Shown here piece by piece: positions 1-64,000 of a stretch of DNA of 64,000 nt. A program made the position numbers and the translations under genes. Source of the stretch: Salinivirgaceae bacterium (GTDB lineage: Bacteria; Bacteroidota; Bacteroidia; Bacteroidales; SZUA-534); contig JAGCNL010000034.1 in NCBI GenBank assembly GCA_017645945.1, positions 1,503 through 65,502 on the forward strand, read 5' to 3'. Positions within the stretch are counted from its first letter, which is position 1; every line of letters starts with the position of its first letter. The notes below the pieces were generated by a model. That model was not told the origin of the DNA. It worked only from the letters and a program-made list of their open reading frames with translations, and searched no databases.

Positions 1-5
1 CATTG

Positions 6-1379
6 TTAATTCTCATTGAAATACTCTGCCAGTTCACGGTTTTCGGTTGAGAGACGGCCATAGTGCTCGTCGTGCTGCGAAATGTCGAGTCCAACGGTTT
101 CGTCGGCCTGGCTTACGCGCATCGTAACCATCTTATTTGTAATGTAATAGAGCAGATAGGTCATTGCAAATGTGAAGACAAAGACAATGCAAATGGCAAT
201 CACGTGGTTGAAAATGAACCGTCCGTGCGTAACGCCTTCGGCCACAAGGCTTTCGGCCTCATACTGATAGACAAATATTCCCGAAAGGATTGTGCCGACA
301 ATACCGCCCACACCGTGAGTCGGGAACACATCCAAGGCATCGTCGACGCTGGTGTGGTTTTTCCAGTGGCACGCAAAGTTCGAGATTATGGTGGTGATAA
401 TGGCGATTACAATGCTGTCGCTCACCGACACCCATCCCGCCGACGGTGTAATAGCCACCAGACCAAGCACACCGCCCACAGCGGCACCCATTGCCGACGG
501 CTTGCGGCCTGTCAGACAATCGATAAAAATCCACATCATCATTGCCGTGGCGGCTGCAGTGTTGGTGTTCAGGAAGGCTTTAACGGCCATTCCGTCAGCG
601 TGAAGTGAACTGCCCGCGTTGAATCCGAACCAGCCCAACCACAGCAGCACAGCGCCCAAAACAACGTACGGCACGTTGGCTGGCTCCGATTTCTTATCGC
701 GACGGCGCCCCAAAAAGATTGCGCCAACCAAAGCGGCAATACCGCTCGAAGCGTGAACCACAATGCCACCCGCGAAATCCTTGACGTGCATTCGGCAGAA
801 AAGGCCGTCGGGGTGCCAGGTCATATGCGCAAGCGGACAATAGACGAAAAGGCAGAACAGCGCCATAAAAATCATATAGGCCGAAAAACGTACACGTTCG
901 GCAAACGAACCAGTTATCAATGAAGGGGTTATGATTGCGAATTTCATCTGGAAAAGCGCGTACAGGGCCAGCGGAATGGTCAGTCCCAGACGGGTTGAGA
1001 GCGAGTCGGTGGCCGCACCGCCAACGTTGTGGAACATAAAATATGTGGCGGGGTTGCCAATGATTCCCAAACCGCCGACATCTTCGCCAAAGCAAAGCGA
1101 AAAGCCCACAAACACCCACAGCACGCTGATAATGCCCATTGCGATAATGGACTGAAGGATAGTGGAAATGACGTTTTTCTTGCGAACCATACCACCGTAG
1201 AAGAATGACAGTCCAGGGGTCATCATCAGCACAAAAATGGTGGCGGTAATCATCCACGCAATGTCGGCTGCGCTAATGTTGTCGCTCAATTCCCAGATTC
1301 CCGCCTGTTCGGGAACCAACAGCCCGCAAATGGCAATTATGCCGATAATGGCTGTAAAAATTACGTAACGTTTTTTCAT
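6..1379 (-). CDS. amtB: ammonium transporter, Amt/MEP family (copy 1)
   Basis: 457-aa polytopic membrane protein with Amt-type motifs (DFAGGIVVHASSGIAALVGAIFLGRR, GWFGFNAGS, HGVGGIVGTIL). ATG start confirmed at 1377-1379. Confidence 0.9.
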   Translation of the reverse strand: MKKRYVIFTAIIGIIAICGLLVPEQAGIWELSDNISAADIAWMITATIFVLMMTPGLSFFYGGMVRKKNVISTILQSIIAMGIISVLWVFVGFSLCFGEDVGGLGIIGNPATYFMFHNVGGAATDSLSTRLGLTIPLALYALFQMKFAIITPSLITGSFAERVRFSAYMIFMALFCLFVYCPLAHMTWHPDGLFCRMHVKDFAGGIVVHASSGIAALVGAIFLGRRRDKKSEPANVPYVVLGAVLLWLGWFGFNAGSSLHADGMAVKAFLNTNTAAATAMMMWIFIDCLTGRKPSAMGAAVGGVLGLVAITPSAGWVSVSDSIVIAIITTIISNFACHWKNHTSVDDALDVFPTHGVGGIVGTILSGIFVYQYEAESLVAEGVTHGRFIFNHVIAICIVFVFTFAMTYLLYYITNKMVTMRVSQADETVGLDISQHDEHYGRLSTENRELAEYFNEN

Positions 1380-1419
1380 CTTTTTATGTTTTTAATTAAT
1401 ACTCTCTGTTTTACTCATT

Positions 1420-1451
1420 AAAAAAGGCCGATTCCGTTTGAAACCAGCCTT
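1420..1451 (-). terminator. intrinsic terminator/attenuator hairpin in the amt leader
   Basis: Minus strand reads AAGGCTGGTTTC-AAAC-GGAATCGGCCTT followed by a T run. The stem is 12 bp (3 G-U) and lies 40 nt upstream of the amt ATG. Confidence 0.55.
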
Positions 1452-1473
1452 ATGAATTCATTTTGTCTTCAAC

Positions 1474-1599
1474 TCAAACCGCCCGACTGGTTAGGCCCGC
1501 ATATCGATTTCGATTATTATTATGACGATTTCGCCCCGAATTTCGATTCGGATTGAGATTCAAACCATTACCGTTGTTCAAATTCTTGTTCATCGTCAT
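1474..1599 (-). CDS. 41-codon Asn/Arg-rich small ORF (candidate leader peptide)
   Basis: Hand translation gives MTMNKNLNNGNGLNLNPNRNSGRNRHNNNRNRYAGLTSRAV* (14 Asn and 6 Arg of 41). It lies between a promoter-like box and the terminator. A paralogous small ORF sits at 6082-6228. Confidence 0.35.
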   Translation of the reverse strand: MTMNKNLNNGNGLNLNPNRNSGRNRHNNNRNRYAGLTSRAV

Positions 1600-1644
1600 T
1601 TTCTGTTTTAAAATCGAAATGCCCTTTTGTTGTCATTTTCGACG

Positions 1645-1680
1645 TGGCAAATATACAACTGATTTTTATTTTGCAAGTAA
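1645..1680 (-). promoter_or_regulatory. Bacteroidetes-type promoter (-33 TTG / -7 TATATTTG)
   Basis: Minus strand reads TTACTTGCAAAATAAAAATCAGTTGTATATTTGCCACGTC. TATATTTG fits the TAnnTTTG -7 consensus. The same boxes with the same 18-nt spacing recur at 6283-6320. Confidence 0.4.
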
Positions 1681-1843
1681 AAATTGTTATTTTCTTATGT
1701 TCTATCCGTAATTCTCGTATATATCTTACGATTTATAATTATATACAGCATTTTAGAATTATTTTATCAAAATGACAGTTCAGAAAAAGGGGTTTGGTTA
1801 CGGATTGAAATTGGGGGAAGACTGGGAAAATAGTTTAGGACGT

Positions 1844-1879
1844 TAAAAACAAGGGCAGGCACGATTTGTACCTACCCTT
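1844..1879 (-). terminator. probable terminator downstream of the ATPase gene
   Basis: Minus strand reads AAGGGTAGG-TACAAATCGTG-CCTGCCCTT followed by GTTTTTAA. The stem pairs 8 of 9 positions. Confidence 0.4.
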
Positions 1880-1955
1880 TTGACAACTTTTGAAAGACAT
1901 ATTTTATGTGGTCCGAAATTTCCTATGGTTTTCGCGTTCTGTTACAACTCGCCTT

Positions 1956-3107
1956 TCACCCCAACCAATTAACATAGTTATCGGGCGTGATAACTGACGT
2001 TTCTTTTACTGGATACGCTTTGAGAAACGCCGACGGCAAAGCGACATTGGCTTTGTTCGGATTGATTTTCATCTCATAAGCAGCCATTTTGCCATCACAC
2101 TCCTCAACATAGTCAATCTCCTGCTTTTCATTTGTTCGCCAGAAGTATTGATTTACAAACCGCCCGTTGTAATGGTTGTATTTAATTCTTTCGGAAATGC
2201 AGAAATTTTCCCATAGGGCACCTGCATCATCACGCAAATCGAGCGGATTGAAATTATGAATCAACGCGTTACGAATTCCGTTGTCGAAGAAAAATATTTT
2301 CTTACTCTTTTTAAGTTCGTTTCTCAAGTTTCGGCTCAAACCGTTCAAGCGAAAAACAACATAGCATTTTTCGAGCAAATCGACATACTTCTCCACCGTT
2401 TTCGCATCGCTGCCTATGGTTTGTGCCAACTCATTATACGACACTACGCCTCCAACCTGCAATGCCAGCGCCACAAGCAGTTTCTCAAGCAAAACGGGTT
2501 TCCGCACACCTTCCATCGACAGCAAATCCTGATACATATAACTGCTCGAAAGGTTCATCAGAATGTCGCGCACATTATCGGCACTGCTTACCACATCGGG
2601 GTATGAGCCGTAAATCAGCCGTGCATCCAACGACTGCCTGACGCGCAGCAAACCACCATTGTTGAGCAATTCCTGTGTCGAAATCGGGAACAAGTGGTAT
2701 TCGAACTTGCGCCCCGTAAGTGGCTCATTTAGTTCGCCTTGCAGCGCAAGTGACGACGAGCCTGTAACCAAAAGTTGGATATCTTTAAAATGGTCGGTTA
2801 TCAGTTTAAGTATCAAGCCGATACCTTGAATGCGCTGCGCCTCATCAATCAGCACAATGCGGTGGTTGGCCAGCAGCATCCGCATATTATTCAGATTGTC
2901 AGACTGTTCCAGTATCGCACGCGTTTGGGCATCATCACAATACAGCCGCAGGATTTGGTCTTGCGGAACTTGAATGTCGGGGGCACTCAAAATCTGCTCA
3001 AAAAGCGTTGTTTTACCCACCTGCCGTGCACCAATAAGCACAATGGCCTTTCCTTTGAACATCCGCTCTTTGATTACATTGTGTAATTGTCGTTTAATCA
3101 GCGCCAT
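1956..3107 (-). CDS. AAA+ ATPase with DUF4143-type C-terminal PD-(D/E)xK-like domain
   Basis: Walker A GARQVGKTTL, Walker B VLIDEAQ, and C-terminal EIDYVEE...AAYEMK (D...ExK-like). It is a solitary gene wedged between the two amt units. Confidence 0.8.
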   Translation of the reverse strand: MALIKRQLHNVIKERMFKGKAIVLIGARQVGKTTLFEQILSAPDIQVPQDQILRLYCDDAQTRAILEQSDNLNNMRMLLANHRIVLIDEAQRIQGIGLILKLITDHFKDIQLLVTGSSSLALQGELNEPLTGRKFEYHLFPISTQELLNNGGLLRVRQSLDARLIYGSYPDVVSSADNVRDILMNLSSSYMYQDLLSMEGVRKPVLLEKLLVALALQVGGVVSYNELAQTIGSDAKTVEKYVDLLEKCYVVFRLNGLSRNLRNELKKSKKIFFFDNGIRNALIHNFNPLDLRDDAGALWENFCISERIKYNHYNGRFVNQYFWRTNEKQEIDYVEECDGKMAAYEMKINPNKANVALPSAFLKAYPVKETSVITPDNYVNWLG

Positions 3108-3146
3108 AACCCATCATTTTACTCTGCAAGGATACATAAATTTTAA

Positions 3147-3217
3147 TCCTAATCCAAAAAATCGGCATTTTTTTTGGATTATAATCCGAATTTTCAGTAT
3201 GATTTTTGGGATTAGGA
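3147..3217. repeat. nested inverted repeat upstream of the ATPase gene
   Basis: Outer arms are TCCTAATCCAAAAAATC (3147-3163) and GATTTTTGGGATTAGGA (3201-3217), matching 16 of 17. The inner hairpin is CCAAAAAA-TCGGCA-TTTTTTTTGG (3154-3177). Confidence 0.6.
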
Positions 3218-3258
3218 CATATTCTGCCACTCTTTTTCGTTTGTGTTAACATCATATT

Positions 3259-3294
3259 TTTCCGTGATTTCCGTGATTTCCGTGATTTCCGTGG
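3259..3294. repeat. 9-bp tandem repeat (TTTCCGTGA, about 4 copies)
   Basis: The sequence tttccgtga tttccgtga tttccgtga tttccgtgg was read directly. It is intergenic. Confidence 0.9.
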
Positions 3295-3303
3295 CAAACG
3301 CAC

Positions 3304-3336
3304 AAAAAAAAGCAAGGGAACTCGCGTCCCCTTGCC
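3304..3336 (-). terminator. intrinsic terminator of the porin-PII-amt operon
   Basis: Minus strand reads GGCAAGGGGACGCGAGTTCCCTTGC followed by TTTTTTTT. It lies about 60 nt after the amt copy 2 stop codon. Confidence 0.65.
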
Positions 3337-3363
3337 TTCAAATCACAAACTTTAAAATTCTGA

Positions 3364-3381
3364 TCCCGATAGCTATCGGGA
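3364..3381. repeat. perfect 18-bp palindrome
   Basis: TCCCGATAGCTATCGGGA, located 12 nt after the amt copy 2 stop codon. Confidence 0.8.
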
Positions 3382-3392
3382 CTAACTATCCA

Positions 3393-4706
3393 TTAGTTGT
3401 AAGCTGCTTCGCCGTGCTCGTAAACGTCGAGACCTTCCTCTTCAATTCTCGGCAGCACGCGCAGACCGTGTATCTTCTTGATAATGGTGAACATAATCAA
3501 ACCGCAGACAAACGACCAGCCAGCTATTGTAACCTCGCCAATCAGCTGTGTCAGAACTGAATAGCCGCACTCCGAGTAGGCGAACACGCCTGTCAGAACG
3601 GTGCCAGTGAAGCCTGCCATACCGTGAACCGAAATGGCACCAACAGGGTCATCAATGTGCAGTTTGGTATCAAGGAAGTTAACGCAGAAGCACATAACAA
3701 CCGAAGCAACCAGACCGATAATTGCGGCAGAACCGATTGAAACGCAGTCGCAACCAGCGGTGATACCAACCAGACCAGCCAGAATGCCGTTGCAAACCAT
3801 TGACAGCGACGGTTTTCCGAATACCAGCCAAGTGTAAATCAGGGCTGCGATACCGCCCACAGCGGCTGCAATGTTGGTTGTTACAAAGATGTGCGATGCA
3901 GCAGACATATTGTTCAGGATGCCGCCACCGTAGCAGTCGGCGTCAACAATACCCTCAACAGCCACCGTTGAACCAGGGTTGAATCCGAACCAGCCCATCC
4001 ACAGAATCCACACGCCAAGAGCTGCAAGCGCCAGGTTGTGACCAGGAATGGCGTGAGTGCGGGTTGAGCCGTCGGGCAGTTTGGTGTATTTGCCCAAGCG
4101 CGGACCAAGAACAATGGCACCAGCCAAGGCGATGAAACCGCCGCAAGAGTGAACCACAGCTGAGCCAGCGAAATCGTGGAAACCGAGTTCGCTCAACCAG
4201 CCACCGCCCCACGACCAGTGGCCTTGAATGGGGTAAATCAGCGCTGAAATCACCAGCGAGTAAACCAGATACATTGAGAATTTAGTGCGCTCTGCCATAG
4301 CACCCGACACAATGGTTGCGGCTGTGGCGCAGAACACTGTTTGGAAGATGAAATAGCACTCTTTCGGCAGGTTTCCGCAAGGGTTCTCAACCCCGCCGAT
4401 TCCGAAACCGCCCCAGCCCAGGAACGAGCCAGCGCCGAACATTACAGAGAATCCCAGAATCCAGTACAAAACCGAACCCACCGAGAAGTCCATAAAGTTC
4501 TTCATAAGGATGTTGGCTGTGTTTTTGGCGCGTGTCAGGCCAGCCTCGACCAACGCGAAGCCTGGCTGCATAAAGAACACCAGCATTGCCGCAAGCAACA
4601 CCCAAATTGTATCAACCGCGCTGATGCCACTCTCGGCAGCAGCCTCGGCAGCCGGCGCCACCGCCCCGGCTATTACTGATATGCTATCTGTAACTATTGT
4701 TTCCAT
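3393..4706 (-). CDS. amtB: ammonium transporter, Amt/MEP family (copy 2)
   Basis: 437-aa protein with Amt motifs (FHDFAGSAVVHSCGGFIALAGAIVLGPR, GWFGFNPGS, HGMAGFTGTVL). It follows a P-II gene. Confidence 0.9.
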   Translation of the reverse strand: METIVTDSISVIAGAVAPAAEAAAESGISAVDTIWVLLAAMLVFFMQPGFALVEAGLTRAKNTANILMKNFMDFSVGSVLYWILGFSVMFGAGSFLGWGGFGIGGVENPCGNLPKECYFIFQTVFCATAATIVSGAMAERTKFSMYLVYSLVISALIYPIQGHWSWGGGWLSELGFHDFAGSAVVHSCGGFIALAGAIVLGPRLGKYTKLPDGSTRTHAIPGHNLALAALGVWILWMGWFGFNPGSTVAVEGIVDADCYGGGILNNMSAASHIFVTTNIAAAVGGIAALIYTWLVFGKPSLSMVCNGILAGLVGITAGCDCVSIGSAAIIGLVASVVMCFCVNFLDTKLHIDDPVGAISVHGMAGFTGTVLTGVFAYSECGYSVLTQLIGEVTIAGWSFVCGLIMFTIIKKIHGLRVLPRIEEEGLDVYEHGEAAYN

Positions 4707-4829
4707 TTTCTTAATTTTTTGACTTCAGACTTCCGACAACGGACAACCGACTCCTTACTTATGCCTTTTGCCCTATGTCTTTAGGCCTAAATTGTTAATT
4801 ATTAATTGTTAACTGTTATTTACTGTCAA

Positions 4830-5177
4830 TTACTTCTTGTCCGCCAGAACTGTATCGCCGTGCTCGCCGGTGCGGATTGACCAGGTGTCGTCGACGGGGC
4901 TGACGAATATGCGGCCGTCACCAATCTCGCCTGTGCGCGCCACGCTCATAATGGCGTCGATGGCGGGCTGAACAAACTGGTCGCGGCAGATAATGGTTAT
5001 CTCGATTCGTGAGATGATGTCGGTGCTGTACATCACACCACGGTAGATACGGTCCTCACGGTCCTGCCCAATGGCTTTCACCTCCGTGTAAGAGAACCAG
5101 TTGATGTCGGCGGCAAACAGAGCCTCCTTCACATCGTCGAATTTCGTTTTGCGAATAATCGCTTCAATCTTTTTCAT
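4830..5177 (-). CDS. glnK: P-II family nitrogen regulatory protein (GlnK/GlnB-like)
   Basis: 115 aa starting MKKIEAIIR..FDDVKEAL, ending TGEIGDGRIFVSPV. It lies immediately upstream of amt, the canonical glnK-amtB pairing. Confidence 0.85.
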   Translation of the reverse strand: MKKIEAIIRKTKFDDVKEALFAADINWFSYTEVKAIGQDREDRIYRGVMYSTDIISRIEITIICRDQFVQPAIDAIMSVARTGEIGDGRIFVSPVDDTWSIRTGEHGDTVLADKK

Positions 5178-5296
5178 CGTCTTACATTGTTAAATTATGA
5201 TTTTCGATTTTTGATTTTTCGGACGCCATAATATGACGTCCCTACATATAGCTTGATTTTGAATTCTTTACATCACTAATGCCTAGTGCCTAATGC

Positions 5297-5992
5297 CTAA
5301 AAAGAAATACCCACTGTCATATACATCTTCTTGCTTGTGGGGTTGGCTGCGAGTTGCGCGAACACCGGCAGAGTGAACTTCTCGAATTCGAGTTCTTTTG
5401 TCGCCGTAAGGCTCAAGTTGACTAGTGCGAAACCTTCAGCCCCATAGAAATCGTTCTCCCAAGGCGTTATGCCCAGAGCGGCTTCCCAATCCAAACCGCC
5501 AAGTTTGAACGGCGCAATAACCTCGAAGTACGATGAGTAGGCATCGTCGCCATTCTCTTTGGCTCCCATGGCGCCCCAGAAGTTGGTGTACCAGCCAATC
5601 GAAAGGAATTCGAAATCGTAAGTTAGGCCGGCCTCGAGGGTGTGTGGCGTGCTGTCAGAATAGTCGAAATAATCAACATCGTCCGATGCGCACCAGTAGT
5701 CGGTTACCATGGCCGAGAATCCGCCAACGGCATACGACAGCGTGAAGTCGATTTCCTTGTAGTCGCTGCCCACGATGCTGGCCGAGCCCCACGCTCCGAG
5801 CGAAAGTCCTTTGTAGCCAACCGAGATTGACGGTTGAATGGCCGCGCCGTCGAGTTTGCCGCCACGCCAGATATAAGAACTTACAACATCAGCACCCACC
5901 GATGCTTCAACGCCGTCTTCACCCTCGGCGTAAAGGGTTCCTGTCATAGCCACCAGGCCAATTACAAGCATTGTTTTCTCAATTGTTTTCAT
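5297..5992 (-). CDS. putative outer-membrane beta-barrel porin (TorF/Gcw_chp-like)
   Basis: Signal peptide plus alternating beta-strand pattern (SSYIWRGGKLDGAAIQPSISVGYKGLSLGAWGS, EIDFTLSY). It is the first gene of the porin-PII-amt operon. Confidence 0.55.
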   Translation of the reverse strand: MKTIEKTMLVIGLVAMTGTLYAEGEDGVEASVGADVVSSYIWRGGKLDGAAIQPSISVGYKGLSLGAWGSASIVGSDYKEIDFTLSYAVGGFSAMVTDYWCASDDVDYFDYSDSTPHTLEAGLTYDFEFLSIGWYTNFWGAMGAKENGDDAYSSYFEVIAPFKLGGLDWEAALGITPWENDFYGAEGFALVNLSLTATKELEFEKFTLPVFAQLAANPTSKKMYMTVGISF

Positions 5993-6051
5993 TTTCTTTG
6001 TTTTGTTTATAAGGTTTATAAATGTTGATGTTTGCGTTGCAGCGCGACATC

Positions 6052-6083
6052 AAAAAAGGCTGGTTTCACCGAAGCCAGCCTTT
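6052..6083 (-). terminator. intrinsic terminator/attenuator hairpin in the operon leader
   Basis: Minus strand reads AAAGGCTGG-CTTCGGTGAAA-CCAGCCTTT followed by a T run. It lies 60 nt upstream of the porin ATG and is paralogous to 1420-1451. Confidence 0.55.
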
Positions 6084-6228
6084 AATTTTTCAATTCACTA
6101 TCTGTTTTGCCTCCGGCCCGGCTGGTTGGGCCCGTGCAATATTCATTCTGATTCTGTTTTGAGTTCCAGTAGGAACCCTTCTGCAAATACTGATTCAGAT
6201 TGAAGCCGTTTTCCATTGACTTTTTCAT
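6082..6228 (-). CDS. 48-codon Asn/Gln-rich small ORF (candidate leader peptide, paralog of 1474-1599)
   Basis: Hand translation gives MKKSMENGFNLNQYLQKGSYWNSKQNQNEYCTGPTSRAGGKTDSELKN*. It shares G(L/F)NLN and G(L/P)TSRA with the 41-aa ORF. Its stop codon abuts the terminator stem. Confidence 0.35.
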   Translation of the reverse strand: MKKSMENGFNLNQYLQKGSYWNSKQNQNEYCTGPTSRAGGKTDSELKN

Positions 6229-6282
6229 CTCAATTGTTTTTTAATCGTTCATAAACTGTTTCATTTTTTCTTGTCTTTCGAC

Positions 6283-6320
6283 ATGGCAAATATACGGCCA
6301 ATTTTAATTCTGCAAGCATT
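6283..6320 (-). promoter_or_regulatory. Bacteroidetes-type promoter (-33 TTG / -7 TATATTTG)
   Basis: Minus strand reads AATGCTTGCAGAATTAAAATTGGCCGTATATTTGCCATGT. The boxes and 18-nt spacing are identical to 1645-1680, and GTATATTTGCCAYGTCGAAA is conserved between the two. Confidence 0.4.
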
Positions 6321-6755
6321 TTTTGATATTTATTTTCGATTTATTTTATTTTTATCTATTTTGCTTACGCATTATAATTTTTAATCGCCATAATTTGATT
6401 TTTATTAAAACCGACCGCTTTCGAAAACGTTTTCAATAACAAATCGAAATCGCACTTTTTTCGAAAAATTGGCGTTTTTGAGAATTTTTGAAGAATATTT
6501 GGGTATAAATGGTGAGTTTTATGGCAGATTTTGGCGAGAAAAGCAAATTTTCAAATCGATACCCGTATTTTTATGGGGGTACAACTATAAAAAGGCTGTT
6601 TTTAAAAGAAAGACCTAGAAACCATGTAAAAACGTTCGGCCGACAATAAAAAACGCGCCTATATATAATAATCAAACAAAATATCATTGAATATGCTTTT
6701 GAATTAAAACTAAACAGACTAATTTTGTCGCGATTTATAATTAAAGAATAAAGAA

Positions 6756-8300
6756 ATGTTAAAAACTAAAAACTACACATATATATATGTAAAACGACTG
6801 CAAACGGCACTTGCCATTGCATCAATTTTGGCTACGGTCGCAACCGCCGTGCTAGCGATTTTCCATTTCCGTCTTCTTTTTGTGACAGCCACGGCCGCAC
6901 TAGCGGTGTTCCTCATTCTGGCAAACCTGCTAATCGATAAGTTTGTCGGCGGAAGGATTCTGAAACAGATTGACAATAGTCTGAAACAACTTGCTGCTGG
7001 CGGAAGCGTCACCGTGACGCCCAAGCAGATACGACGGCACCAGATGTTCAGGCGCATTGGCGGTGTGGCGAGACACTACAACGAGTTGGAACGCTACGCT
7101 GAAATCACCGCTTCGGGGCAGAAGTACGAGCCGCTCAACACGCTTGCCGACGACAGTTTTATGCAGGCAATCAGCAAGTTGAAACAGCACCTCGACAAAC
7201 TTGCGAGCGAAGAAAACGACTGGAAGGAACAGGAACTCAAGCGCAACTGGATGAACCAGGGTGTGGCCAAGTTTTCGGACATTATGCGGCAGTCGAACCG
7301 TTCGATGGGCGAGATTGCAAACGAACTGCTGCGCCAGCTCATCAAATACACCGACTGCAACCAGGGTGGCATATTTGTGCGCGAAAACACCGACGATGAG
7401 TTCCTTACAATGATTGCCTCGTATGCCTACGACCGTCAGAAGTTTCCCGACAAGAAATGCAGCCTCGAAGACGGACTGATTGCCGCCGTCTATCACGAGA
7501 AAGCGTCTCTTTTTATGACCGATATCCCCGAGGAGTATCTTGCAATACGTTCGGGTATGGGCGAAGCGTCGCCGCGGTGCTTGTTCCTTGTGCCGCTCAT
7601 CTGCGATGAGAACGTGTTAGGAATAATTGAGTTGGCATCGTTCAGCGTTCTCGACGAGCACAAGCAGAAATTCATTGAGAAGATTGCTGAGAGTTTTGCG
7701 TCAACCTTGTCGGCATCGCACTTGAACAACACAACTGTGAAACTGCTCGAAAAGGCGCAAAAACAGGCGGAACAACTTAAAACTCAAGAAGAAGAACTGC
7801 GCCAAAGCATTGAAGAGATGCAGACGCAACAGGAAGAGATGGAAACCAAGCAACACGAACTGGAAGAGAGCGAGAATCTGATGCGCCGCATCATCGACCT
7901 TGTGCCTTACCCGATTTTTGTGAAAAATATCCACCGCCAGTATATTGTTGCAAACCAGGAAGAAGGCAAGCTCTACAATATGCCCGTTGACAGTCTGCTC
8001 GGACACTCCGATGACGAACTTGTCAACGATATTGACGAGCTGAACGCCATTCACGAAAGTGATACCAAAGTGCTGGAACAAAGGCAAATGATAAAACTGC
8101 CCGAGCAGACCATATCGCTACCCGACGGCACACGGCGCGTGCTGCAAACCATCAAAGTGCCGTTCATCAACAACATTACGCACAACCCGAACATCCTTGG
8201 CGTCTCGTTCGACCTCACATCGGTGCGCGAAATGGAACAACAGCTGCGCAAGAGCGAAGCGAAGGTTAAGGATTTGGAAAATAAGTTGGCGGGGAAATAG
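6756..8300 (+). CDS. membrane-anchored GAF + coiled-coil + PAS sensor protein with no recognisable output domain
   Basis: Two N-terminal TM helices. A GAF-like core (GGIFVRENTDDEFLTMIASYAYDR...LVPLICDENVLGIIELASF), a Q/E-rich coiled coil, and a PAS-like C-terminus (RIIDLVPYPIFVKN...). Confidence 0.6.
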   Translation: MLKTKNYTYIYVKRLQTALAIASILATVATAVLAIFHFRLLFVTATAALAVFLILANLLIDKFVGGRILKQIDNSLKQLAAGGSVTVTPKQIRRHQMFRRIGGVARHYNELERYAEITASGQKYEPLNTLADDSFMQAISKLKQHLDKLASEENDWKEQELKRNWMNQGVAKFSDIMRQSNRSMGEIANELLRQLIKYTDCNQGGIFVRENTDDEFLTMIASYAYDRQKFPDKKCSLEDGLIAAVYHEKASLFMTDIPEEYLAIRSGMGEASPRCLFLVPLICDENVLGIIELASFSVLDEHKQKFIEKIAESFASTLSASHLNNTTVKLLEKAQKQAEQLKTQEEELRQSIEEMQTQQEEMETKQHELEESENLMRRIIDLVPYPIFVKNIHRQYIVANQEEGKLYNMPVDSLLGHSDDELVNDIDELNAIHESDTKVLEQRQMIKLPEQTISLPDGTRRVLQTIKVPFINNITHNPNILGVSFDLTSVREMEQQLRKSEAKVKDLENKLAGK

Positions 8301-8549
8301 CCTTATTCCAACACAAATTTTGGCTTTTTTTTCGAGGAAAACGGGAAGCTCGAACCAATTAAATCCGAAACCCAAAACTTCCTCAAAATCACCTTTGCTG
8401 CATTCCCAAAAAGAACGTATTTTCGCGGCAATTTTCGGGTACGGAAACAAAGAATTAATAATTTATATAAACAACAGAGTGTCAGTTGGTTATTTGTTTT
8501 TCAAAAAAATCTAAACTTCTAACCTCTGCCTCTCAACTTTCAGAAAGTT

Positions 8550-11500
8550 ATGTCGAAGAATTTTGTAACAATTGACGGCAACGAGGCTGCATCGCACGTT
8601 GCGTATGAGTTTACGGAGATTGCCGCCATCTATCCTATCACGCCATCATCGCCAATGGCGGAGCACACCGACGCCTGGTCGGCAAAAGGACGCAAGAACA
8701 TTTTCGGCCAACAGGTTACGTTGATTGAAATGCAGTCGGAGGCTGGTGCAATTGGTGCCGTTCACGGAGCGGCGCAGACTGGCTCGCTTGCCACAAGTTT
8801 CACATCGAGCCAGGGCCTTATGCTTATGATTCCGGTGCTTCACCGCATTGCGGGCGAGCGTCTGCCAGTGGTTCTGCACGTGGCCGCACGCACCGTGGGC
8901 ACACACGCAATGAGCATCTTCGGCGACCATTCCGACGTAATGGGCTGCCGCAACACTGGCTTTGCAATGCTCTGCACGGGCAGCGTTCAGGAGGTTATGG
9001 ATTTGGCCGGCGTGGCTCACTTGGCCGCCGTCAAAGGTCAGACACCAGTAATGCACTTCTTCGATGGTTTCCGTACATCGCACGAGATTAACACCGTTGA
9101 GGCCATCGACACGGAGAAACTTGCCGCACTGCTCGACCGCGACGCTCTGCAGGCTTTCCGCGCCCACGCGCTCAATCCGGAGCATCCGCTTATGCGCGGA
9201 ACGGTGCAGAACCCCGACGTGTTCTTCCAGGTTCGTGAGGCGTGCAACCCTTACTACGACGCGCTTCCGGCCATCTTCGAGGATTATTTCGAAAAAATCG
9301 GCCAACTGACAGGCCGCAAATATCACCTGTTCGACTACTACGGCGCACCCGACGCAACCCGCGTGGTTATTGCTATGGGCAGCGTGTCGGGGGCTGTGAA
9401 GGAGGCTGTTGACAGCCTGAACGCCAAAGGCGAGAAGACCGGCTTTGTGCAGGTTCATCTCTACCGCCCGTTCAGCGCCGAACATCTGCTCAAGGCTCTG
9501 CCGAAGAGCGTTGAGCAGATTGCCGTTCTCGACCGCTGCAAAGAGCCCGGAAGCGCCGGCGAGCCGCTGTTTGAGGACGTTTGCTCAGTGATTCTCAATT
9601 CTGATAGAAAGATAAAAGTTGTAGGCGGCCGTTACGGCTTGTCGTCGAAAGACACCGACCCGGGACAGATTCTGGCCGTGTTTGCCAATCTGGCCACAGC
9701 CGAACCTAAAAACGGCTTCACCATCGGCATAACCGACGACGTTACGCGCTTGTCGCTGCCTACTCTGCCGTTCGACAATCCGGGCGGCGACACCTTCAGT
9801 TGCAAGTTCTGGGGCCTTGGCGGCGACGGAACAGTGGGCGCCAACAAAAACACCGTGCAGATTGTGAGCCAATGCGCCGGAATGTACGGTCAGGCTTATT
9901 TTGAGTACGACGCCAAAAAGTCGTTCGGCGTGACGAAATCGCACCTGCGCTTCGGCAAAAATCCCGTCGAGAGCTCGTACTACGTGAAAAGCGCCGATTT
10001 TGTAGCCTGCCACAATCAGAGTTATATCGACAAATACGATATTGTTTCGGAAGTGAAACAGGGCGGCACATTCCTACTCAACTGCACCAAAACCGACGCC
10101 GAACTTGAGTCGTGGCTTCCGGCCAACGTCAAACGCGCGCTGGCGCTGAAAAAAATCCGCTTCTGCGTGATTGACGCCACCGACATTGCAATGAACATCG
10201 GCCTTGGAAGCCATACCAACACGGTGCTTCAGGCTGCATTCTTCGCCTGCACGGGCATCATCAAACCCGACGTTGCGCTCGAGGCAATGAAAGCCGCCGC
10301 ACGCAAGACCTATTTTGCCAAAGGCGAAGAGGTTGTGAACAAGAACGTTGCGGCCATCGACAAGGGTGCCGCCGGAGTACGCGAGATTGCCGTTCCGGCT
10401 GCGTGGGCCAATGCCAAAGACGAGGTTGAGGCTGTTGCCGACAACCGTCCGGCTGTGGTGCGCAACCTGCTCGAGCCCATCAATGCTCAAAAGGGCGACG
10501 ACCTGCCTGTGAGCGCTTTCGCCGACTGCATCGACGGAACTCTCGAAATGGGCCTGACAGCCTACGAGAAGCGCGGAATTGCCGTGAAGGTGCCCGTCTG
10601 GAATGCCGACAAGTGCATCCAGTGCAACCGCTGCTCGCTTGTCTGCCCGCACGCCGTCATCCGTCCATATCTGCTCGACGAGGCTGAAAAAGCCGCCGCA
10701 CCCGAAGGTTTCAAAACTATCGTGGCCAACGGCAAAGCCAAAGCAATGGAACTTCATTTCGCGTTGAGCATATCGGCTCTCGACTGCACAAGCTGCGGAA
10801 GCTGCGTTCAGTGCTGCCCGGCCAACGCGCTCGAAATGCAACCGGCAGTGTTCAGCCAGCAGGATAAAGATTGCTTCAAATACGGCCTGAAACTTGCGCC
10901 CAAAGGCGATATTTTTGAACCATACTCGATAAAGGGCAGCCAGTTCCGTCAGCCGCTGCTCGAATTCTCGGCAGCCTGCGCCGGTTGCGGCGAGACACCA
11001 TACGCCAAACTGCTCACACAACTCTTCGGCGACCGCGCCTTCTGGGCCAACGCCACCGGTTGCTCGCAAGCGTGGGGCTCGGCAATGCCCGGCATCCCCT
11101 ACACGGTGAACCACCGCGGTTTCGGTCCTGCTTGGACAAACAGCCTTTTCGAGAACAACGCCGAATTGTGCTTGGGAATGTATCTGTCGGTCAAACAGCG
11201 CCGCGCACTACTGAAGGAGAAAGTTGAGGCTCTGGCGCAAACGGGTTCCGACAGTCTGAAATCGGCTTGCCAGCAATGGCTCGACACGTTCGACGACATC
11301 GACAAATCGCGCCAATCGACCGACCTGCTGATTGACGAACTTCAAAAGGCTGGCGGCGAGAAATCGACTGATATTCTGGCATCGAAAGACATCTTGTCGA
11401 AAAAGACCTTCTGGATGTTCGGTGGCGACGGCTGGGCATACGATATTGGCTTCGGCGGTCTGGACCACGTGGTAGCCGGCGGTGAGAATATCAACGTATT

Positions 11501-12029
11501 TATCATCGACACAGAGATTTACTCAAATACAGGCGGCCAGAGTAGCAAGGCAACGCCAATGGGTGCGGTGGCAAAATTCGCCGCATCGGGCAAGAAGAGC
11601 CGCAAGAAGGACCTTGGCGCCATAATGATGACCTACGGCAACGTGTATGTGGCACAAGTGGCAATGGGCGCCGACCCCGCACAGTTGATTAAGGCTGTGA
11701 AGGAGGCCGAAGAATATGACGGTCCGTCGGTGGTGATTGCCTACACGCCTTGCGCATCGCACGGAATCTGCATTGGTATGCACCGCGTTCAAGAGGAGAT
11801 GAAACGTGCCGTTGAGAGCGGTTACTGGTTGCTCTACCGCTACGACCCGCGTCTTGAGCATCCGTTCCAGCTCGACTCGAAGGCCCCAACAATGCCTTAC
11901 AAGGAGTTCCTGGCCGGCGAGGTGCGCTACAACTCACTCACCCGCAGCTTCCCCGAAAATGCCGAAAAACTCTTCGAGCAAGGCAGCGCCGATGCTGAGG
12001 AGAGGTATAAGAGGTATTCGGAGATGTAG
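8550..12029 (+). CDS. nifJ: pyruvate:ferredoxin (flavodoxin) oxidoreductase
   Basis: 1159 aa with two 4Fe-4S ferredoxin motifs (CIQCNRCSLVCPH, CTSCGSCVQCCP) and a TPP-binding region (GGDGWAYDIGFGGLDHV). The length and order are typical of PFOR. Confidence 0.93.
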   Translation: MSKNFVTIDGNEAASHVAYEFTEIAAIYPITPSSPMAEHTDAWSAKGRKNIFGQQVTLIEMQSEAGAIGAVHGAAQTGSLATSFTSSQGLMLMIPVLHRIAGERLPVVLHVAARTVGTHAMSIFGDHSDVMGCRNTGFAMLCTGSVQEVMDLAGVAHLAAVKGQTPVMHFFDGFRTSHEINTVEAIDTEKLAALLDRDALQAFRAHALNPEHPLMRGTVQNPDVFFQVREACNPYYDALPAIFEDYFEKIGQLTGRKYHLFDYYGAPDATRVVIAMGSVSGAVKEAVDSLNAKGEKTGFVQVHLYRPFSAEHLLKALPKSVEQIAVLDRCKEPGSAGEPLFEDVCSVILNSDRKIKVVGGRYGLSSKDTDPGQILAVFANLATAEPKNGFTIGITDDVTRLSLPTLPFDNPGGDTFSCKFWGLGGDGTVGANKNTVQIVSQCAGMYGQAYFEYDAKKSFGVTKSHLRFGKNPVESSYYVKSADFVACHNQSYIDKYDIVSEVKQGGTFLLNCTKTDAELESWLPANVKRALALKKIRFCVIDATDIAMNIGLGSHTNTVLQAAFFACTGIIKPDVALEAMKAAARKTYFAKGEEVVNKNVAAIDKGAAGVREIAVPAAWANAKDEVEAVADNRPAVVRNLLEPINAQKGDDLPVSAFADCIDGTLEMGLTAYEKRGIAVKVPVWNADKCIQCNRCSLVCPHAVIRPYLLDEAEKAAAPEGFKTIVANGKAKAMELHFALSISALDCTSCGSCVQCCPANALEMQPAVFSQQDKDCFKYGLKLAPKGDIFEPYSIKGSQFRQPLLEFSAACAGCGETPYAKLLTQLFGDRAFWANATGCSQAWGSAMPGIPYTVNHRGFGPAWTNSLFENNAELCLGMYLSVKQRRALLKEKVEALAQTGSDSLKSACQQWLDTFDDIDKSRQSTDLLIDELQKAGGEKSTDILASKDILSKKTFWMFGGDGWAYDIGFGGLDHVVAGGENINVFIIDTEIYSNTGGQSSKATPMGAVAKFAASGKKSRKKDLGAIMMTYGNVYVAQVAMGADPAQLIKAVKEAEEYDGPSVVIAYTPCASHGICIGMHRVQEEMKRAVESGYWLLYRYDPRLEHPFQLDSKAPTMPYKEFLAGEVRYNSLTRSFPENAEKLFEQGSADAEERYKRYSEM

Positions 12030-12150
12030 TGAAAGGTAAGAGGGGAAGAGTTTAGAAATTGAGAAGTTGAGAGGTTTAGAGGGGTTAAAGTTTAACGGGT
12101 TTAACAGGTTTAAACGCTGCGCTGTTGAACGGGTTTAATGGGTTAAAATG

Positions 12151-12176
12151 TATGGACGCGATTCATCGCGTCCATA
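12151..12176. repeat. perfect 12-bp-arm palindrome (possible bidirectional terminator)
   Basis: TATGGACGCGAT-TC-ATCGCGTCCATA between the convergent nifJ and lipoprotein genes. T runs are weak. Confidence 0.5.
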
Positions 12177-12269
12177 TGACATAACAATTCAATAAGTTCG
12201 AATTTGAGCCAGCGGTGCACAAAGTAACGCTCTGAAAGAGTGAATCTTACAAAGATTCTACCTTTCAAG

Positions 12270-12986
12270 TTAAGGCGTCACGGGGCGAATATTATAGCCG
12301 AGTTCACGATAGTGATAGTTGTTGGCGCCAACCCAGCCCGCACTAAAATCGGTGTTGCAGGCACCGGGGGAATTGGTTTGATAAAGCGACGACGACCAAT
12401 AATATCCATGTTCATTAACATCGTACAACTGGTCTTCGGTCATGAAGCCCGCAGCGGGAAGGAATATCGAGTTGCCCGTTGCCTCGCTCGCCACAGTGTA
12501 ACCGCTCACTCCCGTGCTGTCGTAGTTGGCAACCCACGTCCAGACGCATTTTGCTTGCAGTTCTTTCCACTCGTCGGCCGAAGGGGTGCGCCATTTCCCA
12601 CCCCAATTGACTGATGCGGCATCGTCTTTTTTCTCCACTTCCAATTTGTAGTCTACGACGCCAAAATCGCTACAGGTGCTGTATTTCGTCAAGGCTTTCA
12701 CGTCATTACCCCATTTGTAGGTACTCCAACTGTAAGAATCTTTAGTGTACGGCTCGGCCCATGCAAAGAATCCGCCCGTCTCTTCCGGCTTGGTGGCTCC
12801 CACATTCCACTTAGCCCATTTTACTGAAGTGCCCATATCGACGGCATCAGCTACAGAACCGCCAGGCAAAGTGCCTTGTAACTCTTCTGAACCATTCTCT
12901 TTTAGAAATTCAAATTCTTCACAGGCCGAGAATGTAAACCCCATTGTCAAGCTCAAAACTGCGAGCCATAAGTTTTTTGTGCTCAT
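12270..12986 (-). CDS. lipoprotein with FISUMP/DUF1566-like domain
   Basis: Lipobox LTMGFTFSAC. Motifs WRTPSADEWKEL, IFLPAAGF, YYWSSS and GYNIRPV are typical of the Fibrobacter-type paralogous domain. Confidence 0.55.
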   Translation of the reverse strand: MSTKNLWLAVLSLTMGFTFSACEEFEFLKENGSEELQGTLPGGSVADAVDMGTSVKWAKWNVGATKPEETGGFFAWAEPYTKDSYSWSTYKWGNDVKALTKYSTCSDFGVVDYKLEVEKKDDAASVNWGGKWRTPSADEWKELQAKCVWTWVANYDSTGVSGYTVASEATGNSIFLPAAGFMTEDQLYDVNEHGYYWSSSLYQTNSPGACNTDFSAGWVGANNYHYRELGYNIRPVTP

Positions 12987-13099
12987 TTGGCATGTTTTTT
13001 ACGATGGTAAAAATATAAAAGTGCACACAAGTTTAATGTTGTCCGGTTATTGCTTTTTCAGTTTTTTTTCTCAAATTGCTGATTCAAAATTGAATTGTA

Positions 13100-14158
13100 A
13101 TGAAAGCATTTGTTCCGGCAATTGCCCTTGCGGCACTTTTCATGGTGGCCTGCCAACCCACCGGCACACCCGTCAGCGAAAAACAAGGCGGCACTCTGCG
13201 CGTCAATATCAGCGACATTCCGCACATTGTTTTCCCTGGACAAGTTGAGAAACGCAGCGAGCAAATACTTGTCAGCCAGGTCTATTCGGGTCTTGTGAAA
13301 TACAATCCGCGCACTCTCGAAATAATTCCGTCGGTTGCTAAATCTTACAATATCTCTCCCGACGGACTGACTTATTCTTTTGTGCTCAACAAACGCGCCA
13401 AGTTCCAAGACGACCGCTGCTTCCCGCAAGGCAAAGGCCGCCACATAACCGCCGCCGACTTCAAATACTCGATTGAACAGGTTTGCCGCAACAGACATGC
13501 CCAAGAACGCGATGTTCCTCGTCAGGTCAGGAACATTGAGGGTGCCGACGCCTTTCTGCCAACTGCAAAAGACAACGACTTGCTGGATATCAGCGGCATA
13601 GAAGCACCAAACGACAGTGTGCTTGTCATCAAGTTGAAAAAGCCCGACGACCTTTTCCTTCACTTTCTGGCGGGCCCCAATGCACTTGTCTTTGCCCGCG
13701 AGGCTTTCAATGCCTACGGCGTAAACGGCACAGCAGGCTCTGGTCCGTTCCGGATGAAATACCCGAACATCATCGGGCAGCAGATTGTTTTGAGCCGCAT
13801 TCCCGACTTTTGGGAAACATCGGCAGACAACGAGCCTCTGCCTTATCTCGACTCTGTGATCTTCTCGTTCATCACATCACCAAAAAAAGAGATTTATCTG
13901 TTTGAAATCGGGAAAGCCAATGTGGTGTTTGATGTGGCGACTGCCCAAATCACTCCGTTCCTCGAATCGAACATCGAAAAGTTTGAGTCCAACCCTCCGG
14001 TTTACATCATGTCGAGCACAATCTACCAGGACAACGACAAACGATTCAACCTGCTGACAGCCAATGTGAAAGAGCTGTATATCAACTCGCAGAACTATTT
14101 CGATTTCACGGAAGTTTACTTGCAGAAACCCGATCCGCAAAACGCTGACAAGCAATAA
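13100..14158 (+). CDS. solute-binding protein family 5-like lipoprotein (short)
   Basis: Lipobox FMVAC. The N-terminal region (SQVYSGLVKYNPRTLEIIPSVAKSYNISPDGLTYSFVLNKRAKFQDD) resembles peptide/nickel SBP_bac_5. At 352 aa it is shorter than typical members. Confidence 0.5.
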   Translation: MKAFVPAIALAALFMVACQPTGTPVSEKQGGTLRVNISDIPHIVFPGQVEKRSEQILVSQVYSGLVKYNPRTLEIIPSVAKSYNISPDGLTYSFVLNKRAKFQDDRCFPQGKGRHITAADFKYSIEQVCRNRHAQERDVPRQVRNIEGADAFLPTAKDNDLLDISGIEAPNDSVLVIKLKKPDDLFLHFLAGPNALVFAREAFNAYGVNGTAGSGPFRMKYPNIIGQQIVLSRIPDFWETSADNEPLPYLDSVIFSFITSPKKEIYLFEIGKANVVFDVATAQITPFLESNIEKFESNPPVYIMSSTIYQDNDKRFNLLTANVKELYINSQNYFDFTEVYLQKPDPQNADKQ

Positions 14159-14182
14159 CTGAACACCGCTTACCATAAAAAT

Positions 14183-14215
14183 AAAAAAGAAGCCCCGAAT
14201 GAGGCTTCTTTTATT
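14183..14215. terminator. bidirectional intrinsic terminator
   Basis: AAGAAGCC-CCGAATGA-GGCTTCTT flanked by an A run and a T run, between convergent genes. Confidence 0.65.
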
Positions 14216-14243
14216 GTATAATCAAGTTTGCGCTGTCTGATTA

Positions 14244-15293
14244 TCAAAGAATTAACATTGCATCGCCGTAAGGACCGAAGCGGTAGCCTTCCTTCATGGC
14301 CACGTTGTACGACTCCATCAGAAGGTCGTAACCTGCAAAGGCTGCAACCATCATCATCAGAGTTGATTGAGGCAGCTGGAAATTCGACACCATCGAGCTT
14401 GCAACGCTGAACTCGTAAGGCGGGAAGATGAACTTATTGGTCCAGCCGTCGAACGGTTTCAGGAATCCGTAAGTCGATACCGAGCTTTCGAGAGTACGCA
14501 TCACAGTTGTGCCGATTGCGCAGACATGGTGACGTCCCTCCTTCGCCTTGTTGACGATGTTGGCGGCCTCCTCGGTGATAAGAATCTGCTCCGAGTCCAT
14601 CTTGTGCTTTGTGAGGTCTTCAACATCAACCGAACGGAAGTTGCCAAGTCCTACATGCAGAGTGATTTCTGCAAAATTGATGCCTTTAATCTCGCAGCGT
14701 TTGAGCAGCTCGCGGCTGAAATGCAGACCTGCTGTCGGGGCAGCCACAGCACCCTCATATTTGGCAAAGATTGTCTGGTAGCGCTCTGCGTCTTCGGGCT
14801 CAACCGGGCGCTTAATCGAACGCGGGATAGGAGTCTCGCCAAGCGAGTAAAGAGTCTTTTTGAATTCTTCGTACGGACCGTCGAAAAGGAAACGGAGCGT
14901 GCGGCCGCGCGATGTGGTGTTGTCGATAACCTCTGCCACAAGCGAGTCGTCCTCGCCAAAGTAAAGCTTGTTGCCGATGCGGATTTTGCGAGCCGGGTCA
15001 ACCAACACGTCCCACAAACGCTGGTCGTGGTTCAGCTCACGGAGCAGGAACACCTCGATTTTCGCACCTGTTTTCTCCTTATTGCCATAAAGACGCGCCG
15101 GGAACACCTTCGTGTTGTTGAACACAAACACATCCTTGTCGTCGAAATAGTTGATTATCTCCTTGAAGATCTTGTGTTCGAACTGTCCTGTCTTGCGATT
15201 GACAATCAATAAGCGAGCCTCATCCCGATTCTCTGTCGGATAAAGTGCAATACGGTCTTCTGGCAGATCGTAGTTAAATTGTGAAAGTTTCAT
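14244..15293 (-). CDS. queA: S-adenosylmethionine:tRNA ribosyltransferase-isomerase
   Basis: 349 aa with the hallmark N-terminus [19 protein letters not shown] and conserved QueA blocks (TAGLHF, VCAIGTT). Confidence 0.92.
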
Positions 15294-15316
15294 TCAAAAA
15301 AAGTGCTTTTAAAAAG

Positions 15317-16087
15317 TTATTCTACGCTGTTTTCCTCAATCGGTTTCAAATTTCTTATGATTTTTTCGAATTCTGCGATGTCGATGGCGCTGTCCAAACT
15401 AAAATCGCCGCTGGCTGTCCGGCACAAATCGTGGAGATAAGCGCCTGAGCCAAGCCGCTGTCCGAAGTCGCGGGCTAAAGCTCTGATATATGTGCCTTTG
15501 CTGCATTTAATTCTGACCACCACCTGCGGCAGACTGCAATCAATAAGTTCAAGTTCGTCAATGGTTATGCGCGACGGCTTCAACTCGATATCATGACCTT
15601 TGCGTGCCGCCACGTACGCCCGCTGGCCGTCGATCTGCTTGGCCGAGAACAATGGCGGAATCTGATCCTGCTCGCCGACGAATGTTTTCAGCACATTCTC
15701 CACTTTCTCGCGGGTGATGCCTTCGGTGCTATAGGTGCAGTCAATTTCAGTCTCACGGTCGAAAGATGGCGTGGTGGCGCCCAGCATGAACGTGGCCACA
15801 TATTCCTTGCTGCTGGCCTGCAAAGCCTCAATTTGCTTGGTCATCCGCCCAGTGCAAATCACCAGAAGGCCCGTTGCCAAAGGGTCGAGCGTGCCAGCAT
15901 GACCAACTTTTATCTTTTTCAGATGAAACTGATTCCTAAGCAGATAGCGCACCTTGTTCACAACATCGAACGAGGTCCAGCGCAATGGTTTGTTAATCAG
16001 AACAATCTGGCCGTCCTCAAAATCCTGTTGTGTCAAATTCTGCAATTGAGCCGCTACCTGGAGCTTGTTTTCCGAACTCGCACACAC
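15317..16087 (-). CDS. truB: tRNA pseudouridine(55) synthase
   Basis: Motifs KPLRWTSFDVV and GHAGTLDPLATGLL. The start codon in the track is GTG, 2 nt after the upstream stop, so the exact start is uncertain. Confidence 0.88.
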   Translation of the reverse strand: MCASSENKLQVAAQLQNLTQQDFEDGQIVLINKPLRWTSFDVVNKVRYLLRNQFHLKKIKVGHAGTLDPLATGLLVICTGRMTKQIEALQASSKEYVATFMLGATTPSFDRETEIDCTYSTEGITREKVENVLKTFVGEQDQIPPLFSAKQIDGQRAYVAARKGHDIELKPSRITIDELELIDCSLPQVVVRIKCSKGTYIRALARDFGQRLGSGAYLHDLCRTASGDFSLDSAIDIAEFEKIIRNLKPIEENSVE

Positions 16088-16089
16088 AA

Positions 16090-16335
16090 TTATTCTTCGC
16101 TTTTAGGTTTGCGCATAATAGCGTAAATCTCAAAGATGAATCCGATCAGAACAATCATTGGCGCAATCACAATCCGACGGACACTGAACATTGCCTCGTT
16201 GAACACCTGAGGGTCATCGGAACGGCCGCCGGCCATGAGAATGAAGCCGAAGACAATGATGGCGATTCCTATCCAAATGAACTTGTAATTGTCTGATGGC
16301 AAGGCAAATCCTGTCTTTTCTGTCTCGTTACTCAT
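16090..16335 (-). CDS. small two-TM membrane protein (DUF3098-like)
   Basis: 81 aa with two hydrophobic helices. The position between ftsX and truB matches the usual Bacteroidetes DUF3098 context. Confidence 0.5.
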   Translation of the reverse strand: MSNETEKTGFALPSDNYKFIWIGIAIIVFGFILMAGGRSDDPQVFNEAMFSVRRIVIAPMIVLIGFIFEIYAIMRKPKSEE

Positions 16336-16398
16336 AAATCTTCCATTTGTGGGGACATTGTGAAATCCCCGATTGATTATCAGTTAATTTCAATTTTC

Positions 16399-17304
16399 TC
16401 AAGCATACAAATCGTTGCCTTTCATCCGCAGATAACGGTTTACGGCAAGCGTTGTCGAGCACCAGACGATTGCAAAACCAATCACCATGATGCAAGCGTA
16501 AAGAATGGCTATTGTGTCAAGTTCATACAATATCGAAAGCTCCGGAATGTGCTTGTCGATCATATAAATGACCCCGCCGAGTAATATAAACGCAATAAGG
16601 ATGCTAATTAGTGAGTGCCACAAACTTTTTATTACAAACGGCGCCCTGACAAACGCTCTGGTTGCCCCCACAAGCTCCATTGTCTTGATCAGGAAGCGGC
16701 GGGCATAAACTGACAAGCGTATAGTGTTGTTGATCAGCGACAACGAAATGATAAACAGGAGCCCGCAGAAAATGAGCAGCACAATGCTGATTTTCTTAAT
16801 GTTTTGATTGACAGCCTCGATAAGTGACTTCTGGTACGAAACCTCTTTCACTGGTCGTTTTTCTTTGACCTTTTCTTTTTCGTTGTCTTCGATTATTTCT
16901 TTTTCGATTTTTGCAATGCTGTCTGTATTAGCGTATTCAGCCTTCAGCTTGACCTCGATTGAAGGCAGCAACGGATTATAACCTAAGAAGTTGACAAAAT
17001 CCTCGCCTAACTCGTCCTTAAGCTCCATTGCAGCCTGCTCTTTCGAGATAAACTCGGTTGAGCGCACGAATCTCTTTGTTTTGAGGATGTCAGTATATTG
17101 TTTCATCTCAATATCTTTCAAGTTGTTGTTTAAGAATACTGTAATACAGATGTTCTCTTTCACGTGACGCGAGATTTTGTGCGCATTCAGAATCAGCAGC
17201 CCAACCAAGCCTATCACAAACAAAACCAATGATATACTGATGATGGTGGTCAGATAGGAGCTCCTCAACTGACGCGATGTGATATGTGATTCTTTTTTGC
17301 TCAT
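16399..17304 (-). CDS. ftsX: cell division permease FtsX-like
   Basis: One N-terminal TM, a periplasmic domain and 3 C-terminal TM helices, with a LVGAT-type motif (MELVGATRAFVRAPF). The track start at 17310 is TTG; the first ATG is at 17304. Confidence 0.8.
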   Translation of the reverse strand: MSKKESHITSRQLRSSYLTTIISISLVLFVIGLVGLLILNAHKISRHVKENICITVFLNNNLKDIEMKQYTDILKTKRFVRSTEFISKEQAAMELKDELGEDFVNFLGYNPLLPSIEVKLKAEYANTDSIAKIEKEIIEDNEKEKVKEKRPVKEVSYQKSLIEAVNQNIKKISIVLLIFCGLLFIISLSLINNTIRLSVYARRFLIKTMELVGATRAFVRAPFVIKSLWHSLISILIAFILLGGVIYMIDKHIPELSILYELDTIAILYACIMVIGFAIVWCSTTLAVNRYLRMKGNDLYA

Positions 17305-17414
17305 TTTCAATATTTATTGGTTGACAAATATAGGTGAGTTCTGCAAAATCGCCAATTATGTTTTTAGTGAAAAATCATCATTCACAAACGGCTTTGGTAT
17401 TTTAAGACAATTGC

Positions 17415-17612
17415 CTATCTGTCAGCGTTTTTCCTCTGGTTGCGTCTCAATAGAAAAAAGAGCGTGGCCAAAACCGCCAGCGCCGCAAACATCAACGCCT
17501 CCGAATAGTTGTGCCGCAAGCACTCTTTGACCGTGATAAACACACACACAAGAGCTGCGGCGAACCAAATACTCTCGACAATCGCTCTCGATACTTGCGT
17601 TATCTTATTCAT
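17415..17612 (-). CDS. small hypothetical membrane protein
   Basis: About 65 aa with two hydrophobic segments. The ATG at 17612 overlaps the upstream stop by 8 nt. No family recognised. Confidence 0.3.
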   Translation of the reverse strand: MNKITQVSRAIVESIWFAAALVCVFITVKECLRHNYSEALMFAALAVLATLFFLLRRNQRKNADR

Positions 17613-18165
17613 CTTCAATGTCGAAAATGCCTCGGCCGTTCTTCACTTCCCAATTGTTGAAATTCTCGTCCGATATCATGCCGTCGCCATATATCACGCC
17701 ATCGGCAGTGGTGATTTTCACAAACTGGTTGGTCTCGATTGTGCCCTTGTCGCGGCTCCAGACAAGATATTCAGTGTTCAGGCAGTCGCCCTTGCTATTG
17801 TTCACCACAACGTTGTTTTTAGCCTCCCATGAACCTTCCTTGTCGTTATAGATGGAATAATCGGCCGACATGTGCGATGTCACCGCGCCCGAAGTGTCGT
17901 AGGAGAACATCTCAATGCCTTTAGGGAATTCAAACGTGTTATTGGTAACCGACAACTGACGAACAACTTTGCCCTTCATGGTAATAGCCCGCTTTCCTTT
18001 AAGCGAGCGGGTTATCTCAACATCAACACCGCTTATCTGAGCCGAATCGTTAAGGTCGCCCAAGGCGTTGACCTGCCGCATATCGTTCTGACAGTCAGTT
18101 AAAATAAAAATTAAGGCTCCCGCAAAAAGAGCCTTAATCAATATCATATGTGGTTTCTTAAACAT
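17605..18165 (-). CDS. LptC/OstA-like periplasmic lipoprotein
   Basis: Lipobox-like ILTDC after a signal peptide, and a beta-rich sequence. Size and context resemble Bacteroidetes LptC. The track start (18219) is TTG; the ATG at 18165 avoids overlap with the upstream gene. Confidence 0.45.
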   Translation of the reverse strand: MFKKPHMILIKALFAGALIFILTDCQNDMRQVNALGDLNDSAQISGVDVEITRSLKGKRAITMKGKVVRQLSVTNNTFEFPKGIEMFSYDTSGAVTSHMSADYSIYNDKEGSWEAKNNVVVNNSKGDCLNTEYLVWSRDKGTIETNQFVKITTADGVIYGDGMISDENFNNWEVKNGRGIFDIEDE

Positions 18166-18178
18166 CAAGAAAGATGAA

Positions 18179-19570
18179 TTAGAAACGTGCGGTTGTCTTC
18201 TCATTGATCCAGCCGCCAACTGTTACCGATGCACCTTCCTGAATGCCGTACATAAAGGCCTCCTCCTTGTTGGGGAAGTACTTTTTGTAGGTGCTGATGT
18301 GACGGTTGGCCTCCTCCTCGCACGACGAGTCAACTTGTTTGGCTTTCGTAAACTTATCGACAGCGGCCCAGTATGCCGCATCATGTTCAACCTTCTCACT
18401 GCCAATGTTTTGCGCGTCGGAAGCATAAGCCAGACCAATAACTATGTAAGCCTTGCCCATTGACGGATTGGCTTTTAATGCGTTGTTGGCCAGCTCGCGA
18501 ACTTTAGGATAGTTCTTCACCTCGCCAAGCACAATGTATGCCGATTCAACATAATACTGTGACTTAAGCTCCGGATCATCCTGCAATTCACATGCTTTCG
18601 AGTAGTATTCCAAACTTTTTGATATTTCCTTTTTGTTGTAGAACAGTCTGGCAAGGTTGCGGGCTGCAACTGCCGATGGCTCCAAAGCGTAGAGCGCCTC
18701 CGACGATTTGGCGAACAGAGCCGACGAGTTGCATTCAGCCTTGTCGAGCAGTTTGGTAACCTTCTTCAGCCATTCAACATCGTCTTTGTTGGCATCGTAT
18801 TTTGCATCGAAAATAGCAATCAAAGCATCGCAAGTGGCGGCACCGCTTTCAGAGAACAAAGCCTCAACGTTTTTAATGTCAACATCAAGATTCTCAAGTT
18901 CTTTTTGTGCGGCAGGAACCTTCTTGGCATCACCGCCAGCCACAATCTGCTTGTTGCTTGCAATGGCCAAATCAATAGTTGCCATGGCCAACTCATAAGC
19001 CGAAATCACCTCGGCGCCATCAACCTCCTCGGCACGGTATTGGTCAACTGCACTCTGCATCATCACTGTTGTAACGCCTGCGCCAGTCTCGCCCTTCTCA
19101 AGCTCGCACGATTTCTTCAGCATCTCGTAAACATCAGCGGCTGCTTCTTTGCCACGGTAAGAGTACAAATCAACACCCTTTGAAGCCAACACTGCGCCTT
19201 CCTGTTTGAAGTAAACAATGCGCTGGTCGTAAATCATCATCAGTGTATCGATGAGAGCCTCTTTTTTGGCATTGTCAGTTTCGGCCTTGATAAGGTTTTT
19301 GTAGATGGTGGCGCCGCGGATGAATGTGTTCTTGCTGGCTGCCGGGCAGTTCTGGTAAACCTTGCGCCAGTCGTTGACGGCATCTTTGTAGTTTTTCTGT
19401 TTGTAGAACTCGTTGTAGAGCGACATACGCATTGCGCATTCCTCGCGAGCCGCACTATCAGGCCCGTATTTCGGGTCTCCAAGGTACTTTTTTTGTTGTG
19501 CATCAGTCTGGCCAGCCGCCATCATGAGCGACACTGCCAGTATTCCAAATTTGAAAGCAAACGTTTTCAT
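18179..19570 (-). CDS. secreted TPR-repeat protein
   Basis: Signal peptide followed by all-helical repeats with TPR-like A/Y/L spacing (e.g. KSLEYYSKACEL, GKAYIVIGLAYA). Confidence 0.5.
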   Translation of the reverse strand: MKTFAFKFGILAVSLMMAAGQTDAQQKKYLGDPKYGPDSAAREECAMRMSLYNEFYKQKNYKDAVNDWRKVYQNCPAASKNTFIRGATIYKNLIKAETDNAKKEALIDTLMMIYDQRIVYFKQEGAVLASKGVDLYSYRGKEAAADVYEMLKKSCELEKGETGAGVTTVMMQSAVDQYRAEEVDGAEVISAYELAMATIDLAIASNKQIVAGGDAKKVPAAQKELENLDVDIKNVEALFSESGAATCDALIAIFDAKYDANKDDVEWLKKVTKLLDKAECNSSALFAKSSEALYALEPSAVAARNLARLFYNKKEISKSLEYYSKACELQDDPELKSQYYVESAYIVLGEVKNYPKVRELANNALKANPSMGKAYIVIGLAYASDAQNIGSEKVEHDAAYWAAVDKFTKAKQVDSSCEEEANRHISTYKKYFPNKEEAFMYGIQEGASVTVGGWINEKTTARF

Positions 19571-19815
19571 TTTTTATGTTTTAAAATTCTGCGCCAAAAG
19601 TAATAAATCTTTGTTAGGTACGCCCAATCTTGAAAAAGTTTCTGTTTTTTCAAAGATTGTGAATTTTTACAAATATCTGATTAGCAATGGTTTGTGTTTT
19701 GGGTGAAAACAAGGCTATTTTCTTCAATTATACCACGTTCACCAATGAAATATCACTGCCGATGGGTAATTATAGCTCATCTGTCCAAACTTTGTTTACA
19801 TTTGCGCCCGAATCA

Positions 19816-19887
19816 GGTCTCATAGTTCAATGGATAGAATTTCAGATTCCGGTTCTGACGATTAGGGTTCGACTCCCTATGAGATCA
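19816..19887 (+). tRNA. tRNA-Arg (anticodon CCG)
   Basis: Folded by hand. Acceptor GGTCTCA/TGAGATC (one G-U), D arm GTTC-AATGGATA-GAAT, anticodon arm TCAGA-TTCCGGT-TCTGA, T arm TAGGG-TTCGACT-CCCTA, discriminator A. No encoded CCA. Confidence 0.9.
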
Positions 19888-19897
19888 CTCAAATGAA

Positions 19898-19932
19898 AAA
19901 TCCTCGAAAACCATGGCAGTTTTCGAGGATTT
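19898..19932. terminator. strong bidirectional terminator
   Basis: Perfect 14-bp stem AAATCCTCGAAAAC-CATGGCA-GTTTTCGAGGATTT with T runs on both strands. It lies between the tRNA and the end of the polysaccharide locus. Confidence 0.75.
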
Positions 19933-19953
19933 CTTTGTTGGTGAACAACGCTT

Positions 19954-20799
19954 TCACAACTTCACTACCGGTGCTTGCGACCAATCAATCTGCTGCTCGG
20001 CGGTGGCTACATCGGTGAATGGAAAATCGGTAAGCCAGCGGCGCAACTTGGCCTCGGCGCCCTTCAACCCAACATACGACTTAAACTTGCGCTTGAGCGG
20101 CAGACCGCTGAGAAATGGCTGCCCGGCATCTAAATCGCGCGGATGAATGTAGGACATCAGATAATCCTGACCGCTGCTCCACCGCTTGATGAGCGAATAA
20201 GGAAACAGCCGGAAATAACCGCCGCCGGTGAAGATAATATGGCGGCCGGCAATGATTTTTGTTGTGATAGGAAACTCTTTGATTGTGATGCCGTTACGAC
20301 TGATAATGCTCGGCACAGGGCGGCTGTAAGTTGGCATTCCGCCGTGGCCGTGATGGGCGGGGAAAACAGAGCAATCGGTGGTGATGCCCAACTCCGCCAA
20401 AGTCTCGAACGCCCATCCCTCGCTCTCGCGGATTGAGAAGCCAGGCACCCGGAACGATGTTACCTTCTTGCCCGTCAAATCTTCGAGAAACTTCACGCTC
20501 GACTCCACATCCTCGCGGAACTCGGCCGGTGTCTGCTCCCAAATTAGTTGGTGGTTCATTGTGTGGCTGCCAATCTGATATTTTTCGGCTATCCGGCGAA
20601 CTAAATCGGGGTAATTCTTTGCTATCCAGCCCACCACAAAAAAAGTGGCGCGCGAGTTTGTGTCTTCAAGTATGCGGAAAAGCCGCTCCACATTCTCGTA
20701 AATGCGAACTTCGTATGTCCGCCACTGCTCCTCGTTGCGAGTCTCCTCAAAATCAAGGATATGGAACCACTCTTCGATATCAAAGGTTAGGATGTTCAT
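19954..20799 (-). CDS. polysaccharide deacetylase family protein (DUF3473-type)
   Basis: The N-terminus [15 protein letters not shown] and motifs FFVVGW and HTMNH are typical of this deacetylase subfamily. Confidence 0.8.
   Translation of the reverse strand: MNILTFDIEEWFHILDFEETRNEEQWRTYEVRIYENVERLFRILEDTNSRATFFVVGWIAKNYPDLVRRIAEKYQIGSHTMNHQLIWEQTPAEFREDVESSVKFLEDLTGKKVTSFRVPGFSIRESEGWAFETLAELGITTDCSVFPAHHGHGGMPTYSRPVPSIISRNGITIKEFPITTKIIAGRHIIFTGGGYFRLFPYSLIKRWSSGQDYLMSYIHPRDLDAGQPFLSGLPLKRKFKSYVGLKGAEAKLRRWLTDFPFTDVATAEQQIDWSQAPVVKL
20720..20799. repeat. 80-bp direct repeat, copy A (functional 5' end of the deacetylase gene)
   Basis: Matches 22261-22340 at 76 of 80 positions, aligned by hand. 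Confidence 0.9.
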
Positions 20800-20811
20800 A
20801 ATATTAGTTTC

Positions 20812-22170
20812 TTACATATCTTCCATTGACAATCCTATCATCTTTACTTCTTGATTACGAAAAAGATGCCGTTGCATTATCTCAACTTTTTCTTTTAATC
20901 TCGACGGATTATATTTTTGTGGATTTCGTTTCACTTCATACGCTTCCGCCTCACCATCAATAGTTTCTGCCACAATGTCAATTTCAAAATCGTCTTTGTT
21001 TCCTTTTGCGTTTACTTCGCCACCGCACCACCAACTGCCAATTGTTTTATAACGATGCGATTCAATCATTTTTTGCTTAAACCAACGCTCGAGACTAATA
21101 CCAGAAAATGTCGGATAGTCGCTTAATATAATTTGTTCCAATGCGGGGAAATTTCCTATTTCAATCAACTGCGCGTAACGATTTATATAACGGAACCAAA
21201 ATCGGAAAAAATTATCTTGTATTTCGTATCTCACCGTCTGGCTTCCGCTTTTTGCCCCTATTGGCCGTTTTTTGCGTATGATACCATATTTTTCTTCAAG
21301 CATTTTTAAATGCCCTCCCAAAACATTAACACCAAGCGACACTTCAATTTCCTTCTGTGTCACCTCGCCGCTTGCTATCTGGTCCAAGATGCTAAAATAA
21401 GTTCCGTAATGCTTCCCAAACTCTTGAATGTGAACAGAACGGCCCTCGTCGATAAAAAAGCTATTCCCTGCTGAACATACGTAATGAACCATCGCTTCGA
21501 CATTTGTACAATTGTTGTTCATCAGTTGTTCTATGTAACGGGCAACCCCGCCTGTTATAGTCCATAGCGCCAACAAATCGTCGTTTGTATAATCGGGCTT
21601 GTAATCGCTTAATATTTCCCGCATTGTAGAAGTTGTGAATGGCTGCAAACGCAAGGTGCAATCGTCGCGGCCAAAAAGCGGTTGTCCCTCGTCTTTAAAA
21701 ATCTTTTCCATCAGGCGGAAAATACTACCCGACACAATCAGGCATACGTTTGTCTCATTCTTATATTTATCCCAAAGTTCCTGTATGTCGCTGAATACGC
21801 CCGCGTTTACATTATCAAACTCTTGAAATTCATCGATAAACAATGTGAATTTTCGCCGTTTTCCTATCTCCAATAAAAGCTGCATCAATTCTCTGAAGGT
21901 CACAATGCTTTCGGGTACAAATTCTTGTAATTTGTTTCTGACTTCATCGCAGAATGTTCTTACTAACGCTGTTTCTGTTTTCCGCCCGACAAAAAAATAC
22001 AACCCTGGCGCATTATCTTTTGTTTCCTCCATCAAGCGATAAACCAAGCTTGTTTTGCCCACACGTCTTCTTCCTGTGAGAACCACAAATCGGGAATAAT
22101 CTTCATACGATTGTTGCTGCATGTCGCGCAACTGACGAATTTCAGCATCCCTGTTGTAAAATCTCTTCAT
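20812..22170 (-). CDS. AAA ATPase (Arch_ATPase-like) with DUF234-type C-terminal PD-(D/E)xK-like domain
   Basis: Walker A GRRRVGKTSL, Walker B LFIDEFQ, and C-terminal FEIDIVAE...AYEVKR. It is the sole gene of a 1.46 kb insert flanked by the 80-bp repeat. Confidence 0.8.
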   Translation of the reverse strand: MKRFYNRDAEIRQLRDMQQQSYEDYSRFVVLTGRRRVGKTSLVYRLMEETKDNAPGLYFFVGRKTETALVRTFCDEVRNKLQEFVPESIVTFRELMQLLLEIGKRRKFTLFIDEFQEFDNVNAGVFSDIQELWDKYKNETNVCLIVSGSIFRLMEKIFKDEGQPLFGRDDCTLRLQPFTTSTMREILSDYKPDYTNDDLLALWTITGGVARYIEQLMNNNCTNVEAMVHYVCSAGNSFFIDEGRSVHIQEFGKHYGTYFSILDQIASGEVTQKEIEVSLGVNVLGGHLKMLEEKYGIIRKKRPIGAKSGSQTVRYEIQDNFFRFWFRYINRYAQLIEIGNFPALEQIILSDYPTFSGISLERWFKQKMIESHRYKTIGSWWCGGEVNAKGNKDDFEIDIVAETIDGEAEAYEVKRNPQKYNPSRLKEKVEIMQRHLFRNQEVKMIGLSMEDM

Positions 22171-22247
22171 ATATATCGAAATTTTATAACCATGAATTTT
22201 ACCGCCATAAAATTATAAAAAAATTATTTTCAATATTTTGAAACTTT

Positions 22248-22340
22248 TTATGGAATACCGCGCCACTGCTCCTCGCTGCGTGTCTCCTCAAAATCAAGGA
22301 TATGGAACCACTCTTCAATGTCAAAGGTTAGGATGTTCAT
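22248..22340 (-). pseudogene. orphan 5' fragment of the deacetylase gene (repeat copy B)
   Basis: Translates to [30 protein letters not shown], a duplicate of the first 27 codons of 19954-20799. Its ATG directly abuts the formyltransferase stop. Confidence 0.8.
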
Positions 22341-23126
22341 TTACACAAGACGCTTCCCTTTTTTGCGGAACATTTTTGCCTGTTCTATTGTTGGCCAATT
22401 AAAATACGACCCTTCTTCCGTATTGTTAGGAATAGCCGACACATCGCCTGTCGAGATCTTTTTAATGGCCTCAACCATCAGTTCGCCACCTTTTTCTTTC
22501 GTACGATTAATGACATCATACATTGCTTTGCAATCGGAAATATCTACAGGACCTTGAACTATAATGTCTCCATCATCAATAGCCGCACTCATATAATGCA
22601 CGGTGGCTCCAGCCGTTTTTTCATTATTAAACAAGTGCCAGAAAGATGGTAGTGCACCTCGGTAATTAGGAAGCATTGCCCCATGGACATTAATTATTCC
22701 GTACTTTGGTACGTTTAATAATTCTGGTTTAATAATCTGTGGCGCAGAAAAAGATATAATCAAATCAGGGTTTATTGTTTTAATATACTCCACAAAATCA
22801 GGGGCATTCACATTATTTATAACTTGATAACTAGCGCCAATTTTAATCGCGGCACGTTTTATAGATTTTGTTCCTCCAAAAAGACGATAGCCAGAGATAA
22901 TATCCAAAACATCCTCAACAACACTAAATCCTTGAACTATTCCCATTTTTGCGCATTGCCAAAAACCGAACATCTTTACCATCTCGCTTTTTTTACTGGC
23001 AAATGAATATTTGCTCTCAATATTTACCACTTCTACAATGTTGCAGACTTTTGACGCTTTAATAATATTCGTAGGAATGAAAAATCTGTCTTGCTGCGTG
23101 AAAACGACAACTTTTAAATGTTCCAT
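22341..23126 (-). CDS. formyltransferase family protein (sugar N-formyltransferase-like)
   Basis: Formyl_trans_N-like core (IISFSAPQIIKPELL, INVHGAMLPNYRGALP). Confidence 0.7.
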   Translation of the reverse strand: MEHLKVVVFTQQDRFFIPTNIIKASKVCNIVEVVNIESKYSFASKKSEMVKMFGFWQCAKMGIVQGFSVVEDVLDIISGYRLFGGTKSIKRAAIKIGASYQVINNVNAPDFVEYIKTINPDLIISFSAPQIIKPELLNVPKYGIINVHGAMLPNYRGALPSFWHLFNNEKTAGATVHYMSAAIDDGDIIVQGPVDISDCKAMYDVINRTKEKGGELMVEAIKKISTGDVSAIPNNTEEGSYFNWPTIEQAKMFRKKGKRLV

Positions 23127-23130
23127 AAGT

Positions 23131-23877
23131 CTATTTCTGTTTCTTTTTTAATTTCCTCTTTTTACGAAGTTCTTCCATAAACAATATTGGATATGCCTTC
23201 ATTGCCAGTCGAATCCGTCCGAACTGTTTCTTTGGCTCATGAATAATTCTGTCTACCCAAATGAATCGCAATGCTCCAATATGAAATTTAGGCTGACGGA
23301 TTTCTCCCACGTAGAAATTAAATGCCGCACCAATACCAAACATCAACCCTTTATCCAAGTATGGCAAGAGTCTGCTCATGAATCTTTCTTGTTTAGGCGC
23401 CCCAAGAGACACCCAGATAACATTAGGATTCATTTCTTTAATTTGCTCTGCGATAGTCGGATAATCAAATTCATCCACACTTGCAAATGGTACAGGCATA
23501 TACATCAAATGCGAAGAATCTATGCCTCTGTTTTTAAGTTCATTCTTTATCTTATTGTATGTTTCTTCAGTATTGCCGAGAAGTAATTGTTTAATGTCCT
23601 TTTTTTCTACCAGGCTCTCAAATATTTGCGGACCCGTATATACCCTATAATTTGTTCTATATATAATATTCGCCATTGCAGCAATAGTACTGCCGTCACA
23701 AACATTCAAATATGAATTGTAAACAATTTTCCGGTATTCCGGGTCTTGCTGTGTCATGGTTAACACGTTGAAATCTACCACGCAAACATATCCTTTCCCA
23801 TTTTCCTCAATGCATTTGTCAATGTTTGCTCGACACGCATCACTGTCAAACTCTATTTTAATGTTAAATATATCCAT
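23131..23877 (-). CDS. WecB/TagA/CpsF-family glycosyltransferase (WecG-like)
   Basis: Family blocks CDGSTI, LLGNTEE, IWVSLGAPKQERF and GIGAAFNF. Confidence 0.8.
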   Translation of the reverse strand: MDIFNIKIEFDSDACRANIDKCIEENGKGYVCVVDFNVLTMTQQDPEYRKIVYNSYLNVCDGSTIAAMANIIYRTNYRVYTGPQIFESLVEKKDIKQLLLGNTEETYNKIKNELKNRGIDSSHLMYMPVPFASVDEFDYPTIAEQIKEMNPNVIWVSLGAPKQERFMSRLLPYLDKGLMFGIGAAFNFYVGEIRQPKFHIGALRFIWVDRIIHEPKKQFGRIRLAMKAYPILFMEELRKKRKLKKKQK

Positions 23878-23938
23878 AATTGTTGTTTACTCTCTGATAG
23901 TGATGTGAACCTTGGTTCGTTTTCTCTCATAAAGACAC

Positions 23939-25171
23939 TTATTTCACACGCTCATATATTCCAATCATATCCTGCACTTTTCTTTCCCATGACAATTCTT
24001 TTTTCCGTTTCTCACACCCTGCAGATAGTTTGGAAAGCAAATCCCTATCTTCATAAAGATTTCTAATAACAGAAACGAACTGTTTTATTGAATCGTCTGG
24101 GGTGCTTAATGGTATTTTTATTCCCACCGACTCATTTACGGCTTCTGCCTGTCCGCACTCATTAAAACAGACTACAGGTAATCCATTAGCTATAGCTTCC
24201 AACACGACATGGGGCGTACCTTCCACCACACTAGGGAAGAAAAATATGTCTGATTGCCGCATCAAATCTTGCACATCTTCGTGTGTCACCCAACCATGCC
24301 ATTGACAAATGCCATCCAACCCCATCTTATGAGCTATCTGGTGATACTTTTCTGTTTCTTTTTCATCAAAAGCTTGTCCCACGATGTGAAATGTCAAGCC
24401 TCGCAACTCCCTTAATTTGCCGACTACATCCAAGGATAGTTTCAATAATTTAGTTGGAATAAACCGTCCAACCCATAATATATTAAACTCCTCTCCATTA
24501 TTAACTTTCTTTTGCACCATGCCTTCATCATTACTTCCCGTCTCATTAATCAAAATCACATTTTTGTTGGGGTGTAATTTTGATAACACTTTGAATGACG
24601 CTTTGTTTGCTGCAATAAGAACATTTGCTCGTTTTATTGCTTTTAGCACCCGTGGTTGGAAATGATATTGTAGCTTATTTATTAGATTTTTCAAATAATA
24701 TTTAATCCTAATTATTTTAGAAGCATTTCTCAAATATTGCATAGGAACCATATTCATTCCTCCGATTGGTCCCCATACATATGGAATATTTTTAATTTTC
24801 CACAAATAACCTGGTTCTCGAAAACCAATCATATTCAACTGGTGAATCAAATCAATATGGTGCTCTTGGACAATTGTTTGGGCAATTTTCAAGGTTTTCT
24901 TCTGCCATTTTGCATAATAAAAATAAAAACGATAATCACCTTGATTCCAACACATCCTCCTTATTTTTGTGGATACTGGATTATAATAAAAATGGATTTT
25001 AAATCCATTAGCAAGTCCTTTTAGATTCTTTTCTATTTCATCTTCCCATTCACCTTCGGTAATCACATATAATTCGTGGTACCTTGCAAGTCCCGTAATC
25101 CACTGCCATGCGGCACCACCCTCGCTGCCGCTATTAGGTCTAACTGCATATGCGTTTATTAGAATATTCAT
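23939..25171 (-). CDS. glycosyltransferase family 4 (GT-B)
   Basis: C-terminal GT1/GT4 signature (FFFPSVVEGTPHVVLEAIANGLPVV). Confidence 0.7.
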   Translation of the reverse strand: MNILINAYAVRPNSGSEGGAAWQWITGLARYHELYVITEGEWEDEIEKNLKGLANGFKIHFYYNPVSTKIRRMCWNQGDYRFYFYYAKWQKKTLKIAQTIVQEHHIDLIHQLNMIGFREPGYLWKIKNIPYVWGPIGGMNMVPMQYLRNASKIIRIKYYLKNLINKLQYHFQPRVLKAIKRANVLIAANKASFKVLSKLHPNKNVILINETGSNDEGMVQKKVNNGEEFNILWVGRFIPTKLLKLSLDVVGKLRELRGLTFHIVGQAFDEKETEKYHQIAHKMGLDGICQWHGWVTHEDVQDLMRQSDIFFFPSVVEGTPHVVLEAIANGLPVVCFNECGQAEAVNESVGIKIPLSTPDDSIKQFVSVIRNLYEDRDLLSKLSAGCEKRKKELSWERKVQDMIGIYERVK

Positions 25172-25188
25172 TGTTATTACATCTTATT

Positions 25189-26175
25189 CTATAAAACCTT
25201 TGCCATCATTTTACTTAACAATTGCGCCACATAATGTAGAATAAAAGCAAACAATACTGATATTATCACCATTGCCGCAAAATTAATAATATGGCAGTAT
25301 GACCAAGATGTAACCCTAATAATAGGACCGGCACAAAGTGTGTGGTGTATTAAATATATTTCCAAACTAATGCTGCTTAAAAATGCTACCCAATTATTGT
25401 GCTGTTTAGGCAAATAACGTAGTAAAAGTGCCAAAAGTGACAACCCACATATATCAGTCAACAAGAAATGCCATGCTCTGGATTGTTCAAATAATCCATT
25501 CAATTCAAACAATATGCATGCGGCATTAAAAACTATAATCGCCAAAGATTGCCACCATACTATTTCTTGAGTTTTTTTATAGAACCAATGGCTTTTTAAA
25601 AACATAAAACCAAAGAATCCCAAATGAATAAACGCTCCTCCTGGTACATGTAATCTCTCCCCTAAAAACATAAGAAACACCATTGTCGCAAGGAAAGTCC
25701 AAGCAAAGGACGATTTGTTGGGTCTAATCTTAATCAGAACAGCCATCTCCAAGTAACATGCCATAAGAACTGTTATAAACCATAAATGTCCATTCCCTGG
25801 TAACTTGCCGAAATAACCTAAAAATGCGAAGTTCAATCCAACATCTATCCATGAGAAATTCACCCCAAAGACAACAAACAATAGACATAAAAGGAACAAA
25901 AACGGATATAATGATGAACCAATTTTGATAATGCGCCTTTTGACAAACTTCACGAATTCAAATTGCGGTTCATTTGCAACAAGATAATTATCTGAATTAT
26001 ATTTATTCCCATACAACAAGGCTGATATTAGAAAAAATATCATAGTACCTGTGCCGCCAAGATAGCGCCCCAACCCACTATTAGCACCACTAAATAACAG
26101 ATAATGGCAAGTCAAAATCATTCCTATTGCAATTATTCTGACATAATCCAATGTGTACATTCTGCCTTCTGTCAT
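25189..26175 (-). CDS. membrane acyltransferase family 3 (O-acetyltransferase)
   Basis: About 10 TM helices. The N-terminal [14 protein letters not shown] motif is typical of Acyl_transf_3. Confidence 0.75.
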
Positions 26176-26753
26176 ATTGTATGCTTTTCCAAATATTGTA
26201 AATGTTGCGCCTTTTCTTCTTCTGACGCAAAACGTTGTTTGATTAATCGTGCAGGGTTCCCCCCCCAGATTTCACATGGCGGAATATCTTTTGTCACAAC
26301 AGAACCAGCAGCCACTATACTTCCTTTCCCTATAGTGACGCCAGACATAATAACACTATGAGTGCCTATCCAAACATCGTCATCGATAATAGTAAGTTCA
26401 TTATTTCCTCTCGGCCCATCCCAAATAGTTTTCATAGGATTGTTATATGTATGGTCTTGACGCCCAACAATGCTTACACTACCAGCAAGTAGAACATTGT
26501 TACCAAAATGGGTGGGTGTAGTTATATCACAATTTAACCCAAACTGCACGTTATTACCAATTTGGATATCTATACCTTTGGCAAAAGACACGCCGTGCAT
26601 CACCCTGACAAAACCTTTATACTTTACCCAAGGAAACTTTATGTGGAACTTATACCATGTCCGTAAATTGTTGACTATATGACGCATATTGGTCACACGT
26701 TTGCTATCTCCTATTCGAACGTTTGATTCTCCCATTATTATTTGATTATTCAT
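26172..26753 (-). CDS. hexapeptide-repeat (LbH) acetyltransferase
   Basis: LbH repeats (IGNNV.., [27 protein letters not shown]). The start at 26753 (ATGAATAA overlap with the upstream stop) is preferred over the track start 26840. Contains a G8 tract at 26259-26266. Confidence 0.7.
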
Positions 26754-27828
26754 TGCTTGACATCGCATAATTAATCGCCGCCAATGCTCCATTTGACATA
26801 AACTCGGGGGAACATTGCTCAATATAATATTCCCTTGCATTTATTGACATTACAGAATACTTTCTTTTATTCTCAGTTACATCGATTAAGATTTCTGTCA
26901 ATTCCTCTAAAGAATTATAAAATAGTCCATTATAGCCATGTTTAACATTGTCTCTCTCTCCTCCTGTAATGGCATCCGGCCTAGTCACAAAAGGGCATCC
27001 ATATCCTAAACTTTTAGGAACAGACAACCCCGCCTGCTTTGGGGATATACATAGTACTGCTTCAAGGAAATAATCCTTCAATACAATTTCATCATATATC
27101 GGGCCGCATAAGATTATTTTATTTTCAAGCCCGCTTTTCTTTATTTGTGCAACTATTTTCTCCTTCTCCGGCCCTTTCCCCACTATCTTCAAAACAGGCA
27201 AGTTTGGACATCTCTTAATAGCCATCCGATATGCATCAATAAGTTCTCCAAGGCCTTTCTGCGCATATAAGGTACCTACAAATAAGAAAGTACTGCGACT
27301 TTTGAAATCAGGTAACTCTTTGAATTCAGCGACAGCTACCGTGTTATGTGCTTCAAAATATTTTTGTTTGTTAATTTTTTTGTACTTCGTCCAATAATCA
27401 ATAGTTTCTTTCATATAAAAGATACAAGCATCAGCTCCATCTTGAATTATTTCAAAAATCCAATCCGTGAATGTCGGGCGTTTTGTTAAGTCAAACGGCG
27501 CATTATACGATACATGTTTACCAATAGACCATGTAACTAGTTTGAATTTTCTGGGCAACCATTGTAACATACACAACCTCACACTGCTCAAATGGGGTTG
27601 AGAAACAACCACATCGTACTGATTGAGTATCTTATACAAGTTCTTGTGGATAATGAGTTTCCCTAATTTAAAGTAAGGTAGTTGAATAATATTAAAACTC
27701 GTATCTTCTATATCATTTCTTGTAGTATATGCCAATGTCAAATCCACCTTTTCACGCATCAAACTATAGATTGGTGCACGATAATTCTGTAATAGTTCTT
27801 GTATGAGTAATACTTTAGGCTTATTCAT
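26746..27828 (-). CDS. glycosyltransferase family 4 (GT-B)
   Basis: GT-B architecture with a C-terminal signature ([21 protein letters not shown]). Confidence 0.65.
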
Positions 27829-27869
27829 TAATTATATATTATGACGTCAGCAATTTGAAACCATGTCTT

Positions 27870-29093
27870 CTAAATATGATATGTGCCTTCTAACGGACAA
27901 ATATTATGGCAATCAAGAATGACTTTGCCTTTCAGTTTATCCCAATTCTGCTTAATATGGTTGTGTTTAACCATTATTACAACCATATCAACTTCGCTTA
28001 AAAATTGGTCAAAATCAAGTATCTGATTCGGCACAATCTCCTTATTTGTGAAGAAAGGGTCGAATGTCTTAAGCGGACGAGCTAAATGACGCTCTTGAAT
28101 ATCGAGCATTTGAAGTGTCGGACTCTCGCGAATGTCATCAACATTCTCCTTATAAGTTAATCCATATAGTCCAACCCGACGGTTATCTGTGATTCCGTGT
28201 TCTTTCATAATCTCATAAATTCGCTCCAACACAAACACTGGTTGCGAGTCGTTGGTTCTCATGCTCTCGTCAATTACTTTTGCTAATTGCGGATAGTCGC
28301 CAACTAGAAACCAAGGGTCAACACTAATACAGTGTCCGCCCACACCAGGTCCAGGTTGCAAAATGTTCACACGCGGATGCATATTGCAAATCTTTATGAT
28401 TTCATACACATCCATGTTATCATGTCGGCATATTCTTGCCAACTCGTTGGCAAAGGCAATATTCACAGCACGGAATGTATTTTCCACCACTTTGGTCATT
28501 TCGGCCGTACGGATATCAGTAACAACTATTTCTCCTTGGCAGAACGACGCGTATAATTTTTTAACTTTTTCTCCAATCTCCTTATCATCGGCACCGATTG
28601 TACGATTGTTATGCAACAGTTCGTAAACCATATTTCCCGGGATAATACGTTCAGGTGCATGCACCAGATTAATATCTTCGCCTATCTTGAAACCGTTGTT
28701 CTCAACAACCGGGCGCACAAACTTGTCAATAGTGCCAGGGCTAACTGTCGATTCAATCACTACTATTGCTCCCTTCGGACAAACCTTCATTACTTCTTTA
28801 ACTGCTGCTACCACGTAGCAAGCGTCCACTTTCTTGCTGAATTTGTCATAAGGTGTTGGCACCGAAACAATGTATATGTCAGTTTTTTGGTACTCCGTTG
28901 TGAACTTAATGCCTTTGGCTATAGCTGATTGAAAAAGTTCATCCAACCCATCCTCTTTGAATGTGGTTTTGCCAGCATTCAGCGTTGCAACCAAATCTTT
29001 GTTGTAATCTGTTCCAATAACTTCGACACCATGCGAAGCCATCATCAATGCTGTGGGCAATCCTATGTAGCCCAGTCCAATTACGTTTATCAT
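27870..29093 (-). CDS. wecC: UDP-N-acetyl-D-mannosamine dehydrogenase-like nucleotide-sugar dehydrogenase
   Basis: N-terminus MINVIGLGYIGLPTALMMASHG, catalytic-region GPGVGGHCISVDP, and about 400 aa as in WecC/Cap5O. Confidence 0.8.
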   Translation of the reverse strand: MINVIGLGYIGLPTALMMASHGVEVIGTDYNKDLVATLNAGKTTFKEDGLDELFQSAIAKGIKFTTEYQKTDIYIVSVPTPYDKFSKKVDACYVVAAVKEVMKVCPKGAIVVIESTVSPGTIDKFVRPVVENNGFKIGEDINLVHAPERIIPGNMVYELLHNNRTIGADDKEIGEKVKKLYASFCQGEIVVTDIRTAEMTKVVENTFRAVNIAFANELARICRHDNMDVYEIIKICNMHPRVNILQPGPGVGGHCISVDPWFLVGDYPQLAKVIDESMRTNDSQPVFVLERIYEIMKEHGITDNRRVGLYGLTYKENVDDIRESPTLQMLDIQERHLARPLKTFDPFFTNKEIVPNQILDFDQFLSEVDMVVIMVKHNHIKQNWDKLKGKVILDCHNICPLEGTYHI

Positions 29094-29146
29094 ATTATTT
29101 CTCTATTATTTCAATACTTAACAACTATTGTCGTTCCCTATTTGTT

Positions 29147-29986
29147 TTAAAAAATACCGGCTTTATTATCATATGCATATTTCAAAAATTTTAGGAATGT
29201 TTTAAATCCAAATTCTTTCCACGCAATTCGCAAGCCGCCGAGTAATCTTATGTGATATTTGTATTTCCCTATCGATTTCAAATATTGGTTAACTCGTATC
29301 ATTACTTGAAATCGTATAAACCATATTTCCTCTGTTTTGGTATAAATCAAACTACTACCCATTTTACCTTCAGTCACCACATAAACTATAGCTTTATCAG
29401 CTGTAACTGTTTTTGCAGAATGTCCTGTGGTTACAGAAAACCAAATGTCATTGCTTGCTTTTATTTCATCGAACAAAAAGCCATTAGTTATTACAAAATT
29501 TCTATTAAACATTTTACTCCATGGGGTCACCCAATTATATCGAAGTTGACCTTCGGAACCTGTTTTTAAAAATTCATCAACCATTGAACTATATGGCACA
29601 TGTCGGTTTGATAACATTCCATCGCTCAATCTAATACTTGTTGGCTTAAAAAAAACAATGTCATAGTCTTTATCCAAATATTTATCAAATGCTGCAAAAG
29701 CTTCAGTTGTAAAGTAATCATCGGCATCAAGGAAAAGAATATAACGACCTTTTGCATATTGTAGCCCCACATTACGAGCACAACCAGCCCCTTTGGTTGG
29801 TGATGATGTTGTATATGTAACCATTGCCTGCACCTTTGTCGGAATTTGACCATGCGATAGGGGCTGTGGTGCATTGTCAATAATTATGATCTGTATGTCT
29901 TCACGGTCCGGTATGCTACCGATGGCCTTTACAAACAACTCATATTTATCACGATATGGAACAACAACTGAATAGTTATATGACAT
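29147..29986 (-). CDS. glycosyltransferase family 2
   Basis: N-terminal YSVVVPYRD..., with the DxD region ILFLDADDY. Confidence 0.75.
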   Translation of the reverse strand: MSYNYSVVVPYRDKYELFVKAIGSIPDREDIQIIIIDNAPQPLSHGQIPTKVQAMVTYTTSSPTKGAGCARNVGLQYAKGRYILFLDADDYFTTEAFAAFDKYLDKDYDIVFFKPTSIRLSDGMLSNRHVPYSSMVDEFLKTGSEGQLRYNWVTPWSKMFNRNFVITNGFLFDEIKASNDIWFSVTTGHSAKTVTADKAIVYVVTEGKMGSSLIYTKTEEIWFIRFQVMIRVNQYLKSIGKYKYHIRLLGGLRIAWKEFGFKTFLKFLKYAYDNKAGIF

Positions 29987-29988
29987 GA

Positions 29989-31308
29989 TTATTCTGTATT
30001 ATCATTGATACAAGTATTATTTACGGCCGTAATGGCAAATATGGCACTAAATAGTTCTATACTCTCGCGGAAATCGCAACTTACCATAATTCGAATGAAC
30101 AACGGAATAAACAAAAGAAAATAAAACATATTGGATTCGGTAAGGAAAAATAAACCCGTACGTTTCCGCACAAGTACTACTATTGCTATAGCAATAATGG
30201 TTATTGTCCCCACTAATCCCGTCTCACAAAGCGCCTCCAAAAAAAAATTGTGTGGCCAAGTATCACCCGTTATTGCTTGATATCCGCCAATACCTGCTCC
30301 ATATATAGGATGTTTAAGAAATATATTCCATGCGTCCAAATATTGTTCCTCTCTTCCAGCATCTCCTTCTTCCAAAGTATTAGTAATGGCATCACTCTGT
30401 ACATTCTCCAGTAGAATGTTTATAGCAAAAAATGCTACTATCAAACCTGTCGACATCCAAACAACACGAGCAATAGACATACGTTGTTGAAGATTCGATA
30501 CTGTAAATACAACCGCTCGAAGAGTAACAACTATTACAATTGCCAAAACAGCTTGACGACATCCTGACATCAACGTTGCATGTAACCCACAAATAATGAA
30601 TAAAATTGCCACCCCCTTTTTTATTTTTACTTGCGACAAAACGATTGCCACGGCATACGCCACCAACATACCTATATGTTGATATGTCACTACTGCGTTT
30701 GTTCCTCCATATTCCCTATATTCTCTATCTAATGCCGTTATTTGAGTGCGAAACCAGTTGTAATCATAAATCAGACCAGGCCTCAAATTTAAGACTGATA
30801 CCATATAAGCGAACATGCACACTGCTGCAACAAATAATAGTAGAAGTAATCCTTCCGCCTCTACTACAGAGCTTCGGCAATATGCATAGTAGCAAAATAC
30901 CATTATAAAACCATTATTGCACATGGCAGAATACTTATCAATAGCCCACTTATCTTGTGGACCTATAATATAAAATATGCCAAAAACTGATAGAAGCAAA
31001 GCCATTAATCCCAAAGCCCGTAAATTGTTGCGGAATAAATCCGTAATTAAATCCCAAATAAGTAGAAATCCGATTAACTGAAAAAGCAAACCATATACGG
31101 GCAGAAAAGGATACATCGTACGAATAACTCCTCCAAACGGGCCTCCATACATTATAAGGAATATGCCAATCGTATGTCTGTTTGTCATAAACAAAAGTGG
31201 CAATAATGTAGCAAAGGCAATATTGAAGTTGGTATAACCTAATGATATGCCAATTAACAACAACGGAATGAAAATGTAATATGCTTTAAACAAAGAACTT
31301 TTTGGCAT
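29989..31308 (-). CDS. wzy: O-antigen polymerase/ligase-like membrane protein (Wzy)
   Basis: Polytopic (about 11 TM) with one large loop (GAGIGGYQ...WPHNFFLEA), typical of the Wzy_C/O-antigen ligase family. Confidence 0.65.
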   Translation of the reverse strand: MPKSSLFKAYYIFIPLLLIGISLGYTNFNIAFATLLPLLFMTNRHTIGIFLIMYGGPFGGVIRTMYPFLPVYGLLFQLIGFLLIWDLITDLFRNNLRALGLMALLLSVFGIFYIIGPQDKWAIDKYSAMCNNGFIMVFCYYAYCRSSVVEAEGLLLLLFVAAVCMFAYMVSVLNLRPGLIYDYNWFRTQITALDREYREYGGTNAVVTYQHIGMLVAYAVAIVLSQVKIKKGVAILFIICGLHATLMSGCRQAVLAIVIVVTLRAVVFTVSNLQQRMSIARVVWMSTGLIVAFFAINILLENVQSDAITNTLEEGDAGREEQYLDAWNIFLKHPIYGAGIGGYQAITGDTWPHNFFLEALCETGLVGTITIIAIAIVVLVRKRTGLFFLTESNMFYFLLFIPLFIRIMVSCDFRESIELFSAIFAITAVNNTCINDNTE

Positions 31309-31315
31309 ATAACTC

Positions 31316-32569
31316 CTATCTAAAAAATGAAATACTAAAAACTCTTCTTTTTAGGTTGTGTAGTTCAGCGTAACCGTTAGGCCCGATAAGAAAAAGACCT
31401 AATTCAACTTTCTTCTCAAGTTTTGACTTCGGTTTTATAGTTTCCATATCATAATACTCTAATCGTTGACTTGCTTCTTTGAGAAAATCCAAATGAGATT
31501 TGAAATCCGGCAAATCTGCTTGATAATTGGAAGGTAATTTTGTATACTTTTTATCAATAAGAATTTGATTTAATATATCATCGAGTTTTTGTGGCGATTC
31601 ATCCTCACCTCTGAAAAGAAAATTTTGTGTAGTGCGGCCTAATATTCCAATGGGTTGAAAGTCCTTGCCATCATAAGTAATAGTTGGAACCCCCGAGCGT
31701 TTACTTACAATACTACTGCCAGATGAACTTATTATAACATGGCACATTTCCAACAAACGTGTAGGTACGGGATATAGATATCCTGTTATTATTAATTCCA
31801 CATTGTTGTTTTTTTGTACTCGCTCTTTAACCTTAGATATAATAGGTGCATCTTTGGGTGCATCACCAATCCATAAGAGCAAAAACTTTTTATTCTGATG
31901 TAAAGATGCAAAATTGCACACATCGTCCACAACGTAAGGTACATATGGTTTGTCCAAACGACTTAATGCCCCCACAATATGATCGTAACAGTTACTATCT
32001 ATTTGATGAAGAAATAAACAATCCACATCCGCTTCCACATTGCTACAATGTGCAGATAAACAATAAGACTCACCGTCTGGTATAGGATGAAATGGTTTAA
32101 ACATATCAGATATGGTTCGAGTTGTTATACCAACTAGTTCATGTCGTGAATGTTTAAATAAAAAATATTCGCGCAGCCCCTGATTATCCACATCGTTTCT
32201 CTCTTGCAAAAGGTAAACGATGTGCCGTGCACCAACCTTTTGTGCAACGGTTTCCGCCCATGTACTTTGAACAATGCTTGTCGACTCTATAATTATTTCT
32301 TCATAATCTCTGTCCGCTACTATTTTACTTAGTTTCTCAGAAATACGTTTTTGTATACCTTTACGATAATAATACTTACAATATTGCAGTTCAGGAATTA
32401 TGTGATTAATCTCTTTCAATTCGGGTATAATGATATTTTTTGCTTTCGCCGCAGTAATTGTCACACTCCATCCCTGATTACGCAGATAAAGCATTTTGTT
32501 GCGTATATACATTTGTGCTCCACCCATATTTGATAAGGAATCTGCTATAATCACATATCTTTTCCCCAT
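31316..32569 (-). CDS. hypothetical protein, possibly a divergent GT-B glycosyltransferase
   Basis: The only hint is the N-terminus (IADSLSNMGGAQMYIRNKMLYLRNQGWSV), which resembles GT4 N-domains. No firm motif. Confidence 0.3.
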   Translation of the reverse strand: MGKRYVIIADSLSNMGGAQMYIRNKMLYLRNQGWSVTITAAKAKNIIIPELKEINHIIPELQYCKYYYRKGIQKRISEKLSKIVADRDYEEIIIESTSIVQSTWAETVAQKVGARHIVYLLQERNDVDNQGLREYFLFKHSRHELVGITTRTISDMFKPFHPIPDGESYCLSAHCSNVEADVDCLFLHQIDSNCYDHIVGALSRLDKPYVPYVVDDVCNFASLHQNKKFLLLWIGDAPKDAPIISKVKERVQKNNNVELIITGYLYPVPTRLLEMCHVIISSSGSSIVSKRSGVPTITYDGKDFQPIGILGRTTQNFLFRGEDESPQKLDDILNQILIDKKYTKLPSNYQADLPDFKSHLDFLKEASQRLEYYDMETIKPKSKLEKKVELGLFLIGPNGYAELHNLKRRVFSISFFR

Positions 32570-32581
32570 AAATATAATTGT

Positions 32582-34036
32582 TTAGTTACGTTTGAATTTC
32601 GCAAATATTGGCATAAGTAATGCCTTGGTATCCCGATACTCATCTAAATTGGTGACAATGCATATTGAAAATAATATACCTGCACCCAATACGATTTGTA
32701 TGGGAAGAATAATCCAATTACTAATTGGTAAATATTTCAAGAAATAAACTGAAAGAGATGTAACAATGGCAATTCCATAACTACTAGAAATATCTTTCAA
32801 TTGCATTAGTGATGAATAACCGACACATTTCCCAGAGTAATAACTATTAAGGAAAAATGACATTATTCCTATTACAATGTTAATGTAAAGCATTGGAATA
32901 ACACCGACAAAAGCCCCTACAAAAAGTGGAATTAAACCGATTATTTTTTTGATTACTTCCAAACCAAGAAACAAATCGCTTCTGCCTTGTACTTGTAGCA
33001 TATTCAGATTAATTGCATGTAGTGGATAAAGTGAACCAGCAATACATATTAAAGGCAAATAAGTCGCAGCCTCACTCCATTTTGATCCAATTAAACAATA
33101 TAATAATGGCTCACTAATTGCCCCAAGAAAAAACATACTCGTTGCCGTAATAAACATTGTTGTTTTGATGATTCGACGATACGCACTTATCAAACGAAGG
33201 TTATCATCTTGAATATTACTTAAAACAGGGAATGTTACTCTTTGTATTACACCGGTTAAATTGCTTGAAAATAACGAAGAAAAGTGGGTTGCACGAGTGT
33301 ATTGCCCCAATATCGCCGGATTATAAAATTTCCCAATAACAACTTGATTTAATTCTCTCCAAATAGTGTCCAACAAACTACTTGTCATAAGTTTCCAACC
33401 AAAACCAAATAATTCTTTAAAACTACTTTTAGAAAAATAAATTTGGGGAATCCAATGGTTGTATTTCCAAAGAAGTATCGTACGCACAATTTGACCGACA
33501 AGGCTTTGTGTCACTAAAGCCCACACGCCATACCCCAAAAGAGCCATAATAATTCCAAATAGACCACTTATAATAGAAGCATAAATAGTTATTTTAGTTT
33601 GAGTTTTAAAATCAATCTGTTTGGTTAGACGTGTTTGCTGTATAATCGCAAGTGCACCTATTATCATTCCCAAAGATGATACTCGCGTCAAGGAAACCAA
33701 TTCTTTCCTCTCAAAAAAATCAGCTATGAACGGTGCACAACAAAATAATACAGCATAAAGCAGCAAACTCATTCCAAAGTTGATAATGAACACTGTATTG
33801 TAATCGTTGTTTGTTACATCTTTCTTTCGTATGAGTGCATTTGTAAACCCACCATTGATCAGCGTTGTACAAATTGCAGTAAAAACAGCAATAAGTCCCA
33901 ATAATCCATAATCATCAGGTGATAACAGTCTCGCAAGTACTATACTTACAACAAATGTTACGGCATATTGTGTTATATTATCTATGCCGCTCCATGCCAC
34001 ACCTTTTATGGTTTTATCCTTTAAACTCTCTGCCAT
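32582..34036 (-). CDS. wzx: polysaccharide flippase (MOP/Wzx family)
   Basis: 484 aa with about 12-14 TM helices. The N-terminus (KGVAWSGIDNITQYAVTFVVSIVLARLLSPDDYG) is typical of Wzx. Confidence 0.8.
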   Translation of the reverse strand: MAESLKDKTIKGVAWSGIDNITQYAVTFVVSIVLARLLSPDDYGLLGLIAVFTAICTTLINGGFTNALIRKKDVTNNDYNTVFIINFGMSLLLYAVLFCCAPFIADFFERKELVSLTRVSSLGMIIGALAIIQQTRLTKQIDFKTQTKITIYASIISGLFGIIMALLGYGVWALVTQSLVGQIVRTILLWKYNHWIPQIYFSKSSFKELFGFGWKLMTSSLLDTIWRELNQVVIGKFYNPAILGQYTRATHFSSLFSSNLTGVIQRVTFPVLSNIQDDNLRLISAYRRIIKTTMFITATSMFFLGAISEPLLYCLIGSKWSEAATYLPLICIAGSLYPLHAINLNMLQVQGRSDLFLGLEVIKKIIGLIPLFVGAFVGVIPMLYINIVIGIMSFFLNSYYSGKCVGYSSLMQLKDISSSYGIAIVTSLSVYFLKYLPISNWIILPIQIVLGAGILFSICIVTNLDEYRDTKALLMPIFAKFKRN

Positions 34037-34178
34037 ATTTATTTAAGCACTAAATATATAAGTGCTAAAAAATGTAAAATGTCTATTGTTTTTTCTTATT
34101 TCTTTTTATGGTATCCGCGGATACAATGTTCTATTAAGCGTTGCAGATTTTCCATAAGTATGAATCTCTAGCAAGTAC

Positions 34179-34727
34179 TTATTTATTGCAAGTCAGTTTG
34201 TTCAACAAACCATTCTTTCGCATTTTGATTTTACGAGCAGGTATTCCTACGTTTATCGACCATGGCTCAAGATTACTATTAACTAATGTCAAAGAACCAG
34301 TTACTGCTCCTTCTTCAATGGTAATTGCCGGGAAAACAATGGTGTTAGCACCTAATTGTGAGTATTTTTTCATTGTTACCACCCCGCCAGTAACATTTGT
34401 TAATTGTCGTGGATGCACAGGTCCAATTAAATAGTCGCCACCAAAATCGTCCATAGCAGAAAAAATGGTACATCTTGGTGATATTCCAGTGTAGTCTTCC
34501 AAAACTATTCCATTCGCACCATAAAGTGCACTATACGCGGAAATATGCACATTCGAGCCAATCGTAATATTTCCTGACAAAATACAGAAATCGTCGATAC
34601 GCACATTATTGCCTATCGATATACTATCAGGGGAATATATGGAACATTTTCGGCTAATCAGAACATTGTCTCCCACATGTTTTAACCCGACATTTCTAAG
34701 TTCACTATCTGAATAAAAACTGCCCAT
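34179..34727 (-). CDS. hexapeptide-repeat sugar N-acetyltransferase
   Basis: LbH repeats (IGNNVRIDDFCILSGNITIGSNVHI). It lies directly downstream of, and abuts, a DegT-type aminotransferase. Confidence 0.7.
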   Translation of the reverse strand: MGSFYSDSELRNVGLKHVGDNVLISRKCSIYSPDSISIGNNVRIDDFCILSGNITIGSNVHISAYSALYGANGIVLEDYTGISPRCTIFSAMDDFGGDYLIGPVHPRQLTNVTGGVVTMKKYSQLGANTIVFPAITIEEGAVTGSLTLVNSNLEPWSINVGIPARKIKMRKNGLLNKLTCNK

Positions 34728-35840
34728 CTATTTTCTAATACAAGTTATTACTCGTTCCACATCATCATTTTTCAACCCTGCATACATTGGCAAACAAATC
34801 ACCTCATTAGCCATACGAGTGGCTACTGGAAGATTTGCAGGATTTGCCGATTCCAACCCTTTGTAGGCGCTAAACGTGCTTATTAGCGGATAAAAATAAC
34901 GCCGTCCGAATATGTTTTGTTCTTTAAGTTTTTCATAGAGTGCGTCACGGCTTATGCCATATTGCGTTTCATCAACGAATATAGGGAAATAGGCATAATT
35001 GTGTCGTACACCATCAATGTCATACATCATGCGAATGCCTGGAACGTCCTTTAACGCTACGCGATACCTTTCGGCAACAATTTTGCGTTTTGCTATGGCA
35101 GCATCAACTTGTTTCAAATTTAAAAGCCCGTATGCAGCACGAATTTCATCCATCTTGCTGTTAATACCCGGTGCAACCACAGTGGTCTCACCTGCAAACC
35201 CAAAATTCTTTAGGTAATCGATTCGTTTTTTAGTTGCGGCATCATGGCATACAAGGGCTCCGCCCTCAACAGTGTTATAAACTTTGGTGGCATGAAAACT
35301 GAGTGTACTCATATCGCCAGCATTAAGCACTGATTCTCCATTAATCTTAACGCCGAAGGCATGAGCGGCGTCGTAGATTACCTTTAGCCCGTATATGTCG
35401 GCTATTTCTTGAATGCGTTTCATATTGCATGGCGTTCCATAGACATGAACAGGCATAATGGCTGTTGTATGGGGCGTAATGGCAGCTTCAATTTTTTCAG
35501 GATCAATATTTCCCGTCTCTTCTTCAACATCAACAAATACAGGCCTTAACCCATTCCACCAAATAGAATGAGTTGTTGCCACAAAACTATATGGGGTGGT
35601 GATGACTTCGCCCGTTATGCGTAACGCTTGAAGAGCCGTGATAAGTGGTAACGTACCATTAGTAAACAGACTAAGATATTCCACGCCTAAATATTTTGCC
35701 AACGCTGTCTCTAATTCCATATGATAGTGGCCATTGTTGGTGAGCCACTTGCGTTGCCAAATATCCTCAAGAAGCTTCTCAAATTCTTGTAAGTCTGGCA
35801 ACAACGGCGAAGTAACGGTTATTGTTTTGTTCTCGCTCAT
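34728..35840 (-). CDS. DegT/DnrJ/EryC1/StrS-family sugar aminotransferase
   Basis: 370 aa with conserved blocks (DAAHAFG, STLSFHATKVYNTVEGG including the PLP lysine). Confidence 0.85.
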   Translation of the reverse strand: MSENKTITVTSPLLPDLQEFEKLLEDIWQRKWLTNNGHYHMELETALAKYLGVEYLSLFTNGTLPLITALQALRITGEVITTPYSFVATTHSIWWNGLRPVFVDVEEETGNIDPEKIEAAITPHTTAIMPVHVYGTPCNMKRIQEIADIYGLKVIYDAAHAFGVKINGESVLNAGDMSTLSFHATKVYNTVEGGALVCHDAATKKRIDYLKNFGFAGETTVVAPGINSKMDEIRAAYGLLNLKQVDAAIAKRKIVAERYRVALKDVPGIRMMYDIDGVRHNYAYFPIFVDETQYGISRDALYEKLKEQNIFGRRYFYPLISTFSAYKGLESANPANLPVATRMANEVICLPMYAGLKNDDVERVITCIRK

Positions 35841-36004
35841 GTTTTAATATGATCAAAATTGTTAATATTCAAATTATTACAAATACGGCATTATGTCCAT
35901 AATATGGGAAAAATTACAAAAGAAACCTATTAAGAACTAAATCTCTTAAGTAATTTCCATAACATCGGGTTAATAACGGTTTTGCTACTTATAGCCATTA
36001 AAAA

Positions 36005-37153
36005 CTATATCAATGCGTCAACAATTCTACCACACGCCTTACCATCACCATAAGGATTCACGGCTTTGCTCATTTTATCATAATAAGCGGAATCATCCAA
36101 TAGTCGGCTAACCTCACTCACAATCAAGTCATGATTGGTGCCAACAAGTTTCACTGTTCCCGCATCAAGAGCTTCGGGCCGCTCGGTGGTATTACGCATA
36201 ACAAGCACCGGCTTGCCCAAACCAGGTGCTTCCTCTTGTATGCCGCCGCTGTCGGTAAGCACTACGGTGCTTTTCTCCATCAGATATACAAATTCAAGGT
36301 ACTGCAGCGGCTCAATGAAAAAGAAGTTATGGTATACGGTCAAATCATCGCCAAACACTTCGTGAATGGGTTTTCTGACATTGGGGTTTAAGTGCATCGG
36401 ATACACAAAATCAACATCAGGGTATTTTTCACTTAAATCTTTCATGGCGGTCACCATGCTAATGAACCCATCGCCGAAATTCTCTCTGCGGTGCCCTGTT
36501 ATCAATACTAGTTTTCGGCCATTGGCAAGTCGAGTTACATCGTAGCCTGCATTGGCAAGCACCTTCACCTGTTCGTCGGCAAGAGCCTTATCGCTTTTCA
36601 GTTTGTTCACCACCATGTGTAAGGCGTCGATAACCGTGTTGCCTGTCACATATACACTGCCTTGCGCTTTTTCCTCTTCAAGATTTCTTTTTGAAAGCGG
36701 TGTGGGTGCAAAGTTGTAAGTGGCTATGCGCCCTGTAATCTGTCGGTTCATCTCTTCGGGCCATGGACTGTAAATGTTCCGTGTCCGCAAACCCGCCTCA
36801 ACGTGCCCTACATGAATCTGCTGGTAAAAGGCCGCCAAGGCTGCGGCTGTGCTTGTTGTGGTATCACCATGCACAAGCACCACATCGGGTTGGACTTTTG
36901 AAAGCACATCGCGCATTCCTGTGAGCACTCGTGCTGTAACATCGTACAAGTCTTGGCCTTGCTTCATAATGTTCAAGTCGTAGTCGGGCACAACATCAAA
37001 AATGCGCAATACCTGGTCGAGCATTTCTCGGTGCTGACCTGTCACGCATACTATGGTTTCAAATTCTTTCGGATATTTTTGGAACTCTTTCACCAATGGG
37101 CACATCTTTATCGCCTCTGGCCGCGTTCCAAAAACTAGCATTATTTTTTTCAT
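36005..37153 (-). CDS. wecB: UDP-N-acetylglucosamine 2-epimerase (non-hydrolysing)
   Basis: MKKIMLVFGTRPEAIKM..., HVEAGLRT, DSGGIQEEAP. The start at 37153 is preferred over 37195, which would overlap the upstream gene. Confidence 0.9.
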   Translation of the reverse strand: MKKIMLVFGTRPEAIKMCPLVKEFQKYPKEFETIVCVTGQHREMLDQVLRIFDVVPDYDLNIMKQGQDLYDVTARVLTGMRDVLSKVQPDVVLVHGDTTTSTAAALAAFYQQIHVGHVEAGLRTRNIYSPWPEEMNRQITGRIATYNFAPTPLSKRNLEEEKAQGSVYVTGNTVIDALHMVVNKLKSDKALADEQVKVLANAGYDVTRLANGRKLVLITGHRRENFGDGFISMVTAMKDLSEKYPDVDFVYPMHLNPNVRKPIHEVFGDDLTVYHNFFFIEPLQYLEFVYLMEKSTVVLTDSGGIQEEAPGLGKPVLVMRNTTERPEALDAGTVKLVGTNHDLIVSEVSRLLDDSAYYDKMSKAVNPYGDGKACGRIVDALI

Positions 37154-37163
37154 ATTCAATTCG

Positions 37164-38348
37164 TTATATTCTAAACTCTTGGGGTTGCCTTCCATTCCAA
37201 ATAATAAGACATTGTGCTAGAGCCTTCATAAAGTCATTCATCTCTTCCATGTCATCACCTGAACATGCTTTATCTGAACCGCCCCAATTAGATTTTGCAT
37301 GAACAATGCGATTACGAGTTTCATAAATCACTTCTCCCAATTCATCTTTAATCTTGGCAATAATTGAATCGGCACAATTTCCTATTTCGTCAATTTTAAA
37401 AGAGCATTTACGACTAATGTTTATTTGTACCTCTTCTGGTAATAAATCGAAAATTGGAATAATATCCACACATTCTTGCAACACTGTCTTGCACAACTCC
37501 TTATCCTTCAAAGACGTTTGATAATGCTTTGCCAATTCAAGCAAAGAATCAAGATATTGACAATCCCTATTCACTATTGAAAGAGTATCCAGCCGTTGAT
37601 TTAACATTTCATAAGCCATCTTCTTGGATACTCTTGGCGAAAAGTGTTCTACGATTTTATATAAATGATGAAATTGAATATCAGGATCATTAATTCGTAG
37701 GGCATTAGCATAATACCTCATGGCTTCAGAATATGGTATAAGGGAATCTTTTTGCAATTGATACGGTTCAGACGGTTCCTCGCCCGTAATATCTTCCCAA
37801 GAATCAAACGTGCCGACCTCAATAGATATATCGTATTTGGCAGCAATCTGGTAAAGAAATCTCTCTATAATTTTATCTTCTTCATCTTTGGTGTATCGCT
37901 GTTCTGTTTTATAACGTAGTTCTAAAGCGGTATACATCGAACATGGGGAAACTCCAAATTCTTCGTTATAGATACCTTCTTTTGAAGCTACCAAACCAAT
38001 CAAGACAGGATTATAAATAATCTCCATGTCTATCAAGTCATCACTATATCTTACATTGGGCGCAAGATGGTCCAAATAGTAACAGTCAACGTTTAGTATT
38101 GTCTGACGGATATGGTTCATCCGAACAGTAGAGTCATCTTCTTTATTTAAACCATCCAAGTTGCTTGTGTAAAGCATAAAGTCGTCAACAGATATGGGTT
38201 CTTCTAAATTATCATCGGGATAATCAATGAAGATATACTCATCCCCTATCTTGATTTCATCTTCATCAAGGGGGTTGACGTTGAATTCATCATATAGCCT
38301 TTCTAATCGGCTCTTGATAGTTTTTATATTTCTAGTTGAGACTTTCAT
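37164..38348 (-). CDS. 394-aa protein: acidic N-terminal domain of unknown type plus C-terminal HEPN-like domain
   Basis: C-terminal Rx4H motif in IYETRNRIVHAK, preceded by helical segments (AMRYYANALRINDPDIQFHHLYKIVEHF), as in Apea/MAE_28990/Abi-type HEPN families. The N-terminal 200 aa are unrecognised. Confidence 0.5.
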   Translation of the reverse strand: MKVSTRNIKTIKSRLERLYDEFNVNPLDEDEIKIGDEYIFIDYPDDNLEEPISVDDFMLYTSNLDGLNKEDDSTVRMNHIRQTILNVDCYYLDHLAPNVRYSDDLIDMEIIYNPVLIGLVASKEGIYNEEFGVSPCSMYTALELRYKTEQRYTKDEEDKIIERFLYQIAAKYDISIEVGTFDSWEDITGEEPSEPYQLQKDSLIPYSEAMRYYANALRINDPDIQFHHLYKIVEHFSPRVSKKMAYEMLNQRLDTLSIVNRDCQYLDSLLELAKHYQTSLKDKELCKTVLQECVDIIPIFDLLPEEVQINISRKCSFKIDEIGNCADSIIAKIKDELGEVIYETRNRIVHAKSNWGGSDKACSGDDMEEMNDFMKALAQCLIIWNGRQPQEFRI

Positions 38349-38391
38349 ACTTTTTATCTCTTTTGCATTATCAAATTGTTATTTTCAACTA

Positions 38392-39159
38392 TCATTCTTC
38401 AACAATTCCATATTCATCAAATGGCACAATATCGTTTTCCCAAAATTCTATTGGCGACAAGCCGATTGAATGAGTTTTATAGTATAGTGTGAGAGCTATT
38501 GGGCTAGGGGTAATATTGGCATCTAAATTCGCGTCAGTGCACATAAAACCTCCACTGCCAGAAATTGCATCTCCAACTACAAGCAACACAATTGAGCGCA
38601 TATGATCCAACTCGCTATCTAGCCTATAAATATCATCTGTTTCTGCTATTGTAACCAATTCATCAAAAGATATTATCAATGTCTGTGCGGAAAGCAGGTT
38701 ATTTTTGTATTGTATTTTCTTACAATTACGGCAGGCGTAATCTAAGATTCTTGCTTCAACACTACTCATGCGTTTCAGCAAATCCACAAAATTCATGTTG
38801 CTATCATCGCGACCATCTGTCGTGCATGAAGAAGCGAACAGTCCCGCCCATAAGTTTTGTAGTTCGTCATCTTCTATTTGAGAACACTCATCTATTATGG
38901 TGAGCCCAACACGAGCATTTGCTGTAAGTTGAAGAGTCTGCCCATCGAAACACATACGGCCTTTCGCCTTTTCCAGTGTGCGAATAATATTATTCAGGCG
39001 CCATTGTCGAACCTTGTCCTGGATAAGGTATCCTAATTCCTGTAGACAAGGTTTACATACTATCTCCAAAAATGAAGATACTCCTTCTATCGTTGCTTTT
39101 GTAACCTCAAGTCCTGTCTCGGCGACTGGCTTTAAACCTAAAACATCCTTTATCTCCAT
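38392..39159 (-). CDS. Abi-alpha (DUF4393) family protein
   Basis: The N-terminal block CLQELGYLIQDKVRQWRLNNIIRTLEKAK and the later LQNLWAGLFASS match my recollection of the Abi_alpha signature. Confidence 0.65.
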   Translation of the reverse strand: MEIKDVLGLKPVAETGLEVTKATIEGVSSFLEIVCKPCLQELGYLIQDKVRQWRLNNIIRTLEKAKGRMCFDGQTLQLTANARVGLTIIDECSQIEDDELQNLWAGLFASSCTTDGRDDSNMNFVDLLKRMSSVEARILDYACRNCKKIQYKNNLLSAQTLIISFDELVTIAETDDIYRLDSELDHMRSIVLLVVGDAISGSGGFMCTDANLDANITPSPIALTLYYKTHSIGLSPIEFWENDIVPFDEYGIVEE

Positions 39160-39236
39160 ATTTTATGTTCTAATCAGTTTCAAACGGCGAACCGTATTCA
39201 CTTGGTGTTGTATTGGTTTATTCATGTTTATCCAAT

Positions 39237-39608
39237 TTACATTTTTATTCCTTCTAATCTCACCAAAGCATCCTTTTTCCTTGTTTCTATATTGGAATAA
39301 CACATTTGTTTTACAAACATCTTCCAAATCTCACTTTCATGAATATGTTCAAGTCCGAAATCTGTCAAATCTTTATACAGTTTTTCAATCTTGTCCAAAG
39401 TGCTACGGCTAAAGATTCCATCAGACAATTCCTTTTCAATTGACTTGGAATCGTTGCCTTTTAGCATCAATTTAACTTTGTCAAATTCTCGTCTATCGTA
39501 ATCTGTGGCTTGCGGCAACATTATCAATTCGGTAGCCAAAGTGAGCATATAATTGATAAAGTTTACGAAACTATCGTGCAAGTTTGATATGTATTGCTGT
39601 TGAGTCAT
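39237..39608 (-). CDS. 123-aa all-helical hypothetical protein
   Basis: The first ATG is at 39608 (the track start 39653 is TTG). No motif recognised. It is the first gene of the 3-gene module. Confidence 0.4.
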   Translation of the reverse strand: MTQQQYISNLHDSFVNFINYMLTLATELIMLPQATDYDRREFDKVKLMLKGNDSKSIEKELSDGIFSRSTLDKIEKLYKDLTDFGLEHIHESEIWKMFVKQMCYSNIETRKKDALVRLEGIKM

Positions 39609-39682
39609 ATATAAGTTTTTGTGTTCGCTTATTCTGCAATTAAACTGGCACAAATCTCATCAGTTTATTTATGCCGTGCAAA

Positions 39683-39713
39683 GAAAAAGCTCTGCCAATT
39701 TTGTGCAGTAAAT
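39683..39713. repeat. 31-bp direct repeat, copy 1 (flanks the SatD/DUF3307 cassette)
   Basis: GAAAAAGCTCTGCCAATTTTGTGCAGTAAAT matches 41297-41327 at 30 of 31 positions. Confidence 0.9.
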
Positions 39714-39749
39714 AAAAACTAACTGTGCGTCGTATCGATTATACTGGCG

Positions 39750-40448
39750 CTATGCTATCATACAAACCAACAATCCAACCAGAACTGCAATTGCAATACT
39801 GAGCAATGTTCCCACCAGAAAATATTCGGTTTCACTCTTATTGCCAAATCGGATAATTGATTTAGCCGCTATCAGGAAACCTATAACCTCATACTTGCCT
39901 AAAATTATAAAAGCCAATATTAGCCATCGTTCTAATGTCCCTATCAGTTTTCCTGCATGAAAGGCATCCATTTTCTCATCAGGCAATTTCACATTGTTAT
40001 AAACCAAAATGTTTTTGACAAATATGTTTGCTGGTTTCCAACACAAAATAGCGGCAAGCGCTATGGCTTCCACTTTCAAAACTGACACTGTGAACCAACG
40101 GGGACTCGTCCAATCAAAGAATTTCACACTTGCGTATGTTACAATAATTAAAATGGCAATATGTAAAATTTGGTCTATGGCAAACGTCCAAATGTTGTCT
40201 TCCTTTGTAAGTGCCGCCTTCGCCAAATCTATCAACAAATGGCTTGCTCCTATTATCAGGGCAAAACACCAAAACTTAATATTCCAAAACGCAATAAGCG
40301 ATGTGCCAGCTACAATAAGCGCATGGACATACATAAACCAACTGGCGCATTTCTTCTCTTTCTTCTGGACACATAGAGTTTCCGTTTGCAATACAAAATC
40401 GGCAATAAAATGAACCAACAGCAGACTCACGAGCAAATTAATCAACAT
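39750..40448 (-). CDS. DUF3307-family polytopic membrane protein
   Basis: The N-terminus LLLVHFIADFVLQT is the DUF3307 hallmark. Further intramembrane His/Asp pairs (SHLLIDLAK, IDQILHIAIL). It overlaps satD by 11 nt. Confidence 0.7.
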   Translation of the reverse strand: MLINLLVSLLLVHFIADFVLQTETLCVQKKEKKCASWFMYVHALIVAGTSLIAFWNIKFWCFALIIGASHLLIDLAKAALTKEDNIWTFAIDQILHIAILIIVTYASVKFFDWTSPRWFTVSVLKVEAIALAAILCWKPANIFVKNILVYNNVKLPDEKMDAFHAGKLIGTLERWLILAFIILGKYEVIGFLIAAKSIIRFGNKSETEYFLVGTLLSIAIAVLVGLLVCMIA

Positions 40449-41112
40449 AATCTTCGAATTTTATTTTTTCTAAAACACCTATCGCATTTCTTATAAGTTG
40501 CCATCCTGCACTTTTTGCCCTCAAGTTAACCGCCGCCTGGCTTGCCGACAACTCTTTGGCTATTTCAACTTCTCTCCATCCCAACAATTTATAGTATATC
40601 ACAAGGCATTGACGTTCTGTGAAACTGTCAATCATATTGTCAATCAATCTCAAATTGGTGGTTATAAGCGATTCTATATCTGCGTTCTCAGAACTAATTC
40701 CAAACATTGACGAATATCCGTTGGTATAAATGTAGTCCAAATTTCGACCCGCTATATATATGGCTTCCCCGTCCAGGAAATCTTCTCTCTTGTTAACAAT
40801 TCGCATGGTTCCTATTCCTATTGAATATCGGATTCCGCATTCCTTCATAAAATGTGATGCGTCATGGCCAAACGCCCATTTTTTGAACCAACACTTCATC
40901 AATATTGCTATTCTGAAAGCATACCACGGTTCGTCTATGCAACTTTCAATTGTATCACCCCTTACAACCCTTCCCCAAAAATCGGAACTTATCAAGGCAA
41001 GGTCCGAAAACAAATCTGCATATATTGCCCTACGCAATTGCAATAATTCATTTTCCTGCAATGATGTGGAATCCACCACATCACATGATACTATAGCATA
41101 TAACCTTCTCAT
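40438..41112 (-). CDS. SatD-family protein (cyclase-like N-domain plus C-terminal sigma-70 region-4-like HTH)
   Basis: The N-terminus YAIVSCDVVDSTSL...RGDTIES resembles the SatD/nucleotide-cyclase fold. The C-terminus ERQCLVIYYKLLGWREVEIAKELSASQAAVNLRAKSA is HTH-like. Paired with DUF3307, as is usual for SatD. Confidence 0.7.
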   Translation of the reverse strand: MRRLYAIVSCDVVDSTSLQENELLQLRRAIYADLFSDLALISSDFWGRVVRGDTIESCIDEPWYAFRIAILMKCWFKKWAFGHDASHFMKECGIRYSIGIGTMRIVNKREDFLDGEAIYIAGRNLDYIYTNGYSSMFGISSENADIESLITTNLRLIDNMIDSFTERQCLVIYYKLLGWREVEIAKELSASQAAVNLRAKSAGWQLIRNAIGVLEKIKFEDYVD

Positions 41113-41131
41113 TACACAAATATATTAGGTT

Positions 41132-41200
41132 TTTCCCTAATAAACAATATTTATTAAGTTTTTCCCTAATATTTTATGATTATTAGACATTTCCCTAATA
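41132..41200. promoter_or_regulatory. three 11-bp iterons (TTTCCCTAATA) at exact 29-bp spacing upstream of satD
   Basis: Copies at 41132-41142, 41161-41171 and 41190-41200. The intervening sequence is not conserved. The array starts 20 bp upstream of the satD ATG. Confidence 0.55.
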
Positions 41201-41296
41201 ACCATCACCTGCTTATGTCAACTTCTGCATAATCTCAATTTACAATTTCAGCAAGAAAACCAACACAAGTTTTCATTTGTCAATATACGATTCCGC

Positions 41297-41327
41297 GAAA
41301 AAGCACTGCCAATTTTGTGCAGTAAAT
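41297..41327. repeat. 31-bp direct repeat, copy 2
   Basis: GAAAAAGCACTGCCAATTTTGTGCAGTAAAT, located 1614 bp from copy 1. Confidence 0.9.
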
Positions 41328-41380
41328 TTTGTTTGAAGTTGTGTGAGTTACGAGCAATCTTAAACTGTATTCTAAACGAA

Positions 41381-41683
41381 CTATTCCTCGTGCATATTCT
41401 GTGCATGACAAGCGTCAACTATGGTAACCGTGCTACCGTCGAAAGTATAGGCGAAATACCATTTGTCGGTGTTGGCCATGTAATAGCCGTTCCAACGGGT
41501 TATGGTTGGATTTCGGCGTAAAAGAGTTTGTTCAATTTGGTAAATGGAAAAGACTGCATCATGGACATTTCGTTTCAAATCGGCTTTATCATAAGTGTGG
41601 CGGTACTTCTTTGCCACATTCTGATAAAAAGAGAATTTTTTTTGTGCTGCGCGTGGCTTGATAATATAATTCAAATTAGCCAT
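41381..41683 (-). CDS. RelE/ParE-superfamily toxin-like protein
   Basis: About 100 aa. The C-terminus WYFAYTFDGSTVTIVDACHAQNM resembles the ParE terminal strand-helix. The ATG at 41683 overlaps the upstream stop by 8 nt (the track start is TTG). Confidence 0.45.
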   Translation of the reverse strand: MANLNYIIKPRAAQKKFSFYQNVAKKYRHTYDKADLKRNVHDAVFSIYQIEQTLLRRNPTITRWNGYYMANTDKWYFAYTFDGSTVTIVDACHAQNMHEE

Positions 41684-41891
41684 TGGCGTATATTGAATCA
41701 ATCTCCTCCGAAATCACACCATATAAACCATCTACCGTTATGTCACGTTGCAGCGCAGACATGCGGCTTTCGGATTTCACATGAGCATCCAACACATCTT
41801 GAGCCCAACGGCGTATGGCTTCCTTACTATCAAGGTCAGGGCGGGCAGCCTTGATTGCATTCTCATCTATTTCTAAAGTTAATGTACACAT
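41676..41891 (-). CDS. 71-aa putative antitoxin
   Basis: A small acidic protein directly upstream of and overlapping the toxin-like ORF. No family recognised. Confidence 0.35.
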   Translation of the reverse strand: MCTLTLEIDENAIKAARPDLDSKEAIRRWAQDVLDAHVKSESRMSALQRDITVDGLYGVISEEIDSIYANG

Positions 41892-41954
41892 GGTCTTATA
41901 TGTTTTTTACAAATGTAACCGAATTTAATAAATGTATAAGTTTGCATTAAATCC

Positions 41955-42953
41955 TTATAACAGGCTTGCGACACGTATAGAGAAAGCCTCATTAAAAGGA
42001 ATTTTCTCGTGATTGTTACAATACTCTTTCCATGCCTTCTCTTCATGACTTATGCGAGATAACTCACGAGACGATTTTTTACCAAGTAATGAACAAACCT
42101 TATCCATTACTTGAAGTTCAAAATCGGTAAACAGAGAAACATCGGCGTTTTGAGTTGCAATCAGAACGCTCCCTTCAAAATCGCCTGCCTGGCGGAACTC
42201 TTGATGTACTTCAGGAAACTCGCTGTACACCTTCTCCCATCGTTCCGGCACCGGCCCAAAATCTACAGCCCGATACGAAAGTCCCGTAATAGCCATTCCA
42301 CTGTCGCGATACGAGAGAAAATCGACATAAAACAACAGCTTGTTCATTTTGGTGCACCACACATCATCACATCTCTCTAATATGTACAGCATAACGTTCT
42401 TCAACCTATCCAACGATAGTTGTGCATAGCCATTCTCCTTGTTTCGCAATGTTGAGAAAATTCGTTTGATTTCGTATTGTTCCAATTTATAAGAGTCGCT
42501 GTCGGCAATAATGGATTTCACCTTGCTGCTGATTTTTTCGTAATCAGACTGCGACATCTCATTCTTCGAACTTTCAACCATCTCCAACATCACCTTGGGG
42601 TTGCTTATTGAGCGTATCATTCTACCGTTCGAGACACTGGGCACTTCGCCTTGTTCATATTTACGGTACTGATTAACACCTATGCCTAGTATCAACGACA
42701 TTTTTGCCGCACTGACATCATATTTGTTCCTTATCGATATTATTTCATCGGTATATGGAATGCCGTATTTATCTCTATATTGGTTGGTTACCTGTACAAA
42801 CCCCGCAGTATCGCTCAAATCATCGGTAAAACTCTCACCAGAATCACTGCAGAACCAAGATGAATGTTCATACTCATACTGTTCGCCACGAAAATTCCAG
42901 ATGCGTTTCTCGTATACGCGTTGCATTTCTTTACCTGTAAACGGGCTTTTCAT
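41955..42953 (-). CDS. MqsA-like (degenerate Zn ribbon plus XRE HTH) antitoxin fused to a Panacea/DUF4065 (SocA-like) domain
   Basis: The N-terminus aligns by eye with E. coli MqsA (FRG..., GIGVNQYRKYEQGEVPSVSNGRMIRSI versus GGGVNAFSRYEKGNAQPHPSTIKLLRVL), but the Cys ligands are lost. The C-terminal KLLFYVDFLSYRDSGMAITGLSYRAVDFGPVP is the DUF4065 signature. Confidence 0.65.
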   Translation of the reverse strand: MKSPFTGKEMQRVYEKRIWNFRGEQYEYEHSSWFCSDSGESFTDDLSDTAGFVQVTNQYRDKYGIPYTDEIISIRNKYDVSAAKMSLILGIGVNQYRKYEQGEVPSVSNGRMIRSISNPKVMLEMVESSKNEMSQSDYEKISSKVKSIIADSDSYKLEQYEIKRIFSTLRNKENGYAQLSLDRLKNVMLYILERCDDVWCTKMNKLLFYVDFLSYRDSGMAITGLSYRAVDFGPVPERWEKVYSEFPEVHQEFRQAGDFEGSVLIATQNADVSLFTDFELQVMDKVCSLLGKKSSRELSRISHEEKAWKEYCNNHEKIPFNEAFSIRVASLL

Positions 42954-42955
42954 AA

Positions 42956-43312
42956 CTACTCCTCCATTTTAAACGGATACAACAAAGGCTGTTCGGCTAT
43001 ATGAAAAGAGATACAAATTGTTTGACAACCAACTCCGCCTAACATAATCTTGATATATATTTCACGGCCTTTTACATCTTTTCCGAAAACCCACATTTCA
43101 CCAAGTTTGTTCAACTCGTCCACTACCGGGCCTTGCACGTAATCCTCAACCATAAGGTTTTCGATAACAACTCTTCTGTACGAAGGAACAATCTCCAATT
43201 CTTCAAGTGTTTTCTGGTTTTTCCCTCTATCATCGCGATAGATTATGCCAAAAACCTTCAACTTTTGATGAAACTGCACCAAGAATTTTTGTACTTCGTC
43301 TTTTGTTACCAT
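42956..43312 (-). CDS. MqsR-like toxin
   Basis: 118 aa, with the toxin-first gene order of mqsRA. The C-terminus EIYIKIMLGG...ICISFHIAE resembles MqsR QVYLKITVIHDVLIVSFKEK. Confidence 0.5.
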   Translation of the reverse strand: MVTKDEVQKFLVQFHQKLKVFGIIYRDDRGKNQKTLEELEIVPSYRRVVIENLMVEDYVQGPVVDELNKLGEMWVFGKDVKGREIYIKIMLGGVGCQTICISFHIAEQPLLYPFKMEE

Positions 43313-43373
43313 AATTCACTTTTGAGTTGCAAAAGTATTTGATTTAACGCAAAAATACAACTTTAAGGTTGAT

Positions 43374-43392
43374 TATAATTTGGCAAATTATA
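43374..43392. promoter_or_regulatory. 19-bp palindrome upstream of the mqsR-like gene (candidate operator)
   Basis: TATAATTTG-G-CAAATTATA, 62-80 bp upstream of the ATG at 43312. Confidence 0.35.
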
Positions 43393-43437
43393 AATGTTTG
43401 AATGTGGAATGTGAAATTGTGTGGTATTCGAAGACGG

Positions 43438-43788
43438 TCAATTTTCTTTAATGCCATTCAACAATTCTTGTATCTGAAATGTGAGCGAAGGAATGATATT
43501 CTTTGCAACATCCCAAACTATATGATAATTAACACCCATGTAATCATGCACCAATCTGTCGCGCATACCCGCCATCTGTTTCCATTCTATACTTCTCCAT
43601 TCATATTTAACATCGGCGAGTATTTTCTTTGTTGCCTCACCAATTATTGAAAGGCTTCTTGTCACAGCACGTTTCAATGTCTCATCAGCAAGGAATTGGT
43701 CAATGACCATTTCTTTGGTTATTACCGAGTTAATGTAATTGCACTCATCAAGAATGTGCTGAAGATATGGGATAAACGATTTACACAT
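43438..43788 (-). CDS. hepT: HepT-like HEPN (DUF86) toxin
   Basis: 116 aa with Rx4H in MRDRLVHDY. It overlaps the upstream nucleotidyltransferase gene by 8 nt. Confidence 0.8.
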   Translation of the reverse strand: MCKSFIPYLQHILDECNYINSVITKEMVIDQFLADETLKRAVTRSLSIIGEATKKILADVKYEWRSIEWKQMAGMRDRLVHDYMGVNYHIVWDVAKNIIPSLTFQIQELLNGIKEN

Positions 43789-44074
43789 ATTCCACTTCGT
43801 TTAATATGATTTTACCAATATAAGGGCTCATTCCGTTACGGGTAACAACATCGAGTTTGTGCCGTTTGAAATTTTGTTCAAGAATTTGACACGCATCAAT
43901 AAAATTCACATACGTTTCCTGCCCTTCTTTAAAATCGAGCAAAATATCGATGTCACTATGGGCGGTATTATCACCACGGACAGTTGACCCAAAAAGCCCC
44001 AATTGTGACACGCCAACATTGCTCAACTGCTCTTTTAGGCTATTCAGCCTATGCAATACAGAACTTTTCTTCAT
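43781..44074 (-). CDS. mntA: MntA-like minimal nucleotidyltransferase antitoxin
   Basis: 97 aa with the NTase motif LFGSTVRGDNTAHSDIDILLDF. Confidence 0.85.
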   Translation of the reverse strand: MKKSSVLHRLNSLKEQLSNVGVSQLGLFGSTVRGDNTAHSDIDILLDFKEGQETYVNFIDACQILEQNFKRHKLDVVTRNGMSPYIGKIILNEVEYV

Positions 44075-44118
44075 AGCTAATGTAACTCAAAATATTATTA
44101 CAGAAAACCTCTCCACAA

Positions 44119-44137
44119 ATGAATGAACATCATTCAT
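44119..44137. promoter_or_regulatory. inverted repeat upstream of mntA (candidate operator)
   Basis: ATGAATGA-ACA-TCATTCAT with perfect 8-bp arms, 45-63 bp upstream of the mntA ATG. Confidence 0.35.
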
Positions 44138-44273
44138 GTCGCTTTCTCCCACAGCTTCGCCACTGTCGGGTGCGGGTTTCGCACGACAATGACTTATCAA
44201 ACAAATGTAGAAAAAAAGCAGAATGGATTTAAAAGATTTATTGTTTTGCCGAAGGCCGTGCAACCTTACACTT

Positions 44274-44321
44274 ACAACTCAAAACTTTGAACTTAAAACT
44301 TATAACTCAAAACTTAACTCA
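44274..44321. repeat. 14-bp tandem repeat (about 3.4 copies) at the wecA stop / island boundary
   Basis: ACAACTCAAAACTT TGAACTTAAAACTT ATAACTCAAAACTT AACTCA, read directly. Confidence 0.8.
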
Positions 44322-45488
44322 TCGTTCCATCTTGCGGTCCATCAGGCGGCGCATCAGGTCCCAGAAGCCTTTGCGCTCAACATGCGATGCCTCGCCAACA
44401 CGCAGCAGCCAATTGTAAATGGCCGAATTGCGGCGCTGTTGGACTCTGACAAACTGATAGAACCCGAAGGTAACGAGTAGTGCCAGCAGCAGAACAATAT
44501 AGAGTTGAAGATTGATTGACGCGCCCAACTTGTACGACAGGAACCAGACAACCACCACCGCAAAGTCGGTGAGAATCAGGCAGACGGTGGTGCCCACATG
44601 CGAGAATCCCATCTCAATGAACAGATGGTGAAGGTGCAGTTTGTCGGGGCGGAAAGGCGGCAAGCCGTTGATTATGCGGGCAAGCATCACCCTTAACGTG
44701 TCGAACACAGGCACAGCCAGAACGGCCAGTGTGAACGGAATCAGACCCACACCTTTCAGCATCAGAGCGGTGCTGGCGGGGTTGGTTGTCAGAATCGTCA
44801 TCACAAACAGTGCCATGATGGTACCCATAAGCAGTGTGCCGCCGTCGCCGATGAACATTTTCGACTTGCGGCCGAACACATTATGCAGGAAGAAAGGAAT
44901 GAGTGCGCCAGCAGCACCCACGGCGATTATCATCATTGTTTGATTTCCAAGAGCATAGAACATGATGGCGAACACCGAGCAGGCCATTGCGCCAAAGCCC
45001 GACGAGTAGCCGTCGACACCGTCGATAAGGTTGATGGCGTTCATGATGCCCACCGAAGCAAACACCGTGAGCGGAACGCAAAAATAATCGGGAACGCTGC
45101 GAACGCCCCAGAGTCGGTAAAAATCACCTAACTTAATGTCGCCCAAATAGATGACATACAACACAACACCTATCTCGAAGATGAATCTCACTGCGGGTGA
45201 CAAGCCTTTGGCATCGTCGATGGTGCCGATAATCAGCATCACCGTCATGGCAATGACTGTGATTGTGAGCATTTTGGTGTCTAAAAAGAAAACGCCAAGG
45301 ATTGTAACAATCAGAATACCAACAAAAACGGTTATGCCGCCAAGCACGGGCACAGGCACGCGCTGCAGTTTGCGGGCGTCGGGGTTGTCAACAATGCCAT
45401 ACTTGATGGCGAAGTTCAACACCCAACCGTAGATGAACCACGTTGACACGAATGCTGTTACAAATGATATGGCTACCTTCCAAAACAT
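44319..45488 (-). CDS. wecA: undecaprenyl-phosphate HexNAc-1-phosphate transferase (WecA/MraY family)
   Basis: Polytopic protein with DNPDARKLQRVPVPVLGGI and NAINLIDGVDG motifs. Confidence 0.85.
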   Translation of the reverse strand: MFWKVAISFVTAFVSTWFIYGWVLNFAIKYGIVDNPDARKLQRVPVPVLGGITVFVGILIVTILGVFFLDTKMLTITVIAMTVMLIIGTIDDAKGLSPAVRFIFEIGVVLYVIYLGDIKLGDFYRLWGVRSVPDYFCVPLTVFASVGIMNAINLIDGVDGYSSGFGAMACSVFAIMFYALGNQTMMIIAVGAAGALIPFFLHNVFGRKSKMFIGDGGTLLMGTIMALFVMTILTTNPASTALMLKGVGLIPFTLAVLAVPVFDTLRVMLARIINGLPPFRPDKLHLHHLFIEMGFSHVGTTVCLILTDFAVVVVWFLSYKLGASINLQLYIVLLLALLVTFGFYQFVRVQQRRNSAIYNWLLRVGEASHVERKGFWDLMRRLMDRKMER

Positions 45489-45563
45489 TGCGCTACATCA
45501 GTTTTTTCCACTGCAAAAATATACTTTTTTGTTTTTGGTTGTCATCTTTCTACAAAAATCGTA

Positions 45564-46832
45564 CTAAAGTCGACCGTCAACTTTATCTTTTGGCAGCACA
45601 CCCTTCACATCGAAAATTATGTGGTTCTTTTTCAGGAACGATTCAATGTCGAGCGCTTTAAACTCGTCGTGGGCCACGGCCAGAACGGCGGCGTCAAATT
45701 GTTGACTATCAATTTTACTAGCAATATCTATGCCATACTCGCGTTTTGCAGCGGCGGCATTTGCCCAAGGGTCGTAAATTGTGATGTTCAGATTGTACTC
45801 ACGCAGCGACTGCACAATGTCGAAAACCTTGGTGTTGCGCACGTCGGGGCAGTTTTCCTTGAAGGTGAAGCCCAGAATCAGGATGTTCGAGCCCAGAACC
45901 TGAATGCCCTTCTTGAGCATCAGTTTAATCACCTGATTTGCAACATAATCGCCCATTCCGTCGTTCATTCGGCGGCCAGCCAGAATAATCTCGGGGTTGT
46001 AGCCGTAGCGTTGAGCGCACTGCGCCAGATAGTACGGGTCGACGCCGATGCAGTGACCGCCCACCAGTCCAGGCTTGAACGGCAGGAAGTTCCACTTGGT
46101 GGATGCGGCTTCAAGCACGTCGTTGGTGTCGATGCCCATCCGCGTGAAAATCTTCGACAACTCGTTTACGAAGGCGATGTTGATGTCGCGCTGCGAGTTC
46201 TCAATCACCTTTGCCGCCTCTGCCACCTTGATAGTCGGAGCCAAATGCGTGCCCGCGCTGATTACCGATGAGTAAACCTCGTTGATTTTCTGTCCTATTT
46301 CTGGAGTTGAGCCCGATGTCACCTTCTTGATTTTCTCAACAGTGTGCAGTTTGTCGCCAGGATTGATGCGCTCTGGCGAGTATCCCGCAAAGAAATCGAC
46401 GTTGAATTTCAGTCCTGAAACCTCTTCGATAACGGGGATACACTCTTCTTCGGTCACACCAGGATAAACAGTTGATTCATAAACAACGATGTCACCTTTT
46501 GCAATTACTCTTCCAATGGTAGTGCTGGCGCCGTAGAGCGGTGTCAGGTCGGGGTTGTTATCCTTGTCAACGGGGGTCGGCACGGCCACAACGTAGAAGT
46601 TGCAGTCGCGAATCTGTTCAATGTCGGCCGTGCAGCGGAATCCGCTTTTGATAGCCGATTGCAGCAACTCGTCGCTCACCTCGAGCGTGGCGTCGTGCCC
46701 CTGCATCAAAGCATCAACACGGGCCTTGTTCATATCAAATCCGACGGTCGGGTATTTTGTCGAGAAAAGTCGGGCAAGTGGAAGTCCAACATATCCTAGA
46801 CCAACTACACATATTTTCGTTTCCTTCATCAT
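45564..46832 (-). CDS. UDP-HexNAc 6-dehydrogenase (TviB/WbpO-like)
   Basis: N-terminus [18 protein letters not shown], catalytic [14 protein letters not shown], and about 420 aa. Confidence 0.8.
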
Positions 46833-46885
46833 CTTTCTTTTTTGTGGCGGGCAGTGAGCTTTGAGCCGTGAGCCCGCGAGAATTA

Positions 46886-47239
46886 CTATTTATCTGTTTT
46901 ATCAATCAATTTTGCAATCATTCTCCTTATTTCAATCACTTCTTTTGCTAATTCATCGTATTCTGTTTCTGTAAGATAGTCTAATTCATGAGCCAGTTGT
47001 AATTCATAATCGACTTCACTCGCAGAACCAACAGAAATCTGCAAAAAACGACAAAAATCAGCATCACTTTTTCTGCCGCAACCTTCTGCTATGTTTGTCG
47101 GAATCGACATAGCCGCGCGCCTAATTTGCGATGTAAGCCCGTATATTTCTTCTTTGGGGAATTTGCGAGTTATTTGATACACATTTATCACAAAGGTATG
47201 GCTACGAGACCAAACTGTCAGATTTCTAAAATCTCTCAT
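46886..47239 (-). CDS. four-helix-bundle protein (23S rRNA intervening-sequence protein family)
   Basis: Hallmarks [26 protein letters not shown] and [10 protein letters not shown]. The ATG at 47239 lies 2 nt after the upstream stop (the track start is TTG). Confidence 0.85.
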
Positions 47240-47241
47240 AA

Positions 47242-48267
47242 TCAAACATTTTTATTATGATTAACAGACTCACATCCGCTCATGGCTGACTGCTCATTGC
47301 TCAAAGCTGAAAAATACCATTTACAAGCCTCCCTCAACCCCTCTTTAAAGAAATATTTCGGTGCGTAACCCAACAGATTTTTCGCTTTTTCGATTGATGC
47401 AAGCGAGTGCGGAATGTCGCCAGCACGATTTGGGCCGTGAACTGGTTCAATTTTTGCAATCTCAGCATCGTATTCTGACAAGTTTTCTTTCAGATAATCA
47501 AACAGTTGATTCAATGTTGTGCGCTCGCCGCAAGCCGTATTGTAAATCTGATTGACGGCTTGTTGATTGTCGGTCAGCATTGCCAAAAGGTTCATTTCCA
47601 CCACGTTGTCGATGTATGTAAAATCGCGGCTGTAATCGCCTGTGCCGTTGATAGTCGGTTGCTCGTGAGCGATTAACTTCTTAACAAACAACGGAATGAC
47701 TGCTGCATATGCTCCATTTGGGTCCTGTCGGCGGCCAAAAACGTTGAAATAACGCAGACCGATATATTCAATGCCGTATGTCCGTGCAAAAACATCGGCA
47801 TACAACTCGTTGACATACTTTGTAATAGCGTACGGCGACAAAGGGCGCCCAATCACATCCTCAACCTTTGGCAGAGTGGTCGAATCGCCGTAAGTGGATG
47901 AACTGGCGGCGAAAATGAAACGTTTCACTTTGGCGTCACGGGCTGCAATGAGCATATTCAAGAATCCGCCGATATTCACCGCATTGGTTGTGGCAGGGTC
48001 TTTAATCGAGCGGGGCACTGAACCCAAAGCGGCTTCGTGCAACACGTAGTCGGCACCGTTGACGGCCGTCTGGCAATCACTCAAATTGCGGATATCGCCC
48101 ACAATAAGGCTGAAACGGTCAGGGTATTTTTCGAGCAACGGATTGATATTTTCGATGTGACCAGTCGAAAAATTGTCAAGGCAGACCACCTCGTCGCCGC
48201 GCTCAAGAAGCGCCTCGCACAAATTCGAGCCTATAAATCCCGCTCCGCCTGTTACTAAAACCTTCAT
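47242..48267 (-). CDS. UDP-HexNAc(A) 4-epimerase (TviC/WbpP-like SDR)
   Basis: MKVLVTGGAGFIGSNL, catalytic YAITKY, and pairing with a TviB-like dehydrogenase. The ATG is at 48267. Confidence 0.8.
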   Translation of the reverse strand: MKVLVTGGAGFIGSNLCEALLERGDEVVCLDNFSTGHIENINPLLEKYPDRFSLIVGDIRNLSDCQTAVNGADYVLHEAALGSVPRSIKDPATTNAVNIGGFLNMLIAARDAKVKRFIFAASSSTYGDSTTLPKVEDVIGRPLSPYAITKYVNELYADVFARTYGIEYIGLRYFNVFGRRQDPNGAYAAVIPLFVKKLIAHEQPTINGTGDYSRDFTYIDNVVEMNLLAMLTDNQQAVNQIYNTACGERTTLNQLFDYLKENLSEYDAEIAKIEPVHGPNRAGDIPHSLASIEKAKNLLGYAPKYFFKEGLREACKWYFSALSNEQSAMSGCESVNHNKNV

Positions 48268-48392
48268 TTTCAAACTTTATAACGGTCACGCAACTAAAAT
48301 GCCAAACCAACCGCAAATATAATATTTGCCAGCCACCTTGATAATGAAAAGATTAACAATGAAGTTTGAAAGATGTCAGTTTGTCAAAAAAT

Positions 48393-49493
48393 TCACTCTC
48401 CACCAAGCCTCTCGTACTGTTCGCGCAACTTCGGCTCGATGACAGCCTGCGTGTAATTCGATTTAATGCGCTCGTAAACAATCTCGCTTAACTGACCGAA
48501 ACTGCCATCCGCCATAATCTCAAGCACACGGTCGGCATAACTTTGCGCTGTCAGGTGGTCCACAATCATACGGTTGTTGCCAATGACGGTGCGGCTGAAT
48601 CCTTGCGGACTCGAAATAGGCACAACACCGCAACTCATTGATTCTGTAATGGTATTCGATTGTCCTTCACGAGCTGACGGGAAAATCAGAAAATGCTTAT
48701 CGAGCAAAAGCGTTCGAATGCCAATGCGTGCATAGCCCGAAATGAATGAGTATGTGCCAGGTTTAAGTTTCTGCTCCATCAGCGACACCACCTCGCTAAC
48801 GTAGTTGTGATGACCTTTTCCGATGATTGTTAGCGAAATATCCATGTGCCTTTGCAGAATTGACGCAACCTCAACAATCATTTTCACATTCTTTTGCGCC
48901 TCAATGCGACCGAAATAGACAAGGTTAACAATTTCCTGCGGCTTTTGTGGCAAGACAGGCGGCAGATACCCTTCTTCAACATAATTCGGATAATGGAAAA
49001 TAGGCTTATTGGTCAGCGAGCGCAGAAACGCTTCGCTTTCAACACCTTGCGAAAAAATAATTTTCGATATGCGAAGAATTCGCGCAAAGCAAAATCTCGA
49101 AATAAAACATCCTGTATTACGATATGCTTCGACACACTCACCACGGATTTCGTATATAATGCTGTAACCCAAAAGTTTGGCGGCTTCAACCAATATGTAT
49201 TCGCCGATAATGGTAAGGCCATAGAATCCAGAAATATGAACTATCGCCTTGCGCGAGCCAAAGATTAGCAAAGTTAAAAATGCCGAAACGCCAACTAGAA
49301 ACCTGAACGGATAGGTCAGCAGTTTTACAAACATTGTTGTAGTCGCCTTGCAGCGTAACTTCTTAACAACCCGCACTTTATAGCCAAAGCCACGCAACAT
49401 ATTGACGGTTCGCTGGTTGCCAATCTCACCACCGCCGTAATACGGCTCAACGCCATTCGGCAGCGACCCAAAGAAATAAACCGTCAGAGCCAT
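48393..49493 (-). CDS. glycosyltransferase family 4
   Basis: The start was moved to the ATG at 49493 (MALTVYFFG...). The 98-aa upstream extension in the track overlaps the preceding gene and looks non-coding. GT4 C-domain FPSAREGQSNTITESMSCGVVPI. Confidence 0.7.
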   Translation of the reverse strand: MALTVYFFGSLPNGVEPYYGGGEIGNQRTVNMLRGFGYKVRVVKKLRCKATTTMFVKLLTYPFRFLVGVSAFLTLLIFGSRKAIVHISGFYGLTIIGEYILVEAAKLLGYSIIYEIRGECVEAYRNTGCFISRFCFARILRISKIIFSQGVESEAFLRSLTNKPIFHYPNYVEEGYLPPVLPQKPQEIVNLVYFGRIEAQKNVKMIVEVASILQRHMDISLTIIGKGHHNYVSEVVSLMEQKLKPGTYSFISGYARIGIRTLLLDKHFLIFPSAREGQSNTITESMSCGVVPISSPQGFSRTVIGNNRMIVDHLTAQSYADRVLEIMADGSFGQLSEIVYERIKSNYTQAVIEPKLREQYERLGGE

Positions 49494-49497
49494 AAAA

Positions 49498-50526
49498 TTA
49501 AACGGTTGGTTGGCTGTTATACCATTTGAACCACTCGGCAAACCGCTTAATGCCTTCAACAATAGGTGTTTGCGGGCGGTAGCCAAAGTCACGCTCAAAG
49601 GCCGACGAGTCGGCAAAGGTTTGATAAAGGTCGCCAGGTTGCATTGGAAGCATCTGCTTCTCGGCCTTGCGCCCCAAAGCGTCCTCGAGCAGCTCAATGA
49701 AATCGGACAAACGCACGGGTGACGAGCACCCCACATTATACACCTGATGCCGACGGCCATCGGGCTGCGGTTCAGGTTGTTTGGCAATTACGAGCATCAG
49801 GCTGTCGACAATATCGTCGATATAAGTGAAATCGCGGAACACATCACCACCATTGAACACGCTGATTGGCTCACCATTGGCAATGGCTTTCGCGAATAGC
49901 ATCGGGGCCATATCGGCGCGGCCCCACGGACCATAGACCGTGAAAAAACGCAGCCCTGTGGCGGGTATGCCGTAGAGCGACGAGTAGCAACTCGCCATCA
50001 ACTCGTTGGCGCGCTTGGTGGCGGCGTACAGGTTGACGGGGTTGTCGGTGCGGTCGGTTTCTGCAAACGGCACCTTGGTGTTGCTGCCGTAAACGCTGCT
50101 CGACGACGCGTAAATCAAATGCTTGATTTGGCTGTGGCGGCAGCATTCCAAAACGTTGGTAAAACCAGCTATATTGCTGTCAATGAACGAGAAAGGCTCG
50201 TCGATTGAGAATCGCATTCCAGCCTGCGCGGCCAGATTGACAACCACATCGAACCGCCCGCGCTCAAAAACTTGCGGCAGCCGCTCGCGGTCTTCAATAT
50301 TCAGTTTTATAAATTCAAATTGCTGATATACAGCGCTTTTAACGGGCCGTCCGCCATCGATTTTGCTGACATCGATACCTAACTCGGCCAACCGCGCATT
50401 TTTCAGATTGACAGTGTAATAACTATTCAGATTGTCGATACCCGTAACCGTGTGCCCAGCCTCGAGCAAACGGCGGGCAAGGTGAAACCCGATAAATCCT
50501 GCGGCGCCTGTTACGAGTACGTTCAT
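49498..50526 (-). CDS. UDP-glucuronate 4-epimerase-like SDR
   Basis: MNVLVTGAAGFIGFHLARRLL, YAATKRANE, and NLNSYY typical of the Cap1J/LpsL group. The ATG overlaps the ugd stop by 1 nt. Confidence 0.75.
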   Translation of the reverse strand: MNVLVTGAAGFIGFHLARRLLEAGHTVTGIDNLNSYYTVNLKNARLAELGIDVSKIDGGRPVKSAVYQQFEFIKLNIEDRERLPQVFERGRFDVVVNLAAQAGMRFSIDEPFSFIDSNIAGFTNVLECCRHSQIKHLIYASSSSVYGSNTKVPFAETDRTDNPVNLYAATKRANELMASCYSSLYGIPATGLRFFTVYGPWGRADMAPMLFAKAIANGEPISVFNGGDVFRDFTYIDDIVDSLMLVIAKQPEPQPDGRRHQVYNVGCSSPVRLSDFIELLEDALGRKAEKQMLPMQPGDLYQTFADSSAFERDFGYRPQTPIVEGIKRFAEWFKWYNSQPTV

Positions 50527-51836
50527 CAGCCTATCTTGCAATATTCAAATCCCGACTCGGCAAGTTCGGCGGCGTCGTAAATGTTGCGGCCGTCAATCAC
50601 AAGTTTGTTCCGCATCGATCGCGCCAGCACATCCCAACTCGGCATACGGAATGTCTTCCATTCCGTTACCAGAATGAGCGCGTCGGCATCGACGGTGGCG
50701 TCGTACATATCCTTGCCATAGCGCACTTTGTCGCCCACACGGCGGCGGCACTCGTCCATTGCCACAGGGTCGAAAACCTTGACGGTGCAGCCTGCAGCCA
50801 GAAGTTTTTCGATAAGCACCAGAGCGGGTGCCTCGCGCATATCGTCGGTTTCGGGTTTGAAGGCTAATCCCCACAGTGCCACGGTTTTACCTTTCAGATT
50901 TCCATCGAATCGCTTGTTGAGTTTATCGAAAAGAATGGCTTTCTGCCGCTCGTTCACTTCCTCAACGGCCTTGAGCACGCGCATCTGATAGCCGTTCTGT
51001 TCGGCGGTCTTTATCAATGCCTTGACATCCTTCGGGAAGCAACTGCCGCCGTAGCCGCAGCCAGGATAAAGGAATTTGCGGCCAATGCGGGTGTCGCTGC
51101 CAATGCCTTTGCGCACCATATTCACATCGGCACCAACCAACTCGCAAAGGTTGGCAATGTCGTTCATAAACGATATGCGGGTGGCTAGCATCGAGTTGGC
51201 GGCGTATTTTATCATTTCGGCCGACGGAATGTCGGTGAAAATCATTCGCTCGCTGTTGAGCATAAACGGCTTGTAGAGACGCGCCATAATCTTCTGCGCA
51301 CGCGGGCTGTCGGTGCCCACAACCACACGATCGGGACCCATAAAGTCTTTGATAGCCGCGCCCTCTTTCAGGAATTCAGGGTTCGAAGCCACATCGAATT
51401 CGACTTGCACACCGCGCTTGTCCAATTCCTGCTGAATGGCCGTTTTCACCTTCTGCGCCGTGCCCACAGGCACAGTCGATTTTGTTACCAGAATGGTGTA
51501 TTTGCTGATATTCTGTCCGAAGGTGCGTGCCACAGCCAAAACATATTGCAAATCAGCGCTTCCGTCCTCATCGGGCGGTGTGCCCACGGCCGAAAACACC
51601 ACCTCAACATTGTCGAGACAGGTGCGAAGGTCGGTTGTAAAGTGCAGACGACCAGCGGCCACATTACGTAACAGCATCTCGTCGAGACCAGGCTCGTAGA
51701 TTGGAATCTCGCCTTGTTTCAATCGCTCGATTTTTGCGCTATCAATATCGACGCAGGTTACATCAATGCCCATCTCGGCAAAACAAACGCCCGACACAAG
51801 TCCGACGTATCCTGTTCCAACAATTGCAATATTCAT
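50526..51836 (-). CDS. ugd: UDP-glucose 6-dehydrogenase
   Basis: MNIAIVGTGYVGLVSG, GYGGSCFPKD, 436 aa. Confidence 0.9.
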   Translation of the reverse strand: MNIAIVGTGYVGLVSGVCFAEMGIDVTCVDIDSAKIERLKQGEIPIYEPGLDEMLLRNVAAGRLHFTTDLRTCLDNVEVVFSAVGTPPDEDGSADLQYVLAVARTFGQNISKYTILVTKSTVPVGTAQKVKTAIQQELDKRGVQVEFDVASNPEFLKEGAAIKDFMGPDRVVVGTDSPRAQKIMARLYKPFMLNSERMIFTDIPSAEMIKYAANSMLATRISFMNDIANLCELVGADVNMVRKGIGSDTRIGRKFLYPGCGYGGSCFPKDVKALIKTAEQNGYQMRVLKAVEEVNERQKAILFDKLNKRFDGNLKGKTVALWGLAFKPETDDMREAPALVLIEKLLAAGCTVKVFDPVAMDECRRRVGDKVRYGKDMYDATVDADALILVTEWKTFRMPSWDVLARSMRNKLVIDGRNIYDAAELAESGFEYCKIG

Positions 51837-51856
51837 AATATCAAGATTTTACTTGT

Positions 51857-52798
51857 TTATCTTTCGGCACGCATCGGGTTTGTCAGAAAATCGTTGTACG
51901 ACAAACGAATGCCATCCTCGAGTTCAGTTTTGTAACGCCAGCCCAAACGCTCGGCTTTCGACACATCGAGCAACTTACGCGGCGTGCCGTTGGGGCGTGT
52001 GGTGTCCCATTTTATCTCGCCCTTGTAGCCCACAACTTTTGCCACAAGCTCGGTCAGCGCCCTGATTGTCAATTCTTTGCCCGTTCCCGCATTGACGGTT
52101 TCATTGCCGCTGTAGTTGTTCATTAGGAAGACGCACAAGTTGGCAAGGTCGTCAACGTAAAGGAATTCGCGCAGTGGACTGCCGTCGCCCCAGCAGGTTA
52201 CCGACGCCGCACCCGACACTTTTGCCTCGTGGAAGCGCCGAATCAGCGCGGGCAGCACGTGGCTGTGCTCGGGGTGATAGTTGTCGTTTGGTCCGTAAAG
52301 GTTGGTTGGCATAACGCTGATATAGTCGGTGCCGTATTGACGGTTAAGGAACTCGCAGTATTTCAAGCCTGAAATCTTTGCCAAAGCGTATGCCTCGTTG
52401 GTCTTCTCAAGTTCCGACGTCAGCAGGCACGACTCCTTCATTGGCTGCGGTGCCATTCGCGGATATATGCACGACGAACCTAAAAACTCCAGTTTTTTGC
52501 AACCGTTTTGCCAGGCGGCGTGTATCACATTCATTTCAAGTATCATATTCTGATACATAAAATCGGCCAATGCATTTTGATTGGCTACAATGCCACCCAC
52601 TTTTGCCGCCGCCAGAAAAACATATTCGGGCTTCTCGGCAGCAAAAAACGCCTCAACATCGGCTTGTCTGCAAAGGTCGAGTTCGCTATGGGTGCGGGTA
52701 ATGATATTGGTGTAGCCTTGCCGCTGTAATTCACGCACAATGGCTGAACCTACCATTCCTCGGTGTCCTGCAACGTATATTTTACTATTCAGATTCAT
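51857..52798 (-). CDS. fcl: GDP-L-fucose synthase
   Basis: KIYVAGHRGMVGSAI, SSCIYP, YALAK, 313 aa, adjacent to gmd. Confidence 0.9.
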   Translation of the reverse strand: MNLNSKIYVAGHRGMVGSAIVRELQRQGYTNIITRTHSELDLCRQADVEAFFAAEKPEYVFLAAAKVGGIVANQNALADFMYQNMILEMNVIHAAWQNGCKKLEFLGSSCIYPRMAPQPMKESCLLTSELEKTNEAYALAKISGLKYCEFLNRQYGTDYISVMPTNLYGPNDNYHPEHSHVLPALIRRFHEAKVSGAASVTCWGDGSPLREFLYVDDLANLCVFLMNNYSGNETVNAGTGKELTIRALTELVAKVVGYKGEIKWDTTRPNGTPRKLLDVSKAERLGWRYKTELEDGIRLSYNDFLTNPMRAER

Positions 52799-52815
52799 AG
52801 TTATAATTTTATTAT

Positions 52816-52845
52816 CTAACCGATTTTTGCCGATTTAATCCGATA
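52816..52845. repeat. 30-bp CCGATT-periodic element, left inverted repeat of the GxxExxY cassette
   Basis: CTAACCGATTtttgCCGATTtaatCCGATA. Its reverse complement recurs at 53289-53318 (24 of 30 matches), and a third copy is at 58690-58719. Confidence 0.8.
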
Positions 52846-52848
52846 TTC

Positions 52849-53289
52849 CTAATACAACCATTCAGGAATTTCTCCTTTATATTGATAGTTTTTGATTTTT
52901 TCAAACCCTATTCCAAGAACAAGTTCCTCAACATTAAAATTAATCAAATAACCTAACGGTTTATTGGCCAAATGAAGGTAATTGTTCAGTTGTTTATAAT
53001 GAATGCTTTCAAATGCGGCAATCGATTTAAGTTCAAGAATTAAAATGTTTTCCACTAAAATATCCATACGAAATCCCAAACCTAAATCCTCACCACAATA
53101 AGCAACATTTATGGGGACCTCGCTTTCGGCCGCTATTCCTTGATTTTTTAATTCAATTAATAAAGCCTTTTTATATACCGATTCTAAAAGTCCTGACCCT
53201 AATTTTGAATGAACTTTCATAGCGCAACCAATAACTTTATACGCTAAAGTATCTTTCTTGCACTTTGTATATTCCTCCAATAAATCCAT
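52849..53289 (-). CDS. GxxExxY protein (PD-(D/E)xK-like small protein family)
   Basis: GLLESVY motif and FRMDILVENILILELKS, 146 aa. Confidence 0.85.
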   Translation of the reverse strand: MDLLEEYTKCKKDTLAYKVIGCAMKVHSKLGSGLLESVYKKALLIELKNQGIAAESEVPINVAYCGEDLGLGFRMDILVENILILELKSIAAFESIHYKQLNNYLHLANKPLGYLINFNVEELVLGIGFEKIKNYQYKGEIPEWLY

Positions 53290-53318
53290 ATCGGCTAAAA
53301 TCGGATTGAATCGGTTAG
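53289..53318. repeat. 30-bp CCGATT-periodic element, right inverted repeat
   Basis: TATCGGctaaAATCGGattgAATCGGTTAG, starting at the ATG of the GxxExxY gene. Confidence 0.8.
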
Positions 53319-53335
53319 TGATGACTTTATTACGG

Positions 53336-54424
53336 TTATTCCATATTCGCCTTCAAATGAATCTTCTTCACGAATTTCATATCGTGCTCAACCATAATCT
53401 TCACCAACTCTTCAAAACTTGTCTTGCGCGGATTCCAGCCAAGTTGTGTTTTGGCCTTTGTGGGGTCGCCGAGCAATTGGTCAACTTCTGCAGGACGGAA
53501 ATATTTCGGATCAACCTCAACCAAAACATTGCCAGTGGCAGTGTCGATACCTTTTTCGTTCACACCCTCGCCTTCCCAGCGCAGATTGACACCCAAAGTC
53601 TTGAACGCCAGCGTACAGAAGTCGCGAACGGTATGGTATTCGCCAGTTGCAATCACAAAATCGTCAGGCTTCTCTTGTTGCAGAATCAGCCACATACACT
53701 CAACGTAATCTTTGGCGTAGCCCCAGTCACGCAATGAGTTCAGGTTGCCCAGATAGAGCTTGTCCTGATAGCCCTGCACAATTCGGGCGGCTGCCAGCGT
53801 TATCTTGCGGGTGACGAAAGTCTCGCCGCGGCGTTCGCTCTCGTGATTGAACAGAATGCCGTTGCAAGCGAACATCCCGTACGACTCACGATAATTCTTC
53901 GTAATCCAGAATCCGTATTGCTTGGCCACACCATACGGGCTGCGCGGATAGAACGGCGTTGTCTCCTTCTGCGGAACCTCCTGCACCAAACCGAACAACT
54001 CCGAAGTTGATGCCTGATAAAGTTTGCATTTCTTCTCCAAACCCAATATTCTGACAGCCTCAAGCAGTCGAAGAGTGCCAATAGCATCGGCCTCGGCGGT
54101 GTATTCAGGCACATCGAACGACACTTTCACGTGGCTCTGTGCGGCCAGATTGTAGATTTCATCGGGCTGCACAAGTTGGATGATGCGGATAAGCGAACTC
54201 GAGTCGGTCATATCGCCGTAATGCAGATTGATAAGGCGTTTCTGCTTCATATCGCGCACCCACTCGTCGAGATAAAGATGTTCGATACGACCTGTGTTGA
54301 ATGACGATGAACGGCGCATAATGCCGTGAACCTCATAGTCTTTCTCTAAAAGAAACTCTGCCAGGAACGAACCGTCCTGACCTGTTATGCCTGTGATTAA
54401 TGCTACTTTTTTGCTCATAATCAT
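53336..54424 (-). CDS. gmd: GDP-mannose 4,6-dehydratase
   Basis: [29 protein letters not shown], 360 aa. The start is at 54424 or 54418. Confidence 0.92.
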
Positions 54425-54546
54425 ACTGTTTTAGTCATTGCCTAAAAAACGCCACCAACCACTGCGCGGGGCGTTTGAAAACGAATTTTAAAGAAACAAA
54501 AAAGGTTGGACAATGCCCAACCTTTTATGGCGATTTTAATCATCTG

Positions 54547-56649
54547 CTAATAGAAGTTCGAACGGTTGTCCTCAATGTCGGCGGCAGCCTCAATTGCTGA
54601 CAGAACCTGATAACCAGCCTTCGACATATTGGTGCGCTGCAGCAACTCGCGCTCGCGATCCAAATCAATGTTTTCAGGTTTAACAACCTGCTTAACCTGA
54701 ATCAGGTAAACGCCGTTGTTGCCTTTCAGCGGAGCGCTGATTTTCTGCTCGGGCAGTGTTACCATTGCAGCTTGCAGACTTGGCTCAACGCCAACTGACG
54801 GAACTGAATATGAAGAGTAAGAAACGCTCTTGGCCTCTTTAACCTGCTCGCCCATCTTGTCGGCAACAGCCTGCAGTGTCGATGCGCCTGCGCTGGCATC
54901 GTTGAATTTCGAAATCAGATATTCAGCTTTCTTCTCAATCAGAACGCGGCGTGCAATGTCGTTGCGAACCTCGTCAAGCGATGCAACACCTTTCTTGTGA
55001 ATGCCTGAAACTATTGCAATCACAAATTGATTGTCGAGTTCGAAGATTTCAGAAATCTCACCAAAGCTTGCTTTGTAAGCCCAGCGGATGACTTGGCGCG
55101 GATTCTCGAAATTAGCCAAACGGCGGTCGTCGCGTTTCACATTTGCTGTGCGAAGTGAAAGACCTTCTTTGTCAGCATTGCTGCGGAAAGCTTCCAGACT
55201 ACGGTAGCTGCTGCCGTAACGGCTTGCGTTGCCATAGATTGCGTCAACTGTCTTGTTGCTTGCAGAAATCTCGCGGGCCAAAATTGCCACTTGAACTTTC
55301 TGCGAAGGAGCGGTCTGGTTCTGAATCTCAACAACATGGTAACCATACTGTGTCTGCACGAGCACCAAGTCACCCTTCTTGCCGAAGAAGCAAGCATCGT
55401 TGAACTCTTTCACCATCTGGCCCTCAGTGAACCAGCCAAGGTTGCCACCGTCCTGAGCCGAACCGTCAGCTGAGAATTTCTCAGCCATTTCAGCGAACGA
55501 TGCGCCTTTCTTGATGGCGTTCAGAATGCTGTCAGCTTTTGCCTTTGCATCCTCGTCAGACAGTGTAGCCGACGGACGGATGAGAATATGGCGAGCCTCA
55601 ACAGAATCAGCAACTCTTGCGCTGCCAAGCTTGCGGGCAATCTTCACGTAGTTGCCTTCCTCGTAAGGACCAACAACAGTGCCTTCAGCTGCATCGAACA
55701 ATTCAGCAATCGGTGCTGAAAGCTCATCTTTGGCAAGATACTTGCCGTTGAAAGGCTGCTCCGACTCAAGATTTACAAACTGCTCAATGGCGTCTTTATC
55801 TTTGCTTGCAAACTCACTCTTAATTTTCTCAACGCTCTCAATTGTGCTTTGACGGTCGTCTTCCGAAGCCACAATCGGGAAAGTCACATAATACAAGTCG
55901 CGTGACTCTTCCTGCTCAAAATCAGACTGGTGAGCGCTGTAATATTTCTTCAAATCGCTATCAGTAACCTTCACAGCTGAATCGGCAACCGAGCTGTAAC
56001 GCAACTGGATGTAGTCGAAATCATATTTTGTGTTCTTGTCGTCCGACTCTTTTTGTGCCTGAAGGTTAGTAGCGTACATTCCCATGCCTACAAGCGAGAG
56101 GAACTTCTGATCTTTCTTGTTCTGAACAAGGCTCTTCTCGAACGATGCCCAAGAAGCTGCTGCCTGGCCCGAAGGATCCAAATCTTTGTTTTTCAGGAAC
56201 TGGATTACCAGATTGCGGTCGAATTTGCCAGTCTCGCTGTCGCGGAAAATTGGAATTTGAGCCACCTGCGGATCAACGAAGTTGCCTTGAACCATGTCGT
56301 AAAGCTCATCGGCAGTCACATTGATACCAGCTTTTTCATATTCTTCCTCAATAACATACTGGCGCACAAGCTGCTCCCAAGTCTGGTCTTGAATCTGGTC
56401 GTAAACGGCTGATTCCAGCGAATTCTGCTGAGTGTTCTGCTTGTAGATTTCGGTGTTCTCGTCAACTTTTGCCTGATAGTACTGGATTGGAATGTCGGTT
56501 CCAGCAATTGTGCCGACGTTGTTTCTTGAACTACCAAAAGTTCCGTCGGCTTTGAAAAGGTCGCCAACGATGAATGCCAATAAGGCCAATGCCACGATGA
56601 TTGTTACCAGAGTGCCTGCGTGGTCACGTATTTTCTGTAATGTTGCCAT
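54547..56649 (-). CDS. ppiD: periplasmic chaperone/peptidyl-prolyl isomerase PpiD-like
   Basis: N-terminal anchor MATLQKIRDHAGTLVTIIV, a parvulin-like core (ARHILI...GGNLGWF...GYHVVEI), 700 aa. Confidence 0.75.
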   Translation of the reverse strand: MATLQKIRDHAGTLVTIIVALALLAFIVGDLFKADGTFGSSRNNVGTIAGTDIPIQYYQAKVDENTEIYKQNTQQNSLESAVYDQIQDQTWEQLVRQYVIEEEYEKAGINVTADELYDMVQGNFVDPQVAQIPIFRDSETGKFDRNLVIQFLKNKDLDPSGQAAASWASFEKSLVQNKKDQKFLSLVGMGMYATNLQAQKESDDKNTKYDFDYIQLRYSSVADSAVKVTDSDLKKYYSAHQSDFEQEESRDLYYVTFPIVASEDDRQSTIESVEKIKSEFASKDKDAIEQFVNLESEQPFNGKYLAKDELSAPIAELFDAAEGTVVGPYEEGNYVKIARKLGSARVADSVEARHILIRPSATLSDEDAKAKADSILNAIKKGASFAEMAEKFSADGSAQDGGNLGWFTEGQMVKEFNDACFFGKKGDLVLVQTQYGYHVVEIQNQTAPSQKVQVAILAREISASNKTVDAIYGNASRYGSSYRSLEAFRSNADKEGLSLRTANVKRDDRRLANFENPRQVIRWAYKASFGEISEIFELDNQFVIAIVSGIHKKGVASLDEVRNDIARRVLIEKKAEYLISKFNDASAGASTLQAVADKMGEQVKEAKSVSYSSYSVPSVGVEPSLQAAMVTLPEQKISAPLKGNNGVYLIQVKQVVKPENIDLDRERELLQRTNMSKAGYQVLSAIEAAADIEDNRSNFY

Positions 56650-56841
56650 TGTTTATTTATTAATATTTTGTTCAAAAATTTAGGCTACGAAGATAGTAAT
56701 TTTTGTTTTCCGCATAGAAAAAAGGATTTTTTGTGATTTGTTGGCCATTTTATTGATATACAACAATTTCTATTTTGCCGTTTTTGCCTTCAGCCCGCAA
56801 GCTTCCGCAATAGGGTGCGCCGTGCGCGGAATCTTTCGCAT

Positions 56842-58092
56842 TTAACTGACGATAAGGTCGACCAACTCAATTTTGGTGGCGGAGGCCCGCAAAATGGTAA
56901 AGCGGAACTTGCCGAACGACACCACATCCTGCACTTTAGGTATCGCGCCGTAGTGCGACAGAATCAATCCCGCCAAGGTCTCGTACTCCTCCGAAACAGG
57001 CAGGTCGAGGTCGTACTTGTCGTTGATATAGTCGATTTCGAGACGGGCCGAGAACTGGAAATGGCTGTTGTTGAAGCGGTGTTCGCGGTAACGCTTCTTG
57101 TCGTGCTCGTCCTGGATGTCGCCAACTATCTCCTCCAGAATATCCTCCATGGTGACAATGCCCGACGTTCCGCCAAACTCATCGACCACAAGGGCTATGC
57201 TGCGGTGGTTCTGAATGAAAAGCGTGAGCAGTTTGTTGGCCGGCATGGTTTCGGGCACAATGGGCAGATTGCGCGTGATGGCCGCAATGTTGGCAGGGTG
57301 CTGGAACATCGAAATTGACGGCGCAAACCCGACAACATTATCAATTGAGCCTTTGTAAACCATTATCTTGGAAAGTCCGCTGCTGATGAACAGTTTTTTG
57401 AGCTCATCAATTGACTCATCGATTGAAATGCCAACAATCTCAGGGCGCGGAACCATGCACTCGCGCAGCTTTACATCGGAAAAGTCGAGGGCGTTACGAA
57501 ACAGTTTCACATCGTGCGACTCGTCATCGTCACTTGTCTCAGCAATCTTCTCATCGGCAAGCGAATCCCAATCGACCGCCCCCCAATAGACCGCATCATC
57601 GCTACTTATCTTCTTGCTCGTCAGTCGGTTCGACACGAATCGCGAAATATGATAGGTGATTTTCGAAAGAAAATAGAACATGTAATAAAACAGCGCCACG
57701 GGTATTGATATGATTTTCAGCAGGTTGCCCGACTCGTGAAAAGTCAGCATCTTAGGCAGAATCTCATCGGCCAAAAGGTAGAGCAGGCACGCAACCGCCA
57801 TCTGAACCGCAACTATGACCATCGCGTTCAGCGGCAACATCTGCCACACATCGTTCTGACCAGCCACCGCCATCGCCAGCAAAACCACCACCAAAAGGTT
57901 GCCAATGGCCATTGTGGAATAATACTGGGCGGGCTTATCGATGTACAGTTCAATCATTTGCGAGAAATAACTATTCTGCTTCTTGTCAAGTTCAATTCGC
58001 AATTTGTTGGCCGAGACGAACGCCACCTCCATCATCGCAAAAAAGAATGCGAACAGAAGCAACACCAATATTAATATAGCCTGCACTATCAT
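56842..58092 (-). CDS. CNNM(DUF21)-CBS-CorC_HlyC family protein (hemolysin/GldE-like)
   Basis: 4 N-terminal TM helices, a CBS pair region, and the C-terminal CorC block (LAGLILSHYGAIPKVQDVVSFGKFRFTIL). Confidence 0.8.
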   Translation of the reverse strand: MIVQAILILVLLLFAFFFAMMEVAFVSANKLRIELDKKQNSYFSQMIELYIDKPAQYYSTMAIGNLLVVVLLAMAVAGQNDVWQMLPLNAMVIVAVQMAVACLLYLLADEILPKMLTFHESGNLLKIISIPVALFYYMFYFLSKITYHISRFVSNRLTSKKISSDDAVYWGAVDWDSLADEKIAETSDDDESHDVKLFRNALDFSDVKLRECMVPRPEIVGISIDESIDELKKLFISSGLSKIMVYKGSIDNVVGFAPSISMFQHPANIAAITRNLPIVPETMPANKLLTLFIQNHRSIALVVDEFGGTSGIVTMEDILEEIVGDIQDEHDKKRYREHRFNNSHFQFSARLEIDYINDKYDLDLPVSEEYETLAGLILSHYGAIPKVQDVVSFGKFRFTILRASATKIELVDLIVS

Positions 58093-58201
58093 TGTGACGA
58101 TATTTTCACAAATATAGGTGTGTTAGCATTATCCGCCACAATTCATTCGTTTTTTTTGTCGGCGATGCTGTTCGAAACCGCGATTGCATTTATTTTGCAC
58201 T

Positions 58202-58654
58202 ATGGACAAACTCAATCTACCCGACTACTCGCAGCAGATTCGCGTGAAACAGGCCGAGAATCAGATTTTCGACCCGCTGCGCCGCAAGTTTGTTGCTCTG
58301 ACGCCCGAGGAGTGGGTGCGGCAAAACATTATTCAGCACCTTCTGACGCTGGGTTTTCCGTTGGGACTGATGGCCTCCGAACACCCGATAACCTACAACG
58401 GTCTGCAGAAACGCTGCGATGTTGTGATTTTCAACCGCCAAGCCAAACCAAGCCTCATTGTCGAGTGCAAGGCTCCGCAAGTAGCTATCAACCAGAAAGT
58501 TTTTGACCAAATTGCCACCTACAATCTGCAACTCCGAGTGGGGCACCTGATTGTTACAAACGGCCTGAGCCATTTCTGCTGCAAAATGGCTGCTGACGGC
58601 AAAGTGGAGTTTCTGCACAATTTTCCGCTGCCTGCCGATGTGGTGGAGGTTTGA
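58202..58654 (+). CDS. type I restriction enzyme HsdR N-terminal domain-containing protein (stand-alone)
   Basis: MDKLNLPDYSQQIRV...IFDPLRRKFVALTPEEWVRQ...CDVVIF...LIVECK is PD-(D/E)xK-like. The ATG is at 58202 (the track start is TTG). Confidence 0.7.
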   Translation: MDKLNLPDYSQQIRVKQAENQIFDPLRRKFVALTPEEWVRQNIIQHLLTLGFPLGLMASEHPITYNGLQKRCDVVIFNRQAKPSLIVECKAPQVAINQKVFDQIATYNLQLRVGHLIVTNGLSHFCCKMAADGKVEFLHNFPLPADVVEV

Positions 58655-58689
58655 GGAATTACACGGGTTTCGCTTTGCGAGTATTATTT

Positions 58690-58719
58690 CTAACCGATTG
58701 AATCCGATTAAAACCGATT
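58690..58719. repeat. solo copy of the CCGATT-periodic element inside a hairpin loop
   Basis: CTAACCGATTgaatCCGATTaaaaCCGATT, enclosed by TCGCTTTGCGAG (58670-58681) and CTCGCAAGCGA (58724-58734). Confidence 0.75.
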
Positions 58720-58846
58720 TTTTCTCGCAAGCGAGAATTGGATGGGGGTGCGCCCTGACGGGCGGAAATTGATTGAAAATTTGAAAATAAAATTTTACAA
58801 AATTCACATTATCAGTTTTTTTATTAGGTGTTGGGTGTTAGGTGAT

Positions 58847-58874
58847 GGGGGTTGGGGGTTGGGGGTTGGTGGGG
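58847..58874 (+). other. canonical G-quadruplex-forming motif
   Basis: GGGGG TT GGGGG TT GGGGG TT GGTGGGG, in the intergenic region between convergent genes. Confidence 0.6.
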
Positions 58875-58894
58875 CCGAGGCATGCTGCGTCTTT

Positions 58895-58923
58895 CTTGTG
58901 AGCACAAAAAAAGCCCGGGGCTC
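58895..58923 (-). terminator. intrinsic terminator of the adhesin gene
   Basis: Minus strand reads CCGGGGC-GATGA-GCCCCGG followed by GCTTTTTTT. It lies about 100 nt after the stop at 59024. Confidence 0.6.
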
Positions 58924-59023
58924 ATCGCCCCGGACCGTCCATGAGAAAAATTACGCCAATTCTCTGTCAGCGTCTTTCTTTTAAAACGGAAGCACCATTG
59001 CTGATGCCCCCGTTTTCTATCTA

Positions 59024-62000
59024 TTAATAAACCATTACACGTTTGGCTGTGTTATTAACCTTCACAATGTAAAAGCCCTGGTTCTGCATTATTATCTCGG
59101 TGCGCGAACCTGCTGCCTGTTCCTTGGCAACCATGCGGCCGTTGACATCGAAGATGCTGATTTCGCCCTCAAGAGCGTCGGCTGACTCAACCACAATCAC
59201 ATTTTGGTATGCATAGATGTTCACGGCTGCAGCCTCGTCGTCGCTGATGGCGGTGTTGTCGTTGGCCTCAACAGTAACATCGAAGGTTGCGGTGAGCACC
59301 ACCTTGTCGATCTTGAGCGTTATGGTAAGTTGCTGTGCGCCAACCTTGTCGGCATCGAAACCGCTGACCATATCGGCCTTAAGCTCAATTTCGGCAGTGG
59401 TGTTGTCGCTGTAGGTGACGGTGATTTTGCCGCCAGTCACATCCAGAGCCTCGCCCTGCTTGTATTCAACCTTGGCAGGTTTTGCGCTCACTGCAATCGA
59501 CTTGGCCACAATCTCGATGACCTCAGCCTCTTTCACCTCAACATCGAATGTTGTTGTGTAAGGCACGCCGTCAATCTCGAACGAAACCGTAACAGTCTGA
59601 ACGCCAACGCTGTCTGGTTTGAATCCGCTGATCATTTCAGGAGTGATGACAACCTCAGCCGTTGTGCTGTCGCTGGTGGCGAAGATGAGTTTGCCGCCCT
59701 CAAGATTCAGGCTGTCGCCGACGGTATAGTTGATTTGGCTGATAACAACCTCAGCGTCAATTGGTTTGGCAATGTCTTTCACCTCAACATCGAATGTTGT
59801 TGTGTAAGCCACGCCGTCGATTTCGAATGAAACCATAACGGTCTGAACGCCAATGCTGTCGGGGTTGAAACCGCTGACCATTTCAGGAGTGATGACAACC
59901 TCAGCCGTTGTGCTGTCGCTGGTGGCGATGACGATTTTGCCGCCATCGAGTTTCAGGCTGTCGCCGACGGTGTAACTGATTTGGCTGACAACAACCTCAG
60001 CGTCAATCTTCGGAGCAACAAGTTGCGGAACCACAACCTTGGTGCGGCTCAACTCAACCTTGCAAACCGAGCAGTAAACCACTGAATCGTAAGAGCCTGC
60101 GGCCTTGTATGTTGCAGCCACAACATTCTCAATGACAATGCTGTCGGCCTTATGACCTTTGGCAGGAATAACCTCTTGTGCCTTTATAATTGTATTGCAA
60201 ACCGGGCAGTGAGAGCCTTCTGTCAAGCCTGATTCTGTGCAAGTTGCTGCAACGGCTACGTCAACTACCTCAGTGTGAGCAATAACAGGTAACTCAACTG
60301 TCTTGCGGCTGATTTCTGCTTTGCAAACAGTGCAATAAACTACTGAATCAACTGAGCCTGCAGCGGTGCAAGTTGCGGCCTTCAAGTTCTCGGCAACGGC
60401 AGCACCTGCAGTGTGGGATGCAACAGGAATCTCAACAGTCTTGCGGCTCAATTCTGCCTTGCAGACTGTGCAATAAACAACTGAGTCAACTGAGCCAGCA
60501 GCGGTGCAGGTTGCGGCTTTCAGGTTCTCGGCAACGGCTGCGCCTGCAGCGTGACCTGCGGCAGTAGTAGTTGTTTGTGCAACAAGCACTTCGTGGCAAA
60601 CATCGCAATGCGAGCCTTCAGTAAGGCCAGTGGCGGTGCAGGTGGCGGCAACTGCGGGATCAACCACAATATGGTGGCCAGCAGGAATGACAACCTTGAT
60701 GCGACTCAACTCAATCTGGCAAACTGAGCAGTAAACCACTGAGTCGCGTGAACCAGCGGTGGTGCAGGTTGCAGCCACAACATTCTCGAACACTACGCTG
60801 TCGGCCTTGTGACCTGTGGCGGCAACAGTGTCAGAATACTCAATGTGCTGGCAGCGCGAGCAAAGGTGCTCGGTGTAGCCATCGGCGGTGCAAGTCGGGG
60901 CAACCACGGTCTCAACAAAGTCGTGACCGAGAGCAGGAATGCTGTCGCCCATCTCGTAAATCTGGCCGCAGAGTTTGCAACTTGTGTTGCCTGTGTAGCC
61001 CTTGTGGGTGCAGGTAGGCTCGAGAGTGTAGAGGGTGGTGTTGCCCTCGTTGTGCAGGCACTCAAGGCGTGTGATTGTAATATCAACGCTCTCAACCTCG
61101 TAGTTGCCCTTGTCGGCACCAGTGTAGTTGGCAGTGGCGGTGTTGTCGCCCTCTTCGAGAGCCTGTTGCTCATCGGCCCATTTCCAATCATCGGGCAGTT
61201 CAACCAATTGAGTAACAATGAAGCGTGTCTCAATATTTGCCTCAGGCTTGTTGGGTGCCTCGGCAGCCCTGTTGATGGTGAGAGCACCATCGACAATATT
61301 GAATGTAACCTCGGCAAAGTTCTTATTGGTGTTGCTGAAATCGTCAGCCGACAGTTGCATCGGGTAAACGCCAGCGTTGATACCGCTTGCTGTGGCAGTG
61401 CCGCTGAACGCGAAATCGTCTTCGGTGTAAACGCCTGTGGCATCGCTGATGGCTACAGAGTAACCGCTAACGCTCTGCTCCTCACCATTATAAGTGAGTG
61501 TGCTGCTGTTCTCGGTTACGGTGACAACAACCTCAGTGTTAGGAGTGATGATGAGTTTGCCATCGGTAACATCGAAGCGGACATTGGTGAAGTTCGTGCT
61601 GGTGTTGCTGAACATTTCAGCATTCCAGCCGAAAGCGTACTCTGCAGCATTGGTGCCGCTCACGCTTGCAGCGTTGCCCGATGCCGAAACCCAACTGATA
61701 TTGTAAAGCGCGTTGTTGGCCTCGATGGTGAGTGCATCTTCAGAGTTGTAAGTCTGCGCCGCGCCGCTGAATACCACGCTCTTGTCGGCAAGTGTTATGG
61801 TCACAACCACCTCATCTTCAATAGGTTTGATGGTGAACTGGCTGCTGACAACATTCTCAGCATCGTTGTTGTTGGTGAGGCTGATGGTTGCCTGGCCAGC
61901 GTTGATGTTGTTGGCGTACGACACTGTGTAAGCATCGCCATAGGTGAACACTTTTCCGCAGATGGTGCGGCTGACAGTGAACTCAATGTCATCGTAGGCC

Positions 62001-64000
62001 GAACCTTTGTAGACATAGTTTGCATTGCTCAGCACTAAATCGGCTGTTGCGATTTGGCCGCCATAGATGAAGTTGCCACTGCCAGCCAAATCGTTGCCTG
62101 CAAGTGTGCCGTTGAGAACAATTGTGCCATTGTTGGTGATGACACCATCGCCTGTTGTGGTGAGCGATGCGCCAGCAGGAATATTCAGAGTTTTGCCATT
62201 GGCAACCTCATAGGCCGATTCCACAACCACGCTGCCGACAACTGTGACGACGCTGCCCTCCTCGGTGATGTAGCCTGTGGGGCTGTTGTGCTCTGCATCG
62301 AGCACTGGTGACGCATCGGCAAACAGTGTCTGATACCATACGCCGCTGCCCTGTTCGCTGTTGTTGAGCAGATAGGCTATGTGGCCGCCTGCAAACTCAC
62401 TGGCTGTGGCTGCTGTCACACCCTCGACATCGGTGGCTGGGTCTTCACCTTGCCAAACACCAACGCCGTTTTGAACTACTGCATTCTCGCCCTCGCCAAC
62501 TGTTGCGCAACCAGCAAGATAGAAGTTGTTAGATAATTCTAATTCATCGGTAAAAACACAGCAAACTCCACCAACAAAATACGGTCCCGTAACAGTTCCC
62601 GTGTTGAAGCAATTGGTTATAGTACATTCGCCTTCAAAATATCCGCAAATACCACCTGCGCATTCTTCTCCGCTGTTAATTGTTCCTGTATTATAGCAGT
62701 TGGTTATTGTAATATTTTCATAAGCATCTCCGCAAATGCCACCAGCATCATACACTTCGCATGAAACCGTTCCTTCGTTATGGCAGTTGGTTATAGCAGA
62801 GTTGTCAGAAACAACACCGCAAATGCCGCCTGCACCGTACTTGCTTGTGACTGAACCCGTGTTGTAGCAGTTGCTTATTGTGTTATTGCCATAAGCATAA
62901 CCGCAAATGCCTCCTGTGCATCCTTCTCCACTATTGATTGTTCCTGTGTTATGGCAGTTGGTTATTGTGCTGTTTTCAAGATAACCGCAAATGCCACCTA
63001 CTTCATACTCTTCGCAAGAAACCGTTCCTGTGTTGTAGCAGTTGGTAATTGTGCTATTGTCATAAGCGAAACCGCAAATGCTTCCAATGTCACCCACACC
63101 ACTAAAGTACGAATCAACAATACCCACGTTTTTAATTGTTGCTCCTTCGGCAAATCCAAACAAGCCTGCATTATTTCCCCAATCAGCCAAATACAAGCCG
63201 CTTATGGTATGGTTGTCACCATCGAAAGTGCCAGAGAAGAAATACTCTTCATCTTCATCGTAGATACCTATCGGTGTCCAAGTTCTGAAGTTGCTGCCGT
63301 CGCCGTTGAGCGTGCCGTCGGCTGCAAGCACGTTGCTGTTCACAACAATGTCGGCTATGAGCACTGCATTGGCAGTAGCGTTGTCTTGTTTCACCCAATC
63401 GGCAAACCAATAAAGATTTGCCGCGCTGGCAATCTGATAAACGCCGTCGATTTCTTCGGGCGCCACATACTCGCCGCAAATGGTGCACTGGCCGAAGTCG
63501 TCGAACTGGTGCTCGGTGCAGAGATTAATAACGTAGGTTGCCGTACCGCTGACGGTGTAGTTGCCGCCATCGATGTCTTCGATTTCGACAGTATAATCAC
63601 CAACGCTCACAGCATCGTCAGGCATCGTCACCGTGTATTCCGATGCTGGAATAACGGTTGAGCCGTCTTTCACCGATGTAACAGTCGGAGATTTTGCCGT
63701 GCCGTCGTAGATGAACGTAGTCTGGCTCAATGTGATTGTCGGGTTAGAAACGGTCTTCGGATTGATGGTGAAGGTTGTCTCGCCGCTGACGGTGTAGTTG
63801 CCGTTGGCCTTGTCGGTGATGGTCAGGTTGGCCGTTCCAGCATTGGTGTTATTGCTGTAGCCAACAGTGTATTCCGATGTTGGAATAACGGTTGAGCCGT
63901 CCTTTACAGTGATGGTCGGAGTCAGAGCCGAACCAGTGTAGGTAATCTCCGCATCGCTAAATTCGATAGTCGGGCTTGAAACCTCCTTCGGGCTGATGGT
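59024..64000 (-). CDS. giant T9SS-secreted surface protein (5' end outside the window)
   Basis: The reading frame stays open upstream of the annotated M to the window edge. Domain order: MBG-like repeats, GLUG-type repeats (GGICGY..NCYNTGT), more MBG-like repeats, Cys3-His modules, three Big_3-like Ig repeats, then a T9SS C-terminal sorting domain (ISIFDVNGRMV...GFYIVKVNNTAKRVMVY). Confidence 0.8.
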   Translation of the reverse strand, partial: TISPKEVSSPTIEFSDAEITYTGSALTPTITVKDGSTVIPTSEYTVGYSNNTNAGTANLTITDKANGNYTVSGETTFTINPKTVSNPTITLSQTTFIYDGTAKSPTVTSVKDGSTVIPASEYTVTMPDDAVSVGDYTVEIEDIDGGNYTVSGTATYVINLCTEHQFDDFGQCTICGEYVAPEEIDGVYQIASAANLYWFADWVKQDNATANAVLIADIVVNSNVLAADGTLNGDGSNFRTWTPIGIYDEDEEYFFSGTFDGDNHTISGLYLADWGNNAGLFGFAEGATIKNVGIVDSYFSGVGDIGSICGFAYDNSTITNCYNTGTVSCEEYEVGGICGYLENSTITNCHNTGTINSGEGCTGGICGYAYGNNTISNCYNTGSVTSKYGAGGICGVVSDNSAITNCHNEGTVSCEVYDAGGICGDAYENITITNCYNTGTINSGEECAGGICGYFEGECTITNCFNTGTVTGPYFVGGVCCVFTDELELSNNFYLAGCATVGEGENAVVQNGVGVWQGEDPATDVEGVTAATASEFAGGHIAYLLNNSEQGSGVWYQTLFADASPVLDAEHNSPTGYITEEGSVVTVVGSVVVESAYEVANGKTLNIPAGASLTTTGDGVITNNGTIVLNGTLAGNDLAGSGNFIYGGQIATADLVLSNANYVYKGSAYDDIEFTVSRTICGKVFTYGDAYTVSYANNINAGQATISLTNNNDAENVVSSQFTIKPIEDEVVVTITLADKSVVFSGAAQTYNSEDALTIEANNALYNISWVSASGNAASVSGTNAAEYAFGWNAEMFSNTSTNFTNVRFDVTDGKLIITPNTEVVVTVTENSSTLTYNGEEQSVSGYSVAISDATGVYTEDDFAFSGTATASGINAGVYPMQLSADDFSNTNKNFAEVTFNIVDGALTINRAAEAPNKPEANIETRFIVTQLVELPDDWKWADEQQALEEGDNTATANYTGADKGNYEVESVDITITRLECLHNEGNTTLYTLEPTCTHKGYTGNTSCKLCGQIYEMGDSIPALGHDFVETVVAPTCTADGYTEHLCSRCQHIEYSDTVAATGHKADSVVFENVVAATCTTAGSRDSVVYCSVCQIELSRIKVVIPAGHHIVVDPAVAATCTATGLTEGSHCDVCHEVLVAQTTTTAAGHAAGAAVAENLKAATCTAAGSVDSVVYCTVCKAELSRKTVEIPVASHTAGAAVAENLKAATCTAAGSVDSVVYCTVCKAEISRKTVELPVIAHTEVVDVAVAATCTESGLTEGSHCPVCNTIIKAQEVIPAKGHKADSIVIENVVAATYKAAGSYDSVVYCSVCKVELSRTKVVVPQLVAPKIDAEVVVSQISYTVGDSLKLDGGKIVIATSDSTTAEVVITPEMVSGFNPDSIGVQTVMVSFEIDGVAYTTTFDVEVKDIAKPIDAEVVISQINYTVGDSLNLEGGKLIFATSDSTTAEVVITPEMISGFKPDSVGVQTVTVSFEIDGVPYTTTFDVEVKEAEVIEIVAKSIAVSAKPAKVEYKQGEALDVTGGKITVTYSDNTTAEIELKADMVSGFDADKVGAQQLTITLKIDKVVLTATFDVTVEANDNTAISDDEAAAVNIYAYQNVIVVESADALEGEISIFDVNGRMVAKEQAAGSRTEIIMQNQGFYIVKVNNTAKRVMVY
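59516..60007. repeat. 2 x 246-bp tandem repeat (Ig-like domains), with a third diverged copy at about 59270-59515
   Basis: IDAEVVVSQISYTVGDSLKLDGGKIV... versus IDAEVVISQINYTVGDSLNLEGGKLI.... The period was confirmed from the recurrence of ACCTCAGCGTCAAT. Confidence 0.85.
60272..60547. repeat. 2 x 138-bp tandem repeat inside the Cys-rich region
   Basis: The 46-aa unit AGAAVAENLKAATCTAAGSVDSVVYCTVCKAE(L/I)SRKTVE(I/L)PV... is nearly identical at protein level, but differs at about 20 of 138 nucleotides, mostly synonymous (hand alignment). Confidence 0.85.
62530..63245. repeat. about 7 tandem 28-29-aa GLUG-like repeats (approximate bounds)
   Basis: Recurring ITNC(Y/H)NTGT(V/I)...GGICGY units read from the translation. 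Confidence 0.6.

What the first reader, a model, noticed from the sequence alone, without database searches (positions are those of the whole stretch)
39683..41327. SatD (cyclase-like plus HTH)/DUF3307 membrane pair as a discrete cassette bracketed by 31-bp direct repeats
**Gene pair**
- The overlapping gene pair has no established function in any organism.
- SatD starts with a segment resembling the metal-binding strands of nucleotide-cyclase/GGDEF-fold enzymes (SCDVVDSTSL ... RGDTIES). It ends in a sigma-70 region-4-like HTH.
- DUF3307 is a 6-TM protein with His/Asp pairs placed inside helices (HFIADF, SHLLID, DQILH), suggestive of an intramembrane metal site.

**Flanking repeats**
- The pair and its upstream control region are flanked by GAAAAAGC(T/A)CTGCCAATTTTGTGCAGTAAAT at 39683-39713 and 41297-41327 (30 of 31 identical, same orientation, 1614 bp apart).
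- This is the signature of cassette insertion or duplication by recombination.

**Interpretation**
- Its placement between TA modules and an Abi/HEPN module raises the hypothesis of a signalling-type conflict system: a nucleotide-generating sensor/regulator plus a membrane effector.
Basis: partly seen in the sequence, partly recalled or inferred. Interest (0 to 1): 0.72.

Follow-up and report, generated by a model that had tools for sequence, protein, structure and literature searches.

The report
Mobile cyclase-fold regulator plus membrane-protein cassette
A self-regulated gene pair of unknown function (a cyclase-like DNA-binding protein plus a membrane protein) is a real insertable and removable cassette, sitting in a slot of a rumen bacterium's capsule locus where related genomes carry anti-phage genes.

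Summary
Two 31-bp direct repeats (30/31 identical, 1,614 bp apart; none expected by chance) bracket a minus-strand SatD-like/DUF3307 pair.

- **Cassette.** Five independent related contigs have the exact empty site with one repeat copy. Another contig carries the same cassette (97% identity) between different flanking genes.
- **Repeat.** It is a pre-existing junction sequence, not a footprint made by insertion. It was found only in close relatives and is absent around nine other loci with this pair. No recombinase was found.
- **SatD-like protein.** The N-domain has a class III nucleotide-cyclase fold. The two metal-binding Asp and key Arg residues are the best-conserved positions across 129 diverse relatives. 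The C-terminus is a sigma-70 region-4/LuxR-type HTH.
- **Operators.** Phased 20-bp palindromes overlap the promoter. Their sequence changes between loci while their layout is kept, which indicates autoregulation.
- **DUF3307.** About seven helices, no known fold, no nucleotide-binding domain.
- **Context.** Nine of ten Bacteroidales loci lie inside polysaccharide gene clusters, and seven or eight have defence-like neighbours. A Salinivibrio copy sits among housekeeping genes.

A signalling conflict system is plausible but unproven. An envelope-related sensor module is a serious rival.

The parts
41297..41327 (.). 31-bp direct repeat, upstream copy (cassette boundary). On the transcribed minus strand it reads ATTTACTGCACAAAATTGGCAGTGCTTTTTC, a short hairpin followed by a T-run.
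   Evidence: The single copy at empty sites corresponds to this position. The hairpin is only -8.1 kcal/mol, z = -1.4.
41239..41296 (-). 58-nt segment that follows the upstream repeat (the 'B-tail'). It is also found with the repeat in front of an unrelated 97-aa gene in L008.
   Evidence: blastn: L008 1858-1945 matches window 41327-41239 at 92%. Also conserved in L006 and L044.
41123..41200 (-). Three operator-like 20-bp palindromes (TATTAG-N8-CTAATA) at 41181-41200, 41152-41171 and 41123-41142, spaced 29 bp centre to centre. The last one overlaps the promoter.
   Evidence: (family D1), 30, 74 and 89: 4 matches in the window against 0.08 expected, all inside the cassette. The same 6-N8-6 layout with 29-bp phasing, but with different arm sequences, occurs in 9 of the 10 other loci examined.
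41117..41124 (-). TATATTTG, which matches the Bacteroidetes -7 promoter consensus TAnnTTTG. It lies 4 nt before the ATG, so the mRNA is probably leaderless or nearly so.
   Evidence: Read from the sequence. The consensus is from my own knowledge of Bacteroides promoters. A similar box precedes the start codon in the homologous loci. This is an inference.
40438..41112 (-). SatD-like protein, 224 aa. Residues 1 to about 140 form a class III cyclase-homology domain (D11, G52-D53, R95, G115, R123). Residues about 144-214 form a sigma-70 region-4/LuxR-type HTH.
   Evidence: (pLDDT 95).
39750..40448 (-). DUF3307 membrane protein, 232 aa, about 7 helices. The start overlaps the SatD-like stop by 11 nt. 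Conserved polar residues in the clade: H13 and D17 (at least 90%), and H42, H70, D74, K77, D92, Q93 and H96 (invariant).
   Evidence: (82 bits). No structural match in PDB. The N-terminal half resembles short phage DUF3307 proteins.
39918..39937 (.). Fourth operator-like site (TATTAGCCATCGTTCTAATG, 1 mismatch), inside the 3' part of the DUF3307 gene.
   Evidence: Significance unknown.
39683..39713 (.). 31-bp direct repeat, downstream copy (cassette boundary), 37 nt after the DUF3307 stop codon.
39631..39682 (-). 52-nt segment that follows the downstream repeat (the 'A-tail'). It is promoter-like and is conserved in front of at least 5 different downstream genes in 11 related contigs.
   Evidence: nhmmer E 1e-16 to 1e-19. 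Not significantly similar to the B-tail.

Best explanation
**What it is.** A 1.6-kb, self-contained, autoregulated two-gene module. It is one of several interchangeable passenger modules in a variable island inside a polysaccharide-biosynthesis locus of an uncultured rumen Bacteroidales bacterium.

**How it moves.** It is gained or lost by recombination between two copies of a 31-bp junction sequence (a weak hairpin plus a T-run). Relatives that lack the cassette already have one copy of this sequence. Short-homology recombination is the likeliest mechanism. A dedicated recombinase is neither seen nor excluded.

**How it probably works.**
1. The SatD-like protein dimerises through its class III cyclase-homology domain.
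2. Its sigma-70 region-4/LuxR-type HTH binds three phased palindromic operators that overlap its own promoter, keeping the operon repressed.
3. The cyclase-like pocket has both metal-binding Asp and two Arg under strong conservation. It binds, and probably turns over, a nucleotide. This event is the signal that changes DNA binding and/or talks to the partner.
4. The translationally coupled 7-helix DUF3307 protein, with conserved His/Asp/Lys residues in its predicted helices, is the membrane output.

**Most likely role.** A conflict-type module (phage defence, abortive infection or addiction) rather than polysaccharide synthesis.

**Shown versus inferred.**
- Shown: the presence/absence polymorphism and its boundaries, the fold, the residue conservation, the operator layout, and the conserved pairing of the two genes.
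- Inferred: dimer binding, nucleotide turnover, the membrane effector role, and the defence function.
For: **Cassette**
- Exact empty sites with one repeat copy occur in L002, L016, L021, L017 and L019.
- The cassette runs repeat-to-repeat in L006.
- It is 97.2% identical in L044, where both flanks are different.

**Fold and active site**
- The AlphaFold model has pLDDT 95.
- All top Foldseek hits in PDB are class III cyclases (Ma1120, bPAC, CyaC, 3mr7) and the Pycsar cUMP synthase 7r65, with E from 6e-5 and probability 1.0.
- A profile search hits 3mr7 and aligns D11, D53 and the G..A..GR motif.
- Among 129 representatives, each standing for a separate 50%-identity cluster, D11 is conserved in 97%, G52-D53 in 99%, R95 in 96%, G115 in 99% and R123 in 85%.

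**HTH.** 35 of 41 clade members hit Sigma70_r4_2 and 29 hit GerE.

**Operators**
- Perfect 6-N8-6 palindromes with 29-bp phasing occur in most loci, against 0.05-0.2 expected per locus.
- The arms differ between loci (TAG, CGA, CTA, AGA, CAA).
- All 4 sites in the 64-kb window lie inside the cassette.

**Pairing.** The DUF3307 gene follows, and nearly always overlaps, the SatD-like gene in every locus. This includes Segatella and the gammaproteobacterium Salinivibrio.

**Conflict context**
- In the window the neighbours are HepT/MNT, Panacea, Abi_alpha and HEPN.
- The same slot in sister genomes holds SIR2_2, DUF4209, DUF4062, Schlafen/AlbA_2 and a 1023-aa Metallophos protein.
- Seven to eight of ten loci have AIPR, RloB/AAA_21, KAP NTPase, RelA_SpoT+PIN, TIR_2, AbiH or PRTase-CE within 8 kb.
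Against: - There is no experimental or literature support for any function.
- Neither protein matches PADLOC, NCBIfam or defence-candidate models.
- DUF3307 has no nucleotide-binding domain and no structural relative, so a product-to-effector link is pure inference.
- The cyclase transition-state Asn is replaced by an invariant Tyr, and the substrate-specifying residues cannot be identified.
- Nine of ten loci lie inside polysaccharide clusters in the same orientation as the biosynthetic genes. Two of them have no defence-like neighbour (L028, L035). In L039 the DUF3307 stop overlaps the next biosynthetic gene.
- The Salinivibrio copy sits among housekeeping genes.
- No relatives were found in viral contigs.
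- The neighbourhood sample is small, and the loci were chosen for contig length, not at random.
Confidence: 0.42

Rival explanations
1. Envelope- or polysaccharide-linked sensory module, not a conflict system. SatD senses a nucleotide or nucleotide-sugar pool through its cyclase-like domain and controls an internal promoter. DUF3307 is an intramembrane metal-dependent enzyme or transporter that acts on the envelope or on lipid-linked intermediates.
For: - Nine of ten Bacteroidales loci lie inside polysaccharide gene clusters, in the same orientation as the biosynthetic genes. They often sit between nucleotide-sugar genes such as Epimerase_2, UDP-glucose dehydrogenase and NTP_transferase.
- L028 and L035 have no defence-like neighbours.
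- In L039 the DUF3307 stop overlaps the start of the UDP-glucose dehydrogenase gene.
- The pair occurs in a housekeeping context in Salinivibrio.
- DUF3307 has enzyme-like invariant His/Asp/Lys/Gln residues.
- From memory: the founding satD lies in the S. mutans 'secretion and acid tolerance' operon.
Against: - Presence or absence of the cassette leaves the flanking genes unchanged. In L044 it sits between unrelated genes. Polysaccharide synthesis therefore does not depend on it.
- Operator sites were found only inside the cassette in the 64-kb window.
- The neighbouring polysaccharide genes differ from locus to locus.
- L029 is a pure defence island with no polysaccharide genes.
Confidence: 0.3
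2. Toxin-antitoxin-like addiction module. DUF3307 is a membrane toxin and SatD is its HTH antitoxin and autorepressor. The cyclase-like domain serves only as a dimerisation or partner-binding scaffold and has no enzymatic activity.
For: - The layout is a two-gene overlapping operon with the HTH gene first.
- Multiple palindromic operators overlap the promoter.
- The module sits among TA pairs and shows presence/absence polymorphism.
Against: - The best-conserved positions across 129 diverse family members are exactly the cyclase metal- and phosphate-binding positions. A mere scaffold would not be expected to keep these.
- DUF3307 is a 232-aa polytopic protein with many invariant polar residues, unlike typical small membrane toxins.
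- No match to any known TA family.
Confidence: 0.13
3. This rival concerns only how the cassette moves, so it can be true together with any of the functional explanations. The 31-bp repeats are sites of a dedicated site-specific recombination system (integron attC-like or Xer/dif-module-like). The cassette is excised as a 1,614-bp circle and inserted from it.
For: - The boundaries at the 31-mer are sharp and identical in the window, L006 and L044, and at all empty sites.
- The repeat contains a short imperfect palindrome.
- The Logan contig L006 (1,642 bp) begins and ends in the repeat.
Against: - No recombinase was found in the cassette, among its neighbours, or among the 30 window ORFs scanned against Pfam.
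- The inverted arms are only 5 bp long (8 with a bulge). There is no GTTRRRY attC core and no 11-6-11 dif layout.
- The cassette carries its own promoter.
- The mosaic breakpoints are not confined to the 31-mer. In L008 a breakpoint lies after the B-tail, and others lie at the end of the A-tail.
- The ends of L006 are what a k=31 assembly graph gives for any repeat of about 30 bp.
- No flanking repeats exist around 9 other SatD-DUF3307 loci.
Confidence: 0.1
4. The repeats are a chance or generic intergenic motif, and the pair is ordinary resident chromosomal DNA rather than a cassette.
For: The 31-mer is a pre-existing junction sequence in relatives that lack the pair, and other SatD-DUF3307 loci lack it.
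Against: - Zero matches are expected by chance.
- Of the 20 exact 19-mer hits in the genome and metagenome collections, 11 lie in contigs related to this locus. The other 9, and the single hit in viral contigs, show no further similarity.
- Five empty sites, and a second flanking context, have breakpoints exactly at the repeat.
Confidence: 0.03

Closest known systems
Pfam SatD family (PF16264) with the adjacent DUF3307 (PF11750) gene
   Same: - Same two-domain layout (cyclase-like N-domain, HTH C-domain) and the same conserved motifs: D-x-x-x-S-T, G-D, SIGIG and G..A..(S/A)GR.
- The same downstream DUF3307 partner, in Bacteroidota and in a gammaproteobacterium.
- The DUF3307 gene passes the Pfam threshold (82 bits).
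   Different: - The window protein scores only 16.8 bits against the SatD cutoff of 29, so this is a divergent Bacteroidales branch.
- The DUF3307 protein carries an extra conserved C-terminal half (residues 113-232) that the Pfam model does not cover.
- Neither family has a known function.
Class III nucleotidyl cyclases (for example Ma1120, CyaC, bPAC), including cyclase+HTH proteins of the mycobacterial Rv0386 type
   Same: - Same palm-type fold. Both metal-binding Asp and the Arg of the GDxVNxAxR motif are in equivalent positions.
- A cyclase fused to a LuxR-type HTH is a known combination (from memory).
   Different: - No Pfam Guanylate_cyc hit.
- The transition-state Asn is replaced by an invariant Tyr119.
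- The substrate-specifying residues cannot be recognised.
- There is no ATPase or TPR module, although a few relatives add TPR repeats.
- Activity is untested.
Pycsar (pyrimidine cyclase anti-phage system)
   Same: Both are two-gene units with a class III cyclase-fold protein and a membrane protein in a defence-type neighbourhood. The Pycsar cUMP synthase 7r65 is among the structural matches (rank 14).
   Different: - No match to PADLOC Pycsar models.
- The partner lacks the cNMP-binding domain that defines Pycsar effectors.
- Here the cyclase is fused to an autoregulatory HTH, which Pycsar cyclases lack.
Type II toxin-antitoxin and abortive-infection two-gene modules
   Same: An overlapping two-gene operon with an HTH-containing first gene, palindromic operators over the promoter, presence/absence polymorphism, and residence among TA and Abi genes.
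   Different: Neither protein belongs to a known toxin or antitoxin family. The second gene encodes a large polytopic protein with enzyme-like conserved residues. The first protein has a conserved nucleotide-site signature.
Integron gene cassettes, Acinetobacter pdif modules and the JUMPStart element of enterobacterial polysaccharide clusters (analogies for the 31-bp junction)
   Same: A short conserved non-coding sequence marks the borders of exchangeable gene modules. Like JUMPStart, it lies in front of the variable genes of polysaccharide clusters (L001, L008).
   Different: - No integrase was found.
- By direct reading of the 31-mer there is no attC core, no 11-6-11 Xer layout and no ops motif.
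- The cassette has its own promoter.
- The element was found only in close relatives of this organism.

Membership tests
Pfam SatD (PF16264) | HMM score at or above the gathering threshold (29 bits) | tested here: not met
   16.8 bits, E 0.0055, residues 88-205. 19 of 41 clade members match at E<=1, best 1.2e-6. Some have precomputed PF16264 hits. This is a divergent relative.
Pfam SatD (PF16264) | Cyclase-like N-domain plus C-terminal HTH, with DUF3307 encoded next to it | tested here: met
   DUF3307 lies downstream in every locus examined.
Pfam DUF3307 (PF11750) | HMM score above the gathering threshold (23 bits) | tested here: met
   82.1 bits, residues 5-111. 35 of 35 clade members match.
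Class III nucleotidyl cyclase | Cyclase-homology (palm) fold | tested here: met
   Foldseek against PDB: all 50 matches listed are class III cyclases, counting the Pycsar cUMP synthase 7r65 among them. E from 6.3e-5, probability 1.00 (0.99 for one match), target TM-score about 0.5. Model pLDDT 95.
Class III nucleotidyl cyclase | Two metal-binding aspartates (strand beta1 and the GD motif) | tested here: met
   D11 and D53 align to the cyclase Asp residues of 3mr7. They are conserved in 97% and 99% of 129 diverse relatives.
Class III nucleotidyl cyclase | Transition-state Asn and Arg in the GDxVNxAxR motif | tested here: inconclusive
   The Arg is present (R123: 85% R plus 5% K). The Asn position holds an invariant Tyr119 in the clade.
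Class III nucleotidyl cyclase | Substrate-specifying Lys/Asp (ATP) or Glu/Cys (GTP) pair | tested here: inconclusive
   No equivalent residues could be assigned from the alignments. R48 and R51 lie near the expected Lys position.
Class III nucleotidyl cyclase | Cyclase activity on an NTP | not testable with these tools
   Needs purified protein and LC-MS.
Pycsar | Cyclase matches PycC models | tested here: not met
   No PADLOC hit at E<=0.01.
Pycsar | Effector carries a cyclic-nucleotide-binding domain fused to a TM or TIR module | tested here: not met
   DUF3307 matches only PF11750, with no cNMP_binding hit in 35 members at E<=1. The model is all-helical and largely hydrophobic.
Integron gene cassette | attC site with GTTRRRY core and paired R/L boxes, a nearby intI gene, and a promoterless cassette | tested here: not met
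   The 31-mer has no GTTRRRY. No recombinase among the 30 window ORFs scanned. The cassette has its own promoter and operators.
Type II toxin-antitoxin | Overlapping two-gene operon autoregulated by a DNA-binding antitoxin | tested here: inconclusive
   The layout fits (11-nt overlap; operators). However, no toxin or antitoxin family match was found and toxicity is untested.
Intrinsic terminator (as the role of the 31-mer) | Stable GC-rich hairpin followed by a U-run | tested here: inconclusive
   A T5 run follows a stem of 5-6 bp with a bulge. Energies are -5.2 and -8.1 kcal/mol, no better than shuffles (z -0.5 and -1.4). The terminator scan did not call it.

The most novel reading that the evidence does not exclude
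The SatD-like/DUF3307 pair is a previously unrecognised and widespread class of nucleotide-signalling conflict system (about 1,800 clusters at 50% identity). In it the cyclase is fused to its own transcriptional repressor. A trigger such as phage infection switches on nucleotide synthesis, de-represses the operon, and activates a metal-dependent intramembrane DUF3307 effector that has a new fold. In Bacteroidales it travels as a cassette between defence slots embedded in capsule loci.
Probability: 0.2. Interest if true: 0.8.

Novelty: new variant of a known kind. Interest (0 to 1): 0.55.

Why it matters
**If the conflict reading is right**
- This would add a cyclase-based signalling system in which the enzyme and the repressor are one polypeptide.
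- It would give a first function to two widespread families of unknown function: SatD-like (1,831 cluster representatives at E<=1e-3) and DUF3307.

**Independent of function**
- The locus is a clean natural example of module exchange inside Bacteroidales capsule loci, with filled and empty alleles and a second flanking context.
- The slot is otherwise occupied by SIR2, Schlafen, TIR-like, Abi and HEPN genes. Capsule loci of rumen and gut Bacteroidales may therefore be reservoirs of defence genes.
- The co-varying operator sets give a ready-made system for studying the DNA-binding specificity of a cyclase-HTH regulator.

Tried and rejected
- **Target-site duplication or a property of the pair.** Rejected. 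Relatives without the cassette already carry one copy of the 31-mer, and nine other pair loci have no flanking repeat of 12 bp or more.
- **Two copies of one longer 83-nt element.** I first thought so, because a mixed nhmmer model matched both copies. A model built from A-type tails alone does not detect the B-type tail. Only the 31-bp head is demonstrably shared.
- **L006 as a circular form.** Rejected as evidence. A k=31 assembly breaks at any repeat of about 30 bp.
- **Integron attC, Xer/dif or ops-like site.** No matching motifs and no recombinase.
- **Known RNA family.** No relevant Rfam match (one chance miRNA hit, E=0.7) in 36-46 kb.
- **Strong intrinsic terminator.** Not supported.
- **SatD-DUF3307 fusion proteins as a sign of physical interaction.** The long relatives are SatD+TPR or have no Pfam match in the extension; none is a DUF3307 fusion.
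- **Phage carriage.** No relatives in viral contigs, and no DUF3307 match in phage genomes. Only short DUF3307-only proteins in BFVD and PHROGs.
- **DUF3307 fold assignment.** Nothing in PDB by structure or by sequence.
- **Literature.** No paper on SatD or DUF3307 function in the searchable library.
Full report
**1. The observation**

- The two 31-mers are at 39683-39713 and 41297-41327, in the same orientation, 30/31 identical and 1,614 bp apart. A search allowing 3 mismatches finds only these two copies in the 64-kb window, against 0.00 expected in 100 shuffles.
- Both genes lie on the minus strand. The SatD-like ORF runs 41112..40438 (224 aa) and the DUF3307 ORF 40448..39750 (232 aa), with an 11-nt overlap.
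- DUF3307 passes its Pfam threshold (82 bits). The SatD match does not (16.8 bits against 29).
- On the transcribed strand the order is:
  1. stop codon of a 100-aa gene
  2. 31-mer
  3. a 58-nt segment
  4. three palindromes
  5. SatD-like gene
  6. DUF3307 gene
  7. 37 nt of spacer
  8. 31-mer
  9. a promoter-like 52 nt
  10. a 123-aa gene

**2. It is a real cassette**

I searched the public genome and metagenome collections for an exact 19-mer from the repeat core. This gave 5 and 15 loci. The hits unrelated to this locus are about what chance predicts and show no further similarity. Eleven loci come from rumen-type Bacteroidales, two of them labelled Salinivirgaceae MAGs, and these extend the match.

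- **Empty sites.** Five independent contigs (L002, L016, L021, L017, L019) have the left flank of copy 1 joined to the right flank of copy 2 through a single 31-mer. In L002, for example, positions 6199-6339 match window 39573-39713 and positions 6309-8000 match window 41297-42990.
- **Filled sites.** The Logan contig L006 is the cassette from repeat to repeat (99.3% identity). The ENA contig L044 carries the cassette at 97.2% identity over 1,696 bp, again between two 31-mers. Its upstream flank is the one seen in L008, and its downstream gene resembles the one in L017.
- **Conclusion.** The module exists in at least two flanking contexts and is absent from at least five otherwise collinear alleles.

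**3. What the repeat is**

- It is not a footprint of insertion. Genomes without the pair already have one copy. That copy sits between variable genes: five different upstream flanks and at least five different downstream genes.
- Each copy is followed by a longer conserved segment. The 'A-tail' (window 39631-39682) occurs in 11 contigs. The 'B-tail' (41239-41296) occurs in the window, L006, L044 and L008. In L008 it precedes an unrelated 97-aa gene.
- I first read A and B as diverged copies of one 83-nt element. A model built from A-tails alone does not find the B-tail. Only the 31-mer is demonstrably shared.
- On the transcribed strand the 31-mer forms a weak hairpin (-5 to -8 kcal/mol, no better than shuffles) followed by TTTTT. 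The terminator scan does not call it, and no relevant Rfam family matches.
- Nine other SatD-DUF3307 loci have no flanking direct repeat of 12 bp or more.
- No recombinase was found among the 30 window ORFs scanned.
- The simplest reading is gain or loss by recombination between 31-bp direct repeats, within a mosaic island that has several breakpoints. A site-specific mechanism is not excluded. L006 is not evidence for a circular form, because a k=31 assembly graph breaks at such repeats.

**4. The SatD-like protein**

- An AlphaFold model built with 41 homologues is very confident (pLDDT 95, pTM 0.92).
- All 50 Foldseek matches listed from PDB are class III nucleotide cyclases. They include Ma1120, bPAC, CyaC and 3mr7, and the Pycsar cUMP synthase 7r65 at rank 14. 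E-values start at 6e-5 and probability is 1.00 (0.99 for one match).
- A profile search of PDB sequences gives 3mr7 as the top hit (E 0.036). It aligns D11 and D53 with the two metal-binding Asp, and GEAIYIAGR with GDAVNVAAR.
- A profile search of 1.84 billion cluster representatives finds 1,831 relatives at E<=1e-3 and 826 at E<=1e-10.
- I aligned 129 of these, each standing for a separate 50%-identity cluster. The best-conserved columns are D11 (97%), G52-D53 (99%), R95 (96%), G115 (99%), G122 (97%) and R123 (85%). These are the cyclase active-site positions.
- The transition-state Asn is an invariant Tyr in this clade.
- The C-terminal domain hits Sigma70_r4_2 in 35 of 41 members and GerE in 29 of 41.
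- Taken together, this is a nucleotide-binding, probably catalytic, cyclase-homology domain fused to a DNA-binding domain. No GGDEF structure is among the 50 matches listed.

**5. Autoregulation**

- Three 20-bp palindromes (TATTAG-N8-CTAATA) lie at 41181-41200, 41152-41171 and 41123-41142, spaced 29 bp apart. The last one overlaps a TATATTTG box 4 nt before the ATG. This box matches the Bacteroidetes -7 consensus as I know it.
- The motif occurs 4 times in the window against 0.08 expected. All four sites are inside the cassette.
- In 10 of 11 loci examined (counting the window and the near-identical cassette in L044), the upstream region holds 6-N8-6 palindromes of the form TATNNN-N8-NNNATA. 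Mostly there are two or three, 29 bp apart, against 0.05-0.2 expected per locus.
- The inner arm bases differ from locus to locus (TAG, CGA, CTA, AGA, CAA). This pattern, a conserved layout with a changing sequence, is what co-evolving repressor-operator pairs show.
- Class III cyclase domains act as dimers, which fits palindromic sites.

**6. The DUF3307 protein**

- It has about seven hydrophobic helices.
- In the clade, H42, H70, D74, K77, D92, Q93 and H96 are invariant and H13 and D17 nearly so. The C-terminal half is also strongly conserved but is not covered by the Pfam model.
- There is no match in PDB, either by fold (best E 1.8) or by sequence.
- The N-terminal half resembles 115-131-aa DUF3307-only proteins of phages.
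- It has no nucleotide-binding domain.
- Whether the His/Asp residues form one site could not be checked.

**7. Context**

- *Pairing.* The SatD-like and DUF3307 genes are adjacent, in the same order and usually overlapping, in every locus. This includes a Segatella copri plasmid and a Salinivibrio replicon whose proteins are about 26% identical to the window's.
- *Window island.* The pair lies in a low-GC island (about 37164-44100) between a GT4 (WecA-like) gene and a UDP-GlcNAc 2-epimerase gene, inside a long polysaccharide locus. Its companions are HepT/MNT, a Panacea pair, Abi_alpha and a HEPN/MauJ-like gene.
- *Polysaccharide loci.* Of ten independent Bacteroidales loci, nine lie inside polysaccharide clusters in the same orientation as the biosynthetic genes.
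- *Defence-like neighbours.* Seven or eight of the ten have such genes within 8 kb: AIPR, RloB/AAA_21, KAP NTPase, RelA_SpoT+PIN, TIR_2, AbiH and PRTase-CE.
- *Exceptions.* L028 and L035 have none, and L029 is a defence island without polysaccharide genes.
- *Sister genomes.* The slots beside the 31-mer hold SIR2_2, DUF4209, DUF4062, Schlafen/AlbA_2 and a 1023-aa phosphoesterase.
- *Housekeeping copy.* The Salinivibrio copy sits among housekeeping genes.
- *Databases.* Neither protein matches PADLOC or NCBIfam. No relatives were found in viral contigs.
- *Caveat.* The sample is small and was chosen for contig length, so it is not a controlled enrichment test.

**8. Interpretation**

- *Shown:*
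  - the cassette polymorphism and its boundaries
  - the cyclase fold and conserved active-site signature
  - the HTH domain
  - the operator layout
  - the obligate pairing with DUF3307
- *Inferred:*
  - autorepression by a dimer
  - nucleotide binding or turnover as the signal
  - DUF3307 as the membrane output
- *Role.* I favour a conflict-type module (0.42). The reasons are mobility, self-containment, sharing of its slot with defence genes, and a regulon confined to itself.
- *Main rival.* An envelope- or polysaccharide-linked sensor module (0.30) is supported by the striking polysaccharide-locus association and by the housekeeping context in Salinivibrio.
- *Other functional rival.* A TA-like scaffold model (0.13) fits the operon layout but not the conserved active site.
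- *Mechanism of movement.* This is a separate question. Short-homology recombination is more likely than a dedicated recombinase (about 0.1).

**9. Novelty**

- The two protein families are catalogued but have no known function, and I found no paper addressing them.
- New here:
  - the demonstration that the pair is a cassette
  - the junction sequence
  - the co-varying operator architecture
  - the family-wide conservation of the active site
  - the capsule-locus association
- I rate it a new variant of known kinds (cyclase-fold one-component regulator; defence-island passenger). It is a good candidate for experimental work, not yet a new system.

Noticed in passing
window 44262-44315: Tandem repeat with a 14-bp period (units like AACTCAAAACTT, about 4 copies) between the GT4/WecA-like gene and the MNT gene (family D2). 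Function unknown.
   Followed up: no
window 46886-47245 and 52849-53289: Other small passenger-type genes are embedded in the polysaccharide locus: a 23S_rRNA_IVP/bAvd-like four-helix-bundle protein and a PDDEXK_3 nuclease-fold protein.
   Followed up: partly
window 41381-41891: An overlapping 71-aa/100-aa gene pair with no hit for either protein in Pfam, NCBIfam, PHROGs or PADLOC. It is about 95% conserved in L002, L016 and L021. It looks like an uncharacterised TA-type pair.
   Followed up: partly
window 37164-37195: The 3' end of the HEPN/MauJ-like gene (37164-38348) overlaps the start of the UDP-GlcNAc 2-epimerase ORF (36005-37195) by 32 nt. The passenger gene therefore appears to be spliced into the biosynthetic operon.
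   Followed up: no
L002 2761-5911; L013 346-1698; L008 6-1430; L017 2869-5940: In sister genomes the slots on either side of the 31-bp junction hold SIR2_2 and DUF4209 proteins, a DUF4062 protein, a Schlafen AlbA_2/HATPase_c_4 protein and a 1023-aa Metallophos protein. The junction marks a hotspot of defence-type gene turnover inside a capsule locus.
   Followed up: partly
proteins P0259, P0260 (metagenomic relatives): Some SatD-like proteins carry a C-terminal TPR extension (503-550 aa). Three other long relatives (472-626 aa) have extensions with no Pfam match. None is a DUF3307 fusion.
   Followed up: partly
L045 (Segatella copri plasmid NZ_CP137558) 7938-9351; L046 (Salinivibrio proteolyticus NZ_CP114585) 7971-9376: Distant SatD-like/DUF3307 pairs (about 26% identity). 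One lies next to an IS1182 transposase on a 93-kb plasmid. The other lies among housekeeping genes on a 760-kb replicon. The pairing is conserved across phyla.
   Followed up: partly
window 39918-39937: A fourth operator-like palindrome (1 mismatch) lies inside the DUF3307 coding region. It may be a chance match or an internal regulatory site.
   Followed up: no
L028 7324-7536, L037 6442-6855, L041 1766-2194: A DUF6016 gene recurs near the SatD-DUF3307 pair in three independent polysaccharide loci. NTP_transf_5 genes also recur, in L032, L037, L039 and L041.
   Followed up: no
window 59024-63730 and 1956-3107: A 1,568-aa GLUG/Big_3 protein with a type IX secretion sorting domain, and an AAA_14/DUF4143 ATPase, lie elsewhere in the window.
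   Followed up: no
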